From a virus: a stretch of DNA of 64,000 nucleotides. Numbering within the stretch: the first letter of the stretch is position 1; each line of letters begins with the position of its first letter. The stretch spans positions 1-64,000 of the IMG/VR virus record IMGVR_UViG_3300049912_000012. One strand, written 5' to 3'. The notes beneath the pieces were generated by a model. It had not been told where the DNA came from and searched no databases. It was given only the letters and a program-made list of their open reading frames with translations. A program made the position numbers and the translations under genes. Shown here one piece after another: positions 1 through 64,000 of this stretch.

Positions 1-1080
1 TTCTGCTGTGTTAAGAGTCTCATCTAACTTTCCTACCCTATCAAAGACACTTCTCCTATACATTAAAGTTGCACTATGAATAGGATTTGTCTTCAATAAC
101 CTATCTAATGTCACATATTTGTCAGGAGATTTCCATGACTTCAATTGACCATTACTTTGCCTTAACTCAGTAGCATTGCCATGAATAAAATCTACATCTT
201 GTTCTTCTATTGCTTTTACCGAATCTTCTATACAATTAGGAGTAAGCATATCATCTTCATGTAACCACCTTATATAATCACCTGTGGCTTGATTTAAGAC
301 CTTGTTGAAATTCTCCGGCCAATTCCCTTCTTCCTGGCTTACGATGCATTGTACCCACACAGGGATACTTGCTATGGCATCTTTTAGCCATCCTCTATCA
401 ACCTTATACGGAACGATAACAGTAACACGAAGTTTAGGGCTAAAATTGACATATTCTTTGACCCAAGGAACATCTGCATCATGTATTCTTGGTTTCCCAT
501 GAAAACATACAATATCACAATTTTTAGGTAACGCCTGTAATAACTGGTTTCTTTTAGGTTTAAAGTCAACTATCATATTAGTTAATGATTGCCAATAAAC
601 AGGTGTACTTATTATATTCCTTAGATAGTTATCCATCCTATTGCCTGTCCTTCCTTTGAATGAATCCCATACTCTCTTTATAACTTCTGAATTTGCAGGA
701 AACCATGCAAGTCCTGTTGCCAACCTTCCTTTCTGCCAGAAATCTTCAAGTGCAATGAATTTAGACTGATCTATTATTATGTCAAATAGATTTTCAAGAG
801 AATTAATAATTGCAGTATCAAGGTCTACATAAAGAAATGGTCTGTATTGTTCCATCTCAGGAGAATAGAGTTGCATCCTTGCCCATGTACCAGGTAAATC
901 ATTATTAAGAGGGATAAGTTCAAAATTGCCTAAATCGTAATGTTCAGTAGCCTTGTCAAATAAACAAATAATCCTTGGCCTGCCATTTCTCCATTTAGCA
1001 TTTATATGACGTGAAATAAGTTCCACATCTCTTAACTCAAAATCCTTACCACTCCTAAGTACCAATACTATATTAACCAT
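1..1080 (-). CDS. Two-domain glycosyltransferase (N-terminal GT-A/DxD domain plus GT2 domain), runs off the window edge
   Basis: Not in the ORF track; translated by hand from ATG at 1080: MVNIVLVLRSGKDF...FLYVDLDT...VCFHGKPR, then VTVIVPY...GDYIRWLHEDD...VFDRVGKLDE (GT2 motifs). Open to position 1. Confidence 0.8.
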   Translation of the reverse strand, partial: MVNIVLVLRSGKDFELRDVELISRHINAKWRNGRPRIICLFDKATEHYDLGNFELIPLNNDLPGTWARMQLYSPEMEQYRPFLYVDLDTAIINSLENLFDIIIDQSKFIALEDFWQKGRLATGLAWFPANSEVIKRVWDSFKGRTGNRMDNYLRNIISTPVYWQSLTNMIVDFKPKRNQLLQALPKNCDIVCFHGKPRIHDADVPWVKEYVNFSPKLRVTVIVPYKVDRGWLKDAIASIPVWVQCIVSQEEGNWPENFNKVLNQATGDYIRWLHEDDMLTPNCIEDSVKAIEEQDVDFIHGNATELRQSNGQLKSWKSPDKYVTLDRLLKTNPIHSATLMYRRSVFDRVGKLDETLNTAE

Positions 1081-1702
1081 ACCATATTGCTAATATATTT
1101 TCATCCTGGCTGATTTGGATATATCCTAATTTATCCAATAAATTAGATACTGCCCTCATTCCATTTACTCCATATAATTTAGCCTTATCACCATGCCTAG
1201 TAAACCTATTTTCAGGGAAATTCCATCTTTCATACTCTATCATATCAATCTTAACTTTATTAAAATCAATGGATTTTATTATTTCTGCATCATAACCTTC
1301 TGTATCTATCTGCAAATAGTGAATATGTTCAAGAGAATATTTCTCACATAAAGCCATAAACGAAATACAGGGAGAATTAATTATATCAAAATCATTTCCC
1401 CAATCATCCATAGGAAGTAAACTATAGTGAACATCAGAGTAATTAAGTTTACCTATTCGTTTTCCTGATTTACTATATTTATTCTTAGGATGCACCAACC
1501 TTGCATTATTATCATTTGATATTATTACATTTTCAAGTATAATGTCTATTCCTTTATAATTCTCCCTTATTTTATTATTAAGTTTTGCATTAGGTTCTAC
1601 TAATATAACCTTGGTAGGATTAGCATATCTTACTATCTTATTAAAAGCATCATTGCCATTATTAGTACCAATTTGGACTAATATCTTACCTTGTTTAATC
1701 AT
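1073..1702 (-). CDS. FkbM-family methyltransferase
   Basis: VQIGTNNG, ILVEPN and LQIDTEGYD motifs. Confidence 0.85.
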   Translation of the reverse strand: MIKQGKILVQIGTNNGNDAFNKIVRYANPTKVILVEPNAKLNNKIRENYKGIDIILENVIISNDNNARLVHPKNKYSKSGKRIGKLNYSDVHYSLLPMDDWGNDFDIINSPCISFMALCEKYSLEHIHYLQIDTEGYDAEIIKSIDFNKVKIDMIEYERWNFPENRFTRHGDKAKLYGVNGMRAVSNLLDKLGYIQISQDENILAIWYG

Positions 1703-2429
1703 TAACTTTTATATAATTCTCTTTCTTGGTTTGTTTGTGAAGCAATCCATTTTTCCTGAACATTTGTGCATGTATAGGATTGTTAATATCATAAACTTTC
1801 GGATGCCATTGATGAATAACTGAAACATCATCAGCTATTATCATCTTTAGTCTTAATCGTTTTACTCGGTCTACAAAATCATCATCTTCATATCCTGTCC
1901 CCCCAGCATATCTTTCATCAAACCCTCCAAGTATTGAGAGATTTTTCTTAGTGATAGCACAACAGAAGTTATAATGAACTGGGCGATAAATAGAATGATT
2001 ATACCATCCCACATAACTCTCAACTGATTTCTGAGGTAATGTCATAAATTGATCTAATATATCAAGTATTGACATATTCTTATTTATAGAATAACAAGAC
2101 ATTGATACATAATTACTATCATTAACTGTATTTGCTACATAACTAAGCACATCATGAACATGAAAACATTCTGGATTTTGAATAATGACAATATCTCCTT
2201 TTGCTTCTTTTATCCCAATATTGAATGGGATACAGGAATTATGATACCATTTATCTTTTTGTTCAACTCTTATTACTTTTACATTTAAATCTTCTATTCT
2301 TTCTTCTTCTTTACTTGCATCATCAACAACTATAATCTCATAATCTTTATATCCTGATTTCTCAATAGATTTAAGAGTATTAATTAATAACTCCCTCCTG
2401 TTATAATATGCCATAACAATAGAGATCAT
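1695..2429 (-). CDS. GT2 glycosyltransferase
   Basis: ISIVMAYYNR, EIIVVDDAS, GGFDERY..GYEDDDF. Confidence 0.9.
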   Translation of the reverse strand: MISIVMAYYNRRELLINTLKSIEKSGYKDYEIIVVDDASKEEERIEDLNVKVIRVEQKDKWYHNSCIPFNIGIKEAKGDIVIIQNPECFHVHDVLSYVANTVNDSNYVSMSCYSINKNMSILDILDQFMTLPQKSVESYVGWYNHSIYRPVHYNFCCAITKKNLSILGGFDERYAGGTGYEDDDFVDRVKRLRLKMIIADDVSVIHQWHPKVYDINNPIHAQMFRKNGLLHKQTKKENYIKVND

Positions 2430-3250
2430 ATATATCCTTCATTTTGCAAGATAGAAGTCATGCTACATGGTTGATAATTATTACCCAAATAATCCTGTGT
2501 TAAAGGATGAGCATTAAACCAATGTAATGCTAATGTATTTTTATTATCAAGCGGAGAAAGATCATTATCTACATATAGTTGTTTTAAATTATATATTGAA
2601 TATGGATAAAATGTTTCATACTTCAAAGCCAAAATACCAGGTAATAATGACTGTATCTCTCTTAATCCATGAAATTTTTTATTTAAAAGTTCATTACCAA
2701 ATAATTGATAACTTAATCTTTTATGTATCATCCTCTGGTAATTCATCCATAAATATATGAACCTGCTATTCTTTTTAGCAATTACAACACCTATACTATG
2801 AAACCCAGTTTTAAATTGATATAAACATATTGTTGCATCAAACTTTAAAGGATTTCCAATACAATCAATATTAACTATTTCATTAATAGATTTTAACCAT
2901 AATACATCAAAATCACAATATATACCTCCAATATAATAAAGCACATTAGTTCTTAAAAGATCAGAACCCATAGATGAATGAATACCTCTTCTAATACCGT
3001 AATCAGATATGTTAATCTTCTTAATTATAACAAAAGGCATAGATTCTAATAACGGAAAATAATCTTTCCCTACATATACAGGATTAAATAAATTTACTCC
3101 CAAGTCTTCATTTTTTTGTAATGTACTATAAACTATTATCTGCCAATCAGGATTATACCTATGGAACGATAAAATGGTAAATATCATTAACTCTGGCATA
3201 GGTGATGATCCTCCCCAATAAAAATGGCAAATTTTCGGAACTGCATTCAT
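2426..3250 (-). CDS. GT32-like (Gly_transf_sug, DxD) glycosyltransferase
   Basis: PKICHFYW, SDLLR..LY..GGIYCDFDV; paralog of 3776..4633. Confidence 0.85.
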   Translation of the reverse strand: MNAVPKICHFYWGGSSPMPELMIFTILSFHRYNPDWQIIVYSTLQKNEDLGVNLFNPVYVGKDYFPLLESMPFVIIKKINISDYGIRRGIHSSMGSDLLRTNVLYYIGGIYCDFDVLWLKSINEIVNIDCIGNPLKFDATICLYQFKTGFHSIGVVIAKKNSRFIYLWMNYQRMIHKRLSYQLFGNELLNKKFHGLREIQSLLPGILALKYETFYPYSIYNLKQLYVDNDLSPLDNKNTLALHWFNAHPLTQDYLGNNYQPCSMTSILQNEGYI

Positions 3251-3798
3251 TTCTTTACAAGTATAAATGCATCATCATATCTTCCCTTGACACTTCTTAA
3301 ATCTATTAATTTCCAAGGTATTTCAAGTGCATAAAACTTCCTCCTATTCTTTTCGCAATTAAAATCCTCAATAATTATCATCCCTCCCTTATTAATTATT
3401 GGATACATCAATCTTATAATCCTTGCTTGTGTTGTAAGCAAATGCGAACCATCATCAATAACTATATCAGGAATAAAATCTTTAAAATATTCAACATTGA
3501 GTGATCGTACATCCTTTTGTTCAAATATTACCCTATTGCCTAATACAACATTACTTTCTTCAAAATCCTGTGGGTTTATATCAATAACCTTGATCTTAGC
3601 CTTGGTAAAATAATCCTCCCATAACTTAGTACTACCTCCTTTGTAATATCCTATCTCAAATATATTAATCTTCTTGTGCTGGAAAGGTTTAAATAATTTA
3701 TCATATTCAGGCAAATACGAATGATCACTTCCTTTATCCGTAGGATATTTTTTATAACCTCCTTTTTCATATAATTCAACCAAAGTCATATCCTTCAT
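3247..3798 (-). CDS. Class I SAM-dependent sugar O-methyltransferase-like protein
   Basis: TDK..HSY..Y, FEIG...GGS, DIVIDDGSH, GGMIIIED. Confidence 0.8.
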   Translation of the reverse strand: MKDMTLVELYEKGGYKKYPTDKGSDHSYLPEYDKLFKPFQHKKINIFEIGYYKGGSTKLWEDYFTKAKIKVIDINPQDFEESNVVLGNRVIFEQKDVRSLNVEYFKDFIPDIVIDDGSHLLTTQARIIRLMYPIINKGGMIIIEDFNCEKNRRKFYALEIPWKLIDLRSVKGRYDDAFILVKK

Positions 3799-4633
3799 TT
3801 TTTAATATAGTAGTCATACTGCAATCTTTATACTCATTACCATTTATGTACTGTTTACTCAAAATATTCCCATTAAACCAATGGATACACATTACATTCT
3901 TATTATCTATAGGGGTTAAATCATTCTCAATAAATAACTGTTGCATGTTAAAAGTTGAATAAGGATAAAAAGTTTCATATTTAATTGCTAATACCCTGGG
4001 ATATAAATCTATTATGCTTTCTAAAGTAGGATAAAGTTTATTAACCATCTTTGTTCCAAATGACTGGTCTCCAAAAGGTCGTTTTACTCTCTTTACTGCA
4101 TCCATCATTGACTTAATGAATAAACTTCCCTTTTCTGCAATAAGGTTAGAAACATTATGAAATCCATGAGTATAATTATAAAATGAAACTACTGCTTCAA
4201 AATCTTTGGGATTACCAATACATTCTATATTCTCAAATTCACTCATAGGTCTTAACCATATTACATCAAAATCTGAATATACTCCTCCATTTTCATAAAG
4301 AATCTCCCTCCTCCATATATCTGATACTAATACAGAATGAACTCTATACCTATTTATATCAAACTCTCTTACCTGTACATAAGGTAATTCTTCGAGCATG
4401 TAGAAATAATCTTCACCTTCATAATCCTGGTATTTCAAATTAGAGATTTCCTTATCTTTTTTTATAGGAACTTTATGAGCATTGTAAACTACTATCTTCC
4501 AACCAGGATTATACTTATGAAATGAAAGAACAGTCACCACATTAAGATAAGACATTGGTGTGCGATTCCAATATAAATAACAAACTTTAGGAATGTGGTT
4601 CATATTTTTCAGGATAATCTGTACATACTCCAT
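3776..4633 (-). CDS. GT32-like (DxD) glycosyltransferase (likely start 4603)
   Basis: IPKVCYLYW, SDIWR..ILYENGGVYSDFDV. Confidence 0.85.
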   Translation of the reverse strand: MEYVQIILKNMNHIPKVCYLYWNRTPMSYLNVVTVLSFHKYNPGWKIVVYNAHKVPIKKDKEISNLKYQDYEGEDYFYMLEELPYVQVREFDINRYRVHSVLVSDIWRREILYENGGVYSDFDVIWLRPMSEFENIECIGNPKDFEAVVSFYNYTHGFHNVSNLIAEKGSLFIKSMMDAVKRVKRPFGDQSFGTKMVNKLYPTLESIIDLYPRVLAIKYETFYPYSTFNMQQLFIENDLTPIDNKNVMCIHWFNGNILSKQYINGNEYKDCSMTTILKNEGYDFG

Positions 4634-5015
4634 AAGCCTTGCTTATATCCCAATCTTTAACTAACTCAGGCATAAAAACTATTGATTTATTATTAATTTC
4701 CAACCCAGGAGCTACCATCAAAAATCCATGAGTAGATTTTGTAATACCACTATCATGCATAAATGAATTAAATCTTTTAAATCCCGATAAAAAATTAAAA
4801 GCCTCTATATTTTTACAATGTAACCACATATGATTATTTAAAAATGAAAAATCAATTTTATATTGAGGGTAATCATGTCCAAGATAAAGTCCATGTTTAT
4901 ACCAAATATCTATTTCCACATCATATCCTTTAATTAATGTTTCCCAAATATAATCAGGATGATTTTCAAGGATATTTGGACCATGAACATTACCTCTATG
5001 TGAAATTATTAACAT
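4587..5015 (-). CDS. Short GDPD/PLC-like phosphodiesterase-domain protein
   Basis: IISHRGN...EN.P.YI...GYDVEIDIW...LGHD...WLHCKN...CTDY. Confidence 0.75.
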   Translation of the reverse strand: MLIISHRGNVHGPNILENHPDYIWETLIKGYDVEIDIWYKHGLYLGHDYPQYKIDFSFLNNHMWLHCKNIEAFNFLSGFKRFNSFMHDSGITKSTHGFLMVAPGLEINNKSIVFMPELVKDWDISKAYGVCTDYPEKYEPHS

Positions 5016-5851
5016 TGATTATTATATTTACTCCAGTACTCATATGACCTCATTACATCATAAACGTCTTTAACCTGTCCTCCATTAATAATAATTTGCC
5101 ATGCTTCAAAATTCCTGATGTCATCAGGTTTCCCAAAAGATAATACAAAATCCGTCAAGTAAGAATAAACTTTTAACTTATCTTTAATCAAAAGATTATA
5201 TACTAATGTAACATAATATTCCCCATTATAATTAATATCTTTTTCAACTAATTGTTTGAAATATTTTTTTATATATCCTCCATGTCTAAAATAATAAGTC
5301 CCTGAAGATGCATGCTCCTTGAACTTATTATTCGTATAACAACTTTTCTCTTTAATCTCTAAAACCCTATTTTGTTTATCTAGCTTTGAATATGCAAATA
5401 ATGTAGAATTAAGTGTATGCGGATGGAAATCTGTATGACTAACTATACATCCATCAACATTATAATTATCTATGTATAATTTAAAATTATTATAATCCCA
5501 TATTATAGGTGTATCACAATAAGTTACAATAACAGGTTCATCTTCATAAACAAGAGCATCAAATGCAAGGATAGTAAATACAGGACCAAGTTTATGTACC
5601 GGCATTGAAACAACATTAGCATGTTTAACCAAATTTTCTAAAATACCCCTCATCCCTGTTGTTTCAAGATGTTTATCATTACAAATAAATGTAAACTCAT
5701 CTTCATCCCTATCAAACATATCACATACATATTCTATTATATGTTTACCTCCTACCTTAATAAGAGGTTTAGGGTCTGTATATCCTTCTGCAACAAACCG
5801 TTCCCCACTACCTGCCATTGGAATTATGATGTGCATATTTTCTCCTTCCAA
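5009..5851 (-). CDS. Sugar-phosphate nucleotidyltransferase (likely start 5836)
   Basis: IIIPMAGSGERF..GY..PKPLI, EIKEK, NGEYYV. Confidence 0.85.
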   Translation of the reverse strand: MEGENMHIIIPMAGSGERFVAEGYTDPKPLIKVGGKHIIEYVCDMFDRDEDEFTFICNDKHLETTGMRGILENLVKHANVVSMPVHKLGPVFTILAFDALVYEDEPVIVTYCDTPIIWDYNNFKLYIDNYNVDGCIVSHTDFHPHTLNSTLFAYSKLDKQNRVLEIKEKSCYTNNKFKEHASSGTYYFRHGGYIKKYFKQLVEKDINYNGEYYVTLVYNLLIKDKLKVYSYLTDFVLSFGKPDDIRNFEAWQIIINGGQVKDVYDVMRSYEYWSKYNNQC

Positions 5852-6678
5852 TAACTAAATTTCAATTTCTCCATATTCCATTGCCTATCTTGGTTCTCAA
5901 TAAGCCAATTAAGCAAAAATTCTTCTGTCACTTGATCCCAATCTTCAACTAAACATATAGGTAAGTCTTCATAAAACATGTTATTCACATTCCTTCGTTC
6001 TATTGGTATTGATCCCATGTAAAGAACTTCCCAAGGTCTATGTGTCTGTACCCCATTACCTTCTGGTGATATTACAAACTTGTGATTGTAAATATAATGA
6101 AGATAAATATCAAATGAAACTATATTTTCTTCTGTTACTGCAGTTACAAAAGGTTCTTTGCCTAATATTTCATAAGGTCTTACTCTCTCTTTCGGATTAC
6201 AATAAATACGATGATCCATATAAACAAGATTAATCAATGACCTTTTCTCCTGCATTTGGGCAAGCATCTTCTTCTTCTTCTCTTTTTTTGGAAACCATCT
6301 TTCATTTTCTAATCCTGTAGGAATAGACTCTATTTTAGGATTTACAACTTTTATGTTTTGCCCATACCATTTAATAACATTACTAGGTATTTCAAATGAA
6401 CCATCAATACCTTCATCACAATTATGAGATACAAGAATAACTTTCTTGGTATCTTTAATAATGTTTAACAATTCTTGTTTATAAGAAATAAAACCTGTAC
6501 AGAATATAATATCACCATCTTCTAACTTCTCAATATCTAACGTATTTGTTCTTTTAGCATAGTCCCACTTACTCAATATTGCAGGAGCATATATATATTT
6601 ACATATATCAATAAATTTATTACCTACTATCCAATCAGGCGTATCCATTAATCTTATTTTTCCAATATCCAAAGTCAA
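5824..6678 (-). CDS. Exostosin-like (GT47-related) glycosyltransferase (likely start 6648)
   Basis: HKFVISPEGNGVQTHRPWEVLYMGSIPI. Confidence 0.7.
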   Translation of the reverse strand: MTLDIGKIRLMDTPDWIVGNKFIDICKYIYAPAILSKWDYAKRTNTLDIEKLEDGDIIFCTGFISYKQELLNIIKDTKKVILVSHNCDEGIDGSFEIPSNVIKWYGQNIKVVNPKIESIPTGLENERWFPKKEKKKKMLAQMQEKRSLINLVYMDHRIYCNPKERVRPYEILGKEPFVTAVTEENIVSFDIYLHYIYNHKFVISPEGNGVQTHRPWEVLYMGSIPIERRNVNNMFYEDLPICLVEDWDQVTEEFLLNWLIENQDRQWNMEKLKFSYWKEKICTS

Positions 6679-7549
6679 GCATTTCCATCTTCCATTGTTT
6701 ACCTTTTATCCTTGCATATTCAATCTCAAGAAATTCTTCTGTCACTTCTTCCCAGTAATTGACAAAACATATAGGAAGATCAGTATAAAACTGGTTGTTG
6801 ATATTTTTTTTCTCAATAGGAATAGAACCCATATAAAGAGTTTCCCATGTCCTATGTGTATCAACTCCATTACCTCTTGGACAAATTACAAACCTATGAT
6901 GATAAATATTATCCAAGTATTTGTCAAAATCATATCCATTCTTGCCATTTTCAATGGTAATCCAAGGTTGGTCTTTAAATATTATATATGGTGCTGTTCT
7001 TTCTTTTTCATTTGTCTTTATATTATGATTCATATAAAGCCAGTTACGTACTCCATTAGATGTTTGTAATTTAAGCATCATCTTTTCTTTTTTCCTAATC
7101 TCAGGAAACCACCGGTTGTTCTCAAGTCCTATAGGGATAGATTCTATCCTTTCATTTTTTACACAAACATTTTGACTATACCATTTAACAATATTAGGAG
7201 GCAATTTAAAGGACTCATCTATATTCGTGTCACTATTATGGCTAACAACTATAAAGTGTCTCTTATCGCTTCCTATGAGGTTAAAAAGTTGGTTTATATA
7301 TAATGTATGAGTATATATAATATCCATATCTTTAATTAAGGAAGGTTGAAGAGTATTACGAAGCCTATTATAATCTCCATTACTCCTTGAAGGAGGAGAA
7401 TAAGTAAATTTCCCTAATTCCATGAACTTTTCCCCAGTTATAAAATCAACCATGTTGTTTTCTTTTTGACCATGAAACTCCCCAATGATGAATAGCAAAT
7501 GAGAATTCCTTAATAAATTCTGTCCTGTCCACATCCTGTTTCCTAACAT
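6635..7549 (-). CDS. Exostosin-like (GT47-related) glycosyltransferase, tandem paralog (likely start 7453)
   Basis: HRFVICPRGNGVDTHRTWETLYMGSIPI; collinear similarity to 5824..6678. Confidence 0.7.
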   Translation of the reverse strand: MLGNRMWTGQNLLRNSHLLFIIGEFHGQKENNMVDFITGEKFMELGKFTYSPPSRSNGDYNRLRNTLQPSLIKDMDIIYTHTLYINQLFNLIGSDKRHFIVVSHNSDTNIDESFKLPPNIVKWYSQNVCVKNERIESIPIGLENNRWFPEIRKKEKMMLKLQTSNGVRNWLYMNHNIKTNEKERTAPYIIFKDQPWITIENGKNGYDFDKYLDNIYHHRFVICPRGNGVDTHRTWETLYMGSIPIEKKNINNQFYTDLPICFVNYWEEVTEEFLEIEYARIKGKQWKMEMLDFGYWKNKINGYA

Positions 7550-8237
7550 AATTAGGCATAGGGTAAAAATAATCAGGAGGTAATGCTAACACTCCCTTAC
7601 TATCTTTATTCACAACTCTAAAAAAATTTCTTGTGAAGAAATAAGTACCTGTTGTCTCGAATATATTTTTCCACCCTGCAGGATTTGCCTTGATCATATT
7701 TTTTATTATCAATTCCATAACAGGATGATGTGGAGTACAACCTATCAACCCAATATAAAGTTCTACCTTGGAAGGATAACCTATACCTGTTATAAAATTA
7801 GCATAAGTAAGTTCATCAAAAGATTTTAAACACTCAAAATCAGTATCTACATATATACCACCAAATTGGTTAAGAATATGATAACGTAGAAAATCAGACT
7901 TTTGCCCTAAATGAGTTATTGTATCAAATAATCTTCTTCTATAAATATAAACATCATTAATATCTTTCTCTGTCCATAACTTATATTCCCATTCAGGATT
8001 AAACTCGCTCCATGATTTAGTCATTTTCTCATACTGTCCTGGCATCTTATCCCCAAACCAAATCTGATGGATTTTCCTAGGTAATACAGAATAATCCCTA
8101 TCTTGTGTATGATTAATAAAATTATTATTATAAAGATCACGAAGAGTTGACCAATTAGGATTATTGTCAAAATCCCATTGATTAAAATTATAAGATGTTT
8201 TTATTAACTCATCGAATCCTAAGATAGAATGCATCAC
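7446..8237 (-). CDS. GT32/Och1-like glycosyltransferase
   Basis: PRKIHQIWFG, NPEWEYKLWT, KSDFLRY.IL..FGGIYVDTD. Confidence 0.88.
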   Translation of the reverse strand: MMHSILGFDELIKTSYNFNQWDFDNNPNWSTLRDLYNNNFINHTQDRDYSVLPRKIHQIWFGDKMPGQYEKMTKSWSEFNPEWEYKLWTEKDINDVYIYRRRLFDTITHLGQKSDFLRYHILNQFGGIYVDTDFECLKSFDELTYANFITGIGYPSKVELYIGLIGCTPHHPVMELIIKNMIKANPAGWKNIFETTGTYFFTRNFFRVVNKDSKGVLALPPDYFYPMPNYVRKQDVDRTEFIKEFSFAIHHWGVSWSKRKQHG

Positions 8238-8829
8238 CCCATTTATATTTGGTTATATAAGTATCCATTCTTTTAAATCCAAAACTTACAACATATTCAT
8301 CAATATCTTTCATCAAAGCACAACCTTTATAAAGTTGTTCCTCATTAACTTCTGTATAGATATAATCCAATGCTCCAAGTAAATTACCAAAACTCTTGAT
8401 CACATTTAATTCCACTCCTTGTACATCTATATTCAAAAAGTTATAATCTTTTATGTCCCTACCTGTCAAGAATAAAAAGTTATCCATTCGCATCATCTGT
8501 ATATCTTGATCTCCTATATACTTAATATCAGGACGATATTTAGAATGAGTACCAAATTCAAGTATAGATGAACTTTGTCCTTCATTACTTGCTATATGTA
8601 ACTTGGCCGTCTTTAATTCATCATGGATACCAATGTTAAATGCTGTATGATTCTCTATAAACTTTATATTCTTTCCTAATTTCTCAAATACATCAATATT
8701 AGGTTCAAACCAAAGTACAGGTGAAAATTTCTGTTGAATATACCAATCCCTTTCTGCTCCTGTATTCGCTCCTACATGAATTGCACCACGCCTATCTTTA
8801 AGATATTTCTCAAATGTTTTAAACAACAT
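8209..8829 (-). CDS. FkbM-family methyltransferase
   Basis: IHVGANTG, FEPN, NIDVQGVEL, YTEVN. Confidence 0.88.
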   Translation of the reverse strand: MLFKTFEKYLKDRRGAIHVGANTGAERDWYIQQKFSPVLWFEPNIDVFEKLGKNIKFIENHTAFNIGIHDELKTAKLHIASNEGQSSSILEFGTHSKYRPDIKYIGDQDIQMMRMDNFLFLTGRDIKDYNFLNIDVQGVELNVIKSFGNLLGALDYIYTEVNEEQLYKGCALMKDIDEYVVSFGFKRMDTYITKYKWGDAFYLRIR

Positions 8830-9583
8830 AATCAGGTATCTTAATCCATTCTTCAGGAAATCTTAACTTGTCATCTATTACCTGGTCTCCTAACCACTTA
8901 TAAGGACTTATAACTATCTTATTAGGATTATCATTAAGTATTGCAGCCCAATAACTGAATGTACTATTAGTTGTCACGTTTTGCTTACAAAGCCTCATAA
9001 GTTCAAATGCAAGATAATCTTCTATATCTACAAAAGTTATATTAGAGAAATAATCGTTGAATTTACTTTTACACCAAGAAATATCATCACTAAAAACAAA
9101 CAACTCTCCTTTTACATAACCTAATGCCCTAATATAATAATGAAATGGAAGTTCATGGAATCCTTTTTGAACCAAGTAATCTCCTCTACGTACATGAACT
9201 GAAACTGAATTTGTACTAGTAATTTTATCTCTTAATGCTAAAAATTTCTTAGTATGATATTGTTCTTTGACTACAAGTTCTTCTCTTAAACAGGGAATAA
9301 TATCTTTAAAATATGGATAATATTGCCAATAACCTACAAAGTTAAAACCATCCATCTTCAATAAACTCATATCAAATCCCCTATGTTTTTCATAGATTGT
9401 ATTTTTTATAGACTTGTGAAGATTAATCTTAGTATTAAATTTATCTAACCTATAAGGACGATGAACATTCTTACTTTTAACATACCATGATAAAGTATAA
9501 CGGGTATCATTAATATTTGCCCTGCCAAATGCATATTGAAACATCTGATTGCCTAACCCACCCATTATACGAATTACATTCAT
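8819..9583 (-). CDS. GT11 alpha-1,2-fucosyltransferase-like protein
   Basis: GGLGNQMFQYA, GYWQ, VHVRRGDY, FSDDISWC, NSTFSYWAA. Confidence 0.9.
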   Translation of the reverse strand: MNVIRIMGGLGNQMFQYAFGRANINDTRYTLSWYVKSKNVHRPYRLDKFNTKINLHKSIKNTIYEKHRGFDMSLLKMDGFNFVGYWQYYPYFKDIIPCLREELVVKEQYHTKKFLALRDKITSTNSVSVHVRRGDYLVQKGFHELPFHYYIRALGYVKGELFVFSDDISWCKSKFNDYFSNITFVDIEDYLAFELMRLCKQNVTTNSTFSYWAAILNDNPNKIVISPYKWLGDQVIDDKLRFPEEWIKIPDYVV

Positions 9584-10284
9584 GCAGTTTTTATTAATAA
9601 ATCATTAACTGAATACTTAGGAAAATCTACTATTGCTGAATCAGGCGATCCATTAAGAACTTCCACTCCCATCCTTTTTGCATCTTTAGCAATCTCTGGA
9701 AATCCTCTTAAATGTCTTACAAATGGAAGTTTCATAATCCTCTTGGCATCCATAACCTGTCCCCTACCATAAAGATTATGCCAGTGTTGCATGTTCGTAG
9801 TATCAAGTTTCATATCAAATCCAAGCAAGATAACTCTTTTAGCTCCTGCATGAATAGCTAAACTGATTGCTGCAGCACCACTATTATAATTCCATGAAAC
9901 TGAATTAGGATTATCGCTAATACCTCTTCCCTTGTGATCTCTTGGAAGATACTTAACCCAATTAAATTTTTCTATCTGGGGATGACAGCATACTTTGATA
10001 CCAGGAAATTGTGCTAATTTTTCTTTATGCTGTAAAAAAAAACCTATGTCTCCAAAAAACGCTACATCAATCCAATCACCAATTAAATAAGCTACATTTA
10101 TTCCTATGACATGTTTATCATGTATTCCTGACATATATGGAGAATAAACACTCGGAGGGGAAGTCCCATTCACAACCTGTTGCACGACAAGTTGTGGAAT
10201 ACCAAACTGTTTCGGAACAGATGGTCCTCCCCCCAATATCCAAACGTCTCCCTCTTCCCATATCTTAGGAACATTCCAAATCAT
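9580..10284 (-). CDS. Maf/MptE-like (MAF_flag10) fold protein, candidate glycosyltransferase
   Basis: VWILGGGPS, VIGIN, NSGAAAI.LA...GAKRVILLGFDM. Confidence 0.6.
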   Translation of the reverse strand: MIWNVPKIWEEGDVWILGGGPSVPKQFGIPQLVVQQVVNGTSPPSVYSPYMSGIHDKHVIGINVAYLIGDWIDVAFFGDIGFFLQHKEKLAQFPGIKVCCHPQIEKFNWVKYLPRDHKGRGISDNPNSVSWNYNSGAAAISLAIHAGAKRVILLGFDMKLDTTNMQHWHNLYGRGQVMDAKRIMKLPFVRHLRGFPEIAKDAKRMGVEVLNGSPDSAIVDFPKYSVNDLLIKTA

Positions 10285-10607
10285 TATGCGAGATCATCAA
10301 TGAGTTTTTGTGCAACTTCTTTTGTCAAAGCTTTCTCATTGAGTACTTTACCATCTTTGTTAACTACATCAAATAAACTCTTGCTCTTACCTCTTGGTTG
10401 CATATTGTAAACAGTTTTTGCCACAACAAGCGGAGGTTCATCCTTTTTAGGTATACTTTCAAGTGGAATGATAAGGTCTTTAAAAGCATTCGGTATCACG
10501 TCAGGATGCGCCCTAAATGTCTGACCTGGCTTTATAATCTTCCCGTTCAGCCTCAAAGAACCTCCTCCTACCTTTTTCCACATTATTGATCCATCTTCTC
10601 TCTCCAT
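10284..10607 (-). CDS. Hypothetical protein, possibly virion-associated
   Basis: 107-aa ORF in the head operon, translationally coupled to the glycan cluster. Confidence 0.55.
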   Translation of the reverse strand: MEREDGSIMWKKVGGGSLRLNGKIIKPGQTFRAHPDVIPNAFKDLIIPLESIPKKDEPPLVVAKTVYNMQPRGKSKSLFDVVNKDGKVLNEKALTKEVAQKLIDDLA

Positions 10608-10634
10608 AACTAAGTATTTTTAATATTAAAATTA

Positions 10635-11381
10635 CTATGCTGCTTTATTCTTCTTTAATGCTTGCTTTGTAACGCTTACTTTATCTCCAATCTGCTTCTT
10701 CCCTTCAGGTGAAATATTATTCCAAAACTCCTGTTTTATACTTCTTCTCTCTTCTATATCTATAGAGGCAATCATCTTTTCTCTCATAGTCTGCCACTGC
10801 TTTAGAGCTGCTTCCCTAAGAGCTTCCTTATGATGTGCTTTTGCCTCTGTAGACATGCTTAATTTAGCTTGCCTACAAACCTCTCTATGTCTCTCTTTTT
10901 TCTCAGGAGTCCATTTAATAAGTTGAACTTGTCTAATATTTTCAACCATTTGATCTTTTTTATCCTTATCCATGTTAGCCATTCCTCTTTTCGTTCCTTC
11001 ACTTGTCTTTCGTCTCTCTTCAGGATTTTTAAAACGTTCTATTGCTTTTATGCTCATTAATGCTTTTGAATCTTCTGAAAAACATCCACTCACTCTTAAA
11101 CCACCAGTAGGACTAATATTATAACCATTAGGAGAAAATGTATTATATTGTAATATATATTTAGATTGAGCATTATAGGCATCTACTTTTAACATAAACC
11201 TTTCTAGTATCCGTCTTTCAAAATTAAACTTTCCATATTTCTTGATAGCATCCCTGAGCATATCACCACTACCAATATACCTGTCATCAATATTACGTGT
11301 AGAATGCTCACCTACATATTGCTTTCCATTAATTTTATTAGTCGTGATATATACGTAATGATATTTTCTTGTTATTGTCAT
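10635..11381 (-). CDS. Free-standing GIY-YIG (Seg-like) homing endonuclease
   Basis: YVYITTNKINGKQYVG.H...YIGSG, GYNISPTGG, NUMOD3-like basic repeats. Confidence 0.85.
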   Translation of the reverse strand: MTITRKYHYVYITTNKINGKQYVGEHSTRNIDDRYIGSGDMLRDAIKKYGKFNFERRILERFMLKVDAYNAQSKYILQYNTFSPNGYNISPTGGLRVSGCFSEDSKALMSIKAIERFKNPEERRKTSEGTKRGMANMDKDKKDQMVENIRQVQLIKWTPEKKERHREVCRQAKLSMSTEAKAHHKEALREAALKQWQTMREKMIASIDIEERRSIKQEFWNNISPEGKKQIGDKVSVTKQALKKNKAA

Positions 11382-11423
11382 ATTGAAAAATTACTTGGTT
11401 AGTAAGTATTTGATAATCAGCAT

Positions 11424-12521
11424 TTAAGCCAAATGTACTATGCCCGATTTTCCGTTTTGGTCACTGCGCAATTGCGGGATTTGTATTGTCACGACTTTAA
11501 ATTTCGTAAGCCAATCGCCCTCCGTTTTCCACTCTACGTTCTGAAGTCCAAGACCCTGAACAAGTCTTACTACATCAGGAGTCATCTGGACAAGAAGTAC
11601 GTTATCAGCAGTAAGGGTATCAACTACCTTTATGCCTTTAATACCTGCAATCTTCAGAATCCTCTCACGAATAGTAGTACCTGGGGTATTAGTATCGTAG
11701 TCATCATCTAACACAGTTTCATAAGCTGTTGGTATATACAACATCCAAGGACCATAGTGATAAGCATTGATACTTGCCTGTTTCATCTCCAAGACATCCT
11801 GGAGTATTCCTGCAGCAGTCATTGCTGAATGATTCCAGTGTATGCTGAGATTAACGGTGTTCCTGTCAGGATGGTTGACATAAGAATAAATCTTGTTCAA
11901 CCCCCTTGAGTCTGTTTCCCCAAATGCATAAGTTGTATTTGTGAAAAGCATAGTTTCAAGTTTTTCCTGGATTCTACGAGCAGCCATTTCAGCAGCAGTG
12001 GTATCCAATGGATTACCAAGGCTACGTGAAGCTGCAAGTACTCTTGCATTGATCTCATAATCCACATGAATTACAGGAATAGGCAGATAATTGTGTTGGA
12101 ACTTAGGCCTATCACCATTACCACGAGTGATACCATCCATAGTAAGAGTTGCCTCCATCCCATCACTTACATCATGCCATTCAAGTACAGTAGTCCCCAT
12201 TGCATTACCAAGTTGATAAGTGAGACCATTGGAAATAAGGTCTTCTATACCACCAAGACGATAACGGGAAGCTACAAGAAGAGCTTCATCAAGTTGTTTC
12301 CACTCATCCCTACGGAGAGTAGCATTAGTATTTATAGGTTTTGTCACCCAATTGTCCGGATCAGATGTAGCACCACCTTTATAAATGGTAATATATGCCC
12401 TGCCATCATTGCCTATAAATGGACGCATTGCACCAAGATTCATCTGACCAGCACTTGCGAGCTGATTAGCAACCTCTCCTGCACCCTGTCCACCTGCGAT
12501 TAAATCTACATTTACGTTCAT
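11424..12521 (-). CDS. Major capsid protein (HK97 fold, encapsulin/linocin-like)
   Basis: 365 aa, strong AAGGAGG SD, follows protease and decoration genes; EWKQLD, PIPVIH.DY.I..R, LDTT.A..AAR motifs. Confidence 0.85.
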   Translation of the reverse strand: MNVNVDLIAGGQGAGEVANQLASAGQMNLGAMRPFIGNDGRAYITIYKGGATSDPDNWVTKPINTNATLRRDEWKQLDEALLVASRYRLGGIEDLISNGLTYQLGNAMGTTVLEWHDVSDGMEATLTMDGITRGNGDRPKFQHNYLPIPVIHVDYEINARVLAASRSLGNPLDTTAAEMAARRIQEKLETMLFTNTTYAFGETDSRGLNKIYSYVNHPDRNTVNLSIHWNHSAMTAAGILQDVLEMKQASINAYHYGPWMLYIPTAYETVLDDDYDTNTPGTTIRERILKIAGIKGIKVVDTLTADNVLLVQMTPDVVRLVQGLGLQNVEWKTEGDWLTKFKVVTIQIPQLRSDQNGKSGIVHLA

Positions 12522-12543
12522 TATTTATCCTCCTTTATATATT

Positions 12544-13050
12544 TTAAACTATCCTAACCTTGATACGAGGATGATAATAAGCACCTCCGGCACTTGAATC
12601 TGATCCTTCAGGAAGCGTAGAAAGATTCTTTGCTTCCAAAGCAAGAGCAACAACAGGAAAACTATACACTGTATTAGCTACCTGTGCATCTGCAGAAGTC
12701 CATGTTTCAACAGTATGTTTAGTTAACATCCCATCACCATTAGATTCCAAAGGATCACCAATAGCTATGTTCTGTTCATCTGCTAAACAAGCATAAACAA
12801 TATCACCTCTTCCTGCAATCCACACCTGTACTTGATCACCAGATGTGTAACTATCATCTATCCCTTTACCCTGAAGTTCATCTTCAAGAGCAAACATAGG
12901 AATAGCATTACCTCCAGATGTAGCATGTTTGCGAATAGTTGCTGCAGCAGGAGTCTGTTCAACCAGTTGACCTGGAAGAATAGCAGTAGCAGCAGTAAAC
13001 TCTTCTATTACATCGGAGTACTTCTTGATTTTAATTGTCTGATAAGCCAT
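12544..13050 (-). CDS. Capsid decoration/cement protein
   Basis: 168-aa beta-rich protein between protease and MCP, strong SD. Confidence 0.65.
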   Translation of the reverse strand: MAYQTIKIKKYSDVIEEFTAATAILPGQLVEQTPAAATIRKHATSGGNAIPMFALEDELQGKGIDDSYTSGDQVQVWIAGRGDIVYACLADEQNIAIGDPLESNGDGMLTKHTVETWTSADAQVANTVYSFPVVALALEAKNLSTLPEGSDSSAGGAYYHPRIKVRIV

Positions 13051-13064
13051 TTCTTATTTCCTCC

Positions 13065-13526
13065 TTAATTTTTTTTAATTACTACACCTGCGGGATAAAG
13101 AGGTTCTTCTCCGCCTGCATTAGCATTGATAGAACTCATACCCAAATAATTAGTCGGTAATTCTTCCTTCTTAACAGAATTATACACTCTTTCAAGCATA
13201 TCATCTGTCATATTATTCAGAATATCATCAGGCCACTGATCTTTTGCGTTAGCCTGTATAGCCTGAACCCTCGTAGCACGTCTCTCTGCCCTTTGCTGCC
13301 TCGCCCAAGCAAGATCAGCCTGATCTGCAGGAGATAGCTTGTTCACTTCAACTGTCTTCTCAATGACTTTCTCAACTTCCTTGACCACTGGTACAAGTTT
13401 ATCGAGAACAGATTCTTCCTGAGTCAACAGCCATTCCCTATCTGCCTCTTCAAACTTCGATTCCTTGTTAGTAATCAAAGCATTGATTTTTTCAAGGCAT
13501 TTGGGGCAATCTTTAGCGTTTGCCAT
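13065..13526 (-). CDS. Nested scaffold protein (internal in-frame start in the protease gene)
   Basis: AAGGAGG at 13534-13540, 7 nt upstream of in-frame ATG 13526; helical, charged 153-aa product. Confidence 0.6.
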   Translation of the reverse strand: MANAKDCPKCLEKINALITNKESKFEEADREWLLTQEESVLDKLVPVVKEVEKVIEKTVEVNKLSPADQADLAWARQQRAERRATRVQAIQANAKDQWPDDILNNMTDDMLERVYNSVKKEELPTNYLGMSSINANAGGEEPLYPAGVVIKKN

Positions 13527-14711
13527 TTTTTGTCCTCCTTTTTGATTATTACTATTAATACCTCTTGTCAAACTACTGTTGACAACATATTCCACCTTGC
13601 GATGGACTTCAACAGGATTACCAGTTAACTCAACGCCCCCGCTGTTGATCTCGTAACTCTGTTTATACATTTTAGACTCACCATTATTTGACATTGTATA
13701 GATGAGTTCGTTATCATACATCTCTTCAAGATAGTTATAAGTGCCATTCTTGTCTAATTTCTGAAGAGTCTTATAAACCATCTGCATCTTTTCATTATAA
13801 CCTTTCTCGGCATTGTTGCCTATCTGATGAACTGTATTGCCCATCATATGCAACTTCTTAATCATTTCTTCTGCTTTCATATCATCATCATCATCATCAT
13901 TCTCATCATCATTAGTCTCCGGTTTTTTCTTACATTTCTTGTTTGTCATATCTTCATCTTTTTTCTTATTTGCTCCTATTCCGCAACCATCCTCACAACT
14001 ACATGCTCCAACCTGGTCAGGAAGCACAGCAAGATGATCAGGTCTATAATTATATGCTACCATACCATATTTCTCTCCATTCCATTCACCTTCTTCCTTC
14101 TCATAATCTGCAAACATACCAAGACTGACTTCTATCTCCTTACTCTCATTGACATCATTCAATGTATTTGCAGATACCTTATTTAACTTATCTTCATCAA
14201 ACCAAATCTCTGCTTTAAGTTTATTATCTTCTATCTTGGAATTATAAACCTTTCCTACATTAACAGCATCAATAACTTCAGGTTTATTTGCGGATATAGC
14301 AATACCATCTTCTTCGGGATGATATACAACAACAGGGATGCCATTCCATGCCTCGGTATATTTACCTAACTCTGCTGCTGAATGAAAGACAGGACCAAGA
14401 TTACCATTATGAACTCCTTCTACCATCATCACAACAGGCACTACAAGATGTGCTTTCTCTTGATGAACTACAAGTTTAGGTTCATATGTTACTGTCTGCT
14501 TATTCTTATAAACAGAATAATTACCTTCTGTCTTATTCACCTGTACTACTCCATTAGCTTGTCTTATAGCCGAAACAGCACATTCTTTTTCCGAACCTCC
14601 TTTAGCCATACATCTCTTTAATACAGAATTGGCAATCCTGCACCATTGCTTTTTCCCGGCATCGCTTAATCCTTTTTTGTGAGAATCCACATTACTGACA
14701 CTCCAAGGCAT
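13065..14711 (-). CDS. DUF2213-type prohead protease with ChaB-like N-terminus and C-terminal scaffold region
   Basis: EGVHNG, WNGIPVVVYHP, EVSLG, PDHLAVLPDQVGACS..DGCG; located upstream of decoration gene and MCP. Confidence 0.8.
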   Translation of the reverse strand: MPWSVSNVDSHKKGLSDAGKKQWCRIANSVLKRCMAKGGSEKECAVSAIRQANGVVQVNKTEGNYSVYKNKQTVTYEPKLVVHQEKAHLVVPVVMMVEGVHNGNLGPVFHSAAELGKYTEAWNGIPVVVYHPEEDGIAISANKPEVIDAVNVGKVYNSKIEDNKLKAEIWFDEDKLNKVSANTLNDVNESKEIEVSLGMFADYEKEEGEWNGEKYGMVAYNYRPDHLAVLPDQVGACSCEDGCGIGANKKKDEDMTNKKCKKKPETNDDENDDDDDDMKAEEMIKKLHMMGNTVHQIGNNAEKGYNEKMQMVYKTLQKLDKNGTYNYLEEMYDNELIYTMSNNGESKMYKQSYEINSGGVELTGNPVEVHRKVEYVVNSSLTRGINSNNQKGGQKMANAKDCPKCLEKINALITNKESKFEEADREWLLTQEESVLDKLVPVVKEVEKVIEKTVEVNKLSPADQADLAWARQQRAERRATRVQAIQANAKDQWPDDILNNMTDDMLERVYNSVKKEELPTNYLGMSSINANAGGEEPLYPAGVVIKKN

Positions 14712-14730
14712 AATTATATTCTCCTATCTT

Positions 14731-15063
14731 TTATAATGTTGGATCAATTTGTACTACATCTATAACTTTTAACAACCCAATATTTACTGTTCTTATATAA
14801 CTTTTATTCGCAGTATAAGTAACTATTTCATAATAATAACTCCCTGTTTCCAAATCTTTAGTTGTAGTATAATCATATCCAAAAGTTATTGTTTCAGTAT
14901 CAGAATCAAGTGTTCCTTCCAGTTCAATTTCCGTAGCATCACCTAAAGTTTTAACAGCAAAAAATTTAAACAATAAACCCTCTAAATCAGGAAGTCCTGT
15001 AACAATTAATTCAATCGTCCCAGTACGTCCCTTATCTATTGAGATTAGATGATCTATTGGCAT
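14731..15063 (-). CDS. Small Ig-like (BppU-N-like) structural protein
   Basis: IDKGRT, T..L..G.YYYEI pattern; head-region context. Confidence 0.45.
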   Translation of the reverse strand: MPIDHLISIDKGRTGTIELIVTGLPDLEGLLFKFFAVKTLGDATEIELEGTLDSDTETITFGYDYTTTKDLETGSYYYEIVTYTANKSYIRTVNIGLLKVIDVVQIDPTL

Positions 15064-15064
15064 A

Positions 15065-16357
15065 TTATTCCCACTTTAATTTTATATTGCTTATTTTTTG
15101 CCTTGTTATCCTATTCGTTCTAATTAAACCCTTTATCTTAGGAATTGGTTGCCTACTTGTTACTTTTATAATCTTTACCTCATCTTTAATCTTATTTATT
15201 TCTATATCTGCTTTTATAGAAATTATCTTCAGCGGGTATAAAATACTTATTAAAATTAAAATGATAACATCTATAAATTGATTTTGATTAACATCTTGCA
15301 ATTCTAAGTTATTCTCTTGTACTAATTCAATATTCTCAATCCTTACTAATTGTATTAAATCTTGAATAAATAAAATATGTTGTTGATTTAATACAATATT
15401 TCCAATTAATTCATTTATTAAACTATCATCAATAGTTAATTTATGAAATTGTCCTAATACAATCAACCCAATTATTTGGGTTTGTAATATATCATCAACA
15501 TGAAGATTAACTGATACTTCTAAGACAATATCTTCAATAATTAATGATTGATTAATATTTTCAATAATTAGATTATGAACCTGTATTAAAATAAGATTAC
15601 TTAAAAATTGTTGTTGATTTATATCACTAACCAATATATCATGTACTTGGATAATAACAATATTCCCAATAGATTGAGATTGATTGATATGCTGAACAAC
15701 TAATACATGTTCTTGGATTAATACAATATTCTCAATACTTTGTAATAACGAGGTATTAACGACATATAGGTAATGAACTTGTGTTAATATAATACTACCG
15801 ATTGTACATGATCCATTTATATCTTGGATTGCAATATTTTGATTTTCTACTAATATTATATTCCCAATGAATTGACCTTCTAATATATCATTAATTACTA
15901 AGTTATGTACCTGGACCAATACTATCTCATCAATAATAATACCTATGTTACTTGCTGTTACAACTAGAACATGTACCTGTATAAGTACAATATTATCTAT
16001 AATAGGTGATTGATTTAATCCTTGAATTATAAGATAATGAACTTGCACTAAAACAATGTTCTCAATACCTTGTACTTGGTTAACATCATTTACTACTAAA
16101 AGATGAACCTGTATAAGAACAATATTCCCTAGAGTTTCAGCAACAACACTATCCTGGACAATTAAATTATGGACTTGAATTAATACAATATTCTCAACAG
16201 ATTGACCTTGATTAACATTTTGGATAACCAAGTTAATACCTGAAGGTGTCTCCCAAAATTCATTCGCAATGAGATGCGACATACTACCAGTAGATTTCTT
16301 AATTAAATCACTGGACTGTAACCTACCACTCTCTAACCTGCGAAAAATATTAGCCAT
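15065..16357 (-). CDS. Fibre-like protein with ~15 tandem 22-aa repeats
   Basis: Repeat consensus xLxIxDINQxQxIxNIVLIQVH is visible in the translation. Confidence 0.7.
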   Translation of the reverse strand: MANIFRRLESGRLQSSDLIKKSTGSMSHLIANEFWETPSGINLVIQNVNQGQSVENIVLIQVHNLIVQDSVVAETLGNIVLIQVHLLVVNDVNQVQGIENIVLVQVHYLIIQGLNQSPIIDNIVLIQVHVLVVTASNIGIIIDEIVLVQVHNLVINDILEGQFIGNIILVENQNIAIQDINGSCTIGSIILTQVHYLYVVNTSLLQSIENIVLIQEHVLVVQHINQSQSIGNIVIIQVHDILVSDINQQQFLSNLILIQVHNLIIENINQSLIIEDIVLEVSVNLHVDDILQTQIIGLIVLGQFHKLTIDDSLINELIGNIVLNQQHILFIQDLIQLVRIENIELVQENNLELQDVNQNQFIDVIILILISILYPLKIISIKADIEINKIKDEVKIIKVTSRQPIPKIKGLIRTNRITRQKISNIKLKWE

Positions 16358-17183
16358 TACTTATATCAAATGCTAATTCTGGTAATCCTGACGATGTACC
16401 CGTATCTGTAGTAACTAAAAACATTATAGCACTATCGGCATAGACTACTGGTGCCCCTGTCTTAAATATATCATGTATATCTCCTGCTCCAACGGTAGGT
16501 ACTCTACCAGATGTCCAAAGAGAACGCATTATATTAAGATTATAAGTCCCTGCTGTGGCTGATCCTGTTGTTGTGGTGACGCTGTTAATCTGCTGTACAC
16601 CCGTGTCTCCTGATTGAAGGGATAGTTGTATCATCTTACCTAAAGTAAGGTTAGCTGCGGTCTGTGTAGGCATTGTAGCCGTTCTTCCAGATGTGCCTGC
16701 TTGGTTAGTATATCCAACAGATACGGTAAAGGCTGTTGCACTTGTGAAAGTACTCAATGCCTCAAACCATAGTTCATTCCTTGCTCCATAGGCAGCACCA
16801 CCTAAGTAATCAGGACATCTGCCCGTAATGTTAGGCCATCCCGTAGTAACCGTAATAACACCGTTATTATAGTTAATAGCACCCATCTTAACTAACCTAT
16901 CAAAGAGTGATAGTCTCCCTGCTACCGTACTACCAAATTCTACCTTTGTGAGATACCCTGTGCCAGATGAGAATGATACATCAGGATAACCAGCGATAGA
17001 GTCCGTCTCTAATGTTCCACCATTTGCAGTGTTTGTACCCGCATTAGTACCCGCACCCGGGTTTCCCGCAAGTTCAAACATGTGAAAGTTCATAAGGGCT
17101 ACCGATGTACGAGCAGTAGTCTTGGTAATACGGATTCGTTGACGATTAGAAGCCAACCATTGATCCAATGAAGTTATTGCCAT
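16350..17183 (-). CDS. Putative virion structural protein (T/G/S-rich)
   Basis: 277-aa beta-rich ORF in the head operon. Confidence 0.5.
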   Translation of the reverse strand: MAITSLDQWLASNRQRIRITKTTARTSVALMNFHMFELAGNPGAGTNAGTNTANGGTLETDSIAGYPDVSFSSGTGYLTKVEFGSTVAGRLSLFDRLVKMGAINYNNGVITVTTGWPNITGRCPDYLGGAAYGARNELWFEALSTFTSATAFTVSVGYTNQAGTSGRTATMPTQTAANLTLGKMIQLSLQSGDTGVQQINSVTTTTGSATAGTYNLNIMRSLWTSGRVPTVGAGDIHDIFKTGAPVVYADSAIMFLVTTDTGTSSGLPELAFDISNG

Positions 17184-17195
17184 GTTATTTGACTA

Positions 17196-17570
17196 TTAAG
17201 TAGGATCGGCAATCTCAAACTTAAATGCAGGAATATTAACAGTATTCCCACTTGTAAGCACCTGTGATGTTATAGTAGTAACAGCTAATAAAACTGATCC
17301 TGAACATATCGCAGCATAAACTGCTGTTCCACTTGAATCAACAGTTACCCCAACTTGTGCATTTACTGTTAATTTTCTTCCACTTACATCTCCATTAACA
17401 GGACCGGTATAAGAACCACTTGTTAATCCTGTTTTTAATGCAAGTTTAAAAGTTGATGTAGCCTCTGCATAAGTAGTAGGTTGCGCATTGCATACACACA
17501 ATTGTGTACCCCCACTTTTAATAATATTTAAACTACCATCAATTACCGAATCATCTAATGTTTTTGCCAT
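17196..17570 (-). CDS. Putative virion structural protein
   Basis: 124 aa, AGGAG SD, beta-rich, heads the fibre gene group. Confidence 0.55.
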   Translation of the reverse strand: MAKTLDDSVIDGSLNIIKSGGTQLCVCNAQPTTYAEATSTFKLALKTGLTSGSYTGPVNGDVSGRKLTVNAQVGVTVDSSGTAVYAAICSGSVLLAVTTITSQVLTSGNTVNIPAFKFEIADPT

Positions 17571-17588
17571 AATTTTATTCTCCTATAT

Positions 17589-17822
17589 TTATGTACGGTT
17601 TGCACTCTTAAATGTTATCTTAAATCCACACTCATAACAATTATATTTATATAGATTAGCCCTTGAATTGGTAAGATATTTCATTTCGTTCCAATCTAAT
17701 GCTAACCTATCTATGCAATGCCTGCAATATACTACATCACTAACATGAATACCTCCCACAACCTTATTAACCCCCGTTGGAGTAAGTGTAGGAAATGTAG
17801 AATATATAACTGCTGATCCCAT
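17589..17822 (-). CDS. Small Zn-finger-like protein
   Basis: CRHC ... CYECG. Confidence 0.45.
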   Translation of the reverse strand: MGSAVIYSTFPTLTPTGVNKVVGGIHVSDVVYCRHCIDRLALDWNEMKYLTNSRANLYKYNCYECGFKITFKSANRT

Positions 17823-18772
17823 TATTTCTTATAATATTTCGTAAGTTCCTCAACATGAGGTAAATAGATGCAACGACATCTCGTATGAAAAGGTAGCATC
17901 CCGCTTGCCTCATCTAACGTATATACCTTACCCTCATACGGTTTGCAAAGTTCACAAACTCGATCATCTCCTGCGGTCTTTATTTCCGCTAAAACATTCA
18001 CGCCCTCTACTCCCCAATTACGAAATTCTTGAAGCTGCGCCTCATTGAAACTTCGCATTATTTCGGTTCTCGCAAGCATCTCTGCACGTACCTGTGCAGG
18101 AATAAATCTTCCTAAAGTATCCGTTATCCCCAAATCTCCCATCCCTGTCCCGTTAATTGTCGCAACAAGTTTCCTCGCAAGGAGCAACATCCCATCCCCA
18201 TCAGCAATACCCTGTGCAAGAACTCTTGCTATCTGCATATCCATAGCTGCAGTGATGCCTTTTAGATCGTTGAAAGTCCTTGTAAAAAGGAGTCCAAGTC
18301 TCTCTAAATGAAAAATATTTCTTGACCAAATATCCACTCCCCCTGACTGATCCATAGTAGGAATGTCCATCCCTGCCTTTACCATCTCGCTTCTTGCTCG
18401 CATCAGTCCTCTCTTGTAACTATCTGCTATATATAGGTTAGTCCATGCTGACTCTATACTCTTTCCTACCTGTTGAAAAGTAGTGACTTCTAAGATTCCT
18501 TTATCTACCTGTATCTGTAACCACTTCATGAACTCCACTACTTTCTCTGCATCACGTCTGAAGATAAATGCTTCCTTACCTGGAGTTGTCATCTGCAAAG
18601 TATGAGTCTTAGGCTTTAATCCAAATACATCTTCCTCTACTACTGCTTTCTTAACTACTGTAACAAGCTCAGTAAACCTACGATTCATATTACGAGAGAA
18701 AACATTTCTTAACGTTGTCGTCATCGAAGGGTCAACTTGAATTGCTTGTCTATATGTTACTAACTCACTCAA
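17822..18772 (-). CDS. Head morphogenesis protein (SPP1 gp7/Mu F-like)
   Basis: RAEMLARTE, TAGDDRVC..C, LPFHTRCRC; adjacent to portal. Confidence 0.88.
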   Translation of the reverse strand: MSELVTYRQAIQVDPSMTTTLRNVFSRNMNRRFTELVTVVKKAVVEEDVFGLKPKTHTLQMTTPGKEAFIFRRDAEKVVEFMKWLQIQVDKGILEVTTFQQVGKSIESAWTNLYIADSYKRGLMRARSEMVKAGMDIPTMDQSGGVDIWSRNIFHLERLGLLFTRTFNDLKGITAAMDMQIARVLAQGIADGDGMLLLARKLVATINGTGMGDLGITDTLGRFIPAQVRAEMLARTEIMRSFNEAQLQEFRNWGVEGVNVLAEIKTAGDDRVCELCKPYEGKVYTLDEASGMLPFHTRCRCIYLPHVEELTKYYKK

Positions 18773-20211
18773 ACTGCTACTTTCTTTCTAGGATTCATTT
18801 CTAATGCACCTCCTGCTGCCCCCGTTTGTGCAGGAGTGGTAATATCTATAATATCTTCCATTAAACTTTTTTGTTCTTCCGTAATACCTTCTGCCCTCAT
18901 TTTTTTAGCAAGGTCAATATCTCCCTGGCTAAATCCAAGACATTTTTCAAGAAATAAATCTGCAGGAATTAATGCTTCTGCAGTAGGATTAGTAGTATAC
19001 TCACGTATAGCATTAGCACGTCCTTTCCCTATCTCTACTCTTTCTTTCTCACTTATTGAGAACAAGTCAAGCCAATCTACCCTGTAATATTCTTCAGGTT
19101 CTGGAAGTATTTTTAATTCTATCAACCTATCTACAAAAGGTCTTATAATCTTAGGTTCTGCATGGTCTTCTCTCCTGCTTTGCACATAAGTCTTCCACTC
19201 ACTTGCATCCTGTGAACTTGCAAGTTCACCCCTCTCACTACCTGTCAATACCCTTATAGGGATGCCTGTCACCGCACTTATCATCTGGAGTTGTGCTTGC
19301 ACATGGTTGAGTGGATCGGCTATCTGTTGTGCTAATGCTTCCAAATCTACCCCCTCAGTAACTAAGAATCTTAATAAATTATCATCATATTCTTGGAATT
19401 GATCCTTTAATCCTTCCTTAGTTTCAGTAGTCATAGAATAATCTTTATCAACTTTCCCATGAAATCCAGGTCTAGCACCTCTCCAAAACATCTCTGCATC
19501 ACCTCCTACTAACTTCTCTAAGTCCATCAACCTGTTAAATACTGATTCAAGTCTTGGAGTACCATAAACTTCTGATTCAAGATTGTCGTCTACTATATGA
19601 ACTACTCTTGAATGATGCACCTTTACTATCTTACTTGATCCACTTGATACATCAGCAACCTGTATATCATATATCTTAGGCATTCCATAACGAGGATTAT
19701 TAGGATCGGATTCAAATAGGTTTACCAAGGCACTATTTTCTCCAAAGGGTTTTACATATTGAAGTTTCCTTGCTCCTGTTGTTACAGGTTTTAAATAATC
19801 TTCTATATTAGTTACATCATCTAATCCTAAAAGCAATGCTCCATACCTACCTATCCCTGTAAGCCTATCTACCCTAGCCAAAAGTGATCTTAGTTTTAAT
19901 TTTCGATTGAGATCATACCATGCCTTTTCAAAAATAGTCTTGTTAGCCTCTTCTGATTCTATAAGTTCCAATTCTCCCTGCCATGTAGCTTTTACAGGAC
20001 GATCTATGATAGCTTTTGCAATATCTTGGCGCACATAACGAGCTTCAAAATCTTTATATGTAAGGATAAGGCTATATCCCAATGCTTTATACAAATCCCT
20101 GTCCCCTCCATATTGAAGTCCTAGGTATGCAGCAAGATTAGCCCTTGCTACCAATGACCCTGTAAGAGTCTGTATATTCTTGCCATTGATAGGCTTAGTA
20201 CCTCTTTCCAT
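18769..20211 (-). CDS. Portal protein (DUF1073 type)
   Basis: 480 aa; IAKAIIDRP, YGMP..Y, VHHSRV, TGIPIRVLTG.E.G.LAS..D. Confidence 0.85.
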   Translation of the reverse strand: MERGTKPINGKNIQTLTGSLVARANLAAYLGLQYGGDRDLYKALGYSLILTYKDFEARYVRQDIAKAIIDRPVKATWQGELELIESEEANKTIFEKAWYDLNRKLKLRSLLARVDRLTGIGRYGALLLGLDDVTNIEDYLKPVTTGARKLQYVKPFGENSALVNLFESDPNNPRYGMPKIYDIQVADVSSGSSKIVKVHHSRVVHIVDDNLESEVYGTPRLESVFNRLMDLEKLVGGDAEMFWRGARPGFHGKVDKDYSMTTETKEGLKDQFQEYDDNLLRFLVTEGVDLEALAQQIADPLNHVQAQLQMISAVTGIPIRVLTGSERGELASSQDASEWKTYVQSRREDHAEPKIIRPFVDRLIELKILPEPEEYYRVDWLDLFSISEKERVEIGKGRANAIREYTTNPTAEALIPADLFLEKCLGFSQGDIDLAKKMRAEGITEEQKSLMEDIIDITTPAQTGAAGGALEMNPRKKVAV

Positions 20212-20610
20212 CTATTTCGTTATTAACCAAGTTAACCCTATTAAGAAACATATAAATTTAAGCATACCGAAAAATAAACCTACTGGGAATTTTGTTGTAT
20301 TGAAAAACCATTGCCAGAACTTATCACTCAACTTAGTAGTGCCAATGTATGCTATCGGTAGTCCTGCAATTAAATTATATACTACATCAAATATTGCAAA
20401 CCGCATCAACAAATAACCTCCAAGAATGAATCTCCAATCATTCCCGTACATACCTATTGAATACCCCATTAGCCATGCACCTATTGAGATTGTCACAACA
20501 GCAAGGTAAATACCTTCTATTATCCCCGCTATTGCCTTATGACCCTTCAATGCCAGTGCTTCGGGGACTGCTTCAAAAATGATTAAAAATATTGCCGTAA
20601 ATAATAACAT
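20212..20610 (-). CDS. Multi-pass membrane protein
   Basis: About four hydrophobic segments in 132 aa. Confidence 0.6.
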   Translation of the reverse strand: MLLFTAIFLIIFEAVPEALALKGHKAIAGIIEGIYLAVVTISIGAWLMGYSIGMYGNDWRFILGGYLLMRFAIFDVVYNLIAGLPIAYIGTTKLSDKFWQWFFNTTKFPVGLFFGMLKFICFLIGLTWLITK

Positions 20611-20690
20611 TTTCTTTTATGAATAGCCAAAGTTTCATAATACAATTTCTTACCTATCCAAATTCCTGTTCCTACTATAGGTGTCGTTTA

Positions 20691-21782
20691 TTAAAAAAGT
20701 CCATATTTTGCATTCAAATAATTCACAATAGATGTTTGTGTTCCATCATTATCTGCAACATTTCTATATATTATTTCCTTAAATGCTATATTTGCACAAC
20801 CAAGATTAGCAGCTCTTGAACCTATCGAAATACCCGCTCCCGCTGCCGTACCAACACTGCCAGTGGTTTTTGATGTATTATTAATCTGTAAAAAACTTGC
20901 AGCACCAGACCATAATATTCTGACTAATCCGTATGAGCCAACAGCTAAATTTGAATTTACACTACTATATGCCGTACCACCATAAATAGCTAAACCAGGA
21001 GAAGCAGTCCTTTGTTGTAAAATAAGGGTTGAATCAGTATATCCATCTAAGACAAAATCAGTTGAAGTCCAGCTGACTTGTTTCATGACTATATAAGCCA
21101 TAACTGGTTGATTTAAAGTAAATGTACCCGTTTTTAACTGATCACCATTTGTTGCAGCCCCGTCAAATGTAATTCCATCAGCAGACCATACAGGTTGTTT
21201 TAGACCCGTTGCCTGTACTAAGTCATGACCACTTAATAATTTATCTAGCCATGAAGATACAAGATTACTTCCATCTTTGGTTATAGTTGTAAGATCATTC
21301 CAATCATACCAACCTACAGTATTTCCAGCTCTGATTATAATTTCGCCTGCGGACCACGTTGTTGCACTTACAACAGATGACCCAGAACTCTCACTTGTAC
21401 CCTTATATGCCGTGACATAAAAATAATATAGTGTCCCTGCTGTTAAACTAGTTGCATTAAATGTAGTGGTTGCACTCGTACCTTTTTCAATGAATGAAAT
21501 ATTATCTGTCGAAATATAGATTCTATAACCATCCTGATTTGTTGATGTTGAACTGAATGATAAGTTTATCTGAACATCACTTATAACTGATAATACAACA
21601 CTAGAAGGCAATCCATTTATAGCAGCTATACTTCCCAACACTTTATCAATACATTTCCAGTCAGTATTCTCTGCCCCTGCAAATCCAGTAACAGTAAGAA
21701 CGATATCAGTGACATAATACCCATCTCTTACCCCGTTGCGAAACTTATCGGAACCTTGCTTGTATATATAATATTGAGGCAT
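20691..21782 (-). CDS. Shared N-terminal module + FN3 + LamG-like lectin domain protein
   Basis: TGFAG.EN.DW module; FN3 (L.AGTLYYFYVTAY...ES); C-terminal GWYD...W.DK..SG...YLNAKY domain. Confidence 0.7.
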   Translation of the reverse strand: MPQYYIYKQGSDKFRNGVRDGYYVTDIVLTVTGFAGAENTDWKCIDKVLGSIAAINGLPSSVVLSVISDVQINLSFSSTSTNQDGYRIYISTDNISFIEKGTSATTTFNATSLTAGTLYYFYVTAYKGTSESSGSSVVSATTWSAGEIIIRAGNTVGWYDWNDLTTITKDGSNLVSSWLDKLLSGHDLVQATGLKQPVWSADGITFDGAATNGDQLKTGTFTLNQPVMAYIVMKQVSWTSTDFVLDGYTDSTLILQQRTASPGLAIYGGTAYSSVNSNLAVGSYGLVRILWSGAASFLQINNTSKTTGSVGTAAGAGISIGSRAANLGCANIAFKEIIYRNVADNDGTQTSIVNYLNAKYGLF

Positions 21783-21784
21783 AA

Positions 21785-22624
21785 TTACTGTATTTTAAAC
21801 CACTTCTGTTTGCCAGTAGGTCTTATATACTTGCATACATATAATGAACTATCTGAAGTTTTAAATACGAGAGTTCCATATTTTGCAGCAACAGTTGTAT
21901 CACCAACATACATTATCGCTGGAACATTAAGAGTCATTGCAGATGAGTCAATCTTAACTATGCTTGTGCCAATCTTACTATTCAAATTCAAAGCTGGCGA
22001 TCCTGTATATGAATACGAAAGATTGAAACTTGAACTATCGGAAGCCTGTGCAAATGTATCTCTGCGTTTATTTACAGTACTCTGTACGAAATTAAAGGCA
22101 TTCAGATTAGTTGTAGTGCTTGATATGACAGATAGCTTTGTAAGAGGCGTTGCAGTACCTACTCCAAATCCTATTGAGTCAGCACGAAACAATACATTAC
22201 CCTGTTTATCAGTCATTGTAAGTAGTGGAGAGCCGGTATAAGTGTACCATAAATTCAATGATGAACTATCCCTTGCCTGGGTGGTAGTGGTCCTGTTTTT
22301 ATTAGTAGTACTGTTAACGAAATTAAAGCTATTTAAGCCATTTGTCGTTGACGATGATACTACAAACTGGTGTAATGGAGAAGTTGACCCTATGCCTACA
22401 TATGACGTTCCTGACGTAAGCAAATTACCACCTGACAATGTAAGTGTGTTGCTTGTATGAGTAAGTAATAAGTCTCCATTATTCCAATTAATTATTCCTC
22501 CTGATCCATATAAATGTAATAACGGAACAGATTTACGAATTATCAAATCATAGTATTTTGTTTTCTGTGCCGACAAAGTTATTGTCAGTACAAACATAAT
22601 TAAACCCAAGAGTGTTTTTTTCAT
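21785..22624 (-). CDS. Signal-peptide protein with two internal fibre-like repeats
   Basis: MKKTLLGLIMFVLTITLSA-Q signal; repeats VGIGSTSPL...YTGSP and FGVGTATPL...YTGSP. Confidence 0.65.
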   Translation of the reverse strand: MKKTLLGLIMFVLTITLSAQKTKYYDLIIRKSVPLLHLYGSGGIINWNNGDLLLTHTSNTLTLSGGNLLTSGTSYVGIGSTSPLHQFVVSSSTTNGLNSFNFVNSTTNKNRTTTTQARDSSSLNLWYTYTGSPLLTMTDKQGNVLFRADSIGFGVGTATPLTKLSVISSTTTNLNAFNFVQSTVNKRRDTFAQASDSSSFNLSYSYTGSPALNLNSKIGTSIVKIDSSAMTLNVPAIMYVGDTTVAAKYGTLVFKTSDSSLYVCKYIRPTGKQKWFKIQ

Positions 22625-22625
22625 A

Positions 22626-22784
22626 TTATTGCGGTGTTAGTGTTTCTAAATTTCCCCATGTAAAATCTTCTAACCCAGAAAATCCATCAACTTCCCATTC
22701 ATTATCTATGACAAATTCGGAACCAATAGCTCCTTCTCTAAAATTTAATCCTGTATCTGGATCAGTATATATTAAATATTGCAT
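22626..22784 (-). CDS. 52-aa stand-alone copy of the shared module
   Basis: Not in ORF track; MQYLIYTDPDTGLNFREGAIGSEFVIDNEWEVDGFSGLEDFTWGNLETLTPQ; fills the gap between neighbours exactly. Confidence 0.75.
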   Translation of the reverse strand: MQYLIYTDPDTGLNFREGAIGSEFVIDNEWEVDGFSGLEDFTWGNLETLTPQ

Positions 22785-22794
22785 ATCATTATTT

Positions 22795-23937
22795 TTAAGC
22801 TCCTATTAATTGCCATGACGAACTACCGGGGAGTCCATGTGTTGGTTTAACATTAGATACTGGAAATACCCTTGCTAATAAATACTTTCCAGCTAATGAC
22901 GAATTTATAGTGTAAGTCGTTCCACTATTAGTTATAGCTACCAATACTTCACCATCTCCACTATTGTTAGCTGCAGAATACCATTCTACTCTTGTACCAT
23001 GCCCATTTTCTAATTTGTATGTATCTGTTTTCTGAGTTAAATTTTCCGAACTCCCAGTAAATGTATAAGAACATCCAACAGGTAACCCCTGCGTAATTGT
23101 ACCAGTAATAGTTACATTTGAAACAGATGGTCTTGTCCCACCATAAAAATATTCATAAAGAAACCCGGCAATAATTTCACCCTTATTGATTTCTGCCATA
23201 GTAGTCGGATGTAAATTTGTTGGATGTCTATCCAAGTCATTATAATCATAGGTATAAAATAAATTTGAAGATACTGCCGCAACTCCATCTCTACAAGCAC
23301 CCGTGGTGGTATCAAAATTTCTATTCTTGCCAAAATAAAACATTATAGTATTATCATCTAAAACAGTTCTTATTTCATTTATTATATCTTCAATCTCATC
23401 AGTATAATCCTGAGCTACTGTACTACCTGGATAAACACCGCCACTGCCCCAGATAACTGTTATTCTCGGTTCATAACCAATTGCTCTTAGATATTTCCTC
23501 ATTAAAAGAGTTTCATCAATTATATCATTAGTCAAAGAAGCCACTGCATTAATACCCCATGTTCCCATTGCTGTTTCCGTAGATATAAGAGATGATCCAT
23601 TTTGCGCTAATTGCATGACGAACATAGGTACTGGCCATGAATAATTATGGTATAATATCTTTCCAAAAATATCAACACTATTGAAATGATTTTCAGCAGA
23701 TTCATAATTGTATGCTTTGTTCATATATGCCCAAAATCCTCCGCCAGTCCTTCTTAAATGCGTTTGATCTCCATCTGGAAAATAATAATTTTTTAATGTT
23801 GTACTGAGAGCGTTATCGTCTATAGTTGATAAATATCCATTCATCAATGAATTACCCAATACTAAAAAGAAATCACATATATTCTTTGTAGGTACAACAC
23901 AATTAAATCTTGTTTCTGCTGTTGATGCCTGTCCCAT
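22795..23937 (-). CDS. SGNH/sialate O-acetylesterase-like domain + Ig-like domain
   Basis: FLVLGNSLMNG block I-like, GSS, LHPT catalytic-His-like motif; C-terminal beta domain. Confidence 0.5.
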   Translation of the reverse strand: MGQASTAETRFNCVVPTKNICDFFLVLGNSLMNGYLSTIDDNALSTTLKNYYFPDGDQTHLRRTGGGFWAYMNKAYNYESAENHFNSVDIFGKILYHNYSWPVPMFVMQLAQNGSSLISTETAMGTWGINAVASLTNDIIDETLLMRKYLRAIGYEPRITVIWGSGGVYPGSTVAQDYTDEIEDIINEIRTVLDDNTIMFYFGKNRNFDTTTGACRDGVAAVSSNLFYTYDYNDLDRHPTNLHPTTMAEINKGEIIAGFLYEYFYGGTRPSVSNVTITGTITQGLPVGCSYTFTGSSENLTQKTDTYKLENGHGTRVEWYSAANNSGDGEVLVAITNSGTTYTINSSLAGKYLLARVFPVSNVKPTHGLPGSSSWQLIGA

Positions 23938-23938
23938 G

Positions 23939-25645
23939 TTAAGTTAAATTTATTTTATAAACCCTAATTGCCGTAATTCCCGTAATAACAGTGCCAGATG
24001 TTCTAAGAGAAGCAAATATATGATTCTCATGTCCTGCCTGGGCATGAGTCGTAATAAAATCTCTTGTTAGTTGTGAAGGATGCCATAACCCATAATAACC
24101 TCCACCGGCATCTACATAATGATCTTCTGATTGTATGGATACTTTCCAATATGTAGAATTGCTTTTATCAAAAATTGCCTTGATTGTAGCATCAGATATT
24201 CCGCTAAAGTTTAAATATGAATTTGTCATATTATGAATACAAGAACTAATGCCATATTCAACATCATCCATGTGATCAGCTACTCCCTTTGTTCCATCCG
24301 GTTTATGTGGAATATCATAACATCCTCTTCTTGTAAACCCATTAATTAGCTGGAACCTACCCCATTCAAAATTTGAATATTCAGTATAATCATCATTACA
24401 TATCTGGTTATCTAACCTGGGATTTGTAGTAGAACCTATCCACCCTAAAGTACCATCAATTCCATTATGAAAATATCTAAAATAGTTTACATCACCATCC
24501 CATGTATTAAATATTTCTGGTTGTGTTGCAGGAAAAGTTAATGTATTTATAATAGCTGCTACATCTGCATCAGAAAGATAACTATTCCAATGAGCAAATA
24601 ATGAATACCTGGTAAAATGTACAGTTTTTGAATAAGGATTATATAATTGCGGGATGCCAGTCTGACTATCAGGAGTTGATGCACTTGTAGCTGTGGCAAC
24701 TGAAGCAGAGTCACCCATTTTATATATTTGATATTTCCCATTGACGCCTCCACTCTCGTGACGGGATACAATAGCATACCAATTTGTTGTAAAATTAGTT
24801 GGATCAGGAACAACTTTACCGGGAGAAGCAAGCATTGTTGAACCAACGTAAAATCTTACATAATGAGTGCCTGCATAAAAAATAAATCCATTTGTTGCTC
24901 CACCAAAAGGTTTGTAAGTAAATATTGGTTCAAAATCAGCATCAAAAATTGGTTGTATTATAATTATAGATGTAAATGATCCTCCAGTATATGCTATACT
25001 TTTATTAGGCAAAGTTAATGGAGCTGTAAGCGCTGTTGATCCTGCTAATGTATTTAAAACAGGAAAATGACTTATTGTTATATTTTCTAAATTGATACTA
25101 TCAGTAATAACCAATCCATTTCTAGTATCAAACAAAGCATCTTCATCAGGTACTATACTTACACATTCTGAAACAACATCAGAATATGCACTATATCTAA
25201 TTCCTATTAATGCACGAAGTTTATAGTAATATGTGATTTCTAATTCAATATCTTCATCAGTATATGTTTCAGTTCCTTGATCAATAGCAACCAGTTCGGT
25301 AAAATTGATGTTATCTTCTGATCTTTCAATACTCACCGCATAATCTGATGACCAATTAATAAAGATTTTTTCAGTATCTTTTGTTAATGTTATGTCTTGT
25401 GGAATTTCAGGATAAGAAAGTTTATCAACATTTTCCCAATCCAAATTTTCACTACCAGCAAATCCAGTTACTGTCAATGCTACATCAAGAACGATATATC
25501 CATCCCTTATACCTTTACGCCACAATACTCCTGTCTCACTTTCAAAGATGCGATATTGAGGTTCGGAAGAATTAATTCCGGTCCCCGATCTCTTACCTAT
25601 CCAAATTCCTGTTCCTATCATAAATTTGAGATATAAGCAACCCAC
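23939..25645 (-). CDS. Shared module + FN3 + LamG-like protein (likely start 25621)
   Basis: MIGTGIWIG...TVTGFAGSENLDWENV; FN3 (IERSED...YTD...TYYYKLRA...SAYS). Confidence 0.65.
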   Translation of the reverse strand: MGCLYLKFMIGTGIWIGKRSGTGINSSEPQYRIFESETGVLWRKGIRDGYIVLDVALTVTGFAGSENLDWENVDKLSYPEIPQDITLTKDTEKIFINWSSDYAVSIERSEDNINFTELVAIDQGTETYTDEDIELEITYYYKLRALIGIRYSAYSDVVSECVSIVPDEDALFDTRNGLVITDSINLENITISHFPVLNTLAGSTALTAPLTLPNKSIAYTGGSFTSIIIIQPIFDADFEPIFTYKPFGGATNGFIFYAGTHYVRFYVGSTMLASPGKVVPDPTNFTTNWYAIVSRHESGGVNGKYQIYKMGDSASVATATSASTPDSQTGIPQLYNPYSKTVHFTRYSLFAHWNSYLSDADVAAIINTLTFPATQPEIFNTWDGDVNYFRYFHNGIDGTLGWIGSTTNPRLDNQICNDDYTEYSNFEWGRFQLINGFTRRGCYDIPHKPDGTKGVADHMDDVEYGISSCIHNMTNSYLNFSGISDATIKAIFDKSNSTYWKVSIQSEDHYVDAGGGYYGLWHPSQLTRDFITTHAQAGHENHIFASLRTSGTVITGITAIRVYKINLT

Positions 25646-26121
25646 CAGTGATCGTGTGCGTATTTAATCGCAAAGTATAAAGCGATAGCGGTAACAATCG
25701 CTGTGATAACAAGTCTTAAATAGATAATAGGTTTTTTAGTCCTGTGATCTATTCTTTGAACAGTAATATACAAATCTTCATATTTGTCTGACATAATCTT
25801 TGCTTGTTGCCGGATACCTGTTACATCTTCCCGGAGGTGAGATAATTCAACACGGAATGACTTCATAAGCTCTGTCTGTTCATCCATCTTGTCGAACATC
25901 TTCCTATCCCTTGTCAGTAGTGCTTCAGCCAGTTCATTCTTGATTCGATTCACTTCATCAGTGATATGCTTCTTAATATACTTCTTGACTTTCTCATTAT
26001 TATATTCTAAAGCACGTTTAAAGAATTGGCGATCATCGCTGCTCCATGTCTGCCCGGAAACTGACAACTCGCTAACGGGAACATTTTCAAGTTTTACCTC
26101 TGTTATCTTTTCTTTTACCAC
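25618..26121 (-). CDS. Coiled-coil protein with C-terminal TM helix (holin-like candidate)
   Basis: Charged helical body plus IIYLRLVITAIVTAIALYFAI. Confidence 0.5.
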   Translation of the reverse strand: MVKEKITEVKLENVPVSELSVSGQTWSSDDRQFFKRALEYNNEKVKKYIKKHITDEVNRIKNELAEALLTRDRKMFDKMDEQTELMKSFRVELSHLREDVTGIRQQAKIMSDKYEDLYITVQRIDHRTKKPIIYLRLVITAIVTAIALYFAIKYAHDHWWVAYISNL

Positions 26122-26221
26122 TCCTGTTTATCTTAATAGATTGTATAATAATTACCGCCAGTGCGCCAGCAATGGCAGTGCAGAACACTATTGCAAATAT
26201 TTTGAAAATCAAATCACTCAT
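26087..26221 (-). CDS. 44-aa single-TM protein
   Basis: Hand translation MSDLIFKIFAIVFCTAIAGALAVIIIQSIKINRSGKRKDNRGKT; ATGA overlap with the upstream gene. Confidence 0.5.
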   Translation of the reverse strand: MSDLIFKIFAIVFCTAIAGALAVIIIQSIKINRSGKRKDNRGKT

Positions 26222-26610
26222 TTCTTTACTGGTATTATCCTTGTTCTTACTTCTGGAAATTTCATTGAATCAACTTGTCTTTCATACCTAGCTTTCGATT
26301 CATAATACTTAATCACCTCATCCAGCCTATTAATAATTGTTAAAGTATTAACATGACTCCTTTCAAGAGCTTTAAAATTGTTTTCCTGTTTCTGGGTTGC
26401 AATTAAATGTTCATTCAATAAATTTGTGAACTCTGCAAACTGCATTGTTTTCAGTGTATCACTCTTTAATAACAAGTTAACATTCTTTTCAATCCCTGTA
26501 ATATTATTTTTATTGCTTTCATCTTTCCTTCCCCAGGTATATAAAGCAGTCCCGGCAGCTATCACGTAGCCGAGGTAAGGTAAAATTGCTTTAAGGGTGA
26601 GTCTTGTCAT
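26218..26610 (-). CDS. N-terminally membrane-anchored coiled-coil protein
   Basis: N-terminal hydrophobic helix followed by coiled coil. Confidence 0.55.
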   Translation of the reverse strand: MTRLTLKAILPYLGYVIAAGTALYTWGRKDESNKNNITGIEKNVNLLLKSDTLKTMQFAEFTNLLNEHLIATQKQENNFKALERSHVNTLTIINRLDEVIKYYESKARYERQVDSMKFPEVRTRIIPVKK

Positions 26611-26634
26611 ATCCCCGACCTCTCATTGTATTAT

Positions 26635-29499
26635 TTAATTACCATCCCATCCTGCCATCCTTGCCAACATCCACCATACAGCTTTTGCAAGTCTTATAGT
26701 CCCCGGCATCCCAATATGACCATAATCTTGCGTACCAAGATTTCTCGTAGTTATAACAGGATATGTATGTCCATTCCAAGTAGCGGTATTCGGTCCACTG
26801 CCGTCATCATCGTAACAAAGAATATCTGCATAATCAAAAAGTATCCTTGTGGAATTACCATCAACATAATTTCTTATTGCCTCATATAAAAGATATTTAT
26901 TATAACCCATTTCACCAGTACTATTCCAATAATCAACTGGGCCGGTTGTAAAATATACTTTAGCTGGGATGCTATCTGCACAATAATTAATATATGATTG
27001 AGTTGCTGCCAGATAATCAGTGGCATCGGTTATATCAGAATCATAACACCAACCAAATCCTATCGCTGTCAAATCTAACCCGTTATGATTATTATAAGTT
27101 AAATTTGCTTTTGTTCTGCTTATTGCTGTCGAACTGGTAATCCAATCCTCCTCCCCATAACTTGTAAGCCATCCTGTTGCATTATCCACATCACCCCATG
27201 TATAACGATCTGCCCTTAAATGTTCTTCTGTATATAATTCAGGGGAAACATACCATGCCGGACCAATATCATAAGCCGGATATGTATCTTCTAAAGTAAC
27301 CAATCCAGTTATATAAGCAGTTGAGTGTGACTCTCCGGCTATAACAAATCGCATTTTTTTCACAGCAGTCATATATTCTGAAGGAATATCATCAAACCTA
27401 TCAACAATGGTATGATCTGCTATTATTTGAGAAGTTACAGATTGATTTGAAATAGTAATTTCTTTTTCCCCATAAACAGAAGAACCATCGTTTGCTGTTG
27501 CCCGTACTGTAACAGTTCCATCTGTTAATGCAGTCAATAACCCACTACTATTTATTGAACCTACTCCTGTACCATTTGTCCTTGACCAGGTGGCAGTAGT
27601 ATCATCTGCATTTGTGGGTAGAGTCTTTTTAAGCATTTGAAGTGTTCCTCCGTTAACAGAAATCGTAGTTGCCTCTCCTGTTCCAAATACAGATATGCTG
27701 GTTACTGGTTTAGGTCCTACATAAATACCAGTTCCAGTTGTGGCTATTTTACCGTTTACAAAAACTGGTTTGCCATCTTGAAATATAAATAAATCTTTTC
27801 TTGTCATAAACTGAATATCATTACCATAACTTGTACCTACTTCATTGGTCGCATATGCTCTAACATGATATATAGTTTCTGAAGTTAATCCTGTTATCGC
27901 AGAACTAAATATACCAGTTCCTTCTCCGTCAGATGTATGATTACCAGTTATTGACGGATTAAAACTACTCCCCCAACAAACACCCCTTGCTGAAACCGTC
28001 CCCCCGCCATCATCCGTAACATTACCACCACTTGTCACTTTTGTTGTACCGGGATAAACACCAGTAGTTGAAACGACAATAGGATTTATTGTTATTTGAC
28101 CGGAGTAATATTCAGAATAACCAAGATCGGGAGCAGAACCATTAAATGTATAACCTACATCTATCCCCGCATCAATCAAATCAGATGTAGAAGTAAGTTT
28201 TAAAAAAGTAATGTTAGGAAGTGAACCATCTGGTTTTCTTGAAGCAGTTAATTGTTCTATTGCTTCTGTCGAATCAGTAAGAACAAAATCAGCATCTGTA
28301 ACAGTATATGTAGGATTTATTTCACTATAAGGCCATCCTTCCCGTAGTCTGAAATTATTATGATCAAGTGTAAGATATTTTGCAATGTAAGGTGCTTGAT
28401 CGCATACGCCAAATAGAGCATAATAAACATCACGATTTATAAATATATTATTTTGAAGAACAGTTCCTCCTTTTCCTGTTACACAATTAAATTCCTGTGA
28501 TCCGACAACATAACCATATTCACATTTATAGGCAACATTATTATAATATTCGCATTTAGGGCCATAGAAAGCATCAAAAAGATTTACTTCACAGTATGCA
28601 GTATGATGATTAAAAGCAGCAAGACAATTATTTACCACACGTTTGCCTTTTAGAAATACTCCACTGGTAGCGAATTTGATTCCTGTACCATCCCCGGTTA
28701 GAAGAAACTGGTATCCGTTATTAAAAAACCAACAATTTGAAAAATGGAATTGCATCGTTGTGCTTGCATCAATTCCATCATCTGAACATCTCCATGCTCT
28801 GCATCCTGTAATATAAGCTATCTTAAACGTATCAACCGCAGTTCCTCCACTCGTTATATTATATCCGTCACCATCACCCCCGGGAGATGTTGCATCCAAA
28901 CTATCACAAACTTCATATACATCAGTATTTGTAAGGTAAAGTGTATCATACCCACCAATTTGTATCCCTGTGCCCCCAATATCGTGAACTACTATATTCT
29001 CGAAAGATACAACAGAATGAATTGTTGGCCCATGACAAGACATTTCTATACCTGTACAATTTGATCCAATAAGAAGCTGACGAGCATTTTTAATAGTCAA
29101 CCCCTTAAACTTTAAGTATGTGGCTTCGTTTATATTTAAGCCGATATTACCTGTATTATCTAAACTCGCAAAAAAACAATCCAGTGTCGGAGTTTCACCC
29201 GAATAATTAAAAAAACAAATAGGATTATCGTGAGTGCCATTATGACCAATACCCTGATCTGGATCAATTTCCGTTATTGCATAGCCGGGTCTATGATGAG
29301 TTATAGGATACCATGTTCCACCTCTGAAATAAACAGTATCTCCCGCCACTGCCGTCTCAAATCCTTTTTGCCATGTTGCCCATGGCTGGGTTATTGTCCC
29401 TAAATTACTATCACTTCCACCTGTCGGTGCAACATAGTAAGTTGCTGCACCAACTGAAAGAGTAAATAAGGAAAGTAATATTATCAGTACTTTTTTCAT
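26635..29499 (-). CDS. Secreted multidomain protein: PL9-like right-handed beta-helix + FN3-like + Big_2 + SGNH-like domain
   Basis: Signal MKKVLIILLSLFTLSVGA; TYYVAPTGG.D...GT...PWAT, AGDTVYFRGGT, DGDG, WRCSDDG.D, LIDAG.DVG..G.APDLG; YHVRAYATN.VGT.YG; GESHS. Confidence 0.75.
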   Translation of the reverse strand: MKKVLIILLSLFTLSVGAATYYVAPTGGSDSNLGTITQPWATWQKGFETAVAGDTVYFRGGTWYPITHHRPGYAITEIDPDQGIGHNGTHDNPICFFNYSGETPTLDCFFASLDNTGNIGLNINEATYLKFKGLTIKNARQLLIGSNCTGIEMSCHGPTIHSVVSFENIVVHDIGGTGIQIGGYDTLYLTNTDVYEVCDSLDATSPGGDGDGYNITSGGTAVDTFKIAYITGCRAWRCSDDGIDASTTMQFHFSNCWFFNNGYQFLLTGDGTGIKFATSGVFLKGKRVVNNCLAAFNHHTAYCEVNLFDAFYGPKCEYYNNVAYKCEYGYVVGSQEFNCVTGKGGTVLQNNIFINRDVYYALFGVCDQAPYIAKYLTLDHNNFRLREGWPYSEINPTYTVTDADFVLTDSTEAIEQLTASRKPDGSLPNITFLKLTSTSDLIDAGIDVGYTFNGSAPDLGYSEYYSGQITINPIVVSTTGVYPGTTKVTSGGNVTDDGGGTVSARGVCWGSSFNPSITGNHTSDGEGTGIFSSAITGLTSETIYHVRAYATNEVGTSYGNDIQFMTRKDLFIFQDGKPVFVNGKIATTGTGIYVGPKPVTSISVFGTGEATTISVNGGTLQMLKKTLPTNADDTTATWSRTNGTGVGSINSSGLLTALTDGTVTVRATANDGSSVYGEKEITISNQSVTSQIIADHTIVDRFDDIPSEYMTAVKKMRFVIAGESHSTAYITGLVTLEDTYPAYDIGPAWYVSPELYTEEHLRADRYTWGDVDNATGWLTSYGEEDWITSSTAISRTKANLTYNNHNGLDLTAIGFGWCYDSDITDATDYLAATQSYINYCADSIPAKVYFTTGPVDYWNSTGEMGYNKYLLYEAIRNYVDGNSTRILFDYADILCYDDDGSGPNTATWNGHTYPVITTRNLGTQDYGHIGMPGTIRLAKAVWWMLARMAGWDGN

Positions 29500-31430
29500 T
29501 AGTAAATAGAATATTTTGCATTCAGATAATTTATTACAGATGTCTGATTAGGGTCAGTGTCCACAATACCAACTCTGAAGATAACTTCTTTAATGGACAT
29601 GCTTGCGGCATCGTCATTATGACTACCAATCCTGAGAATAGAATATCCACTCTCAGTACCAAGTGTACCAGTTACAGCAGTATTGGCATTTATCTGAATC
29701 TTTGATCCATTAGAAACATCATTATTATGAACATTCCTAATAATATAATATGTATCATCCGTCCAATAACTATCTGATGTTGAAAATGCTTCTCCTCCTC
29801 CCATCAATGTAAGCCCATGAAGTGATCCGGTTCTTATATTTAAAGTACTGAATCCAAGTCTGTAAAGAGCTTTCCCAGCACCATCAGCATGTATGGCAAC
29901 AACCATATAGATAGTCATTGGAAATGTATAACTGACAGCATCATTTTCAAGATAGTCATTAACACCATCAAAATCAATCTCTAAATTGACAGAATCTTTA
30001 ACAGGTCGGTATGTTGCTGGTGAGATTAAATCCCATCCCGAAGAAGACTGATCTTCCAATTTGTAAATATAACCAAGACTCCTGCTCATGTATGTTGCCG
30101 ATCCATCACCATACATATACCATCCTTTTGTATATGTATCAGATGAAAGAAATGACGGAGGTGTTACCGCTTGATTACTTATAGTGATATTCCTATGACC
30201 ATGTACCGCCGATCCATCATCGGCAGTCGAAGTTACTTCAACAACACCATTTGAAACAGCTGTAAGAAGTCCTCCGGCACTGATAGTCCCTATATCCTCA
30301 TCATCTACTGACCATGTATTTGAAGTATCCGCAGCATTAGTTGGTAATGTCTTTTTAAGCATTTGGAGTGTTCCTTCCGACACTGTTATAGTTGTTGCCC
30401 CTCCAGTACCCCATACAGAAATGCCAGTAACCAATATTGGTAAATTATTGGTAACTGGTTTATTAACCCAAGAATTAACTTTATTTAACGTGCTATCTTG
30501 TAATCTTTTCTTACCATTCTGAGTAGCATTTGTTGAAGTATAATCCAATAAATATGTAGTGGTGCTTGTTGTGCCAGGATCAGCCAAAACTAAGAATAAT
30601 GAATCATTACTTATAAGTGCAGTATCCAAAACTACATGAGTACCATTTGCTGTAAAATCAAATCCTTCAACCGATGGAATTGAATCCTGATGCACATCAG
30701 TAGTATCAAAAACGACAACTAAGGTATCATCAGCATAGTCCCCTATCTCTGCACTTAAAAACCTGGGGGGTGCAATATCAAGACCTAAATTATTGATATT
30801 TTCGATTAGAGTAGCTAAATCATCCTTTATAATTTGCACTTCAGCTATTAAACTGTCTATTTTATAATAAAGATATGTAGTATCATAGACATACATTTCT
30901 CCAATCTGCTCTCTATATGCGTATGGAATATATGGAGCAAGAGTGTCAGACCCATGATAAATCTTAACATCACTTGCTACTGAAGAAATAGAATCAATCT
31001 GGACTTTTGCTGAACCTCCAACCTTTAATGCAGGAGTTATCACAATGCCTGTAAACGTTGGTGATACAATATTTGACTTTAAAGGCATCCTTATATCCAT
31101 TGTATCATGTATCTGATCAGCTACTTCTGTCTCTGATAGTCCTGCCTCCCCTAATTCAGATGAAAGAGCATAGTGCGATAACATATTGGCAGTATCCGAT
31201 ACATTTACCTTGCCATTATTATATGGTAGTAAAATAGTTGCGCCATTATAGAACTTTATATCACCCGCTGTTGAACTTATACTATCAATCTTGACTTTTG
31301 AAGATTTGGTTACATAATTTCCTCCGACTTGTAATCCACCAAAAGCCCTCACTTGGTATTTAAAGTCGTTCTGGGCGAATAGATTAAGTCCAACAAGCAA
31401 AAAACTAACTATTAAATATATCCTCTTCAT
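29499..31430 (-). CDS. Secreted multidomain protein: repeat region + Ig-like + Big_2 + LamG-like domain
   Basis: Signal MKRIYLIVSFLLVGLNLFA-Q; Big_2 closely similar to that of 26635..29499; C-terminus paralogous to 20691..21782. Confidence 0.7.
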   Translation of the reverse strand: MKRIYLIVSFLLVGLNLFAQNDFKYQVRAFGGLQVGGNYVTKSSKVKIDSISSTAGDIKFYNGATILLPYNNGKVNVSDTANMLSHYALSSELGEAGLSETEVADQIHDTMDIRMPLKSNIVSPTFTGIVITPALKVGGSAKVQIDSISSVASDVKIYHGSDTLAPYIPYAYREQIGEMYVYDTTYLYYKIDSLIAEVQIIKDDLATLIENINNLGLDIAPPRFLSAEIGDYADDTLVVVFDTTDVHQDSIPSVEGFDFTANGTHVVLDTALISNDSLFLVLADPGTTSTTTYLLDYTSTNATQNGKKRLQDSTLNKVNSWVNKPVTNNLPILVTGISVWGTGGATTITVSEGTLQMLKKTLPTNAADTSNTWSVDDEDIGTISAGGLLTAVSNGVVEVTSTADDGSAVHGHRNITISNQAVTPPSFLSSDTYTKGWYMYGDGSATYMSRSLGYIYKLEDQSSSGWDLISPATYRPVKDSVNLEIDFDGVNDYLENDAVSYTFPMTIYMVVAIHADGAGKALYRLGFSTLNIRTGSLHGLTLMGGGEAFSTSDSYWTDDTYYIIRNVHNNDVSNGSKIQINANTAVTGTLGTESGYSILRIGSHNDDAASMSIKEVIFRVGIVDTDPNQTSVINYLNAKYSIY

Positions 31431-31431
31431 T

Positions 31432-31770
31432 TTATTCTGGTTTTAAACTATATATATTTTCCCAATCCAAATTTTCCATTCCGATAAATCCAGTCGGTGT
31501 CAGTGTCCTGTCAATATGATATGAAGTGCCAACTATCCTATGCCTGTAAAGATGAGCCAGGTCAATAATAACATTATCTTCCGTCAAGTCAAGAGTCATC
31601 AAAGTATCCCATGTAACACCAGAATCAGCAGAATAGTAAAGAACAAAATAACCACCAGCATTATTAATTTCCCGTTTATACCGGGTCGTACCTGATGTCA
31701 ATATAAAATAAGTTGAAGCCCAACCCACCGACCTCCTGCCTATTCCTATTATATTGCTGATCCCGATCAT
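31432..31770 (-). CDS. Small protein carrying the shared module at its C-terminus
   Basis: MIGISNIIGIG...LTPTGFIGMENLDWENI. Confidence 0.65.
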   Translation of the reverse strand: MIGISNIIGIGRRSVGWASTYFILTSGTTRYKREINNAGGYFVLYYSADSGVTWDTLMTLDLTEDNVIIDLAHLYRHRIVGTSYHIDRTLTPTGFIGMENLDWENIYSLKPE

Positions 31771-31788
31771 TGGTTGCGATTTAAAAAA

Positions 31789-32115
31789 TTAAGTCTTCTG
31801 CCAACCTTTCTTCAGATAATAAACTATAACACTGCCAGCACCAACTTCTATCGAACTTAATGGATAGTCAGGAACTATAAAGTCAAATTGTTTAAGACTT
31901 ACATATGCATCAGAAGACTCTCCTCCAACCCATCCTCTTGAAGTAACTACATTATCAGTCCCCTCTATATCTTCTGTAACAGACTCAATAGTAGTAGAAT
32001 CTTCCCTAACAACAATAGCATATATCCTGCCTATCCTCGCAGTAAAAGCACCATTTGCTGCAGTAACAATATCACATCCATCACCACCTAACATTTTTTG
32101 TAATTCATTTGCCAT
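31789..32115 (-). CDS. Hypothetical beta-rich structural protein
   Basis: 108-aa ORF in operon. Confidence 0.5.
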   Translation of the reverse strand: MANELQKMLGGDGCDIVTAANGAFTARIGRIYAIVVREDSTTIESVTEDIEGTDNVVTSRGWVGGESSDAYVSLKQFDFIVPDYPLSSIEVGAGSVIVYYLKKGWQKT

Positions 32116-32119
32116 GACA

Positions 32120-32422
32120 TTATGATTTTATAAATTTCTCGAATAATATGAAAGTCTGTTCATTTATTTTTCCTTCTTTATCTATTTTCTTTAAAGTCTC
32201 CTGCACAATATCAAATGCCTTTTCCCCAATCTCTATTTCCTTATCCATAGATTTTTTCCATGTTACCCTACCTTCTTTTTCATCAATACCACAATCCTTA
32301 ATCTCTTTTTCATTAAAAGCTAATTTTGCCTTTAAATCCATCAATATCTTGAAAGTTATATAACTTCCTTCCCTTGGTAATACTTGTAATAAAGTAATAC
32401 GTTCTAAAACATTTAATTTCAT
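32120..32422 (-). CDS. Hypothetical protein, possible fibre chaperone
   Basis: 100-aa helical protein directly after the repeat fibre gene. Confidence 0.45.
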   Translation of the reverse strand: MKLNVLERITLLQVLPREGSYITFKILMDLKAKLAFNEKEIKDCGIDEKEGRVTWKKSMDKEIEIGEKAFDIVQETLKKIDKEGKINEQTFILFEKFIKS

Positions 32423-32445
32423 AGTTCTTTGGTTAAGATTTATAA

Positions 32446-33357
32446 TTATGATAATTCTGTTGCAAAAATAGGAATGAAATAATCTGCGCCATTAATATCT
32501 ATCTTGATACATGCATCAGCACCTAATCCACCTCCACTTGGTACATCTTTCGGGTTTACATCAACATTGAATATACAACCTGCAAGAGCATTAAACTTAA
32601 ATAAATTTGTAACACTAGCAGCAGCAGCAATATTTATAGCATTTGTAATAGTACCTCCAAGGTTCAATCCATTGGTAAACGCACCTGTAAGAGTCTTAAA
32701 TGCATCAGTAGCACTTCCTGTCACACTTACTGCCGTTGTCGTTGCCCCTGCTACAAGTACTCCTGTAGTCACCGCACTTGCAATATTAAAGGCAGTAGCA
32801 ATAGTCCCCGAAGTCACTTTAAAGGCATCAGTCGCATTTCCTGCGATATTATACCCAGTAGTTACTGATCCTGTAATGGTATAAGCCGTTCCACAAGCAC
32901 CTACACTCACCCCTGTAGTCAATGTACCTGCAAGGCTCAACCCTGTCCCAAATACACCTGTAAGTACCCCTATCGCTGTTGTAGCACTACCTGTTATCTC
33001 AAGAGCTTTGCCACATGCACCTGAAACAAGTATCCCCGCATTACTGCCTGTCCCTGCAAGAGATACCATGTTAGTACCACTAAATGCAGACGTAATAGCA
33101 ATACCCGTAGTACCATCAGCAGCAATGTTAATCCCCGTAGTAAATGCACCTGTAACAGAAAGTGCAGTACCAGATGTACCCGAAACAGAAATAGCAGTAG
33201 TAGATGCACCTGTTATAGAAATCTCGGTTGCCAAGTCAGTATCCAAAAGGATACCTTCTGCTGCAGTTCCTAATCCAAGAAGTGTCCTTAATTCCTGTGT
33301 ACGTTCTGCTGCTTCAGCTCCTTTTAAAGTGTACAAATTCTTAATTACTCTTTTCAT
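32446..33357 (-). CDS. T/G/A-rich beta-helix fibre protein with ~10-11-aa repeats
   Basis: About 20 repeats of the type TTAISVTGAF / TTGINIAADG; C-terminal IKIDING..YFIP. Confidence 0.65.
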   Translation of the reverse strand: MKRVIKNLYTLKGAEAAERTQELRTLLGLGTAAEGILLDTDLATEISITGASTTAISVSGTSGTALSVTGAFTTGINIAADGTTGIAITSAFSGTNMVSLAGTGSNAGILVSGACGKALEITGSATTAIGVLTGVFGTGLSLAGTLTTGVSVGACGTAYTITGSVTTGYNIAGNATDAFKVTSGTIATAFNIASAVTTGVLVAGATTTAVSVTGSATDAFKTLTGAFTNGLNLGGTITNAINIAAAASVTNLFKFNALAGCIFNVDVNPKDVPSGGGLGADACIKIDINGADYFIPIFATELS

Positions 33358-33434
33358 TTATTTATCTTCTTTAGTAAATATCAAGATTATAACTAATAAA
33401 ATAATTATCCCACCTATAGCCAGGTAAATTACAT

Positions 33435-33896
33435 TCATCGAAATAGTATTTTAAATTCATCCTTATTCCTGCAAAAAATAGATTTGAGAGTGCCGTCACT
33501 TACATTCATTTCCTCACCCAGTTGTTTATATGTTAAATCTCTCCAAAAATGTCCAAGGATTATCTTCTTCTTAATATCTGAAAGATGACTCCCATTAACA
33601 GCATTTAACATATCAGGATAATTCACTTCTTCGTCACTTATATCTAAACCATTTAAATCTGTATATCGTTGCTCTCTCTTTAACTGTGTTATACAACAAT
33701 TTTTTACAAGTCTCCGAAGATAATTAATCCTTTGCCCATTGTAAAGTTCATATACATCAGTTCTTGACTCAAGAATCCTTAAAACACAATCATGAATAAT
33801 ATCACCTGGGTCTAATCCATAACGAGCAATAGACCTTGTAAATAGTTTACGATTCTCATAAAAATATTCTACTAATTCATTTTTATCTAGTTTCAT
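33435..33896 (-). CDS. ECF-like sigma-70 factor
   Basis: Region 2 (DIIHDCVLRI...YLRRLVKN.CI) and region 4 HTH (LTYKQLGEEMNVSDGTLKS...R). Confidence 0.75.
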   Translation of the reverse strand: MKLDKNELVEYFYENRKLFTRSIARYGLDPGDIIHDCVLRILESRTDVYELYNGQRINYLRRLVKNCCITQLKREQRYTDLNGLDISDEEVNYPDMLNAVNGSHLSDIKKKIILGHFWRDLTYKQLGEEMNVSDGTLKSIFCRNKDEFKILFR

Positions 33897-33906
33897 GACA
33901 TTTATA

Positions 33907-35421
33907 TTAAGTTACCCTACGAGCTATCTTCTTATTAGCTAACTTAGTTACAGCAAGAGATGACGCATCAACCTGGTCCTTATATGTGGAAAACGGAAAA
34001 TAACGTAATTCATTTATATAATTCAGATTCCAACTTCCCTGTAAAAGTATTACATTACCATTATTAACCTGTACTGAATAAGGATCAGCACGATACGTTT
34101 TATCTCCCGATGCATGTTCTGAATCTGCTTTAAACCCTAAAAGATTCCTTATTGTACCTTCTGCCGATTCCTTCCCTGAACTACCAGGTTCTTGTTCTAT
34201 CCATATTTCCACACCTGTACCATCTGTGTCTGCAACCGACCTGATAATCCTTTCTCTCTCTTGACTTTCCCATTGACCCCGCACAACATCTTCAACCAAT
34301 AACCTGTTATTAATCAATTTACTTATCTTAACCCCTGCTGTATATGCACCACCTCCCTGTGTTCCTGCCTTATCCCATGCACGCACAGTATGTAATATCT
34401 CATGTTTTTGTGGAAGTGACGTGGTAATAGTAAATTTATCAACCTTGAACATACCTCCACCTGGGGGTGTAGGATTTTGCCCTATCTGCCCTGCATATCC
34501 ATACTGTCCTAACTTGGATTCAAGGTCTTTAAGAGTCTTCCATGAAATACGCTTGGTATCCAAGAGATCATCAGTATAAAAATCAACCATCTCTTTAGGA
34601 GTAACAAATTCCCTAAAGTTGCGTATCTCACCTGGGAGACAGATATGCCTGACATTTTCTTCTTTCTTATCAAGCCAATGACCTGATGGATCATTCATAT
34701 GAAGCCTTTGCATTATTAAAATAACAGGGGTAATATCTTTATCCCTCTTACGAAGTGGAAGTGTTTGTTCCATGAAATGATTAGCATTCGCCAATTCTAT
34801 ATCTGATGCAGCCTGTGTAGGATTTAACGGGTCATCAACAATAAGTATATCTGCATGAAATCCTGTAACAGTACCGGTAAGAGATGTACTGATCCTGCCT
34901 CCACCCGTTAAAAGACTCCCCCTCCTATGAGTACCACCTGCACCTGTAACCTTCTTAGCAATCTTAAAATTAGACTTGACGTTCTTATCTTCCTTTATAA
35001 TAATGTCAGGGTACATCTCTTGGAATAACTGGCTCTGCAATATATCACGACAATATTCTGCACTTTCCAAGGAAAGTTTATCCGAATAGGACATTGTTAT
35101 GATAAGCATCCAATGCCATCGAGTCCAACACCAGATAGGAAACATGATACTAACAAGGGCCGTTTTTGTGCTTCCTGGTGGTACGTTCAGGATTAAATCA
35201 TAATCCCTGGGTTCCCTACGTGAAACTTTCTCGGCAACTTTTTCAAGTTCTTTACAGAGATATTCTATATGCCAGTTTGGGGAAAACGGTTGTGACGAAT
35301 ATACAGGCCAAAAATATTTAAGGAAGTGGTAGAGGGAGCGGTTGTTTAGTTCCCTCGTAATGAGTAGGGGGTTCTTCAAGAGTTCCTTGACAATTTCAGG
35401 GCTAATTGTCGTCCCCGGCAT
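33907..35421 (-). CDS. terL: Terminase large subunit
   Basis: LNVPPGSTKT Walker A, ILIVDDP Walker B, IMQRLH..D, WDKA, KDQVDA nuclease motifs. Confidence 0.93.
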   Translation of the reverse strand: MPGTTISPEIVKELLKNPLLITRELNNRSLYHFLKYFWPVYSSQPFSPNWHIEYLCKELEKVAEKVSRREPRDYDLILNVPPGSTKTALVSIMFPIWCWTRWHWMLIITMSYSDKLSLESAEYCRDILQSQLFQEMYPDIIIKEDKNVKSNFKIAKKVTGAGGTHRRGSLLTGGGRISTSLTGTVTGFHADILIVDDPLNPTQAASDIELANANHFMEQTLPLRKRDKDITPVILIMQRLHMNDPSGHWLDKKEENVRHICLPGEIRNFREFVTPKEMVDFYTDDLLDTKRISWKTLKDLESKLGQYGYAGQIGQNPTPPGGGMFKVDKFTITTSLPQKHEILHTVRAWDKAGTQGGGAYTAGVKISKLINNRLLVEDVVRGQWESQERERIIRSVADTDGTGVEIWIEQEPGSSGKESAEGTIRNLLGFKADSEHASGDKTYRADPYSVQVNNGNVILLQGSWNLNYINELRYFPFSTYKDQVDASSLAVTKLANKKIARRVT

Positions 35422-35944
35422 CTCCAGGTAGTGATATTAATGGTTCAGGTTCTATATCCGTGACATTCCTTAACTTCTTAGCTTCTTTCTCTAATAATGC
35501 CAAGATGTCAGTAGAGATAGTATCTATGTTGATGTTGATGTTTGCCGTGCTTTCTATACTTATCCTCTGTGTCTCTGACCATCCCTGGTCCCTCGCTTTA
35601 AGTGACATCAACCGCATTGCCGTCCAAGGATCAGGAAGTCTTTGCTTCTTGATAGTAGTTTTCTCCCACTTATGAACAGACCTGTCATAAGTTGCTACCT
35701 CTTCTTCATATGGAAAACCTAATGCAAGTTTAAGAATAGACTGTGTAACACCTGTTAAAATTCCCAAGTTACCATCGTCTATTGCCTTCTTAAATTCTTT
35801 ATGAGTCTTTTTCCATTGACAGTAGGTAGAATAATGAACATCCATTATCTCAGCCTGTTTTTGCTCTGAAAATCCTGCAGACGTAAGCAAATAGGCCATT
35901 TCAATGTATCTATCTGTCCACTTTACTAACCTTGAAGGTAACAT
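35402..35944 (-). CDS. terS: Terminase small subunit
   Basis: N-terminal HTH, W.K.H.EF..AI..G, L.LA.G..YEE; directly upstream of terL. Confidence 0.75.
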   Translation of the reverse strand: MLPSRLVKWTDRYIEMAYLLTSAGFSEQKQAEIMDVHYSTYCQWKKTHKEFKKAIDDGNLGILTGVTQSILKLALGFPYEEEVATYDRSVHKWEKTTIKKQRLPDPWTAMRLMSLKARDQGWSETQRISIESTANININIDTISTDILALLEKEAKKLRNVTDIEPEPLISLPGDAGDDN

Positions 35945-36086
35945 AAAAAATAATTTGGTTGCAATATAACGAAATATTTTTGACTTAAACGTAGTTTTTA
36001 GTTAAAAAGTTTCAACTAACATATAAAATTACCAACATAGGTACATAAATAAATATGAAAATAAATTGAAATTTAAAGTCAGAATA

Positions 36087-36107
36087 TCAAAAAATATTTT
36101 ATAATAG
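36087..36107 (+). promoter_or_regulatory. Promoter-like motif TCAAA-N-TTTATAATAG (also 49385-49405, 50221-50242, 58361-58382)
   Basis: Four intergenic copies on the + arm. Confidence 0.45.
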
Positions 36108-36150
36108 TGAAAAATAATCGTTCTTTTCCATTGTGGATTCAAAAATAAGT

Positions 36151-36290
36151 TCTACATTTGCTCTTGATTATTGTAGTGGATTACAGATGTATCAAGAAAA
36201 AACTTACAGAATTGCCCTATGTGCTGATGAAAAATCGTCAGTCGAAAGGCTATCGTTTGTATCCACTACAACGTCAGCCATAGGGTTTCT
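36151..36290 (+). ncRNA. Structured RNA leader A (pseudoknot/kissing architecture)
   Basis: TACATTTG promoter-like box; TTGTAGTGGAT (36171-81) complementary to ATCCACTACAA (36261-71) inside hairpin 36214-29/36272-86; GAAA tetraloop. Confidence 0.6.
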
Positions 36291-36512
36291 TCATAGCTTT
36301 TCCCATTGCTTGATTGTATTGAAGCAGAATCCAAAGCGGAGCAGGATATAGAAGTCTGAGAAAGATAAACAAATCCATGCTCCTTCTGTTAATTGAAGAC
36401 ATGGTCGGACAAAAGAAAGATTTAAAACTCAGCCTTTAACGATGAGGACACTTCTTGACCTGAGTGCAGATGCAACACGGAAGAAGAATTGTCCGAATAA
36501 AAGAAATATAAT

Positions 36513-36668
36513 ATGGAAATAATACTTTCACTCATAGCTTTATTTATTTCGGTACTTTTCTACCTCAGTGTTACCCAAACTCTAAAAGATAAAAAGAAAG
36601 AGTTTAAGAGGATAAGTGGTATGGATTATGATGAATACATAAAAAAAGAGAGACTAAATAAAAAATGA
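36513..36668 (+). CDS. 51-aa single-TM protein
   Basis: Hand translation MEIILSLIALFISVLFYLSVTQTLKDKKK...; ATGA overlap with 36665. Confidence 0.55.
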   Translation: MEIILSLIALFISVLFYLSVTQTLKDKKKEFKRISGMDYDEYIKKERLNKK

Positions 36669-36885
36669 GAAGGATAGCAAAAGTTATAAAAGGCAAGAAA
36701 GGTTATTTTATCCAAAGAGATGATGCAAAGATCAACTATGACTACAAGACTAAACAATTCTTATACGAATCAGAATTTATAACTACCGGTAAATTAATAA
36801 AAGAATTAAAGGAACAATTTGATGAAGGTTATCCTATCTCTGCAGACCCTAAAGTACTAAAGTCACTTGAAAAACTATTAGACAA

Positions 36886-37086
36886 ATGAAACATAAAGAT
36901 ACTTTTCTAACTAAAAAACAACTTCTTCACAGATTAGATGATGCTGATTATAGACTTGAATATTTTAAAGAATATTATTCTAAGTTAGAAAGTGATAATA
37001 AAGCATTGCAAAAACAACTATTTAATATGGATAGGAAGTACTATGAATTATTAAATAAAAAAAAGTGGTATCAGTTTTGGATATAA
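36886..37086 (+). CDS. Coiled-coil protein ending KKKWYQFW (paralog of 62190..62399)
   Basis: Direct protein similarity visible in the ORF track. Confidence 0.7.
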   Translation: MKHKDTFLTKKQLLHRLDDADYRLEYFKEYYSKLESDNKALQKQLFNMDRKYYELLNKKKWYQFWI

Positions 37087-39039
37087 ACGTCCTATATAAT
37101 ATAAGGTATAACCAAGTAATTTTAACTTTAAAAATGCTAAGATGGAGCCAAGAGACATAGAAAACCCTATTATTGAAAAAGACTTCAGACACCAGTTAAA
37201 TACTCTCTACGCCTTTTTATACAACCCTATGATACATGAGAGCGTCCCAGGCATTGTAAGCATCCACAGGACAAGGGAAGGGGCTGAGAAAGCCTTGGAG
37301 TGGCACAAGAACGAGGTAAGAGAAGAGTGGAAGTACAGGGGTGCTCCTGAAGAATATCCATTTGACTTTTGCCAATGGTGGGGAATAGAAGAAATACAAA
37401 TACAAGACTAACTATGACAATAGCACTTATAATCATAATAATTCTACTAATAGGGATTATTATTCTTTTTGCCAAATTATTCTCTGACTGTTTTAAATGG
37501 CCATCATGAAAAATAGCTTTGAACAAAAAGTCCTAATTTTCTATCTAATACTGACAGTTATCTCAGTAATAACTGTAATTATAATAATAAATTTAAAGTA
37601 CTTCTGATGAAAGACCTAATCAAAAAAGGCATAAAGACATTAAAAGACAATGGATACAAGCCTAAAGCTATTTGGCAAGATGGAGACAACATCTATATAG
37701 TAACAGACAACATAGACAGAAGTAAATACGCTAAACTAATAAAGAAATTCAAATGAAAGAGAAACTTTATACTGAACAAATATTCTTTAGAAGAACCAAG
37801 GGTGGGAAAATTGAGACAGCGTGGCTAACCTTTAATAGCAAGTGGCTAGCTCAAAACAGAGATGTATTTGCGAGAGCAATAAAACAACATATCGGGGAAG
37901 TATCAACATTATGGGGATAATATTATGAAAGAAAGACAATTTTACATTCAGCATGGATATGTAGGCAATGCTATGTGCTGGTGGAGGAAAGGAGACAGAG
38001 GCTACTCTACCAACCTCTCAGAAGCAGGCAAGTACCCTGAGTCAGTAGCAAGACGACAGGCAGCATGCAGACCTGAAGAAGATACAGCATGGCCTGTAGA
38101 CTACATCAACGGCAACAAGAAAGCCCACAAGAAGGTTGTAGACAGTCAGTACTGCGACTTCTCAGAGATGATATATGTAGCTAAAAAAGAGAAAAAGCTA
38201 TGCAAAGCAGATTATGATATGTCAACTTCAAGAGATTAAGATATGAGAAAGTGTAAACTTTGCGGAGATTTAACAGACACTGTATTCAACATAGACTTTA
38301 AAGCAGTACCTGTTTGTGAAGGCTGCGCTGCTTCCGTATTTCTACAACAAGCTAATTGGTATATAAAAGAATCTATTTCTAAAATTCACAAAACTGTAGA
38401 AAAAGATAATAATAACATCTTTAAACACATAAACGAATGAAAACATTTTTTACATACGAAGAAGATGAAGCATATCGTCAAGGACGAAAAGATGCTGACT
38501 ATGGAAGAACTGATCATTTTAGAACCAGTAGAAGCTTTGCAGAATACGACACACCTGATAAAGCATACTGGATAGGACAGGATGAACGCAAGCACGAGAA
38601 AGATGTTGCTGAGAGACAAAGAGAATATTGGGATGAACAATATGATAGATGGAGGAATGGATAAACAAGCAAGGCATGAATGAAAATGAATTAATGCTCG
38701 GAAATTACTATGCTATCGCAGAAAATGACGGAATTAAATATAAACAAATAACATATCTCATTCCTTCTGCCGAAGAATGGTTTTCAGATGGAGACAATAT
38801 ATCTCGTGCAGCAAAATCAGTTCCATTAGACCAAGTATGGATAAAATTATTAGGATTTAAATGGATAGGAAATCCCAATAAAACAGATAGTCTTGTCATT
38901 ACTCACTTTTCTAAACCAAATATAGAGATAATTTATTCTGACAAATATGGGTATAACCTAAGAGATATTAATGTAAAAATAAAATATGTTCATCAATTGC
39001 AAAACCTTTGGTTTGAACTTACAAAATTCAAATTAACCA

Positions 39040-39063
39040 AGCAATTTTAAAAGTAAAAATGCT
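39040..39063. repeat. 24-bp palindrome AGYAWTTTTA-N4-TAAAAWTRCT (best copy of at least 9)
   Basis: Copies start at 10613, 37115, 39040, 42753, 42978, 43689, 46021, 47644, 63661. Confidence 0.8.
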
Positions 39064-39617
39064 ATGAAATACTGGATAGAACTAACAAAGCCTGAGATAG
39101 AACATTTAAACAGCCTCCTGTCACTAAACGAAAACTACGGATGCTACTACGGCTCTAAGATGCAATATTGGAACAGACACAAGAGACTATGTACTAAGCT
39201 AGACAATATATCTAAAGACCGCTATATGTTCAGATCACCTAAAACAAAATAAGATGAAAAAGATAACATTACCAGAAGACAACCTAAAACAAGACGAATA
39301 TAAATTATACATAAATGCTCCTAGCTACGAAAACCAGAGGGCAAGGATGGAATTTGAAATAAAAAGAAATAAAGAACTATTGAGATTACAAAAACAACGA
39401 AATAATTACCTTTATATATTATTAGTAATTGTAATTGCAATTTTTGTTATACTTCTTATGTCCTGTAATCCTAAAATGTCCAACATAATAATAAGAAAAC
39501 AACTTATATACGACAATATATCTGTATACTACTTCGGAGACTATAAGTTCTTTAGCGACTCAACTCGCTATGAGCCAGGAGATACTGTCAAAGACCTTCA
39601 TGAAATAAGCTACAAAG

Positions 39618-51891: not shown

Positions 51892-53424
51892 ATGAAGAAT
51901 TATTCATCAGGAATCTATATGATTCAATCTTTTTCAAAACCAGAAAGAACTTATATTGGAAGTGCGGTAAATATTCAACAAAGATGGTGGGTACATTTAT
52001 GTAACTTACGCAAGAATAAACATCATTCAAGCAAGTTACAACATCATTATAATAAATATGGAGAAAAAGATTTAAATTTTATTATTTTAATTTGTTGCGG
52101 TAAAGAAGATTTGATTAAAAATGAACAATATTTTTTAGATTCGCATAAAACATATTTTAATACTAACATAATAGCAAGTAGCGCATTAGGAATTAAAAGA
52201 TCACCCGAATTCATTCAAAAACTCAGGAAACCTAAATCCAAGGAACATGCTAGAAAAATGGGAGATACTAAGAAAGGAAAAGATACTTGGAATAAGGGAA
52301 TAAAAAATTGTCATTCGGATGAAACATTAAGTAAAATGCAATATGAAAGAACACCTGAATGGAGAGAACATAGAAGGAAATTAATGACAGGAACGGTAAT
52401 GTCAGTCGAGTCAAGTAAGAAAAAAGGTGAATATATGCTTGAATACTGGACATTAGTAAAAGCGGGTATATTACCAAAACGTAACTATAAAAAAAGAAAA
52501 GACATGAGCAAATCAGCACCAACATTAGAAAATCCCTGCAAAAAGTGGATAGACTTTAAAGCAGACGAAGGTAAATTTTATTACTTTGATAAATCTATTG
52601 GAGAAAAAGGAAAGAATATTGAAGTTCCTACGCCAATCTATTTTTCGGTTTTGGATGAGTTAAGTCTAATTACCGGATTTAATAAGCGACATGACAGTGG
52701 AATCATAAGCAATGAGGTTAGTTCCGTTGTTAAAGAAAAATTAAGAGTGCGAACATTTAAAGGAGGCGAATCAGTTGTTGGATTTTACTCTGATGTAAAA
52801 GATAGCATTATAGCTATGGGTGGTAAATTCACTAAATCAGTGTACGCTCTCTTAATTAAAGATGATAGTTCAACAGAATTTGTAAACTTTAAATTCAAGG
52901 GAGCAGCATTCTCTGCATGGCTTGACAAAGGCTTCAACCCTATGAACTTCATAGTAGGTGTGACAGAATTTGTAGAAGAGAAGAATGGAAACAACACCTA
53001 CCAAGTTCCTGTATTTAAACCTTTCAAGAGTGATCCCAACATAGATGCTGCAGCAGTAGAACAGGACAAGGTTCTTCAGGAATATCTTAAAGTATACAAA
53101 GCTCAGATACCAGAGAAAGAAGTGGAAGTAGCTGCATCGGTAGAGGAGTCCCCACAAATGAAGACTGATCCTTTCCCTGCATCCCCTGCATGGCATGGAG
53201 GTAATAAGTCTAAACTACCCCCGACAAAAGAAGAACTTGTAGAAGAAGCTAAGAAAGCTATGGAAGCAGGAAAGAAAGGAAAGCAATATACTCCAAGTAT
53301 GACCGATCCACAAGAACTAACAAAACTGTCAAGAGGTAAGCAGGAAGAACCATTTCCACAAAGAGGTGAAGATAACTCTCCTGAGTTCGATGATTCTGAT
53401 GAAATTCAGAAATTACCCTTTTGA
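51853..53424 (+). CDS. GIY-YIG endonuclease (start 51892) fused in frame to a putative ssDNA-binding/recombination protein (second start 52504)
   Basis: SGIYMI...YIGSAVN...RW..H, NUMOD3-like repeats; then MSKSAPT... domain with acidic tail ending ...KLPF. Confidence 0.7.
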   Translation: MVCHLPEGFYILPMKNYSSGIYMIQSFSKPERTYIGSAVNIQQRWWVHLCNLRKNKHHSSKLQHHYNKYGEKDLNFIILICCGKEDLIKNEQYFLDSHKTYFNTNIIASSALGIKRSPEFIQKLRKPKSKEHARKMGDTKKGKDTWNKGIKNCHSDETLSKMQYERTPEWREHRRKLMTGTVMSVESSKKKGEYMLEYWTLVKAGILPKRNYKKRKDMSKSAPTLENPCKKWIDFKADEGKFYYFDKSIGEKGKNIEVPTPIYFSVLDELSLITGFNKRHDSGIISNEVSSVVKEKLRVRTFKGGESVVGFYSDVKDSIIAMGGKFTKSVYALLIKDDSSTEFVNFKFKGAAFSAWLDKGFNPMNFIVGVTEFVEEKNGNNTYQVPVFKPFKSDPNIDAAAVEQDKVLQEYLKVYKAQIPEKEVEVAASVEESPQMKTDPFPASPAWHGGNKSKLPPTKEELVEEAKKAMEAGKKGKQYTPSMTDPQELTKLSRGKQEEPFPQRGEDNSPEFDDSDEIQKLPF

Positions 53425-53840
53425 TCATGCAAACAGCATTAGAAACATTAAGTATTCTGCCTGACACAAAAGATCAGGTAGAAATATTCAAGAGTATGCT
53501 CAAAAAAGAGATACTTAGCTGTCCCTATCCTCTTCAGGTACTTGTACATTTAAAGAGATATGAAAAGACCTTTGGAGACTTGCTGAAAGATGATGATCTT
53601 GATACTTGTTATCTTGCATCATTTAAAAACGAGGCTAAAGATAATAAGCTAACTGTGGAAGGAGCAAGCCTTACAAGTCAGGAATTTGGAGGCACATATG
53701 ACTTTTCCCATGATATGGAATGGGTAAAACTTGACAAGCAGATAAAGACTCTTTCAGAGATTAAAAAAGGAAGGGAGAAACAACTTCAAGTAGTAGTTCC
53801 TAAAATAAATGGGAAGCTAAAAATAGCGGTGAAACTATGA
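53421..53840 (+). CDS. Hypothetical protein of the recombination module
   Basis: 139-aa ORF, coupled to neighbours. Confidence 0.55.
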   Translation: MIMQTALETLSILPDTKDQVEIFKSMLKKEILSCPYPLQVLVHLKRYEKTFGDLLKDDDLDTCYLASFKNEAKDNKLTVEGASLTSQEFGGTYDFSHDMEWVKLDKQIKTLSEIKKGREKQLQVVVPKINGKLKIAVKL

Positions 53841-54310
53841 AGAAGATTCAGGCCATTGGATATAAGCGAGAAGATGAACCTTTTCAGATGCCAATGGCTA
53901 ATACTTTTCGTCAACAACTGGATACCTTGCCTCCAGGGAAATACCAGGTAACAGTGGAGAAATATGTCAAGAAAGCTACTCATTCTCAATTCAAATATCT
54001 TTATGGATTGGTTTATAAATTAGCAATGATAGCAGGTAATGATGCCGGATATGAGTTTAAGACAATAGATGAGGTAGATATATTCTTCAGAGGTCTATTT
54101 GCTAATAAGGAAGTCCTAAATCGTGAAACAGGAGAGATAATGCTTCTCCCCTTATCTAAGAGTGAGTTTTTAACTATTGATGAACTTGTGTATTGTGACA
54201 CTATCCGTAATTATGTGAGTGAATATTGGAATACAAACATACCTGATCCTGATCCTCGTTATAAACAAAATAAAGACAATGCTACCAAACCATGTAAAGA
54301 TATATCTTAG
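53837..54310 (+). CDS. NinB-like recombination accessory protein
   Basis: T..Q.KYL.G.VY, V..ETGE, S..EF...Y...I......IPDP. Confidence 0.6.
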   Translation: MKKIQAIGYKREDEPFQMPMANTFRQQLDTLPPGKYQVTVEKYVKKATHSQFKYLYGLVYKLAMIAGNDAGYEFKTIDEVDIFFRGLFANKEVLNRETGEIMLLPLSKSEFLTIDELVYCDTIRNYVSEYWNTNIPDPDPRYKQNKDNATKPCKDIS

Positions 54311-54551
54311 ATATTTTGATATTGGAGAACAAGACATCTGGTATTGTGAAAAGTGCAATCAATCCTTTCATATCAATAGTGGATTAAATATCCATCATAT
54401 TAATGGTAGAGGTAAAGGGAAAGATGTAATCGAAAATCTAATGAGCCTTTGTCAAGAAAAATGCCATAGCCTTGCTCATAGTTCTAAGGAGTATATAAGT
54501 AAACAAGAGTTTCAAGAGATACATGATAAATTCTTAAAACGACATAAATGA
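54219..54551 (+). CDS. HNH endonuclease-domain protein
   Basis: CEKC...IHHI..RG......NLM.LC...CH...H. Confidence 0.75.
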   Translation: MNIGIQTYLILILVINKIKTMLPNHVKIYLRYFDIGEQDIWYCEKCNQSFHINSGLNIHHINGRGKGKDVIENLMSLCQEKCHSLAHSSKEYISKQEFQEIHDKFLKRHK

Positions 54552-55195
54552 TTACAAGAACTCCAAGATTAAAAGTATTAAATCTATACGCTGGATTAGG
54601 AGGTAATCGTAAGTTGTGGGAGAATGTACAAGTAACAGCTATTGAAAATAATGAAAGCATTGCTAAGTTTTATTCCGATCACTTTCCTTATGACGCAATG
54701 ATAATTACAGACGCACATCAATACTTACTCGAACACTATTCAGAATATGACTTTATATGGAGTTCAATAAACTGTCCGTCACATTCAAGAGCTAGATTTT
54801 GGGCAGCAAAGCCAAACAAAAAGATTAAACCTGTATTTCCTGATATGAAACTATATGAAGAGATACTTTTCCTAAAACATTATTTTGACGGTAAATGGAT
54901 AGTTGAAAATGTTGTCCCATTCTATACTCCACTAATCAATCCTACAGTAAAAATAGGGAGGCATTACTTTTGGTCTAATTTCGCTATCAGCCCAGTAAAC
55001 ATAAAAGAAGCTGATATAAACAGGGGAGTAAAAGATGAATGGCAAGAATTACATGGTTTTGACATCACCGGTTATAAGTTCAATTCCAGAAGAGATAAGG
55101 TTTTAAGAAATTGTGTACATCCAAAACTAGGACTGCATATCTTAAATTGTGCATTGAATAAAGAAACAGCAACACAAACAAGACTACTACTATGA
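54548..55195 (+). CDS. DNA cytosine-C5 methyltransferase
   Basis: LNLYAGLGG, WSS.NCP.HS, VENV, RH.FW, LRNCV. Confidence 0.85.
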   Translation: MITRTPRLKVLNLYAGLGGNRKLWENVQVTAIENNESIAKFYSDHFPYDAMIITDAHQYLLEHYSEYDFIWSSINCPSHSRARFWAAKPNKKIKPVFPDMKLYEEILFLKHYFDGKWIVENVVPFYTPLINPTVKIGRHYFWSNFAISPVNIKEADINRGVKDEWQELHGFDITGYKFNSRRDKVLRNCVHPKLGLHILNCALNKETATQTRLLL

Positions 55196-55832
55196 AACAA
55201 TCTGAACTAGACTACAAACAAGAAACAGGACTCGCTGCTAAAATAGTTTATGCAAAATGTCCTGATTGTGGTGCATATATGATGAGTACTGAACTTATGG
55301 AAGAAGGATACATAGAATGGCTTGAAGAAAAGTACGAGCATTACCTAAAATGTCAACAAGCACTATTAGATGCATCTGAAGTCTCAAAACACGATTGGGA
55401 TAATGCAGTAAACGAAATAGGTCAACTACAAGATCAGTTAAGTGATGCAATGGATGAAATTAGACAACTAAGCAGACGATGAAAACATTAAACGAGATAA
55501 ATAAAGAGATAGTAGAAGCTCATGCTATCATGGTAGAGGCAAATAAGCTAAGTACTAAAAAAGCAGAAAGGCTATACAAAAAGATGAACAAGCAGATAAT
55601 ATGGCTTAAACATATAAAACGCTATCTTGAATCTAACCCTAGACCTGAGTTTGTACAAAGTGAACTAGAGACTGTTATAATGAGGATAGGACGCATAGAC
55701 GAGGGATACCTAGTATGGGCAGCAGGAAGAGCAATAACAGCCTACAAGGACCCTAAGAAGGCTTACACTAACGAGATGGGACTGCCCCAGCTAAGAGAAC
55801 AGATGAAAACTCTGAAATATATTTTGAAGTAG
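55192..55832 (+). other. Two hypothetical ORFs (55192..55482 with CPDCG; 55479..55832)
   Basis: ORF track; ATGA coupling. Confidence 0.55.
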
Positions 55833-55870
55833 GTCTTGTTTATTCGGAAATTGTTTCATAATTTTACAGA

Positions 55871-56015
55871 ACCAAATTAAATTGCAACATGGTCTTCAGT
55901 AAATTCTTTACTTTATCAATATCCCCTGCCAAAGGGAATAGAGCCATCGGATGGAGGTTGCACTCCTAGGGTCCGGTGGTTTTTATTTTTGATGGCGGGG
56001 GTTTATATAACCAAT
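55871..56015 (+). ncRNA. Structured RNA leader C
   Basis: TGCAAC (55883-88) complementary to loop GTTGCA of GGAG-loop-CTCC, atop a long G-U-rich stem 55923-51/55972-56001. Confidence 0.6.
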
Positions 56016-56291
56016 ATGAAACTTCCCAAAGGAACTTTACTCCACATGATTAAAAGACAGAAAGGAAAATGCTACTATTGTGGAGATGATTTAATTAAAT
56101 TTGAAATTGACCACATTTTCCCATTTTCAAAGTATAAAAATGGATGTAATTCTAATTTATGTTTAGCATGTCCTGATTGTAATAAAGTTAAAAAAGTTCT
56201 TGAGCCTTGGAATTTTTGGGACTTATGTCTTCGGGAATATCCAGAAAAATTAAAAGACGGAGAATTCTATTACGAAAGAATGAAACTATAA
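55989..56291 (+). CDS. HNH endonuclease (likely start 56016)
   Basis: CYYCG...IDHIFP.SK......NL..AC..CN..K. Confidence 0.85.
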   Translation: MMAGVYITNMKLPKGTLLHMIKRQKGKCYYCGDDLIKFEIDHIFPFSKYKNGCNSNLCLACPDCNKVKKVLEPWNFWDLCLREYPEKLKDGEFYYERMKL

Positions 56292-56986
56292 TGGCTAAAG
56301 ACCCTGCATTCTTATTCTATCCTAATGACTGGTTCGGAGGAACTATAGGGATGACTTTTGAAGAAAAAGGTGCATACATGGATTTATTAATGATGCAATT
56401 TAACAGAGGTCACATGACCGAACATATGATAGGTCAAGTGGTAGGTCAACTTTGGGTCAAGCTTAGGTCAAAGTTCTTAATTGATGAAAATGGTTTGTAT
56501 TACAATGAGCGATTGGAGTATGAAGTAAAAAAACGGCAAGCCTACATTAAATCAAGGGTTAATAACAAAGAAGGGAAAAATCAATACACAAAAGAAGAAG
56601 AAAATAAGATAGGTCATACGACCTCACATATGGAAGATGAAGATGAAGATAAGGATTTAGTTAATTATAAAGGAGTGCTTGATAATTTTCATTTTTATTG
56701 TGACAAGTTATCAAAAGTTGAGAGACTATCTACAGAACGTAAAAAACATATTAATGCTCGTTTTAAAGAATTTGACTTTGATACAATAGTTGAAGTATTT
56801 AAAAAAGTTGGCAAGTCAGATTTTTTATGCGGTAAAAATGATCGGGCATGGAAAGCAAGTTTTGATTGGATATTCAATGAAACTAATTTTTTAAAAATCA
56901 TGGAAGGAAAATATGAAAACAAAGAACAACCTCAATCTATTACTAGAGCATTTATTCCTGAACTAACAAGTGGATCAAAAAGATGA
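56207..56986 (+). CDS. Phage replication initiator (DUF1376/YdaU-like; likely start 56291)
   Basis: MAKDPAFLFYPNDW..GT..MT.EEKGAY.DLL; C-terminal FL.G.N...WKA.FDWI....NF.KI.EG.Y; upstream of dnaB. Confidence 0.8.
   Translation: MEFLGLMSSGISRKIKRRRILLRKNETIMAKDPAFLFYPNDWFGGTIGMTFEEKGAYMDLLMMQFNRGHMTEHMIGQVVGQLWVKLRSKFLIDENGLYYNERLEYEVKKRQAYIKSRVNNKEGKNQYTKEEENKIGHTTSHMEDEDEDKDLVNYKGVLDNFHFYCDKLSKVERLSTERKKHINARFKEFDFDTIVEVFKKVGKSDFLCGKNDRAWKASFDWIFNETNFLKIMEGKYENKEQPQSITRAFIPELTSGSKR
56407..56632 (+). repeat. Iteron-like repeats inside the initiator gene (candidate origin)
   Basis: RGGTCAA at 56431, 56443, 56454, 56465; related 22-mers at 56407 and 56611. Confidence 0.5.
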
Positions 56987-58332
56987 AAAGAGAGATATAT
57001 CAAGAATTTAGTAAAATGCCTCCTCAATGCTTGGATATTGAAGAAGCAGTGTTAGGTGTTTGTATTGTTTATCCAGAAGCTATAACTGAAATAAAATTGA
57101 CACCTGAGATGTTTTATAAAGATGCTCATCGTACAATATTTTGGGCTATACTTCAGATTGCAAATAAAAATGTCTGCGATTTATTATCTGTGTCTGAATT
57201 TTTAAGGACACATGACCTGTTAGAATCGGTAGGTGGTCCATTATATCTTGTAAAGCTAACAGAAAATATATTCTCTAGTTCTACGGTAAGTCATCACGCT
57301 ACTCTTATTAAACAAAAATATTTACTACGTGAGTATATCAGGATAGCACAAGAACTACAAGCTAAAGCATTTGAAGAAGATTTGGCAGATGTTTCAGAAT
57401 TCGCAGAGAGTTCTTTATTTAAACTTTCAGATTTTACTCAAACTAAGGAACCTAAAGCAATAGACAGGTGTGTAGATGATCTCATTTTAGAAGTAGAAAA
57501 AATATACAACAAAGAGAAGTCATTAATTGGAGTACCTTCAGGATTTACTTCTATTGATCGTATCACCGGAGGATGGCAACCTGGAAACCTTATCATCATT
57601 GCTGGCAGGCCATCTATGGGAAAGACAGCTCTTGCATTAACTTTAGCATCCAATCCCGCAAAACTTAAATATTCGGTATGCTTGTTTTCTCTTGAGATGT
57701 CAGAGAGCGAACTTACGACTCGTTTTATGTCTAGTGTAACAGGATATACGAATGTAGAGATACGTAATGCAGACATTAACCTTGAAAAGTTTATCCATAC
57801 AAGTAATGAGATAGCTAATTTACCTATTTACATTGACGATACTCCTGCTCTTTCTCTTTTTGAACTAAGGTCTAAAGTTAAGAAAGTCATTGTTCGCTTT
57901 GGAGTTAAAATTGTAATTATTGACTATCTGCAGTTAATGAAAGCAGAAGCTAATAGCAGGGAACAAGAAGTTAGTATTATCTCAAGAGGCTTAAAGGCTA
58001 TTTCTAAAGAATTTAATGTCCCAGTGATAGCTTTGTCTCAACTTAACAGGGAAGTAGAAGCAAGAGCAGATAAACGACCAAGGTTATCAGATTTAAGAGA
58101 GTCAGGAGCAATAGAACAGGATGCGGATATAGTTTGCTTTATCTATAGACCTGCAGTTTATGGAATAACTACGCTTAAATTCGATAAGGAAGAATTATCA
58201 ACAAATGACATGATAGTTATTGATTGTGCTAAAGATCGCAATGGTGCTTTATTTTCTAAACCATTTTATCACAATTCTAGTTTCACTATTATCCAAGAAC
58301 ATAAATTTGAAATGCAAAATGAACCACATTGA
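56983..58332 (+). CDS. dnaB: Replicative DNA helicase
   Basis: PPQ..DIEEAVLG, AGRPSMGKT, FSLEMS, IDYLQL, LSQLNR, DLRESGAIEQDAD. Confidence 0.95.
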   Translation: MKREIYQEFSKMPPQCLDIEEAVLGVCIVYPEAITEIKLTPEMFYKDAHRTIFWAILQIANKNVCDLLSVSEFLRTHDLLESVGGPLYLVKLTENIFSSSTVSHHATLIKQKYLLREYIRIAQELQAKAFEEDLADVSEFAESSLFKLSDFTQTKEPKAIDRCVDDLILEVEKIYNKEKSLIGVPSGFTSIDRITGGWQPGNLIIIAGRPSMGKTALALTLASNPAKLKYSVCLFSLEMSESELTTRFMSSVTGYTNVEIRNADINLEKFIHTSNEIANLPIYIDDTPALSLFELRSKVKKVIVRFGVKIVIIDYLQLMKAEANSREQEVSIISRGLKAISKEFNVPVIALSQLNREVEARADKRPRLSDLRESGAIEQDADIVCFIYRPAVYGITTLKFDKEELSTNDMIVIDCAKDRNGALFSKPFYHNSSFTIIQEHKFEMQNEPH

Positions 58333-58518
58333 AAAATAATTGCAAAGAATTTCTATTTATTCAAAAAATTCTTTTATAATAGTAAAAAATCAAGTAGATG
58401 ACATTTTTAACAATAGTAGGAATAATAATCGGTGTAGTGATCTTGGTCTATGTTTTAAGTAGGATAGCTACACGAGGAGCATTGACAGAGATAGAGGAGT
58501 TCTTTAAAAGCAAGAAAG

Positions 58519-58860
58519 ATGGCAATCCTAAAGACTGAACCAGACCGCAAAGACATTCTTGTAGGGGCATACGTCTCCCGCAGGATACACTCGTACTTTA
58601 CCCTCTTCACACTGGCTAAGGGGGTAAGTAAGAGCAAGATTTTCACAGAGCTTTTCTACGACTGGATAAGCAAACAGAAGGAGATAGACAGCGAGGCAGA
58701 ACTTTTAAGACAAATTATTATGAGGGTACAGAAGACGAGGAAGAGGGTAAGGAATAGGGATATGGACATTGGGACATTTAAAAAAGTCATCGGGGCAGAA
58801 CTTTTATCTAAGGGAGTAGCGGAAAATTATGTAGCACTAATACTAAGTGAAATAAACTAA
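58519..58860 (+). CDS. Hypothetical protein, possibly DNA-binding
   Basis: 113-aa basic ORF. Confidence 0.5.
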   Translation: MAILKTEPDRKDILVGAYVSRRIHSYFTLFTLAKGVSKSKIFTELFYDWISKQKEIDSEAELLRQIIMRVQKTRKRVRNRDMDIGTFKKVIGAELLSKGVAENYVALILSEIN

Positions 58861-58871
58861 AAATAGAAATT

Positions 58872-59390
58872 ATGAATTACGAAGAAGAAAAATTAAGGAA
58901 AGAAATTGTTGAGTTAATGCAAGAGGAAGCAGTAACAGCATTAATTATTAAATGGTCAACTTTAGGAATACTAATGTTGGTATTTCTTGTTGTAGGAGGA
59001 ATGATTGGATGTCCTCGTTACAAAGTTTATCAACAAAATCTTGAAGGCAAGGCAGAACTTGTCAAGGCTACTCAAAATAGACAGATAGCTATACAAGAGG
59101 CACAAGCGAAGTATGAGTCAGCTCATTTTAATAAACTAACGGATAGTATAAGAGCAGTGGGAATCCATATATCAAATACTATAATCGGACAAAGCCTCAG
59201 AGATAATGAAGCCTATTTAAAATGGCTATGGATTACAGATGTAGCGGGGGCTAATATTGATAAGACTATTGTTTATATCCCTACTGAAACTAATCTGCCT
59301 ATACTTGAAACCAATAGATTAAATAAACAACAATTTGACCTAACCATCCCTGTTGATGAACTTGCTAAGTTATTTCCAAAACGTAAGTGA
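58872..59390 (+). CDS. Membrane-anchored SPFH/prohibitin-like coiled-coil protein
   Basis: TM helix, then P.Y.VY.Q...GKAEL..A...RQI...EA.AK, YL.WLWI, IYIPTE..LP. Confidence 0.6.
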   Translation: MNYEEEKLRKEIVELMQEEAVTALIIKWSTLGILMLVFLVVGGMIGCPRYKVYQQNLEGKAELVKATQNRQIAIQEAQAKYESAHFNKLTDSIRAVGIHISNTIIGQSLRDNEAYLKWLWITDVAGANIDKTIVYIPTETNLPILETNRLNKQQFDLTIPVDELAKLFPKRK

Positions 59391-59584
59391 TATGATAAAA
59401 ACTAAGAAATGTTTTGAACCAGGAGATGTTGTAATGATCTTTGGACAGCCTATGAAGTTAACACATCCAATAGGACAGGCAAGGTTGATAAAGAAAATCT
59501 CTGAGACAAATACTATTGAACATTGGAGAATACAGTATCTCAATGATGAAAATAATACTTATGATCAGTTTATAAAGAAGTTAG

Positions 59585-60133
59585 ATGGAAAGAAGTAACG
59601 ATCCAATTAGAGGACAGCATGAGTGGGTTATTCCTTTATTAAATCCCAATCTAATGAATAATGATAAAACATTTTTTGGAATAGATAACGGAGTAACAGG
59701 AGGTATAACTATCCTTTCAGATGCCCATTGTCTTTATCATGATATAACACCTGTCAAAGAATGTCTCAATTACACCAAGGCAAAAGCATTTATCCACAGA
59801 GTAGATGCAGATAAGATAGCAAACATACTTGCAGGGTATACAAATCCTTTCTGTATGATAGAACGCCCTATGATTAATCCTATGCGTTTTAAGGCATCTG
59901 TAAGTGCTATAAGATGCTTAGAGGCTACTGAGATAATCCTTGAACATCTGCATATACCTTATCAGTTTATAGACAGCAAAGAATGGCAAAAGGCACTTCT
60001 TCCATCAGGACTTGAAAAGGGAGAGTTGAAGAAAGCAGCAGACCAGGTAGCAAAGAGATTGTTCCCTAATCTGACGATAGTAAATAGTGATTCACTTTTA
60101 ATTGCAGAGTATTGCAGGAGGATGAAGAAATGA
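59585..60133 (+). CDS. RuvC-like Holliday junction resolvase
   Basis: FGIDNGVTGGI, MIERP, EWQK, DSLLIAEY. Confidence 0.8.
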   Translation: MERSNDPIRGQHEWVIPLLNPNLMNNDKTFFGIDNGVTGGITILSDAHCLYHDITPVKECLNYTKAKAFIHRVDADKIANILAGYTNPFCMIERPMINPMRFKASVSAIRCLEATEIILEHLHIPYQFIDSKEWQKALLPSGLEKGELKKAADQVAKRLFPNLTIVNSDSLLIAEYCRRMKK

Positions 60134-61150
60134 GTTTTAAAGATTATAATGAAATGCAAAGAGAACTTAAATCCAAAGGATATAAGTATCTTAATTGGGC
60201 TAATGGATGGGGTCATAATGAATCTCTTGAGTATGAAGAATGCAATAGATTAGGGCATAATGATTATAGGAATCCTGATGCTCGTTCTGATGTTCAACAC
60301 AATCCAAGAGGTAGTACTAATACTGTTTATTGTGATGTTTGTAAAATATACTGGAACTATGACTGCTCAGACTAAGGAAAAATATTATTACATGACCGTT
60401 TTTGGTACAGATGATAATGGACACCATGTTGGTGGAGGACATGTAATTAAATCTGAATCAATGGACGATGCATTAAGAATACGTGAAAAATATGGCATAT
60501 CTAATCCAATGCATGCAAAAGGTAAATTGAGAATAAGATGTGAAGAATTGGATATGAAAGAAGAACATAATCAACAATTTATTGAACGTAGAAGAAAACA
60601 ATTTACTGGCTCTATTTGGTATGAAGAAGATAATAAATTAAAAAAAGAAACAGAATGAAAGAACTAAGCATAGCAGACTTAATAGCCTTGAGCAAGTATT
60701 GCAACAATACATTAGAATCTAATGCTATAAAAGATAGCGAGGTAATAAACTACCTGTTTGAGATAGGAGATGCATGTAACAAGGAGTTAGTGGAAAGGAT
60801 GTCAATTATTTATCAATCTCTACATAATACATCAACAACATAATGAAAATCGAAACTAAACGCAAGATTCTTTGGTGGGTAAAGAGGATACTCAACTACT
60901 GTGAATATGCAGACAAGTATCCATATATAGTTACTGAACAACGAAAGGTCTTAAATTTTCAAAGCAGGCAATGTTATCCAAAGCAAGAGATAAATATACT
61001 TTCAGAAGACCAGATGAAATACTTTGCAAATATGCAATTATTAAGTGAACTTGAAAAACACAATGTAATTCGTTATACTAAAGAAGTTGCTGATTTTACT
61101 GAACGTCCTGGTGATATTGTCTATACTGCCATACTTAAAGTTATTACCCC

Positions 61151-62209
61151 ATGATACGAGAAATATCATTGTCAAACTTTCAATCTCATAAAGATAGTCA
61201 TCTTGAATTTTCGGATGGTGTAAATGTTATTTTAGGTGCGTCAGACAGTGGTAAGACAGCAATAATAAGAGCCTTGAGATGGGTAGCGACAAACAAACCA
61301 AGCGGTGATGCTTTTAGAAGCTATTGGGGAGGAAAGACTTCTGTTGAACTCTTTACCGACGATGCTCATATTGTCCGTAGCAGGGATAAGGACAATGAAT
61401 ATGTCTTAGGCGATACGCACTTCAAAGCATTTTCTACTGAGACACCTAAAGAGATAGTTGACGCTCTGAGACTCGATAGTGTGAATATGCAGGCACAGCT
61501 CGATAGTCCATTTCTTCTGAGCGAGACCCCAGGAGATGTAGCTGCTCACTGGAACAAGATAGCAAAATTAGAGGCAATAGATAAAGGGACTACTAATATC
61601 AACTCAGCTATCAGGGAGCTTACTTCGGATATAAAGTACAAGTCTGAGCAGGAAACAAAGTTAATTAGTGACATAGCTACATATCCAGATATGGAGATAT
61701 ATGAATATGATGTAGAAGTCCTTGAACAGATGGAGAAGGAGAAGGCTGTCTTAGCTAACTCAGCAAACAAACTGCATGCCGTATGTTCTGCTTATAGACT
61801 TACAAATGCTAATCTTAAAGAGAAGTCTGAGATATTGAAGTTAGAACATCCACTTAACAACATCCTTGATTTAATAGATCAGAAGAAGCATACAGAAGCG
61901 AATTTTCAAAAGCTTAATGGAATATTGCTTTTAATACATCATAACGAATGTAAAATTGCAGATATTGATAAGACTTTGACTCTTGAACAACCTGTTTCGG
62001 AATTGATAGAGATGTACAAGGAACGAGATTTGGCAGAGAATAGGGTTGTCTTGCTTTCTGCGACACTTTCTAATGTAAAAGGCATCCAAGACAGGATTGA
62101 AAAGGGAAGGGCTTATATCGCTTCGCAAGAGGCTTTATTTACAAAAGAGATGGGGAGTCAATGTATTCTTTGTGGATCAAAATTAAAACATGAACACAAT
62201 GAAGCATAA
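61151..62209 (+). CDS. SbcC/Rad50-like ATPase, N-terminal half
   Basis: NFQSH, GASDSGKT Walker A, Q-loop QLD, coiled coil, ends at CILCG zinc hook; no Walker B. Confidence 0.82.
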   Translation: MIREISLSNFQSHKDSHLEFSDGVNVILGASDSGKTAIIRALRWVATNKPSGDAFRSYWGGKTSVELFTDDAHIVRSRDKDNEYVLGDTHFKAFSTETPKEIVDALRLDSVNMQAQLDSPFLLSETPGDVAAHWNKIAKLEAIDKGTTNINSAIRELTSDIKYKSEQETKLISDIATYPDMEIYEYDVEVLEQMEKEKAVLANSANKLHAVCSAYRLTNANLKEKSEILKLEHPLNNILDLIDQKKHTEANFQKLNGILLLIHHNECKIADIDKTLTLEQPVSELIEMYKERDLAENRVVLLSATLSNVKGIQDRIEKGRAYIASQEALFTKEMGSQCILCGSKLKHEHNEA

Positions 62210-62399
62210 AGATACTTATATAACAAAAAGGCAACTACAACACAGATTAGATGATGCTGAATATATGATAGATTATTTAAAACGATATTATAAAAATCTA
62301 GAAAATGATAATAAGATACTGTCGCAACAATTAACTAATTGGGATAGAAAATATTGTGAATTGTTAAATAAAAAGAAATGGTATCAATTCTGGAGATAA
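62190..62399 (+). CDS. Coiled-coil protein ending KKKWYQFWR (paralog of 36886..37086)
   Basis: Protein similarity. Confidence 0.7.
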   Translation: MNTMKHKDTYITKRQLQHRLDDAEYMIDYLKRYYKNLENDNKILSQQLTNWDRKYCELLNKKKWYQFWR

Positions 62400-63296
62400 A
62401 TGGAAAGAGGTAAAGTAAATAAACCCGATCTTTTGCTTACAGGTGACTGGCATCTTCGTGAAGATACACCTACCTGCTTTACTGGCGATTTTCAAAAGGA
62501 ACAGTGGGATGCTGTGCAGTTTATTTCCGAGTTACAAGAGAAGTACGATATTCCTGTTATTTGTTCAGGTGATTTATTCCATCATTGGAAACCGTCTCCT
62601 TGGTTGTTATCCCAAACTTTATGGTATCTTCCTAATAAATTCTGTACTATTTATGGACAACATGATCTCCCGCAACACAACTGGGACCTACGAGAGAAAA
62701 GTGGAATACATACTTTACAGATGGCAGGTAAATTATACGTACTGCCTGGGTGTCATTATGGAGAAACACCAGAAGATATGTTTGAAAATCATCTATCCAC
62801 TCAAAGTATAATGAATTTCAATACAGATGAAGCTACTCTTGTATGGCATCATCTTACTTACATTACTGAGCCATACCCAGGAGCGACAGGAGGCAATGCT
62901 TATGATATATTGAACAAGTATAAGCAGTTTAAGCTTATCGTAACTGGAGATAATCATTGCTCGTTTACTATTGAAAAAGATGGCAGGAGATTAGTAAATA
63001 CAGGTAATCTTACAAGACAAACAGCAGCACAGATAGATTTTAAACCTTGTGTATGGCTATGGTATGCTGAGAGCAATACAGTAGAGCAAGTATTCCTGCC
63101 TATCGAAGAGGGAGTTGTCAGCAGAGAACATTTGCAGGTTAAAGAAGAAAGGAATGAACGAATTGATGCTTTTATCTCAAAACTTTCGGGAGATTATAAG
63201 ACAGAGTTGTCTTTTGAAGCAAATTTAGAATCTTTCTTTCAAGCTAATGAAGTTAAAGAATCAGTGAGGCGAATTGTATACAAAGCAATCGAATGA
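62400..63296 (+). CDS. SbcD/Mre11-like metallophosphoesterase nuclease
   Basis: GDWH, GDLF, GQHD, GDNH, NTGN..R. Confidence 0.88.
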   Translation: MERGKVNKPDLLLTGDWHLREDTPTCFTGDFQKEQWDAVQFISELQEKYDIPVICSGDLFHHWKPSPWLLSQTLWYLPNKFCTIYGQHDLPQHNWDLREKSGIHTLQMAGKLYVLPGCHYGETPEDMFENHLSTQSIMNFNTDEATLVWHHLTYITEPYPGATGGNAYDILNKYKQFKLIVTGDNHCSFTIEKDGRRLVNTGNLTRQTAAQIDFKPCVWLWYAESNTVEQVFLPIEEGVVSREHLQVKEERNERIDAFISKLSGDYKTELSFEANLESFFQANEVKESVRRIVYKAIE

Positions 63297-63489
63297 TGAC
63301 ATTAACCTTATTTAAAGCCTACGTTATTGCATGGAACACTCCCTTGAGAGAGTCAGTACATCAGATGAGTCCTATTATCCTGTTAAGGAACGCACATCCT
63401 ACGTATCGTGGGGTATTTGCTTCACAACTGTTAGAAGCTGGATATATTACAAAATTTGAAGCATCAGAATTTATAACTACCGTAGGCAG

Positions 63490-63720
63490 ATGAAGACAGA
63501 GAACGAATTATTAAAGTTAAAGTCAGACATTGACAGGGCGAAGATAACTGTATCAGAGTTAAACGGTCAGCTAACAGCTTTAAAGTCACAGTTGAAAGAA
63601 TGGGATTGCAAGACTGTTGAAGAGGCAGAGAAGAAACTAAAAGAGATGGAACAGTCTATAAGCAATTTTGATGTTAAAATTGCTGAAGGGGTAAAAGAAC
63701 TGGAGGAGAAGTATCAATGA
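63490..63720 (+). CDS. Small coiled-coil protein of the SbcCD cluster
   Basis: 76-aa heptad-rich ORF. Confidence 0.55.
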   Translation: MKTENELLKLKSDIDRAKITVSELNGQLTALKSQLKEWDCKTVEEAEKKLKEMEQSISNFDVKIAEGVKELEEKYQ

Positions 63721-63888
63721 AAGGACAAAAGAAATTAAAATTAGTATTGATTAATTTTTTATCTAATCCTGATATAGAGATATTAGATTGGAGTTTAGAA
63801 AATGAGACAGTAGACGAACAATTAAATACTAATCCTTGGCTTTGGAAAAAAGAAACTGGAAAAAAGTTATTAAAAATTACTACAACTA

Positions 63889-64000
63889 ATGTCCGTACAA
63901 ACTCTTAGAAACCGCCTTGAACAGCAAAAAGGAGCAAAGTTATCAGTAGAGCGATCTTTAACTACTCTTCAGTCAGAACTTGAGGCAGCAAGATTCTCTT
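63889..64000 (+). CDS. Partial ORF, probable C-terminal half of split SbcC
   Basis: Hand translation MSVQTLRNRLEQQKGAKLSVERSL... (coiled coil), runs off the window; assignment from context only. Confidence 0.4.
   Translation, partial: MSVQTLRNRLEQQKGAKLSVERSLTTLQSELEAARFS

Follow-up and report, generated by a model that had tools for sequence, protein, structure and literature searches.

The window analyzed here is a 64,000-nt stretch from the genome of an uncultured phage of freshwater sediment. The contig of this phage is 79 kb long and bears an exact terminal repeat of 181 bp, indicating a closed, 100%-complete genome. The major capsid protein (MCP; HK97 fold, DUF6260 type) is encoded on the minus strand at 11424..12521 (PF19774, 4.4e-16; phrog_771 and phrog_264), and more than 229 relatives were found in IMG/VR. 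Two genes past the MCP gene, with a GIY-YIG homing endonuclease gene and an ORF for a 107-aa protein intervening, begins a run in which every ORF from position 10607 down to 1 lies on the minus strand and neighbors overlap or abut by 1-104 nt, leaving no intergenic gap. Matches to sigma-70-type promoters and terminators were no more frequent than expected by chance. Among RNA runs, none was found to contain this DNA. As the genome is closed, the overlap-coupled run continues across the contig ends, and the island, with its wrapped part included, comprises 15 enzyme genes with 16 catalytic domains. The original prediction, which had at least 14 glycan-building genes wired into the capsid operon as an uninterrupted run, is borne out by this layout and falls short only in that the run extends past the window edge. 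Beyond the window, the far end of the island is followed by the genes for a DUF4054 connector, neck, tail terminator, tail tube, chaperone, and tape measure proteins. The island thus occupies the head-tail junction of the structural operon, with the MCP gene on one side and the connector and neck genes on the other.

Enzymes encoded in the island

The first enzyme of the run is a Maf-like transferase, which is described separately below. It is followed, all on the minus strand, by the genes for a GT11 enzyme of the alpha-1,2-fucosyltransferase family (8819..9583; PF01531, 3.6e-21), the nearest homologues of which are all from phage-sized or small metagenome contigs, an FkbM-family methyltransferase (8209..8829; PF05050, 4.4e-13), and a GT32-type DXD glycosyltransferase (7446..8237; PF04488, 8.1e-15). 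The exostosin (GT47)-like glycosyltransferase at 6635..7549 matched PF03016 below the Pfam cut-off (2.3e-5, 24 bits), and scores in relatives go down to 9.5e-12; a tandem paralogue (50% identity, E-value of 6e-90) occupies 5824..6678. The next gene encodes a sugar-1-phosphate nucleotidyltransferase (5009..5851; PF12804, PF00483, PDB 4evw at 9.8e-8, and phrog_3980 at 1.2e-57). Two further GT32-type DXD glycosyltransferases (3776..4633, PF04488 at 1.2e-9; 2426..3250, PF04488 at 1.3e-8) flank a class I SAM methyltransferase (3247..3798; phrog_21658 at 7e-19, with Pfam matches under the cut-offs). A GT2 glycosyltransferase (1695..2429; PF00535, 6.8e-16) and a second FkbM-family methyltransferase (1073..1702; PF05050, 3.3e-14) precede a two-domain transferase of 413 aa, the first 360 of which are encoded at 1..1080. 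Its N-terminal half is GT8-like (phrog_1962, 7e-27, residues 3-146) and its C-terminal half is of the GT2 type (PF00535, 9.8e-10, residues 246-349), and the gene crosses the circular junction to reach contig position 78547. Apart from the GT8-like half, these families had been named from the sequence and were matched in profile searches. The name GDPD-like given to the 142-aa protein at 4587..5015 (minus strand) is supported only by an HRG...ExD motif near the N-terminus and by a weak lead from Atlas (0.85); the protein matched phrog_34507 (5.6e-22) and nothing in Pfam or NCBIfam.

To the left of the window, where the original prediction suggested looking for a flippase or a polymerase, neither was found. 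The gene next to the two-domain transferase encodes a sulfotransferase-like protein (contig 77855-78550; PF17784, 5.8e-5), and the connector and tail genes follow. In relatives the match to PF17784 goes down to 5.2e-12, an APS kinase is present in the cassettes of two relatives, and a sulfotransferase is found at the other end of the island in 43 of the 53 loci of relatives. Fucosylation and methylation of the product are plausible, judging from the GT11 enzyme here and from GDP-mannose dehydratase and GT10 in the cassettes of relatives, in agreement with the methylated, possibly fucosylated glycan predicted. No gene for nonulosonic-acid synthesis was detected in the cluster by the Pfam and NCBIfam scans. 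None of the cluster proteins has a hydrophobic (TM-like) segment of 19 aa, no polytopic transporter-like ORF was found in the complete genome, and in 53 relatives for which the slot was fully tiled, none of its proteins had two or more TM-like segments. The absence of a Wzx/Wzy/ABC exporter and of a priming enzyme, first noticed in the window, thus holds for this entire genome and for the slot of the 53 relatives, neither of which contains an exporter, a polymerase, or a priming enzyme.

The Maf-like protein

The gene at 9580..10284 (minus strand) encodes a Maf/GT42-like (Maf/sialyltransferase-like) transferase of 234 aa, which matched phrog_4603 (5e-30) and scored only 18 bits, below the cut-off, against PF01973. 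The AF2 model (pLDDT of 92.6) was superimposed on residues 261-514 of Maf (5MU5) with a Z-score of 15.0 and an rmsd of 3.3 A over 189 residues. CstI and CstII followed with Z-scores of 11-12 and MptE with 10.5, and the next unrelated fold scored 4.5. GGGxS, GFD, and His residues are invariant in the family. The Maf-like assignment is therefore upheld at the level of the fold, with the reservation that the model represents a stand-alone catalytic domain without the flanking domains of a full Maf.

The Maf-like gene is kept at the head-tail junction in 126 of the 134 assessable relatives, while the genes behind it vary. It is the sole glycan gene remaining in minimal relatives (L036), and a clade at ~42% MCP identity retains it immediately behind the first connector gene. 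Comparative genomics, in particular its persistence as the only glycan gene of minimal relatives, supports the proposed role of this gene product, which is the nearly invariant and probably initiating enzyme of the island. Behind it, 39 different architectures were counted among 54 phages, and phages sharing 93-95% MCP identity have 0 to 5 extra genes that differ in content. With the first enzyme kept in place and the rest changing fast, a sugar coat on the virus particle itself is the most likely product of the island.

Genes and elements between the MCP gene and the island

Directly past the MCP stop codon is a hairpin with a T-run (11386..11405, minus strand; stem TTACT/AGTAA, loop AACCA). 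The motif was found in 90 of 186 relatives, and its covariation score of 0.437 was reached in none of 500 shuffles (0.131 +/- 0.018). The same element occurs a second time after the tail tube gene. The hairpin marks the boundary between the MCP gene and the island and is probably an attenuator or an mRNA 3'-end element; being conserved there, it may partly uncouple transcription of the island from that of the MCP gene.

The GIY-YIG homing endonuclease gene (10635..11381, minus strand; phrog_314 at 2.1e-28, PF01541) occurs in only 4 of 80 relatives and is a mobile insertion outside the island proper. One copy of a dispersed AT-rich palindrome (10614..10635) lies in the 27-nt spacer ahead of the 107-aa ORF; five matches with at most 3 mismatches were found against none expected, the remaining copies being in the early region, and no conservation was seen at this spot in relatives. 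The 107-aa ORF (10284..10607, minus strand) encodes a two-module protein (AF2 pLDDT of 85) with no function assigned, the matches of which are limited to uncharacterised phage proteins; the ORF that follows the MCP gene in Brevundimonas phage MaInes is not similar to it. As 77 of 80 relatives carry it and the island-less L117/L152 lineage is devoid of it, this protein travels with the island.

Candidate acceptors

The head-decoration protein of 168 aa (12544..13050, minus strand; phrog_766 head decoration, 1.9e-11) has a Ser-rich loop ahead of the last strand (residues ~141-157, NLSTLPEGSDSSAGGAY), and at least two Ser are present in this loop in 112 of 120 relatives with the Maf-like gene. 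In the MCP tree, two independent close lineages without the Maf-like gene lack both this loop and the Ser/Gly tail that the tail tube protein otherwise has. The decoration protein of L062 is short of exactly 15 residues (DLSGSSGEESSGPLGY) present in its Maf-bearing sister L028, and both the loop and the tail-tube tail are gone by precise deletions. The association consists of only two independent contrasts, a number at which a sign test cannot reach significance, and it has exceptions. L182, a distant relative, possesses the Maf-like gene and neither Ser segment; the complete genome behind L209 lacks both the Maf-like gene and GT2, yet its tail tube ends with AGSTTTTT; and four distant Maf-less relatives still have at least two Ser in the decoration loop. 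We regard two segments as candidate acceptors, the decoration-protein loop and the short Ser/Gly stretch at the end of the tail tube protein. Of the capsid or fiber proteins originally proposed, the head-decoration protein emerges, joined by the tail tube, and the MCP and the fibers do not.

Proposed function and alternatives

We favor, with a probability of roughly 0.6, late and cytoplasmic glycosylation of the phage's own particle by the island. The island would be read together with the late structural genes, and the soluble Maf/GT42-type transferase would attach a first sugar to exposed Ser-rich segments of particle proteins, for which the decoration loop and the tail-tube tail are the best candidates. 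This sugar would come from a host-supplied nucleotide sugar, and, by analogy with the fold relatives, the donor may be a CMP-activated ulosonic acid. Interchangeable soluble enzymes (here GT11, three GT32, two exostosin-like, GT2, GT8+GT2, three methyltransferases, a nucleotidyltransferase, and a sulfotransferase) would then lengthen and modify the glycan, likewise in the cytoplasm, with no part for a lipid carrier, a flippase, or a polymerase. Quick turnover of the middle genes may give closely related phages different surface glycans. Some features count against glycosylation of the virion: the GT families are those commonly found in LPS and capsule synthesis; the fold is just as similar to that of GT42 enzymes, whose substrates are lipid-linked oligosaccharides; the Maf-like protein is without Maf's flanking domains; and the hairpin separates the MCP gene from the island.

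The main alternative, which we consider unlikely, is that the soluble enzymes modify lipid-linked glycans of the host on the inner side of the membrane and that host flippases and transferases finish the work. The host is probably a Gram-negative member of Bacteroidota (5 of 13 MAG bins with the Maf-like gene belong to this group), and the targets would be its LPS/O-antigen, capsule, or general O-glycan; receptors would be masked on the dying cell and debris, or the phage's own exported fiber proteins would receive a phage-customized glycan. GT2, GT32, GT11, GT8, GT9, GT10, and FkbM methyltransferases are typical of surface-polysaccharide loci, the second-best fold match (Z-scores of 11-12) is to GT42 enzymes active on lipo-oligosaccharide, and the lack of priming and export genes is equally expected if host machinery is borrowed. 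Three phage proteins have Sec-type N-termini, and the Sec-type protein encoded at 29499-31430 contains 14 D(S/T)(A/I/L/V/M/T) sequons, where 4.3 +/- 1.8 would be expected. Such a role leaves unexplained, however, the fixed head-tail place of the Maf-like gene across clades with as little as 42% MCP identity, also where it is the sole glycan gene, and the coincidence of two Maf losses with Ser-segment deletions in virion proteins assembled in the cytoplasm. Genes of the late block would also be poorly timed for rebuilding the cell surface. No tyrosine integrase (PF00589) was found in this phage, so lysogenic conversion is unlikely, and Moron-type conversion genes usually come with a promoter and a terminator of their own, whereas the island has no intergenic space.

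It is quite improbable that the 234-aa protein is an MptE-type pyrophosphokinase or another nucleotide-binding enzyme of head assembly, with the glycan genes as passengers that accumulate where recombination is permitted. In Foldseek, MptE (8sd5) ranks first, the Pfam match is under the cut-off, and insertions are known at the head-tail junction, where the homing endonuclease also resides. Nevertheless, Maf scores clearly higher and the GT42 enzymes also rank above MptE, sugar enzymes adjoin the gene in nearly all relatives, the sulfotransferase closes the other end in most of them, and the same domain is paired with a methyltransferase in PAJU2-type phages. Still more improbable is action of the island on phage DNA bases (glycosyl hypermodification) or on a small molecule, rather than on protein or host glycan. 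Phage glycosyltransferases that make DNA glycans are known (cited in PMC12619734), and the cluster includes a nucleotidyltransferase; against this, the complete genome has no thymidylate-synthase-like hydroxymethylase, the island is at the head-tail junction outside the replication module, and a set of fifteen enzymes, with fucosyl-type transferases and a sulfotransferase among them, goes far beyond known DNA glycans.

Comparison with known systems

Virion glycosylation has reportedly been described in the mycobacteriophages Che8, Corndog, and Myrna (Freeman et al. 2023, Cell Host Microbe, as cited in PMC12619734 and PMC10877033), and the system here is probably a larger, hypervariable, and probably sulfated variant of it. 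In both cases, soluble glycosyl- and methyltransferases are encoded by the phage inside the virion structural operon; in Corndog, methyltransferase and glycosyltransferase genes (gp35-38) lie between the portal and protease genes. The mycobacteriophages have ~2-4 such genes against the 15 here, where a sulfotransferase is also present. The anchor enzyme here is of the Maf/GT42 type, a type that Pfam did not detect in Corndog gp35-38, and the slot is located between the MCP and connector genes and turns over rapidly. According to PMC12619734, which cites Freeman et al. 2023, the glycans of mycobacteriophages are carried at the C-terminal ends of the capsid and tail tube subunits, on short segments; the corresponding candidate here is the C-terminal Ser/Gly tail of the tube protein.

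Bacterial O-antigen and capsule loci share with the island conserved flanks around hypervariable GT2, GT11, GT32, sugar-nucleotide synthesis, and methyltransferase genes, and their contents likewise differ between close genomes. Unlike those Wzx/Wzy- or ABC-dependent loci, the island is part of a virion operon and has, in this genome as in the slots of 53 relatives, neither an ABC transporter nor an initiating phosphoglycosyl transferase, a flippase, a polymerase, or a chain-length regulator. Maf proteins are flagellin O-glycosyltransferases of ~600 aa (PF01973/DUF115), represented by the Magnetospirillum enzyme of 5MU5. The protein studied here shares with them the fold of the central catalytic domain, the GGGPS- and GFD-type motifs, and a presumed cytoplasmic action on Ser/Thr residues of a protein that goes on to polymerise outside the usual routes of secretory glycosylation. 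It differs in its length, in missing N- and C-terminal domains, and in having no flagellin genes nearby.

In giant viruses, soluble cytoplasmic transferases encoded by the virus (chlorovirus PBCV-1 A064R, A061L, and A075L) build a complex methylated fucose-containing glycan on its own capsid, and relatives of Mimivirus have clade-specific glycogene clusters, one with sulfate-metabolism enzymes (PMC9614988). As far as descriptions can be compared, an exostosin-annotated enzyme, multi-domain transferases, sugar methyltransferases, and clade-varying clusters are common to both. The giant viruses differ in their eukaryotic hosts, in N-linked or fibril-linked glycans, and in mostly separate promoters, in contrast to the operon-embedded island of a tailed phage. 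In PAJU2 (ORF010-012) and IME307, which are Detrevirus phages of Pseudomonas, a Maf-like gene and a methyltransferase gene are located between the gene for the head-tail adaptor and those for the tail. The Maf-like domain is homologous to that studied here (28% identity, E-value of 7e-8), and the tail tube also has a Ser-bearing end (...IPKSTS). This cassette, of putative function, has three genes only and belongs to an unrelated siphophage lineage with a cultured host. PAJU2 ORF010 is labelled 'structural protein' in its record, a label given by the depositors.

Genome organization and gene content of the island

The contig is a single piece of 78,889 bp, the first 64 kb of which make up the window. 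Its first 181 bases recur exactly at its end as a direct terminal repeat (contig 1-181 = 78709-78889), and thus the genome is closed; its completeness was estimated at 100% by CheckV. In spite of this repeat, IMG/VR classifies the record as linear and lacking end repeats. A tRNA scan found no tRNA gene, a nucleotide search of window 1-12600 against a phage collection gave no match, and a sequencing-run search listed no RNA run containing this DNA.

A single minus-strand late block runs from approximately 35.9 kb to base 1 and over the circular junction to contig position ~67.3 kb. It starts with the small and large terminase subunits and a 13-kb insert with fibre-type proteins, followed by the portal, a minor head protein, a 548-aa DUF2213 protein, the head-decoration protein (12544-13050, minus strand) and the major capsid protein (11424-12521, minus strand). 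The capsid gene is followed by a GIY-YIG homing endonuclease, a 107-aa ORF (10284-10607, minus strand) and the run of glycan enzymes, hereafter the island. Beyond the island, the block continues on the same strand with a DUF4054 connector, a neck protein, a tail terminator, a lambda-type tail tube protein, a chaperone and the tape measure. As the connector, neck and tail genes directly follow the sulfotransferase gene that closes the island, the latter lies exactly between the capsid and connector genes. The homing endonuclease (10635-11381, minus strand), an insertion that separates the hairpin behind the capsid gene from the island, has a counterpart at or near this position in just 4 of 80 relatives. 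The tail module encodes, at its far end, a 273-aa caspase-family protein (Peptidase_C14, 1.4e-20) on the minus strand at contig 67953-68774 (3953-4774 of L001, the rest of the contig).

The run of glycan genes behind the capsid gene, noticed in the original prediction, is real, and each gene in it overlaps or abuts its neighbour. The family assignments made there hold, except that the "GDPD-like" label of a 142-aa protein is weak, being a lead from a motif and the Atlas only; a PDB search with this protein gave no match at E below 0.9. We confirmed a Maf/sialyltransferase-like protein, GT11, two FkbM methyltransferases, one other methyltransferase, three GT32-type enzymes, an exostosin-like protein and its 50%-identical tandem copy, a nucleotidyltransferase, GT2, and a two-domain protein of GT8-like and GT2 parts. 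The last gene of the window crosses the circular junction and encodes a full protein of 413 aa. The next gene encodes a 231-aa sulfotransferase-like protein, of which the score is weak here and reaches 5e-12 in relatives; its GIPRSG and RRRTGD...S segments are presumably of the PAPS-binding type. The 107-aa protein belongs to no Pfam or PHROG family, and its BFVD matches are uncharacterized proteins only, with E-values of 5e-3 or worse. The G+C content is 28-33% in the island versus 37-40% in the adjoining capsid region.

The sequence left of the window, where exporter or priming genes would have pointed to modification of the host surface, holds none adjoining the cluster; the sulfotransferase and the connector and tail genes are found there instead. 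No hydrophobic segment was detected in any cluster protein. Furthermore, the genome encodes no polytopic transporter-like protein, the only polytopic ORFs being a 132-aa protein, the tape measure and a 430-aa head-module protein, and each of the 400 cassette proteins from 53 relatives contains one TM-like segment at most. The island thus differs from Wzx/Wzy- or ABC-dependent polysaccharide loci, which comprise an initiating phosphoglycosyl transferase, a flippase or ABC exporter, and a polymerase. It also differs from moron (lysogenic-conversion) genes, which belong to temperate phages, have a promoter and terminator of their own and are active in the prophage: the island has no intergenic space, and no tyrosine integrase (PF00589; the search covered tyrosine recombinases) was found in this genome, 100% complete by the CheckV estimate. 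No thymidylate-synthase-like hydroxymethylase was detected in the genome.

Spacers and a conserved hairpin in the late operon

Within the run there is no space for a promoter or terminator. Spacers occur at two places only, with 42 nt between the capsid stop and the endonuclease start and 27 nt between the endonuclease stop and the 107-aa ORF. Scans for sigma-70 promoters and terminators returned 78 and 3 candidates versus 84.9 and 4.9 expected by chance, respectively, the scan being uninformative for promoters of the Bacteroidota type. Directly after the capsid gene, the 42-nt spacer contains a hairpin, TTACT-AACCA-AGTAA, followed by a T-run (window 11386-11405, minus strand). In 90 of 186 relatives, this element is present behind the capsid gene; its centre, CU-AAYCA-AG, is invariant, and its stem covaries with a score of 0.437 versus 0.131 +/- 0.018 in shuffles; one stem pair occurs as CG 26, GC 18, UA 10 and AU 4 times. 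The same element is present after the tail tube gene (L001:11680-11700, minus strand; contig about 75680-75700). No Rfam family was found in 10500-11500, hairpin included. The hairpin probably serves the late operon as an attenuator, as an mRNA-end element or as a site of protein binding. We infer that it separates two abundant structural mRNAs from the genes expressed at lower levels behind them, which would suit enzymes.

The 27-nt spacer before the 107-aa ORF contains a copy of an AT-rich palindrome (window 10614-10635), other copies of which lie at gene junctions of the early region (37116, 42754 and 43690). We rejected this palindrome as a promoter or operator of the island, as its position is not conserved in relatives (9 loose matches in 133).

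Fold of the anchor enzyme

The first enzyme of the island is a 234-aa Maf-like protein (9580-10284, minus strand), which was modelled from an alignment of 57 family members with a pLDDT of 92.6. Foldseek alone gave no match at E 0.001 or better, and VIA-align resolved the fold. The model superimposes on the Maf protein of Magnetospirillum (5MU5) with a Z of 15.0 over 189 residues of the central domain (residues 261-514; rmsd 3.3 A), followed by the Campylobacter sialyltransferases CstI/CstII (1ro8, 2p2v and 1ro7; Z 11-12) and the archaeal MptE kinase (Z 10.5); the next, unrelated fold scored 4.5 or less. The protein thus contains the central DUF115/MptE-like catalytic domain of the Maf flagellin glycosyltransferases. 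At the sequence level, the signal was below the usual thresholds: the PF01973 match scored 18.2 bits versus a cut-off of 34.6 (two close homologues have a precomputed PF01973 match), and a PDB profile search with the alignment gave best E-values of only 0.13-0.38, without a match to any GT42 chain. In the family alignment, GGGxS, GFD and several His (H58, H167, H169 and H191) are invariant or nearly so. The comparison with the GT42 sialyltransferases, which have a nucleotide-binding GxGPS motif and a catalytic His, covered the fold score and the presence of GGGxS and of these His residues.

The N- and C-terminal helical domains of the ~600-aa Maf proteins are absent, the family members being 226-250 aa in length. 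The Maf-like call made from the sequence is therefore borne out for the catalytic fold but not for the flanking domains. As a bare catalytic domain, the protein is, on the basis of the model, a predicted enzyme acting like Maf or a GT42 enzyme, and not a complete Maf. Maf flagellin glycosyltransferases transfer CMP-activated nonulosonic acid to Ser/Thr residues of proteins. The neighbours here are the capsid gene, the 107-aa ORF and glycan enzymes rather than flagellin and nonulosonic-acid genes; no NeuB-type or CMP-NulO synthetase family was found in the cluster (Pfam, NCBIfam) or among the 25 commonest families of the relatives' cassettes. PseB-like dehydratases, the only such family there, were found in 4 of 88 cassette proteins of relatives. 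A literature search for a Maf-type enzyme encoded in the head module of a phage had no relevant result. In one sub-lineage, a second protein of 705-763 aa, which clusters with the Maf-like/107-aa family, is encoded after the first Maf-like gene (L047:3084-5375, L056:12505-14625 and L027:12189-14306); the 763-aa protein of L047, the single member scanned, has a C-terminal FkbM methyltransferase domain.

Conserved frame and turnover of the cassette

We found more than 229 capsid-protein relatives in IMG/VR. In the 53 relatives with a complete capsid-to-connector interval, the latter spans 1.0-9.8 kb, and same-strand ORFs tile 82-103% of its length. On the question of whether the cluster always follows the capsid gene, the Maf-like gene is present in 126 of the 134 assessable distinct loci (after further scans). 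Among these are phages in which it is the sole glycan gene (L036) and a clade at ~42% capsid identity that has it just behind the first connector gene. A sulfotransferase closes the island in 43 of 53 loci. The genes in between comprise 55 families in 39 architectures among 54 phages, and the number of additional genes ranges from zero to five among phages whose capsid proteins are 93-95% identical. Pfam families counted in 88 representative cassette proteins comprised GT2, FkbM, GDP-mannose dehydratase, epimerases, PseB-like dehydratases, GT11, GT10, GT9, sulfotransferases, APS kinase (in the cassettes of two relatives) and radical SAM enzymes. The nearest homologues of GT11 all lie on phage-sized or small metagenome contigs, and the genes thus move around inside the phage group. 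From four other freshwater-sediment or metagenome runs, the contigs yielded only scattered pieces of 151-312 nt, which are uninformative on cassette swapping.

The cultured Brevundimonas phage MaInes (36% capsid identity) has no island, and its connector genes directly follow the capsid gene. In metagenomes, the anchor enzyme is represented by approximately 1800 clusters. The Maf-like gene also occurs in 13 MAG bins of more than 8 phyla (Bacteroidota, 5 of 13), all of which are probably binned phage contigs and thus do not identify the host.

Candidate acceptors on the particle

In 53 of 53 Maf-positive phages, the tail tube protein ends in a Ser/Gly/Thr tail of 6-12 residues (here SSGGSTGV); a loosened pattern, which mis-parsed several sequences, was not used for these counts. 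The decoration protein of Maf-positive phages has a Ser-rich loop before the last strand, with a mean of 3.9 Ser in 20 residues (109 sequences); that of this phage reads NLSTLPEGSDSSAGG. On the capsid tree, the absence of the Maf-like gene demands two changes, each of which coincides with the loss of both segments. In the first contrast, the decoration protein of L062 lacks exactly 15 residues, DLSGSSGEESSGPLGY, relative to its Maf-positive sister L028 (80% capsid identity), and its tail tube protein lacks the C-terminal Ser/Gly tail of L028 (5 residues in the alignment). In the second, the L117/L152 lineage has no island at all, the capsid-to-connector gap being 16-28 bp, and both the decoration (255 aa) and tail tube (246 aa) proteins bear inserts of ~100 residues (L152:9210-9542 region). 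It looks as if protein domains took the place of glycans as the surface decoration in this lineage.

The Ser segments were thus lost together with the Maf-like gene in two of two independent contrasts, a number that cannot reach significance. At greater distance, L182 has the Maf-like gene and neither Ser segment, the complete genome behind L209 has no Maf-like gene or GT2, yet its tail tube protein ends in AGSTTTTT, and four distant Maf-less phages retain at least two Ser in the decoration loop. With two contrasts and these exceptions, we regard the decoration and tail tube proteins as candidate acceptors suggested by sequence comparison, and not as established targets.

A proposed hypervariable glycan locus for the particle

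The original prediction of late, cytoplasmic glycan assembly on virion proteins is partly supported: it agrees with the position in the structural operon, the lack of exporter and priming genes and the Maf catalytic fold, albeit the initiating enzyme would not be a full Maf. We propose, with a probability of roughly 0.4, that a widespread environmental siphophage family, probably of Bacteroidota, possesses an O-antigen-like hypervariable locus for its own particle, in which a rapidly exchanged cassette is bounded by a conserved, protein-priming transferase of the Maf type on one side and a terminal sulfotransferase on the other. As the frame is conserved around this cassette, near-identical capsids would wear different methylated, fucosylated and sulfated glycans on the decoration and tail tube proteins, that is, "virion serotypes" under diversifying selection, and the phages that lost the system would have deleted the acceptor segments or substituted protein domains for them.

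That the enzymes act on host lipid-linked glycans instead seems unlikely to us. Three late proteins have Sec-type signal-peptide-like N-termini (window 29499-31430, 26635-29499 and 21785-22624, minus strand), and the 643-aa Sec-type protein contains 14 Bacteroidota O-glycosylation sequons, D(S/T)(A/I/L/V/M/T), versus 4.3 +/- 1.8 in shuffles, so that a phage-remodelled host O-glycan on exported fibres is conceivable. However, such an action on host glycans explains neither why the anchor gene keeps its place in deeply separated clades nor the co-deletion of Ser segments in proteins that are assembled in the cytoplasm. If the particle itself is the target, complex, sulfated and rapidly diversifying glycan coats would be common in an abundant group of sediment and freshwater phages, and phage particles would show serotype-like surface variation. 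The selective cause in question may be sticking to particles or mucus, evasion of recognition by hosts or grazers, stability, or avoided re-adsorption. The family would, moreover, add a new glycosyltransferase that primes proteins, together with a set of soluble enzymes for glycan tailoring.

Comparison with known systems

To our knowledge, and in agreement with our literature search, the only phages shown to glycosylate their particles with enzymes of their own are a few mycobacteriophages, which use two to four of them. Among experimentally shown cases, theirs is the closest, and the island resembles it in that genes for glycosyl- and methyltransferases lie inside the operon of virion structural genes; in Corndog, for instance, the stretch from portal to protease holds a TylF-type methyltransferase, a GT2-like and a GT25 gene. 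The island differs in the Maf-type anchor, size, sulfotransferase, slot and turnover. A passage in PMC12619734 quoting Freeman et al. (2023) places the mycobacteriophage glycans at the C-termini of capsid and tail tube subunits.

The glycosylation machineries of giant viruses are close to the island in logic. PBCV-1 uses soluble cytoplasmic transferases, including an exostosin-annotated enzyme, and one of its proteins combines two transferase domains with a methyltransferase domain, and the glycogene clusters of Mimivirus relatives are clade-specific (PMC9614988).

The D3-like Pseudomonas phages PAJU2 (ORF010-012, L082:7780-9723) and IME307 (L083) carry a homologous Maf-like gene, a 275-aa gene of unknown function and a methyltransferase gene, and thus offer a culturable test system; PAJU2 and D3 would be the models for a direct test. 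Their cassette separates the head-tail adaptor from the tail genes; the tail tube protein has IPKSTS as its C-terminal residues. In the PAJU2 record, the Maf-like product is labelled as a structural protein.

Follow-up and report, generated by a model that had tools for sequence, protein, structure and literature searches.

The window, that is, the whole stretch of 64,000 nucleotides of viral DNA that was analysed, contains three leader regions (A, B and C), each at the head of an operon (early, recombination or replication) of an uncultured phage from a small clade of uncultured phages, probably hosted by Bacteroidota; as this host is itself deduced, so too is the behavior of its RNA polymerase and ribosomes. 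Each leader carries a 5′ segment (tag), its complement (anti-tag) inside a long hairpin, and a short upstream open reading frame (uORF). The features are the following.

36153–36160, + strand: −7 box of leader A, TACATTTG (TAnnTTTG), as read from the sequence
36171–36181, + strand: tag of leader A, TTGTAGTGGAT, 5 nt 5′ of the uORF AUG
36187–36351, + strand: uORF of leader A, 54 codons, traversing hairpin A into element E
36214–36286, + strand: hairpin A, with the anti-tag (36261–36271) inside
36279–36505, + strand: element E, a conserved structured RNA overlapping and lying 3′ of hairpin A
36513–36668, + strand: gene for 51 aa that opens the + strand (early) arm, from the ORF list
51764–51771, + strand: −7 box of leader B, TATCTTGC, one mismatch to TAnnTTTG
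51776–51791, + strand: tag of leader B, GCATACTAATTACATC, abutting the uORF AUG at 51792
51792–52004, + strand: uORF of leader B, 70 codons, overrunning the hairpin and entering the GIY-YIG gene out of frame
51817–51876, + strand: hairpin B, CCCC (51817–20) paired with GGGG (51873–76), with the anti-tag (51846–51861) inside
51892–53424, + strand: in-frame fusion of a GIY-YIG homing endonuclease ORF with an SSB-like gene (PHROG matches)
55859–55866, + strand: −7 box of leader C, TAATTTTA, one mismatch
55883–55888, + strand: tag of leader C, TGCAAC, abutting the uORF AUG at 55889
55889–55969, + strand: uORF of leader C, 26 codons, with its TAG stop within the hairpin
55923–56001, + strand: hairpin C, ~30 bp with internal loops, its apical loop being the anti-tag
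56016–56291, + strand: HNH endonuclease gene separating leader C from the DnaD-like gene (PHROG matches)
56288–56986: DnaD-like gene, in TAATG overlap with the HNH gene

The three leaders are best read as one class of cis-acting folded leader RNA. In their common layout, the leader begins a few bases 3′ of a TAnnTTTG-type −7 box, the first 6–16 nt form the tag, ending 0–6 nt 5′ of the AUG of a short frame (an AUG lies within this distance of every tag), and ~55–80 nt of uORF lead from the AUG to the anti-tag. The frame then passes a long hairpin, which has closing G-C pairs and a U-rich tract behind it, and ends on or across the start of the first real gene. Homologous leaders are present in four related IMG/VR phage genomes, where they precede the SSB/recombination and replication modules, three more leaders of unrelated sequence in these relatives share the design, and the same architecture precedes methyltransferase and primosome-like genes. 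The original prediction had described, at operon starts, a promoter-like box, a tag and a hairpin holding its complement; all of these were found where it had put them, and the placement holds in the relatives as well. The boxes, however, fit better as −7 boxes of the Bacteroidota type, whose position is conserved in the window and the homologs: the homologs of leader A keep theirs as TATATTTG, TACATTTG and TAAATTTG, while those of B and C align with a perfect TATCTTTG in the homologs from genomes G002 and G001, respectively. The class is uncatalogued, as a search of Rfam release 15 found nothing in the window or its relatives, an outcome on which the claim of novelty had been made to depend.

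In leader A, the tag forms 11 perfect bp with the anti-tag ATCCACTACAA, just as had been proposed, and seven diverged copies each have their own tag/anti-tag pair of differing sequence (TTACATGGG/CCCATGTAA, TTACATGGAG/CTCCATGTAA, GTTTTGGGA/TCCCAAAAC, GGTACAAT/ATTGTACC and TTACTGAGGA/TCCTCAGTAA in the homologs). The hairpin is closed by CCCTATG/CATAGGG (P1, 36215–21/36279–85), followed by P2, in which CTGATG (36224–29) pairs with CGTCAG (36272–77), a second, proximal partner CGTCAG (36237–42) being also preserved, and by an inner hairpin with a GAAA tetraloop (36245–36248). Across five sequences, 98.8% of the cells of hairpin A are paired, with five compensatory pairs, a result matched by none of 500 shuffles. 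The minimum free energy structure, folding from the presumed transcript start, is the one with the tag helix. The T's after this hairpin, which had been noted as following it, are not a free U-tract: in the RNA they form the loop of an additional conserved stem, so that leader A may not terminate at all. Leader A is the 5′ domain of a conserved structured element of ~350 nt. The remainder, element E, has a stem of GGG with CCC, a hairpin whose loop is GATTRTATC, and, in its 3′ domain (36362–36501), the long-range stem CGGACA/TGTCCG. Eight copies of E were found by blastn and 13 by covariance model (R1), with up to three per genome, and its 24 pairs are paired in 98.4% of cells, with 14 compensatory pairs (0 of 500 shuffles match). 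The product of the gene that follows has no family match and no PHROG match.

In leader B, the tag and the anti-tag GGTGTAATTGGTATGC form 16 bp with two G-U, as predicted; within the hairpin, GGTAGATG (51824–31) pairs with CATCTACC (51862–69), a GCAA tetraloop lies immediately 5′ of the anti-tag, so that both GNRA tetraloops claimed for A and B are present, and the tract that follows is TTTTATATATT (51877–51887). The two folds are nearly isoenergetic, at −28.1 kcal/mol for the hairpin and −27.5 kcal/mol for the tag helix. Covariation of B and of C is drawn from a single homolog each; in that of B, 28/28 pairs are preserved with seven compensatory double changes, where slid controls are 29–48% paired. 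These comprise the tag helix (16/16 pairs, four compensatory double changes, the same two G-U) and the lower stem (12/12, three compensatory changes). The six predicted bp of leader C, between its tag and the 6-nt apical loop GTTGCA (55957–55962), were likewise recovered. In its one homolog, 36/36 pairs are preserved with six compensatory changes, three of them among the six tag-loop pairs, which there read AGTGAC/GTCACT; the stem keeps 30/30 pairs, with three compensatory and four one-sided changes. Hairpin C, which contains several G-U pairs on the + strand, is followed by TTTATATAA, and the U-tracts of both C (GGGGG-UUUAUAUAA) and its homolog (GGGGC-UACUUUUU) are weak. B and C share the motif GGGG(G)TTT(T)ATATA..ACCAAT immediately 5′ of the ATGs at 51892 and 56016, and these are the only two sites of the window at 0–1 mismatch; thus, the shared ending noted originally is real, but its ACCAAT is not conserved in the homologs.

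With respect to chance, the hairpins of C, A and B rank 1, 5 and 7 among ~3150 GC-corrected 100-nt windows of the + strand, with folding z-scores against shuffles of −3.9, −2.9 and −1.6. Tag complementarity has p values for A, B and C of ~0.013, 0.003 and 0.42 against shuffled upstream sequence, and of 0.004, 0.0002 and 0.42 against all ATGs of five genomes; the tag of leader C taken alone is therefore at chance level, and becomes convincing solely through covariation in its homolog. Complementarity between tags and anti-tags of differing sequence recurs in 12 leaders of the five genomes, always 54–78 nt after the AUG, with empirical p of 0.0002–0.07 in 10 of the 12 and two further examples found separately. 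The G-U pairs of B and C are preserved in the homologs on the + strand only, and since a G-U pair would be a C-A mismatch on the other strand, they point, as the original prediction had argued, to selection on the RNA and not on a DNA palindrome. The covariation that it had proposed to look for is clear in both hairpins and tag helices; pairings so preserved by matching double mutations in related phages mark, at the level of sequence comparison, a genuine control device.

The uORFs have 26–71 codons, where the null median is 13 (combined p ~5e-5), and cross the whole hairpin in 11 of the 12 leaders; among the homologs there are stop-start overlaps with the next gene, as TAATG, TGAATG or TAA-T-ATG. 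The frame of leader A is open for 54–71 codons in five homologous copies; it changes phase against the nucleotides that are conserved, which means that its peptide is not. The homolog of B in G002 has a uORF of 33 codons in TAATG overlap with the start of the next gene, and the differences between the two frames (10/12/9 by codon position) have no codon periodicity. The uORF of leader C in the window halts at its TAG 5′ of the 3′ arm of the hairpin, while in G001 the frame stays open for 40 codons, crosses the whole hairpin and ends as TAA-T-ATG on the start of the replication gene. The shifting frame and the lack of periodicity suggest that it is the act of translation that matters and not the peptide; with C stopping early and B overrunning out of frame, clean stop-start coupling is found only in the relatives.

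The operons of B and C had been described as headed by endonuclease genes, and GIY-YIG and HNH genes do lie directly downstream, but both are secondary. The SSB-like gene has its own start at 52504, and more than 100 stand-alone SSB-like homologs begin at the residue encoded there and have an acidic ..LPF tail, while the aligned DnaD-like gene of a relative (L002) starts directly 3′ of its own short leader. These relatives show both endonuclease genes to be later insertions behind pre-existing leaders, outside the design.

We think that the key to the mechanism, absent from the original prediction, is the AUG that abuts the tags and the uORF that crosses the hairpin. The best reading, tentative and held at somewhat below even confidence, would be a translation-coupled attenuator of the pyrBI type in which the tag serves as a lock on the start of the uORF. 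Two reports describe intrinsic terminators that are suppressed by ribosomes trailing RNA polymerase closely, and that are active by default when they lie within ~100 bp of the start of a coding region, the pyrBI terminator lying inside a 135-bp leader-peptide gene (PMC4824070; PMC5021804). In the phage leaders, the hairpin and U-tract would be an intrinsic terminator no more than ~100 nt into the uORF, at which the polymerase would halt by default; a ribosome that loaded early on the uORF AUG, close behind the polymerase, would block the hairpin, allow read-through and pass on to the first gene through stop-start coupling. The newly transcribed anti-tag would in turn seize the tag and shut the uORF initiation region, thereby confining the decision to a short kinetic window and leaving terminated leaders untranslated. 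The tag helix of A and of B is predicted to be an alternative to the full hairpin, at similar energy, and helix and hairpin may either exclude each other or coexist as a pseudoknot; the tag of C, like that of its kin, would pair with the apical loop. The probable role would be to make the transcription of each operon depend on the loading of ribosomes. The attenuation or translation switch of the original prediction is supported by the covariation and the negative Rfam search, its action as a switch being what we infer.

If control were translational only, the hairpin would be a structure of the mRNA that translation of the uORF unfolds, followed by termination-reinitiation at the first gene, and the tag helix would set how often the uORF is translated in a host without Shine-Dalgarno pairing, after the logic of repY/repZ or mok/hok. 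The stop-start overlaps of the homologs, the few phage genes with a Shine-Dalgarno sequence, the AUG adjoined by the tag in every leader and the weak U-tracts of C and its homolog would agree with this, as would a published proposal that leader genes increase translation through subsequent reinitiation (PMC4833913). It is nevertheless rather unlikely: the hairpins end 10–17 nt 5′ of the first-gene AUG and leave the start region uncovered, the GC-rich closing stem with its immediate U-rich tract is conserved and resembles the ordinary short hairpin-plus-U terminators present in the same genomes, and the uORFs of B and C in the window are uncoupled from the next gene. That same spacing bears on another proposal, namely that the leaders are stand-alone small RNAs of ~110–135 nt, or stability elements with the 5′ tag tucked into the hairpin against RNases, the transcript stopping at the U-tract and its product acting in trans or being an inert by-product. 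Attenuator-derived RNAs are indeed reported to be able to act in trans (PMC6614838), the tag begins near the expected transcription start, a few nt past the −7 box, and promoter, compact fold and terminator are the anatomy of a small RNA gene. However, the next gene, 10–17 nt past the hairpin, has no promoter of its own, so transcription must pass through the element, and the conserved AUG and open frame are left unexplained, all of which makes this proposal quite improbable.

The conserved frame, kept in every leader, is equally unexplained, and would be incidental, if the fold were the recognition site of a phage or host factor, or an RNA like HK022 put, serving processive antitermination or operon timing. 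The leaders do lie just 3′ of promoters at the head of successive operons, a placement like that of nut and put sites, their GNRA or UUCG tetraloops are conserved, and element E is a large multi-stem RNA in at most three copies per genome; on the other side, tags and loops vary among leaders, so there is no common recognition sequence, and no antiterminator gene was identified. We regard this as improbable, if a shade less so than the small RNAs. Finally, the hairpins could belong to the homing endonuclease genes, as in free-standing endonucleases of the T4 type, whose expression is limited by hairpins, or the tag pairings could be chance or DNA palindromes such as operators. B and C do stand immediately 5′ of the GIY-YIG and HNH genes, the GIY-YIG gene of a relative (L011) has a plain terminator 13 nt 5′ of its start, and the tag of C by itself is at chance level. 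But the homolog of leader C in G001 precedes a replication gene with no endonuclease, other operon heads (methyltransferase and primosome-like genes) carry the same architecture, the SSB-like and DnaD-like relatives mark the endonucleases as insertions, and neither chance nor a protein-binding palindrome can account for the compensatory changes and the strand-specific G-U pairs; contradicted on all these points, this last explanation was rejected as scarcely tenable.

Returning to the translation-coupled attenuator, a close known counterpart would be pyrBI (pyrL) of Escherichia coli, where, as here, an intrinsic terminator lies in a short promoter-proximal leader frame, and a close-following ribosome would suppress it whatever the peptide (PMC4824070). 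pyrBI differs in lacking a helix between the 5′ end and the top of the hairpin, where here the tag would lock the leader's own initiation region, and in its UTP-sensitive pause sites, none of which were identified in the phage leaders; the phage, for its part, has a Bacteroidota-like host without Shine-Dalgarno, and there are several leaders to a genome, every one having a tag of its own. The trp, his and pheA attenuators share the promoter, leader ORF, alternative folds (in A and B, two of similar energy) and terminator with U-tract, but the phage leader peptides share no run of regulatory codons, the phage ORF runs across the terminator, where theirs stops more than 20 nt short of it, and the competing segment is upstream of the AUG.

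The original comparison with IncI and P4 RNAs turned out to be an analogy only, as the defining features of both systems are absent here. In repY/repZ (IncI-alpha, IncB), the leader ORF is stop-start coupled to the main gene and control needs long-range pairing involving a hairpin loop, as in our leaders; there, however, the loop belongs to an upstream hairpin, pairs beside the ribosome-binding site of the main gene to activate its translation, and is contested by an antisense RNA. In the phage leaders it is the 5′ tail that pairs, its partner is the top of a terminator-like hairpin further downstream, and there is no evident antisense RNA. In hok/mok (tac-fbi, plasmid R1), too, the mRNA is closed by pairing between its extreme 5′ end and a remote segment, and an overlapping leader frame is required for translation of the main gene, but the partner is the 3′ end of the mRNA, opening needs 3′ processing, there is no terminator, and the whole is a toxin-antitoxin system and not an operon leader. 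P4 CI RNA/seqA-seqC, lambda nut and HK022 put are, like A, B and C, phage leader RNAs just 3′ of early promoters, in which termination is decided by RNA structure or RNA-RNA pairing; yet P4 uses one processed RNA and two complementary sites shared in trans, and the recognition sequences of nut and put are conserved, whereas every leader described here has a tag sequence of its own and a translated frame.

Every pairing attributed to the three leaders of this phage was found at the positions described, and the core of the original prediction, that leaders at operon starts share one RNA architecture kept by selection at the RNA level, was supported by the tests it had itself named. In each leader a 5′ segment, the tag, pairs with an anti-tag in the top of a long downstream hairpin, and a short reading frame (uORF) follows the tag. 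The leaders, the structured RNA after hairpin A and the genes behind B and C are:

about 36153-36286, plus strand: leader A
36279-36505: element E, ~230 nt of conserved RNA with several stems, following hairpin A directly (~350 nt with A)
51764-51891, plus strand: leader B
51892-53424: GIY-YIG ORF fused in frame, without a stop codon, to an SSB-like gene with its own start at 52504
55859-56015, plus strand: leader C
56016-56291: HNH endonuclease gene, exactly between leader C and the start of a DnaD-like gene (TAATG overlap, 56288)

On the plus strand, C, A and B ranked 1, 5 and 7 for structure in a set of ~3150 windows (100 nt each, GC-corrected). Against shuffled upstream sequence the complementarity of the tag was nominally significant in A (p ~0.013) and B (0.003) and not in C (0.42), and an empirical null taken from all ATGs of five genomes gave the same picture. 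At gathering thresholds, Rfam (release 15) returned no match in the window and none in ~100 kb of four related genomes, and at E values up to 10 it gave only noise around A, B and C.

The IMG/VR virus record is 78.9 kb long, and the window covers its first 64 kb; the source DNA comes from freshwater sediment metagenomes. Late genes occupy the minus strand as far as terS (35402-35944) and terL, and early and DNA-metabolism genes the plus strand, from 36513 on; a Shine-Dalgarno sequence is absent from most genes of the window, and, judged by TerL (37% identity), the nearest relatives in culture are phages of Cellulophaga. The host is probably a member of the Bacteroidota, because the leaders carry TAnnTTTG boxes, the −7 promoter element of that phylum. 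Sequences like TTAACCAAA recur just before many start codons in the window (e.g., 32422, 44224, 46722, 48932), and the ACCAAT before the genes of B and C fits this genome-wide context and is not particular to the leaders. Several other features were seen in the window. Just upstream of small early genes (37105, 39030, 42977, 43688, 46020) a motif AAGCAATTTTAA..TTAAAAA..CTAAA is repeated, perhaps as a promoter specific to the phage or as a signal of another kind; a 203-nt duplication (36885-37087 and 62198-62400, 77% identity) holds a pair of small paralogs (66 and 69 aa); and at 40360-40630 a very AT-rich, gene-free stretch contains several perfect palindromes, among them TTAAGTGTA..TACACTTAA and AATAAGTGT..ACACTTATT, and is perhaps an origin or a cluster of operators but not a leader of the A/B/C type.

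Megablast and blastn against the public phage collection gave no match. The relatives found first under the guidance of proteins were too distant for alignment or were without the elements: their loci, reached through DnaB, TerL and GIY-YIG proteins, contained no leader homolog at the DNA level, and the divergent regions upstream of terS in the TerL relatives showed no common fold. Viral contigs scanned for the motif shared by B and C matched only in unrelated coding regions, a scan with the pattern GGTCGGACA..AACTCAGCC gave hits that were mostly due to chance, and generic scans for sigma-70 promoters and terminators yielded nothing informative. The breakthrough came from relatives of the SSB-like gene behind leader B, whose loci, together with DNA-pattern scans, provided four near-complete genomes (G001 to G004) and some fragments; in these related genomes all three leaders have homologs by local blastn.

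The homolog of leader B in G002 is 72-84% identical in pairwise alignment and has a perfect −7 box, TATCTTTG. Its tag helix keeps 16 of 16 pairs with four compensatory double changes, both G-U pairs standing at the same positions, and its lower stem keeps 12 of 12 with three compensatory changes, while the GCAA tetraloop has become UUCG; when the partners were slid by 1-3 columns as a control, merely 29-48% of cells were paired. The hairpin fold and the tag fold of leader B are 0.6 kcal/mol apart. The run listing for this phage included no RNA run, and contigs from three other sediment runs span the region in pieces only. A variant of this leader was also seen in another flanking context, on a 582-nt contig of a sediment metagenome (run X4), with 11 differences in 92 nt (51792-51883).

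In leader C, which has several G-U pairs on the plus strand, 36 of 36 pairs are kept in the homolog of G001, the six-base helix of tag and loop having passed from TGCAAC/GTTGCA to AGTGAC/GTCACT, that is, by three compensatory changes, and the stems having undergone three compensatory and four one-sided changes. This homolog adjoins a DnaD-like replication gene and is without the HNH gene; the closest DnaB relatives (77% identity) have neither hairpin C nor the HNH gene. Searched with a covariance model of leader C (R2), 45 related records yielded no additional member, and the C-like leaders are given singly because a five-way alignment was unreliable. In these comparisons both of the crossing helices of leaders B and C show covariation (four compensatory changes in the tag helix and three in the stem of B, three and three in C), the pattern of a putative H-type pseudoknot or of a kissing of loop and tail.

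At leader A, ~350 nt of non-coding sequence are conserved as one block, of which the leader is the 5′ part. Seven diverged copies of leader A each carry a private tag with a matching anti-tag, and in five sequences 98.8% of the cells of hairpin A were paired, with five compensatory pairs, a level reached by 0 of 500 shuffles. The domain looks like one with two states, because two partners, one proximal and one distal, are conserved for the 5′ arm CTGATG, the GGG of the 3′ arm may pair with an upstream or a downstream CCC, and the tag-helix fold is the minimum-energy structure when A is folded from its presumed transcript start. Element E, for which a covariance model (R1) was built on the 3′ 150 nt, was found 13 times on eight viral contigs, with a maximum of three copies in one genome; over 24 pairs, 98.4% of cells were paired and 14 pairs showed compensatory changes, again with 0 of 500 shuffles reaching that value, and Rfam gave no match to it in the window or in the relatives. 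The idea that E contains a block of stops in all frames was discarded, as these were not above chance.

Three more leaders, unrelated in sequence and of the same design, are among the strongest structure outliers of G002 to G004, and the genes behind them are a methyltransferase-like gene and two replication modules:

G004: tag GCGTAAC, anti-tag GTTACGC
G003: tag GATGCTAC, anti-tag GTAGCATC
G002: tag AAAGAGTCAC, anti-tag GTGACTCTTT

In every leader an ATG lies 0-6 nt after the end of the tag, with the anti-tag 54-78 nt beyond that ATG and an A/U-rich linker between the uORF AUG and the hairpin. The uORF is 26-71 codons long against a null median of 13 (combined p ~5e-5, a rough value, the homologs not being independent), and in 11 of 12 leaders it crosses the whole hairpin and the U-tract to end at or over the start of the next gene. 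The exception is leader C of the window, where a TAG lies inside the hairpin; an amber-suppressor reading of this codon was rejected, there being no tRNA gene in the whole genome. The peptide itself is not conserved, because differences between homologs are spread over the three codon positions without periodicity (10/12/9 and 14/18/15) and the frame is shifted relative to the conserved nucleotides in the A family; selection, if there is any, is on translation itself.

The original prediction also had the operons of B and C each starting with an endonuclease gene, which is true in the window; these genes are secondary, however, and are absent behind some homologous leaders. The SSB-like protein, with an acidic ..LPF tail, is the C-terminal 306 residues of the ORF behind leader B, and homologs that stand alone, of which there are more than 100, begin exactly with the residue encoded at 52504, so that the GIY-YIG domain is an in-frame insertion before the SSB-like gene; the same fusion occurs in a protein (P0002) that is 81% identical. 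Three relatives' loci (L002, L103, L105) are without the HNH gene and keep a similar short leader (..GTTTATTTTCCAATTATG). At one of them (L002, 2410-3290) a 266-aa ORF lies between an 11-bp inverted repeat, ACGTCCCTCAA and TTGAGGGACGT, with TTTTGAGG on both sides, as if a gene had entered a terminator hairpin that stood upstream of the DnaD-like gene. A homing endonuclease stands directly behind a leader in four cases, namely B and C of the window, the B homolog of G002, and, as an 89-aa fragment, behind E in G002. By the comparison of loci such genes are settlers of a secondary kind, because homologous leaders occur without them, before replication, methyltransferase and SSB-like genes; the place right behind such leaders is a preferred one for their settlement. 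The same homologs led us to give up the reading of B and C as hairpins that limit the expression of homing endonuclease genes, and, unlike the T4-type hairpins of free-standing homing endonuclease genes, the element does not travel with the endonuclease.

With regard to what the leaders do, their GC-rich closing stems are conserved, and the U-tracts that follow range from good (UUUUUUC, UGUUUUUU, UUUUAUAUAUU) to weak (UUUAUAUAA, CUACUUUUU); the stems, at 60-80 nt, are far longer than those of ordinary short terminators, which are present as well in G002 to G004. The uORF overlaps or adjoins the next gene as TAATG in the B homolog of G002, TGAATG in G004 and TAA-T-ATG in the C homolog of G001, and pure translational coupling of the two frames is a rather unlikely account. 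An antitermination site that binds a factor or polymerase is clearly less probable, and stand-alone small RNAs are the least probable of these readings. In the mechanism that we propose, the tag helix would act, once the anti-tag has been transcribed, as a lock on the initiation region of the uORF, and a uORF ribosome closely following the polymerase would suppress termination at the hairpin.

The design that is repeated, with a promoter box, a 5′ tag, a uORF across a terminator-like hairpin and an anti-tag, its pairings being kept by compensatory evolution, appears from its different sequences to have been re-invented at several operons, and this suggests a general means of tying the transcription of replication and recombination genes to the translational state of the host, or to timing. 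Bacteroidota hosts have unusual promoters and are largely without initiation led by Shine-Dalgarno sequences, and to our knowledge gene regulation in them and in their phages is poorly known, with few RNA-based controls described; the leaders, as short RNAs of 110-140 nt, are suited to the study of transcription-translation coupling in this phylum, and to the uncatalogued RNAs of phages are added three models of leaders and, with E, a larger structured RNA. That these phages carry a modular, bar-coded system of leaders, and that E (~350 nt with A) is in addition a new class of large structured RNA, is a tentative and, as a whole, doubtful proposition. If it were true, each early or middle operon would have a private tag and anti-tag, forming a kinetic checkpoint at which ribosome loading controls both transcription and translation, and the early programme of Bacteroidota phages would be set by E, which could be a domain sensing a ligand or a protein, or an RNA acting on RNA polymerase to modify it.

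The likeness to IncI rep pseudoknots and to P4 control that had been proposed is one of analogy only, as the leaders lack the defining features of both. In the repY-repZ system of IncI/IncB an upstream hairpin loop pairs next to the start of the main gene, and there is an antisense RNA in addition; in the leaders, where no antisense element was seen, a 5′ tail at the start of the uORF joins the top of the hairpin and not the start of the first gene. The CI RNA of P4 acts in trans, with one segment complementary to two sites (seqA and seqC), unlike the single tag and anti-tag of private sequence in each leader, and leaders A, B and C showed no cross-complementarity. From the trp and his attenuators, with their run of regulatory codons, the leaders differ in that their peptides, on inspection, have no shared or repeated run of residues; as for the mutually exclusive antiterminator and terminator folds of those systems, in A and B the same bases take part in two folds of similar energy, whereas in leaders of the C type the partner of the tag is the apical loop, and no competition with the hairpin is required. 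By analogy, the closest known logic is that of the pyrBI attenuator, whose terminator lies within a 135-bp leader-peptide gene (PMC4824070), as the terminator-like hairpin is spanned by the leader frame in 11 of 12 leaders. A terminator no more than ~100 bp into a coding region acts by default, since the first ribosome is still behind the polymerase, and termination is suppressed when a ribosome follows the polymerase closely (PMC4824070; PMC5021804). Control by a leader ORF and a terminator is already known, and what is uncatalogued is the tag lock, the family of leaders and element E.
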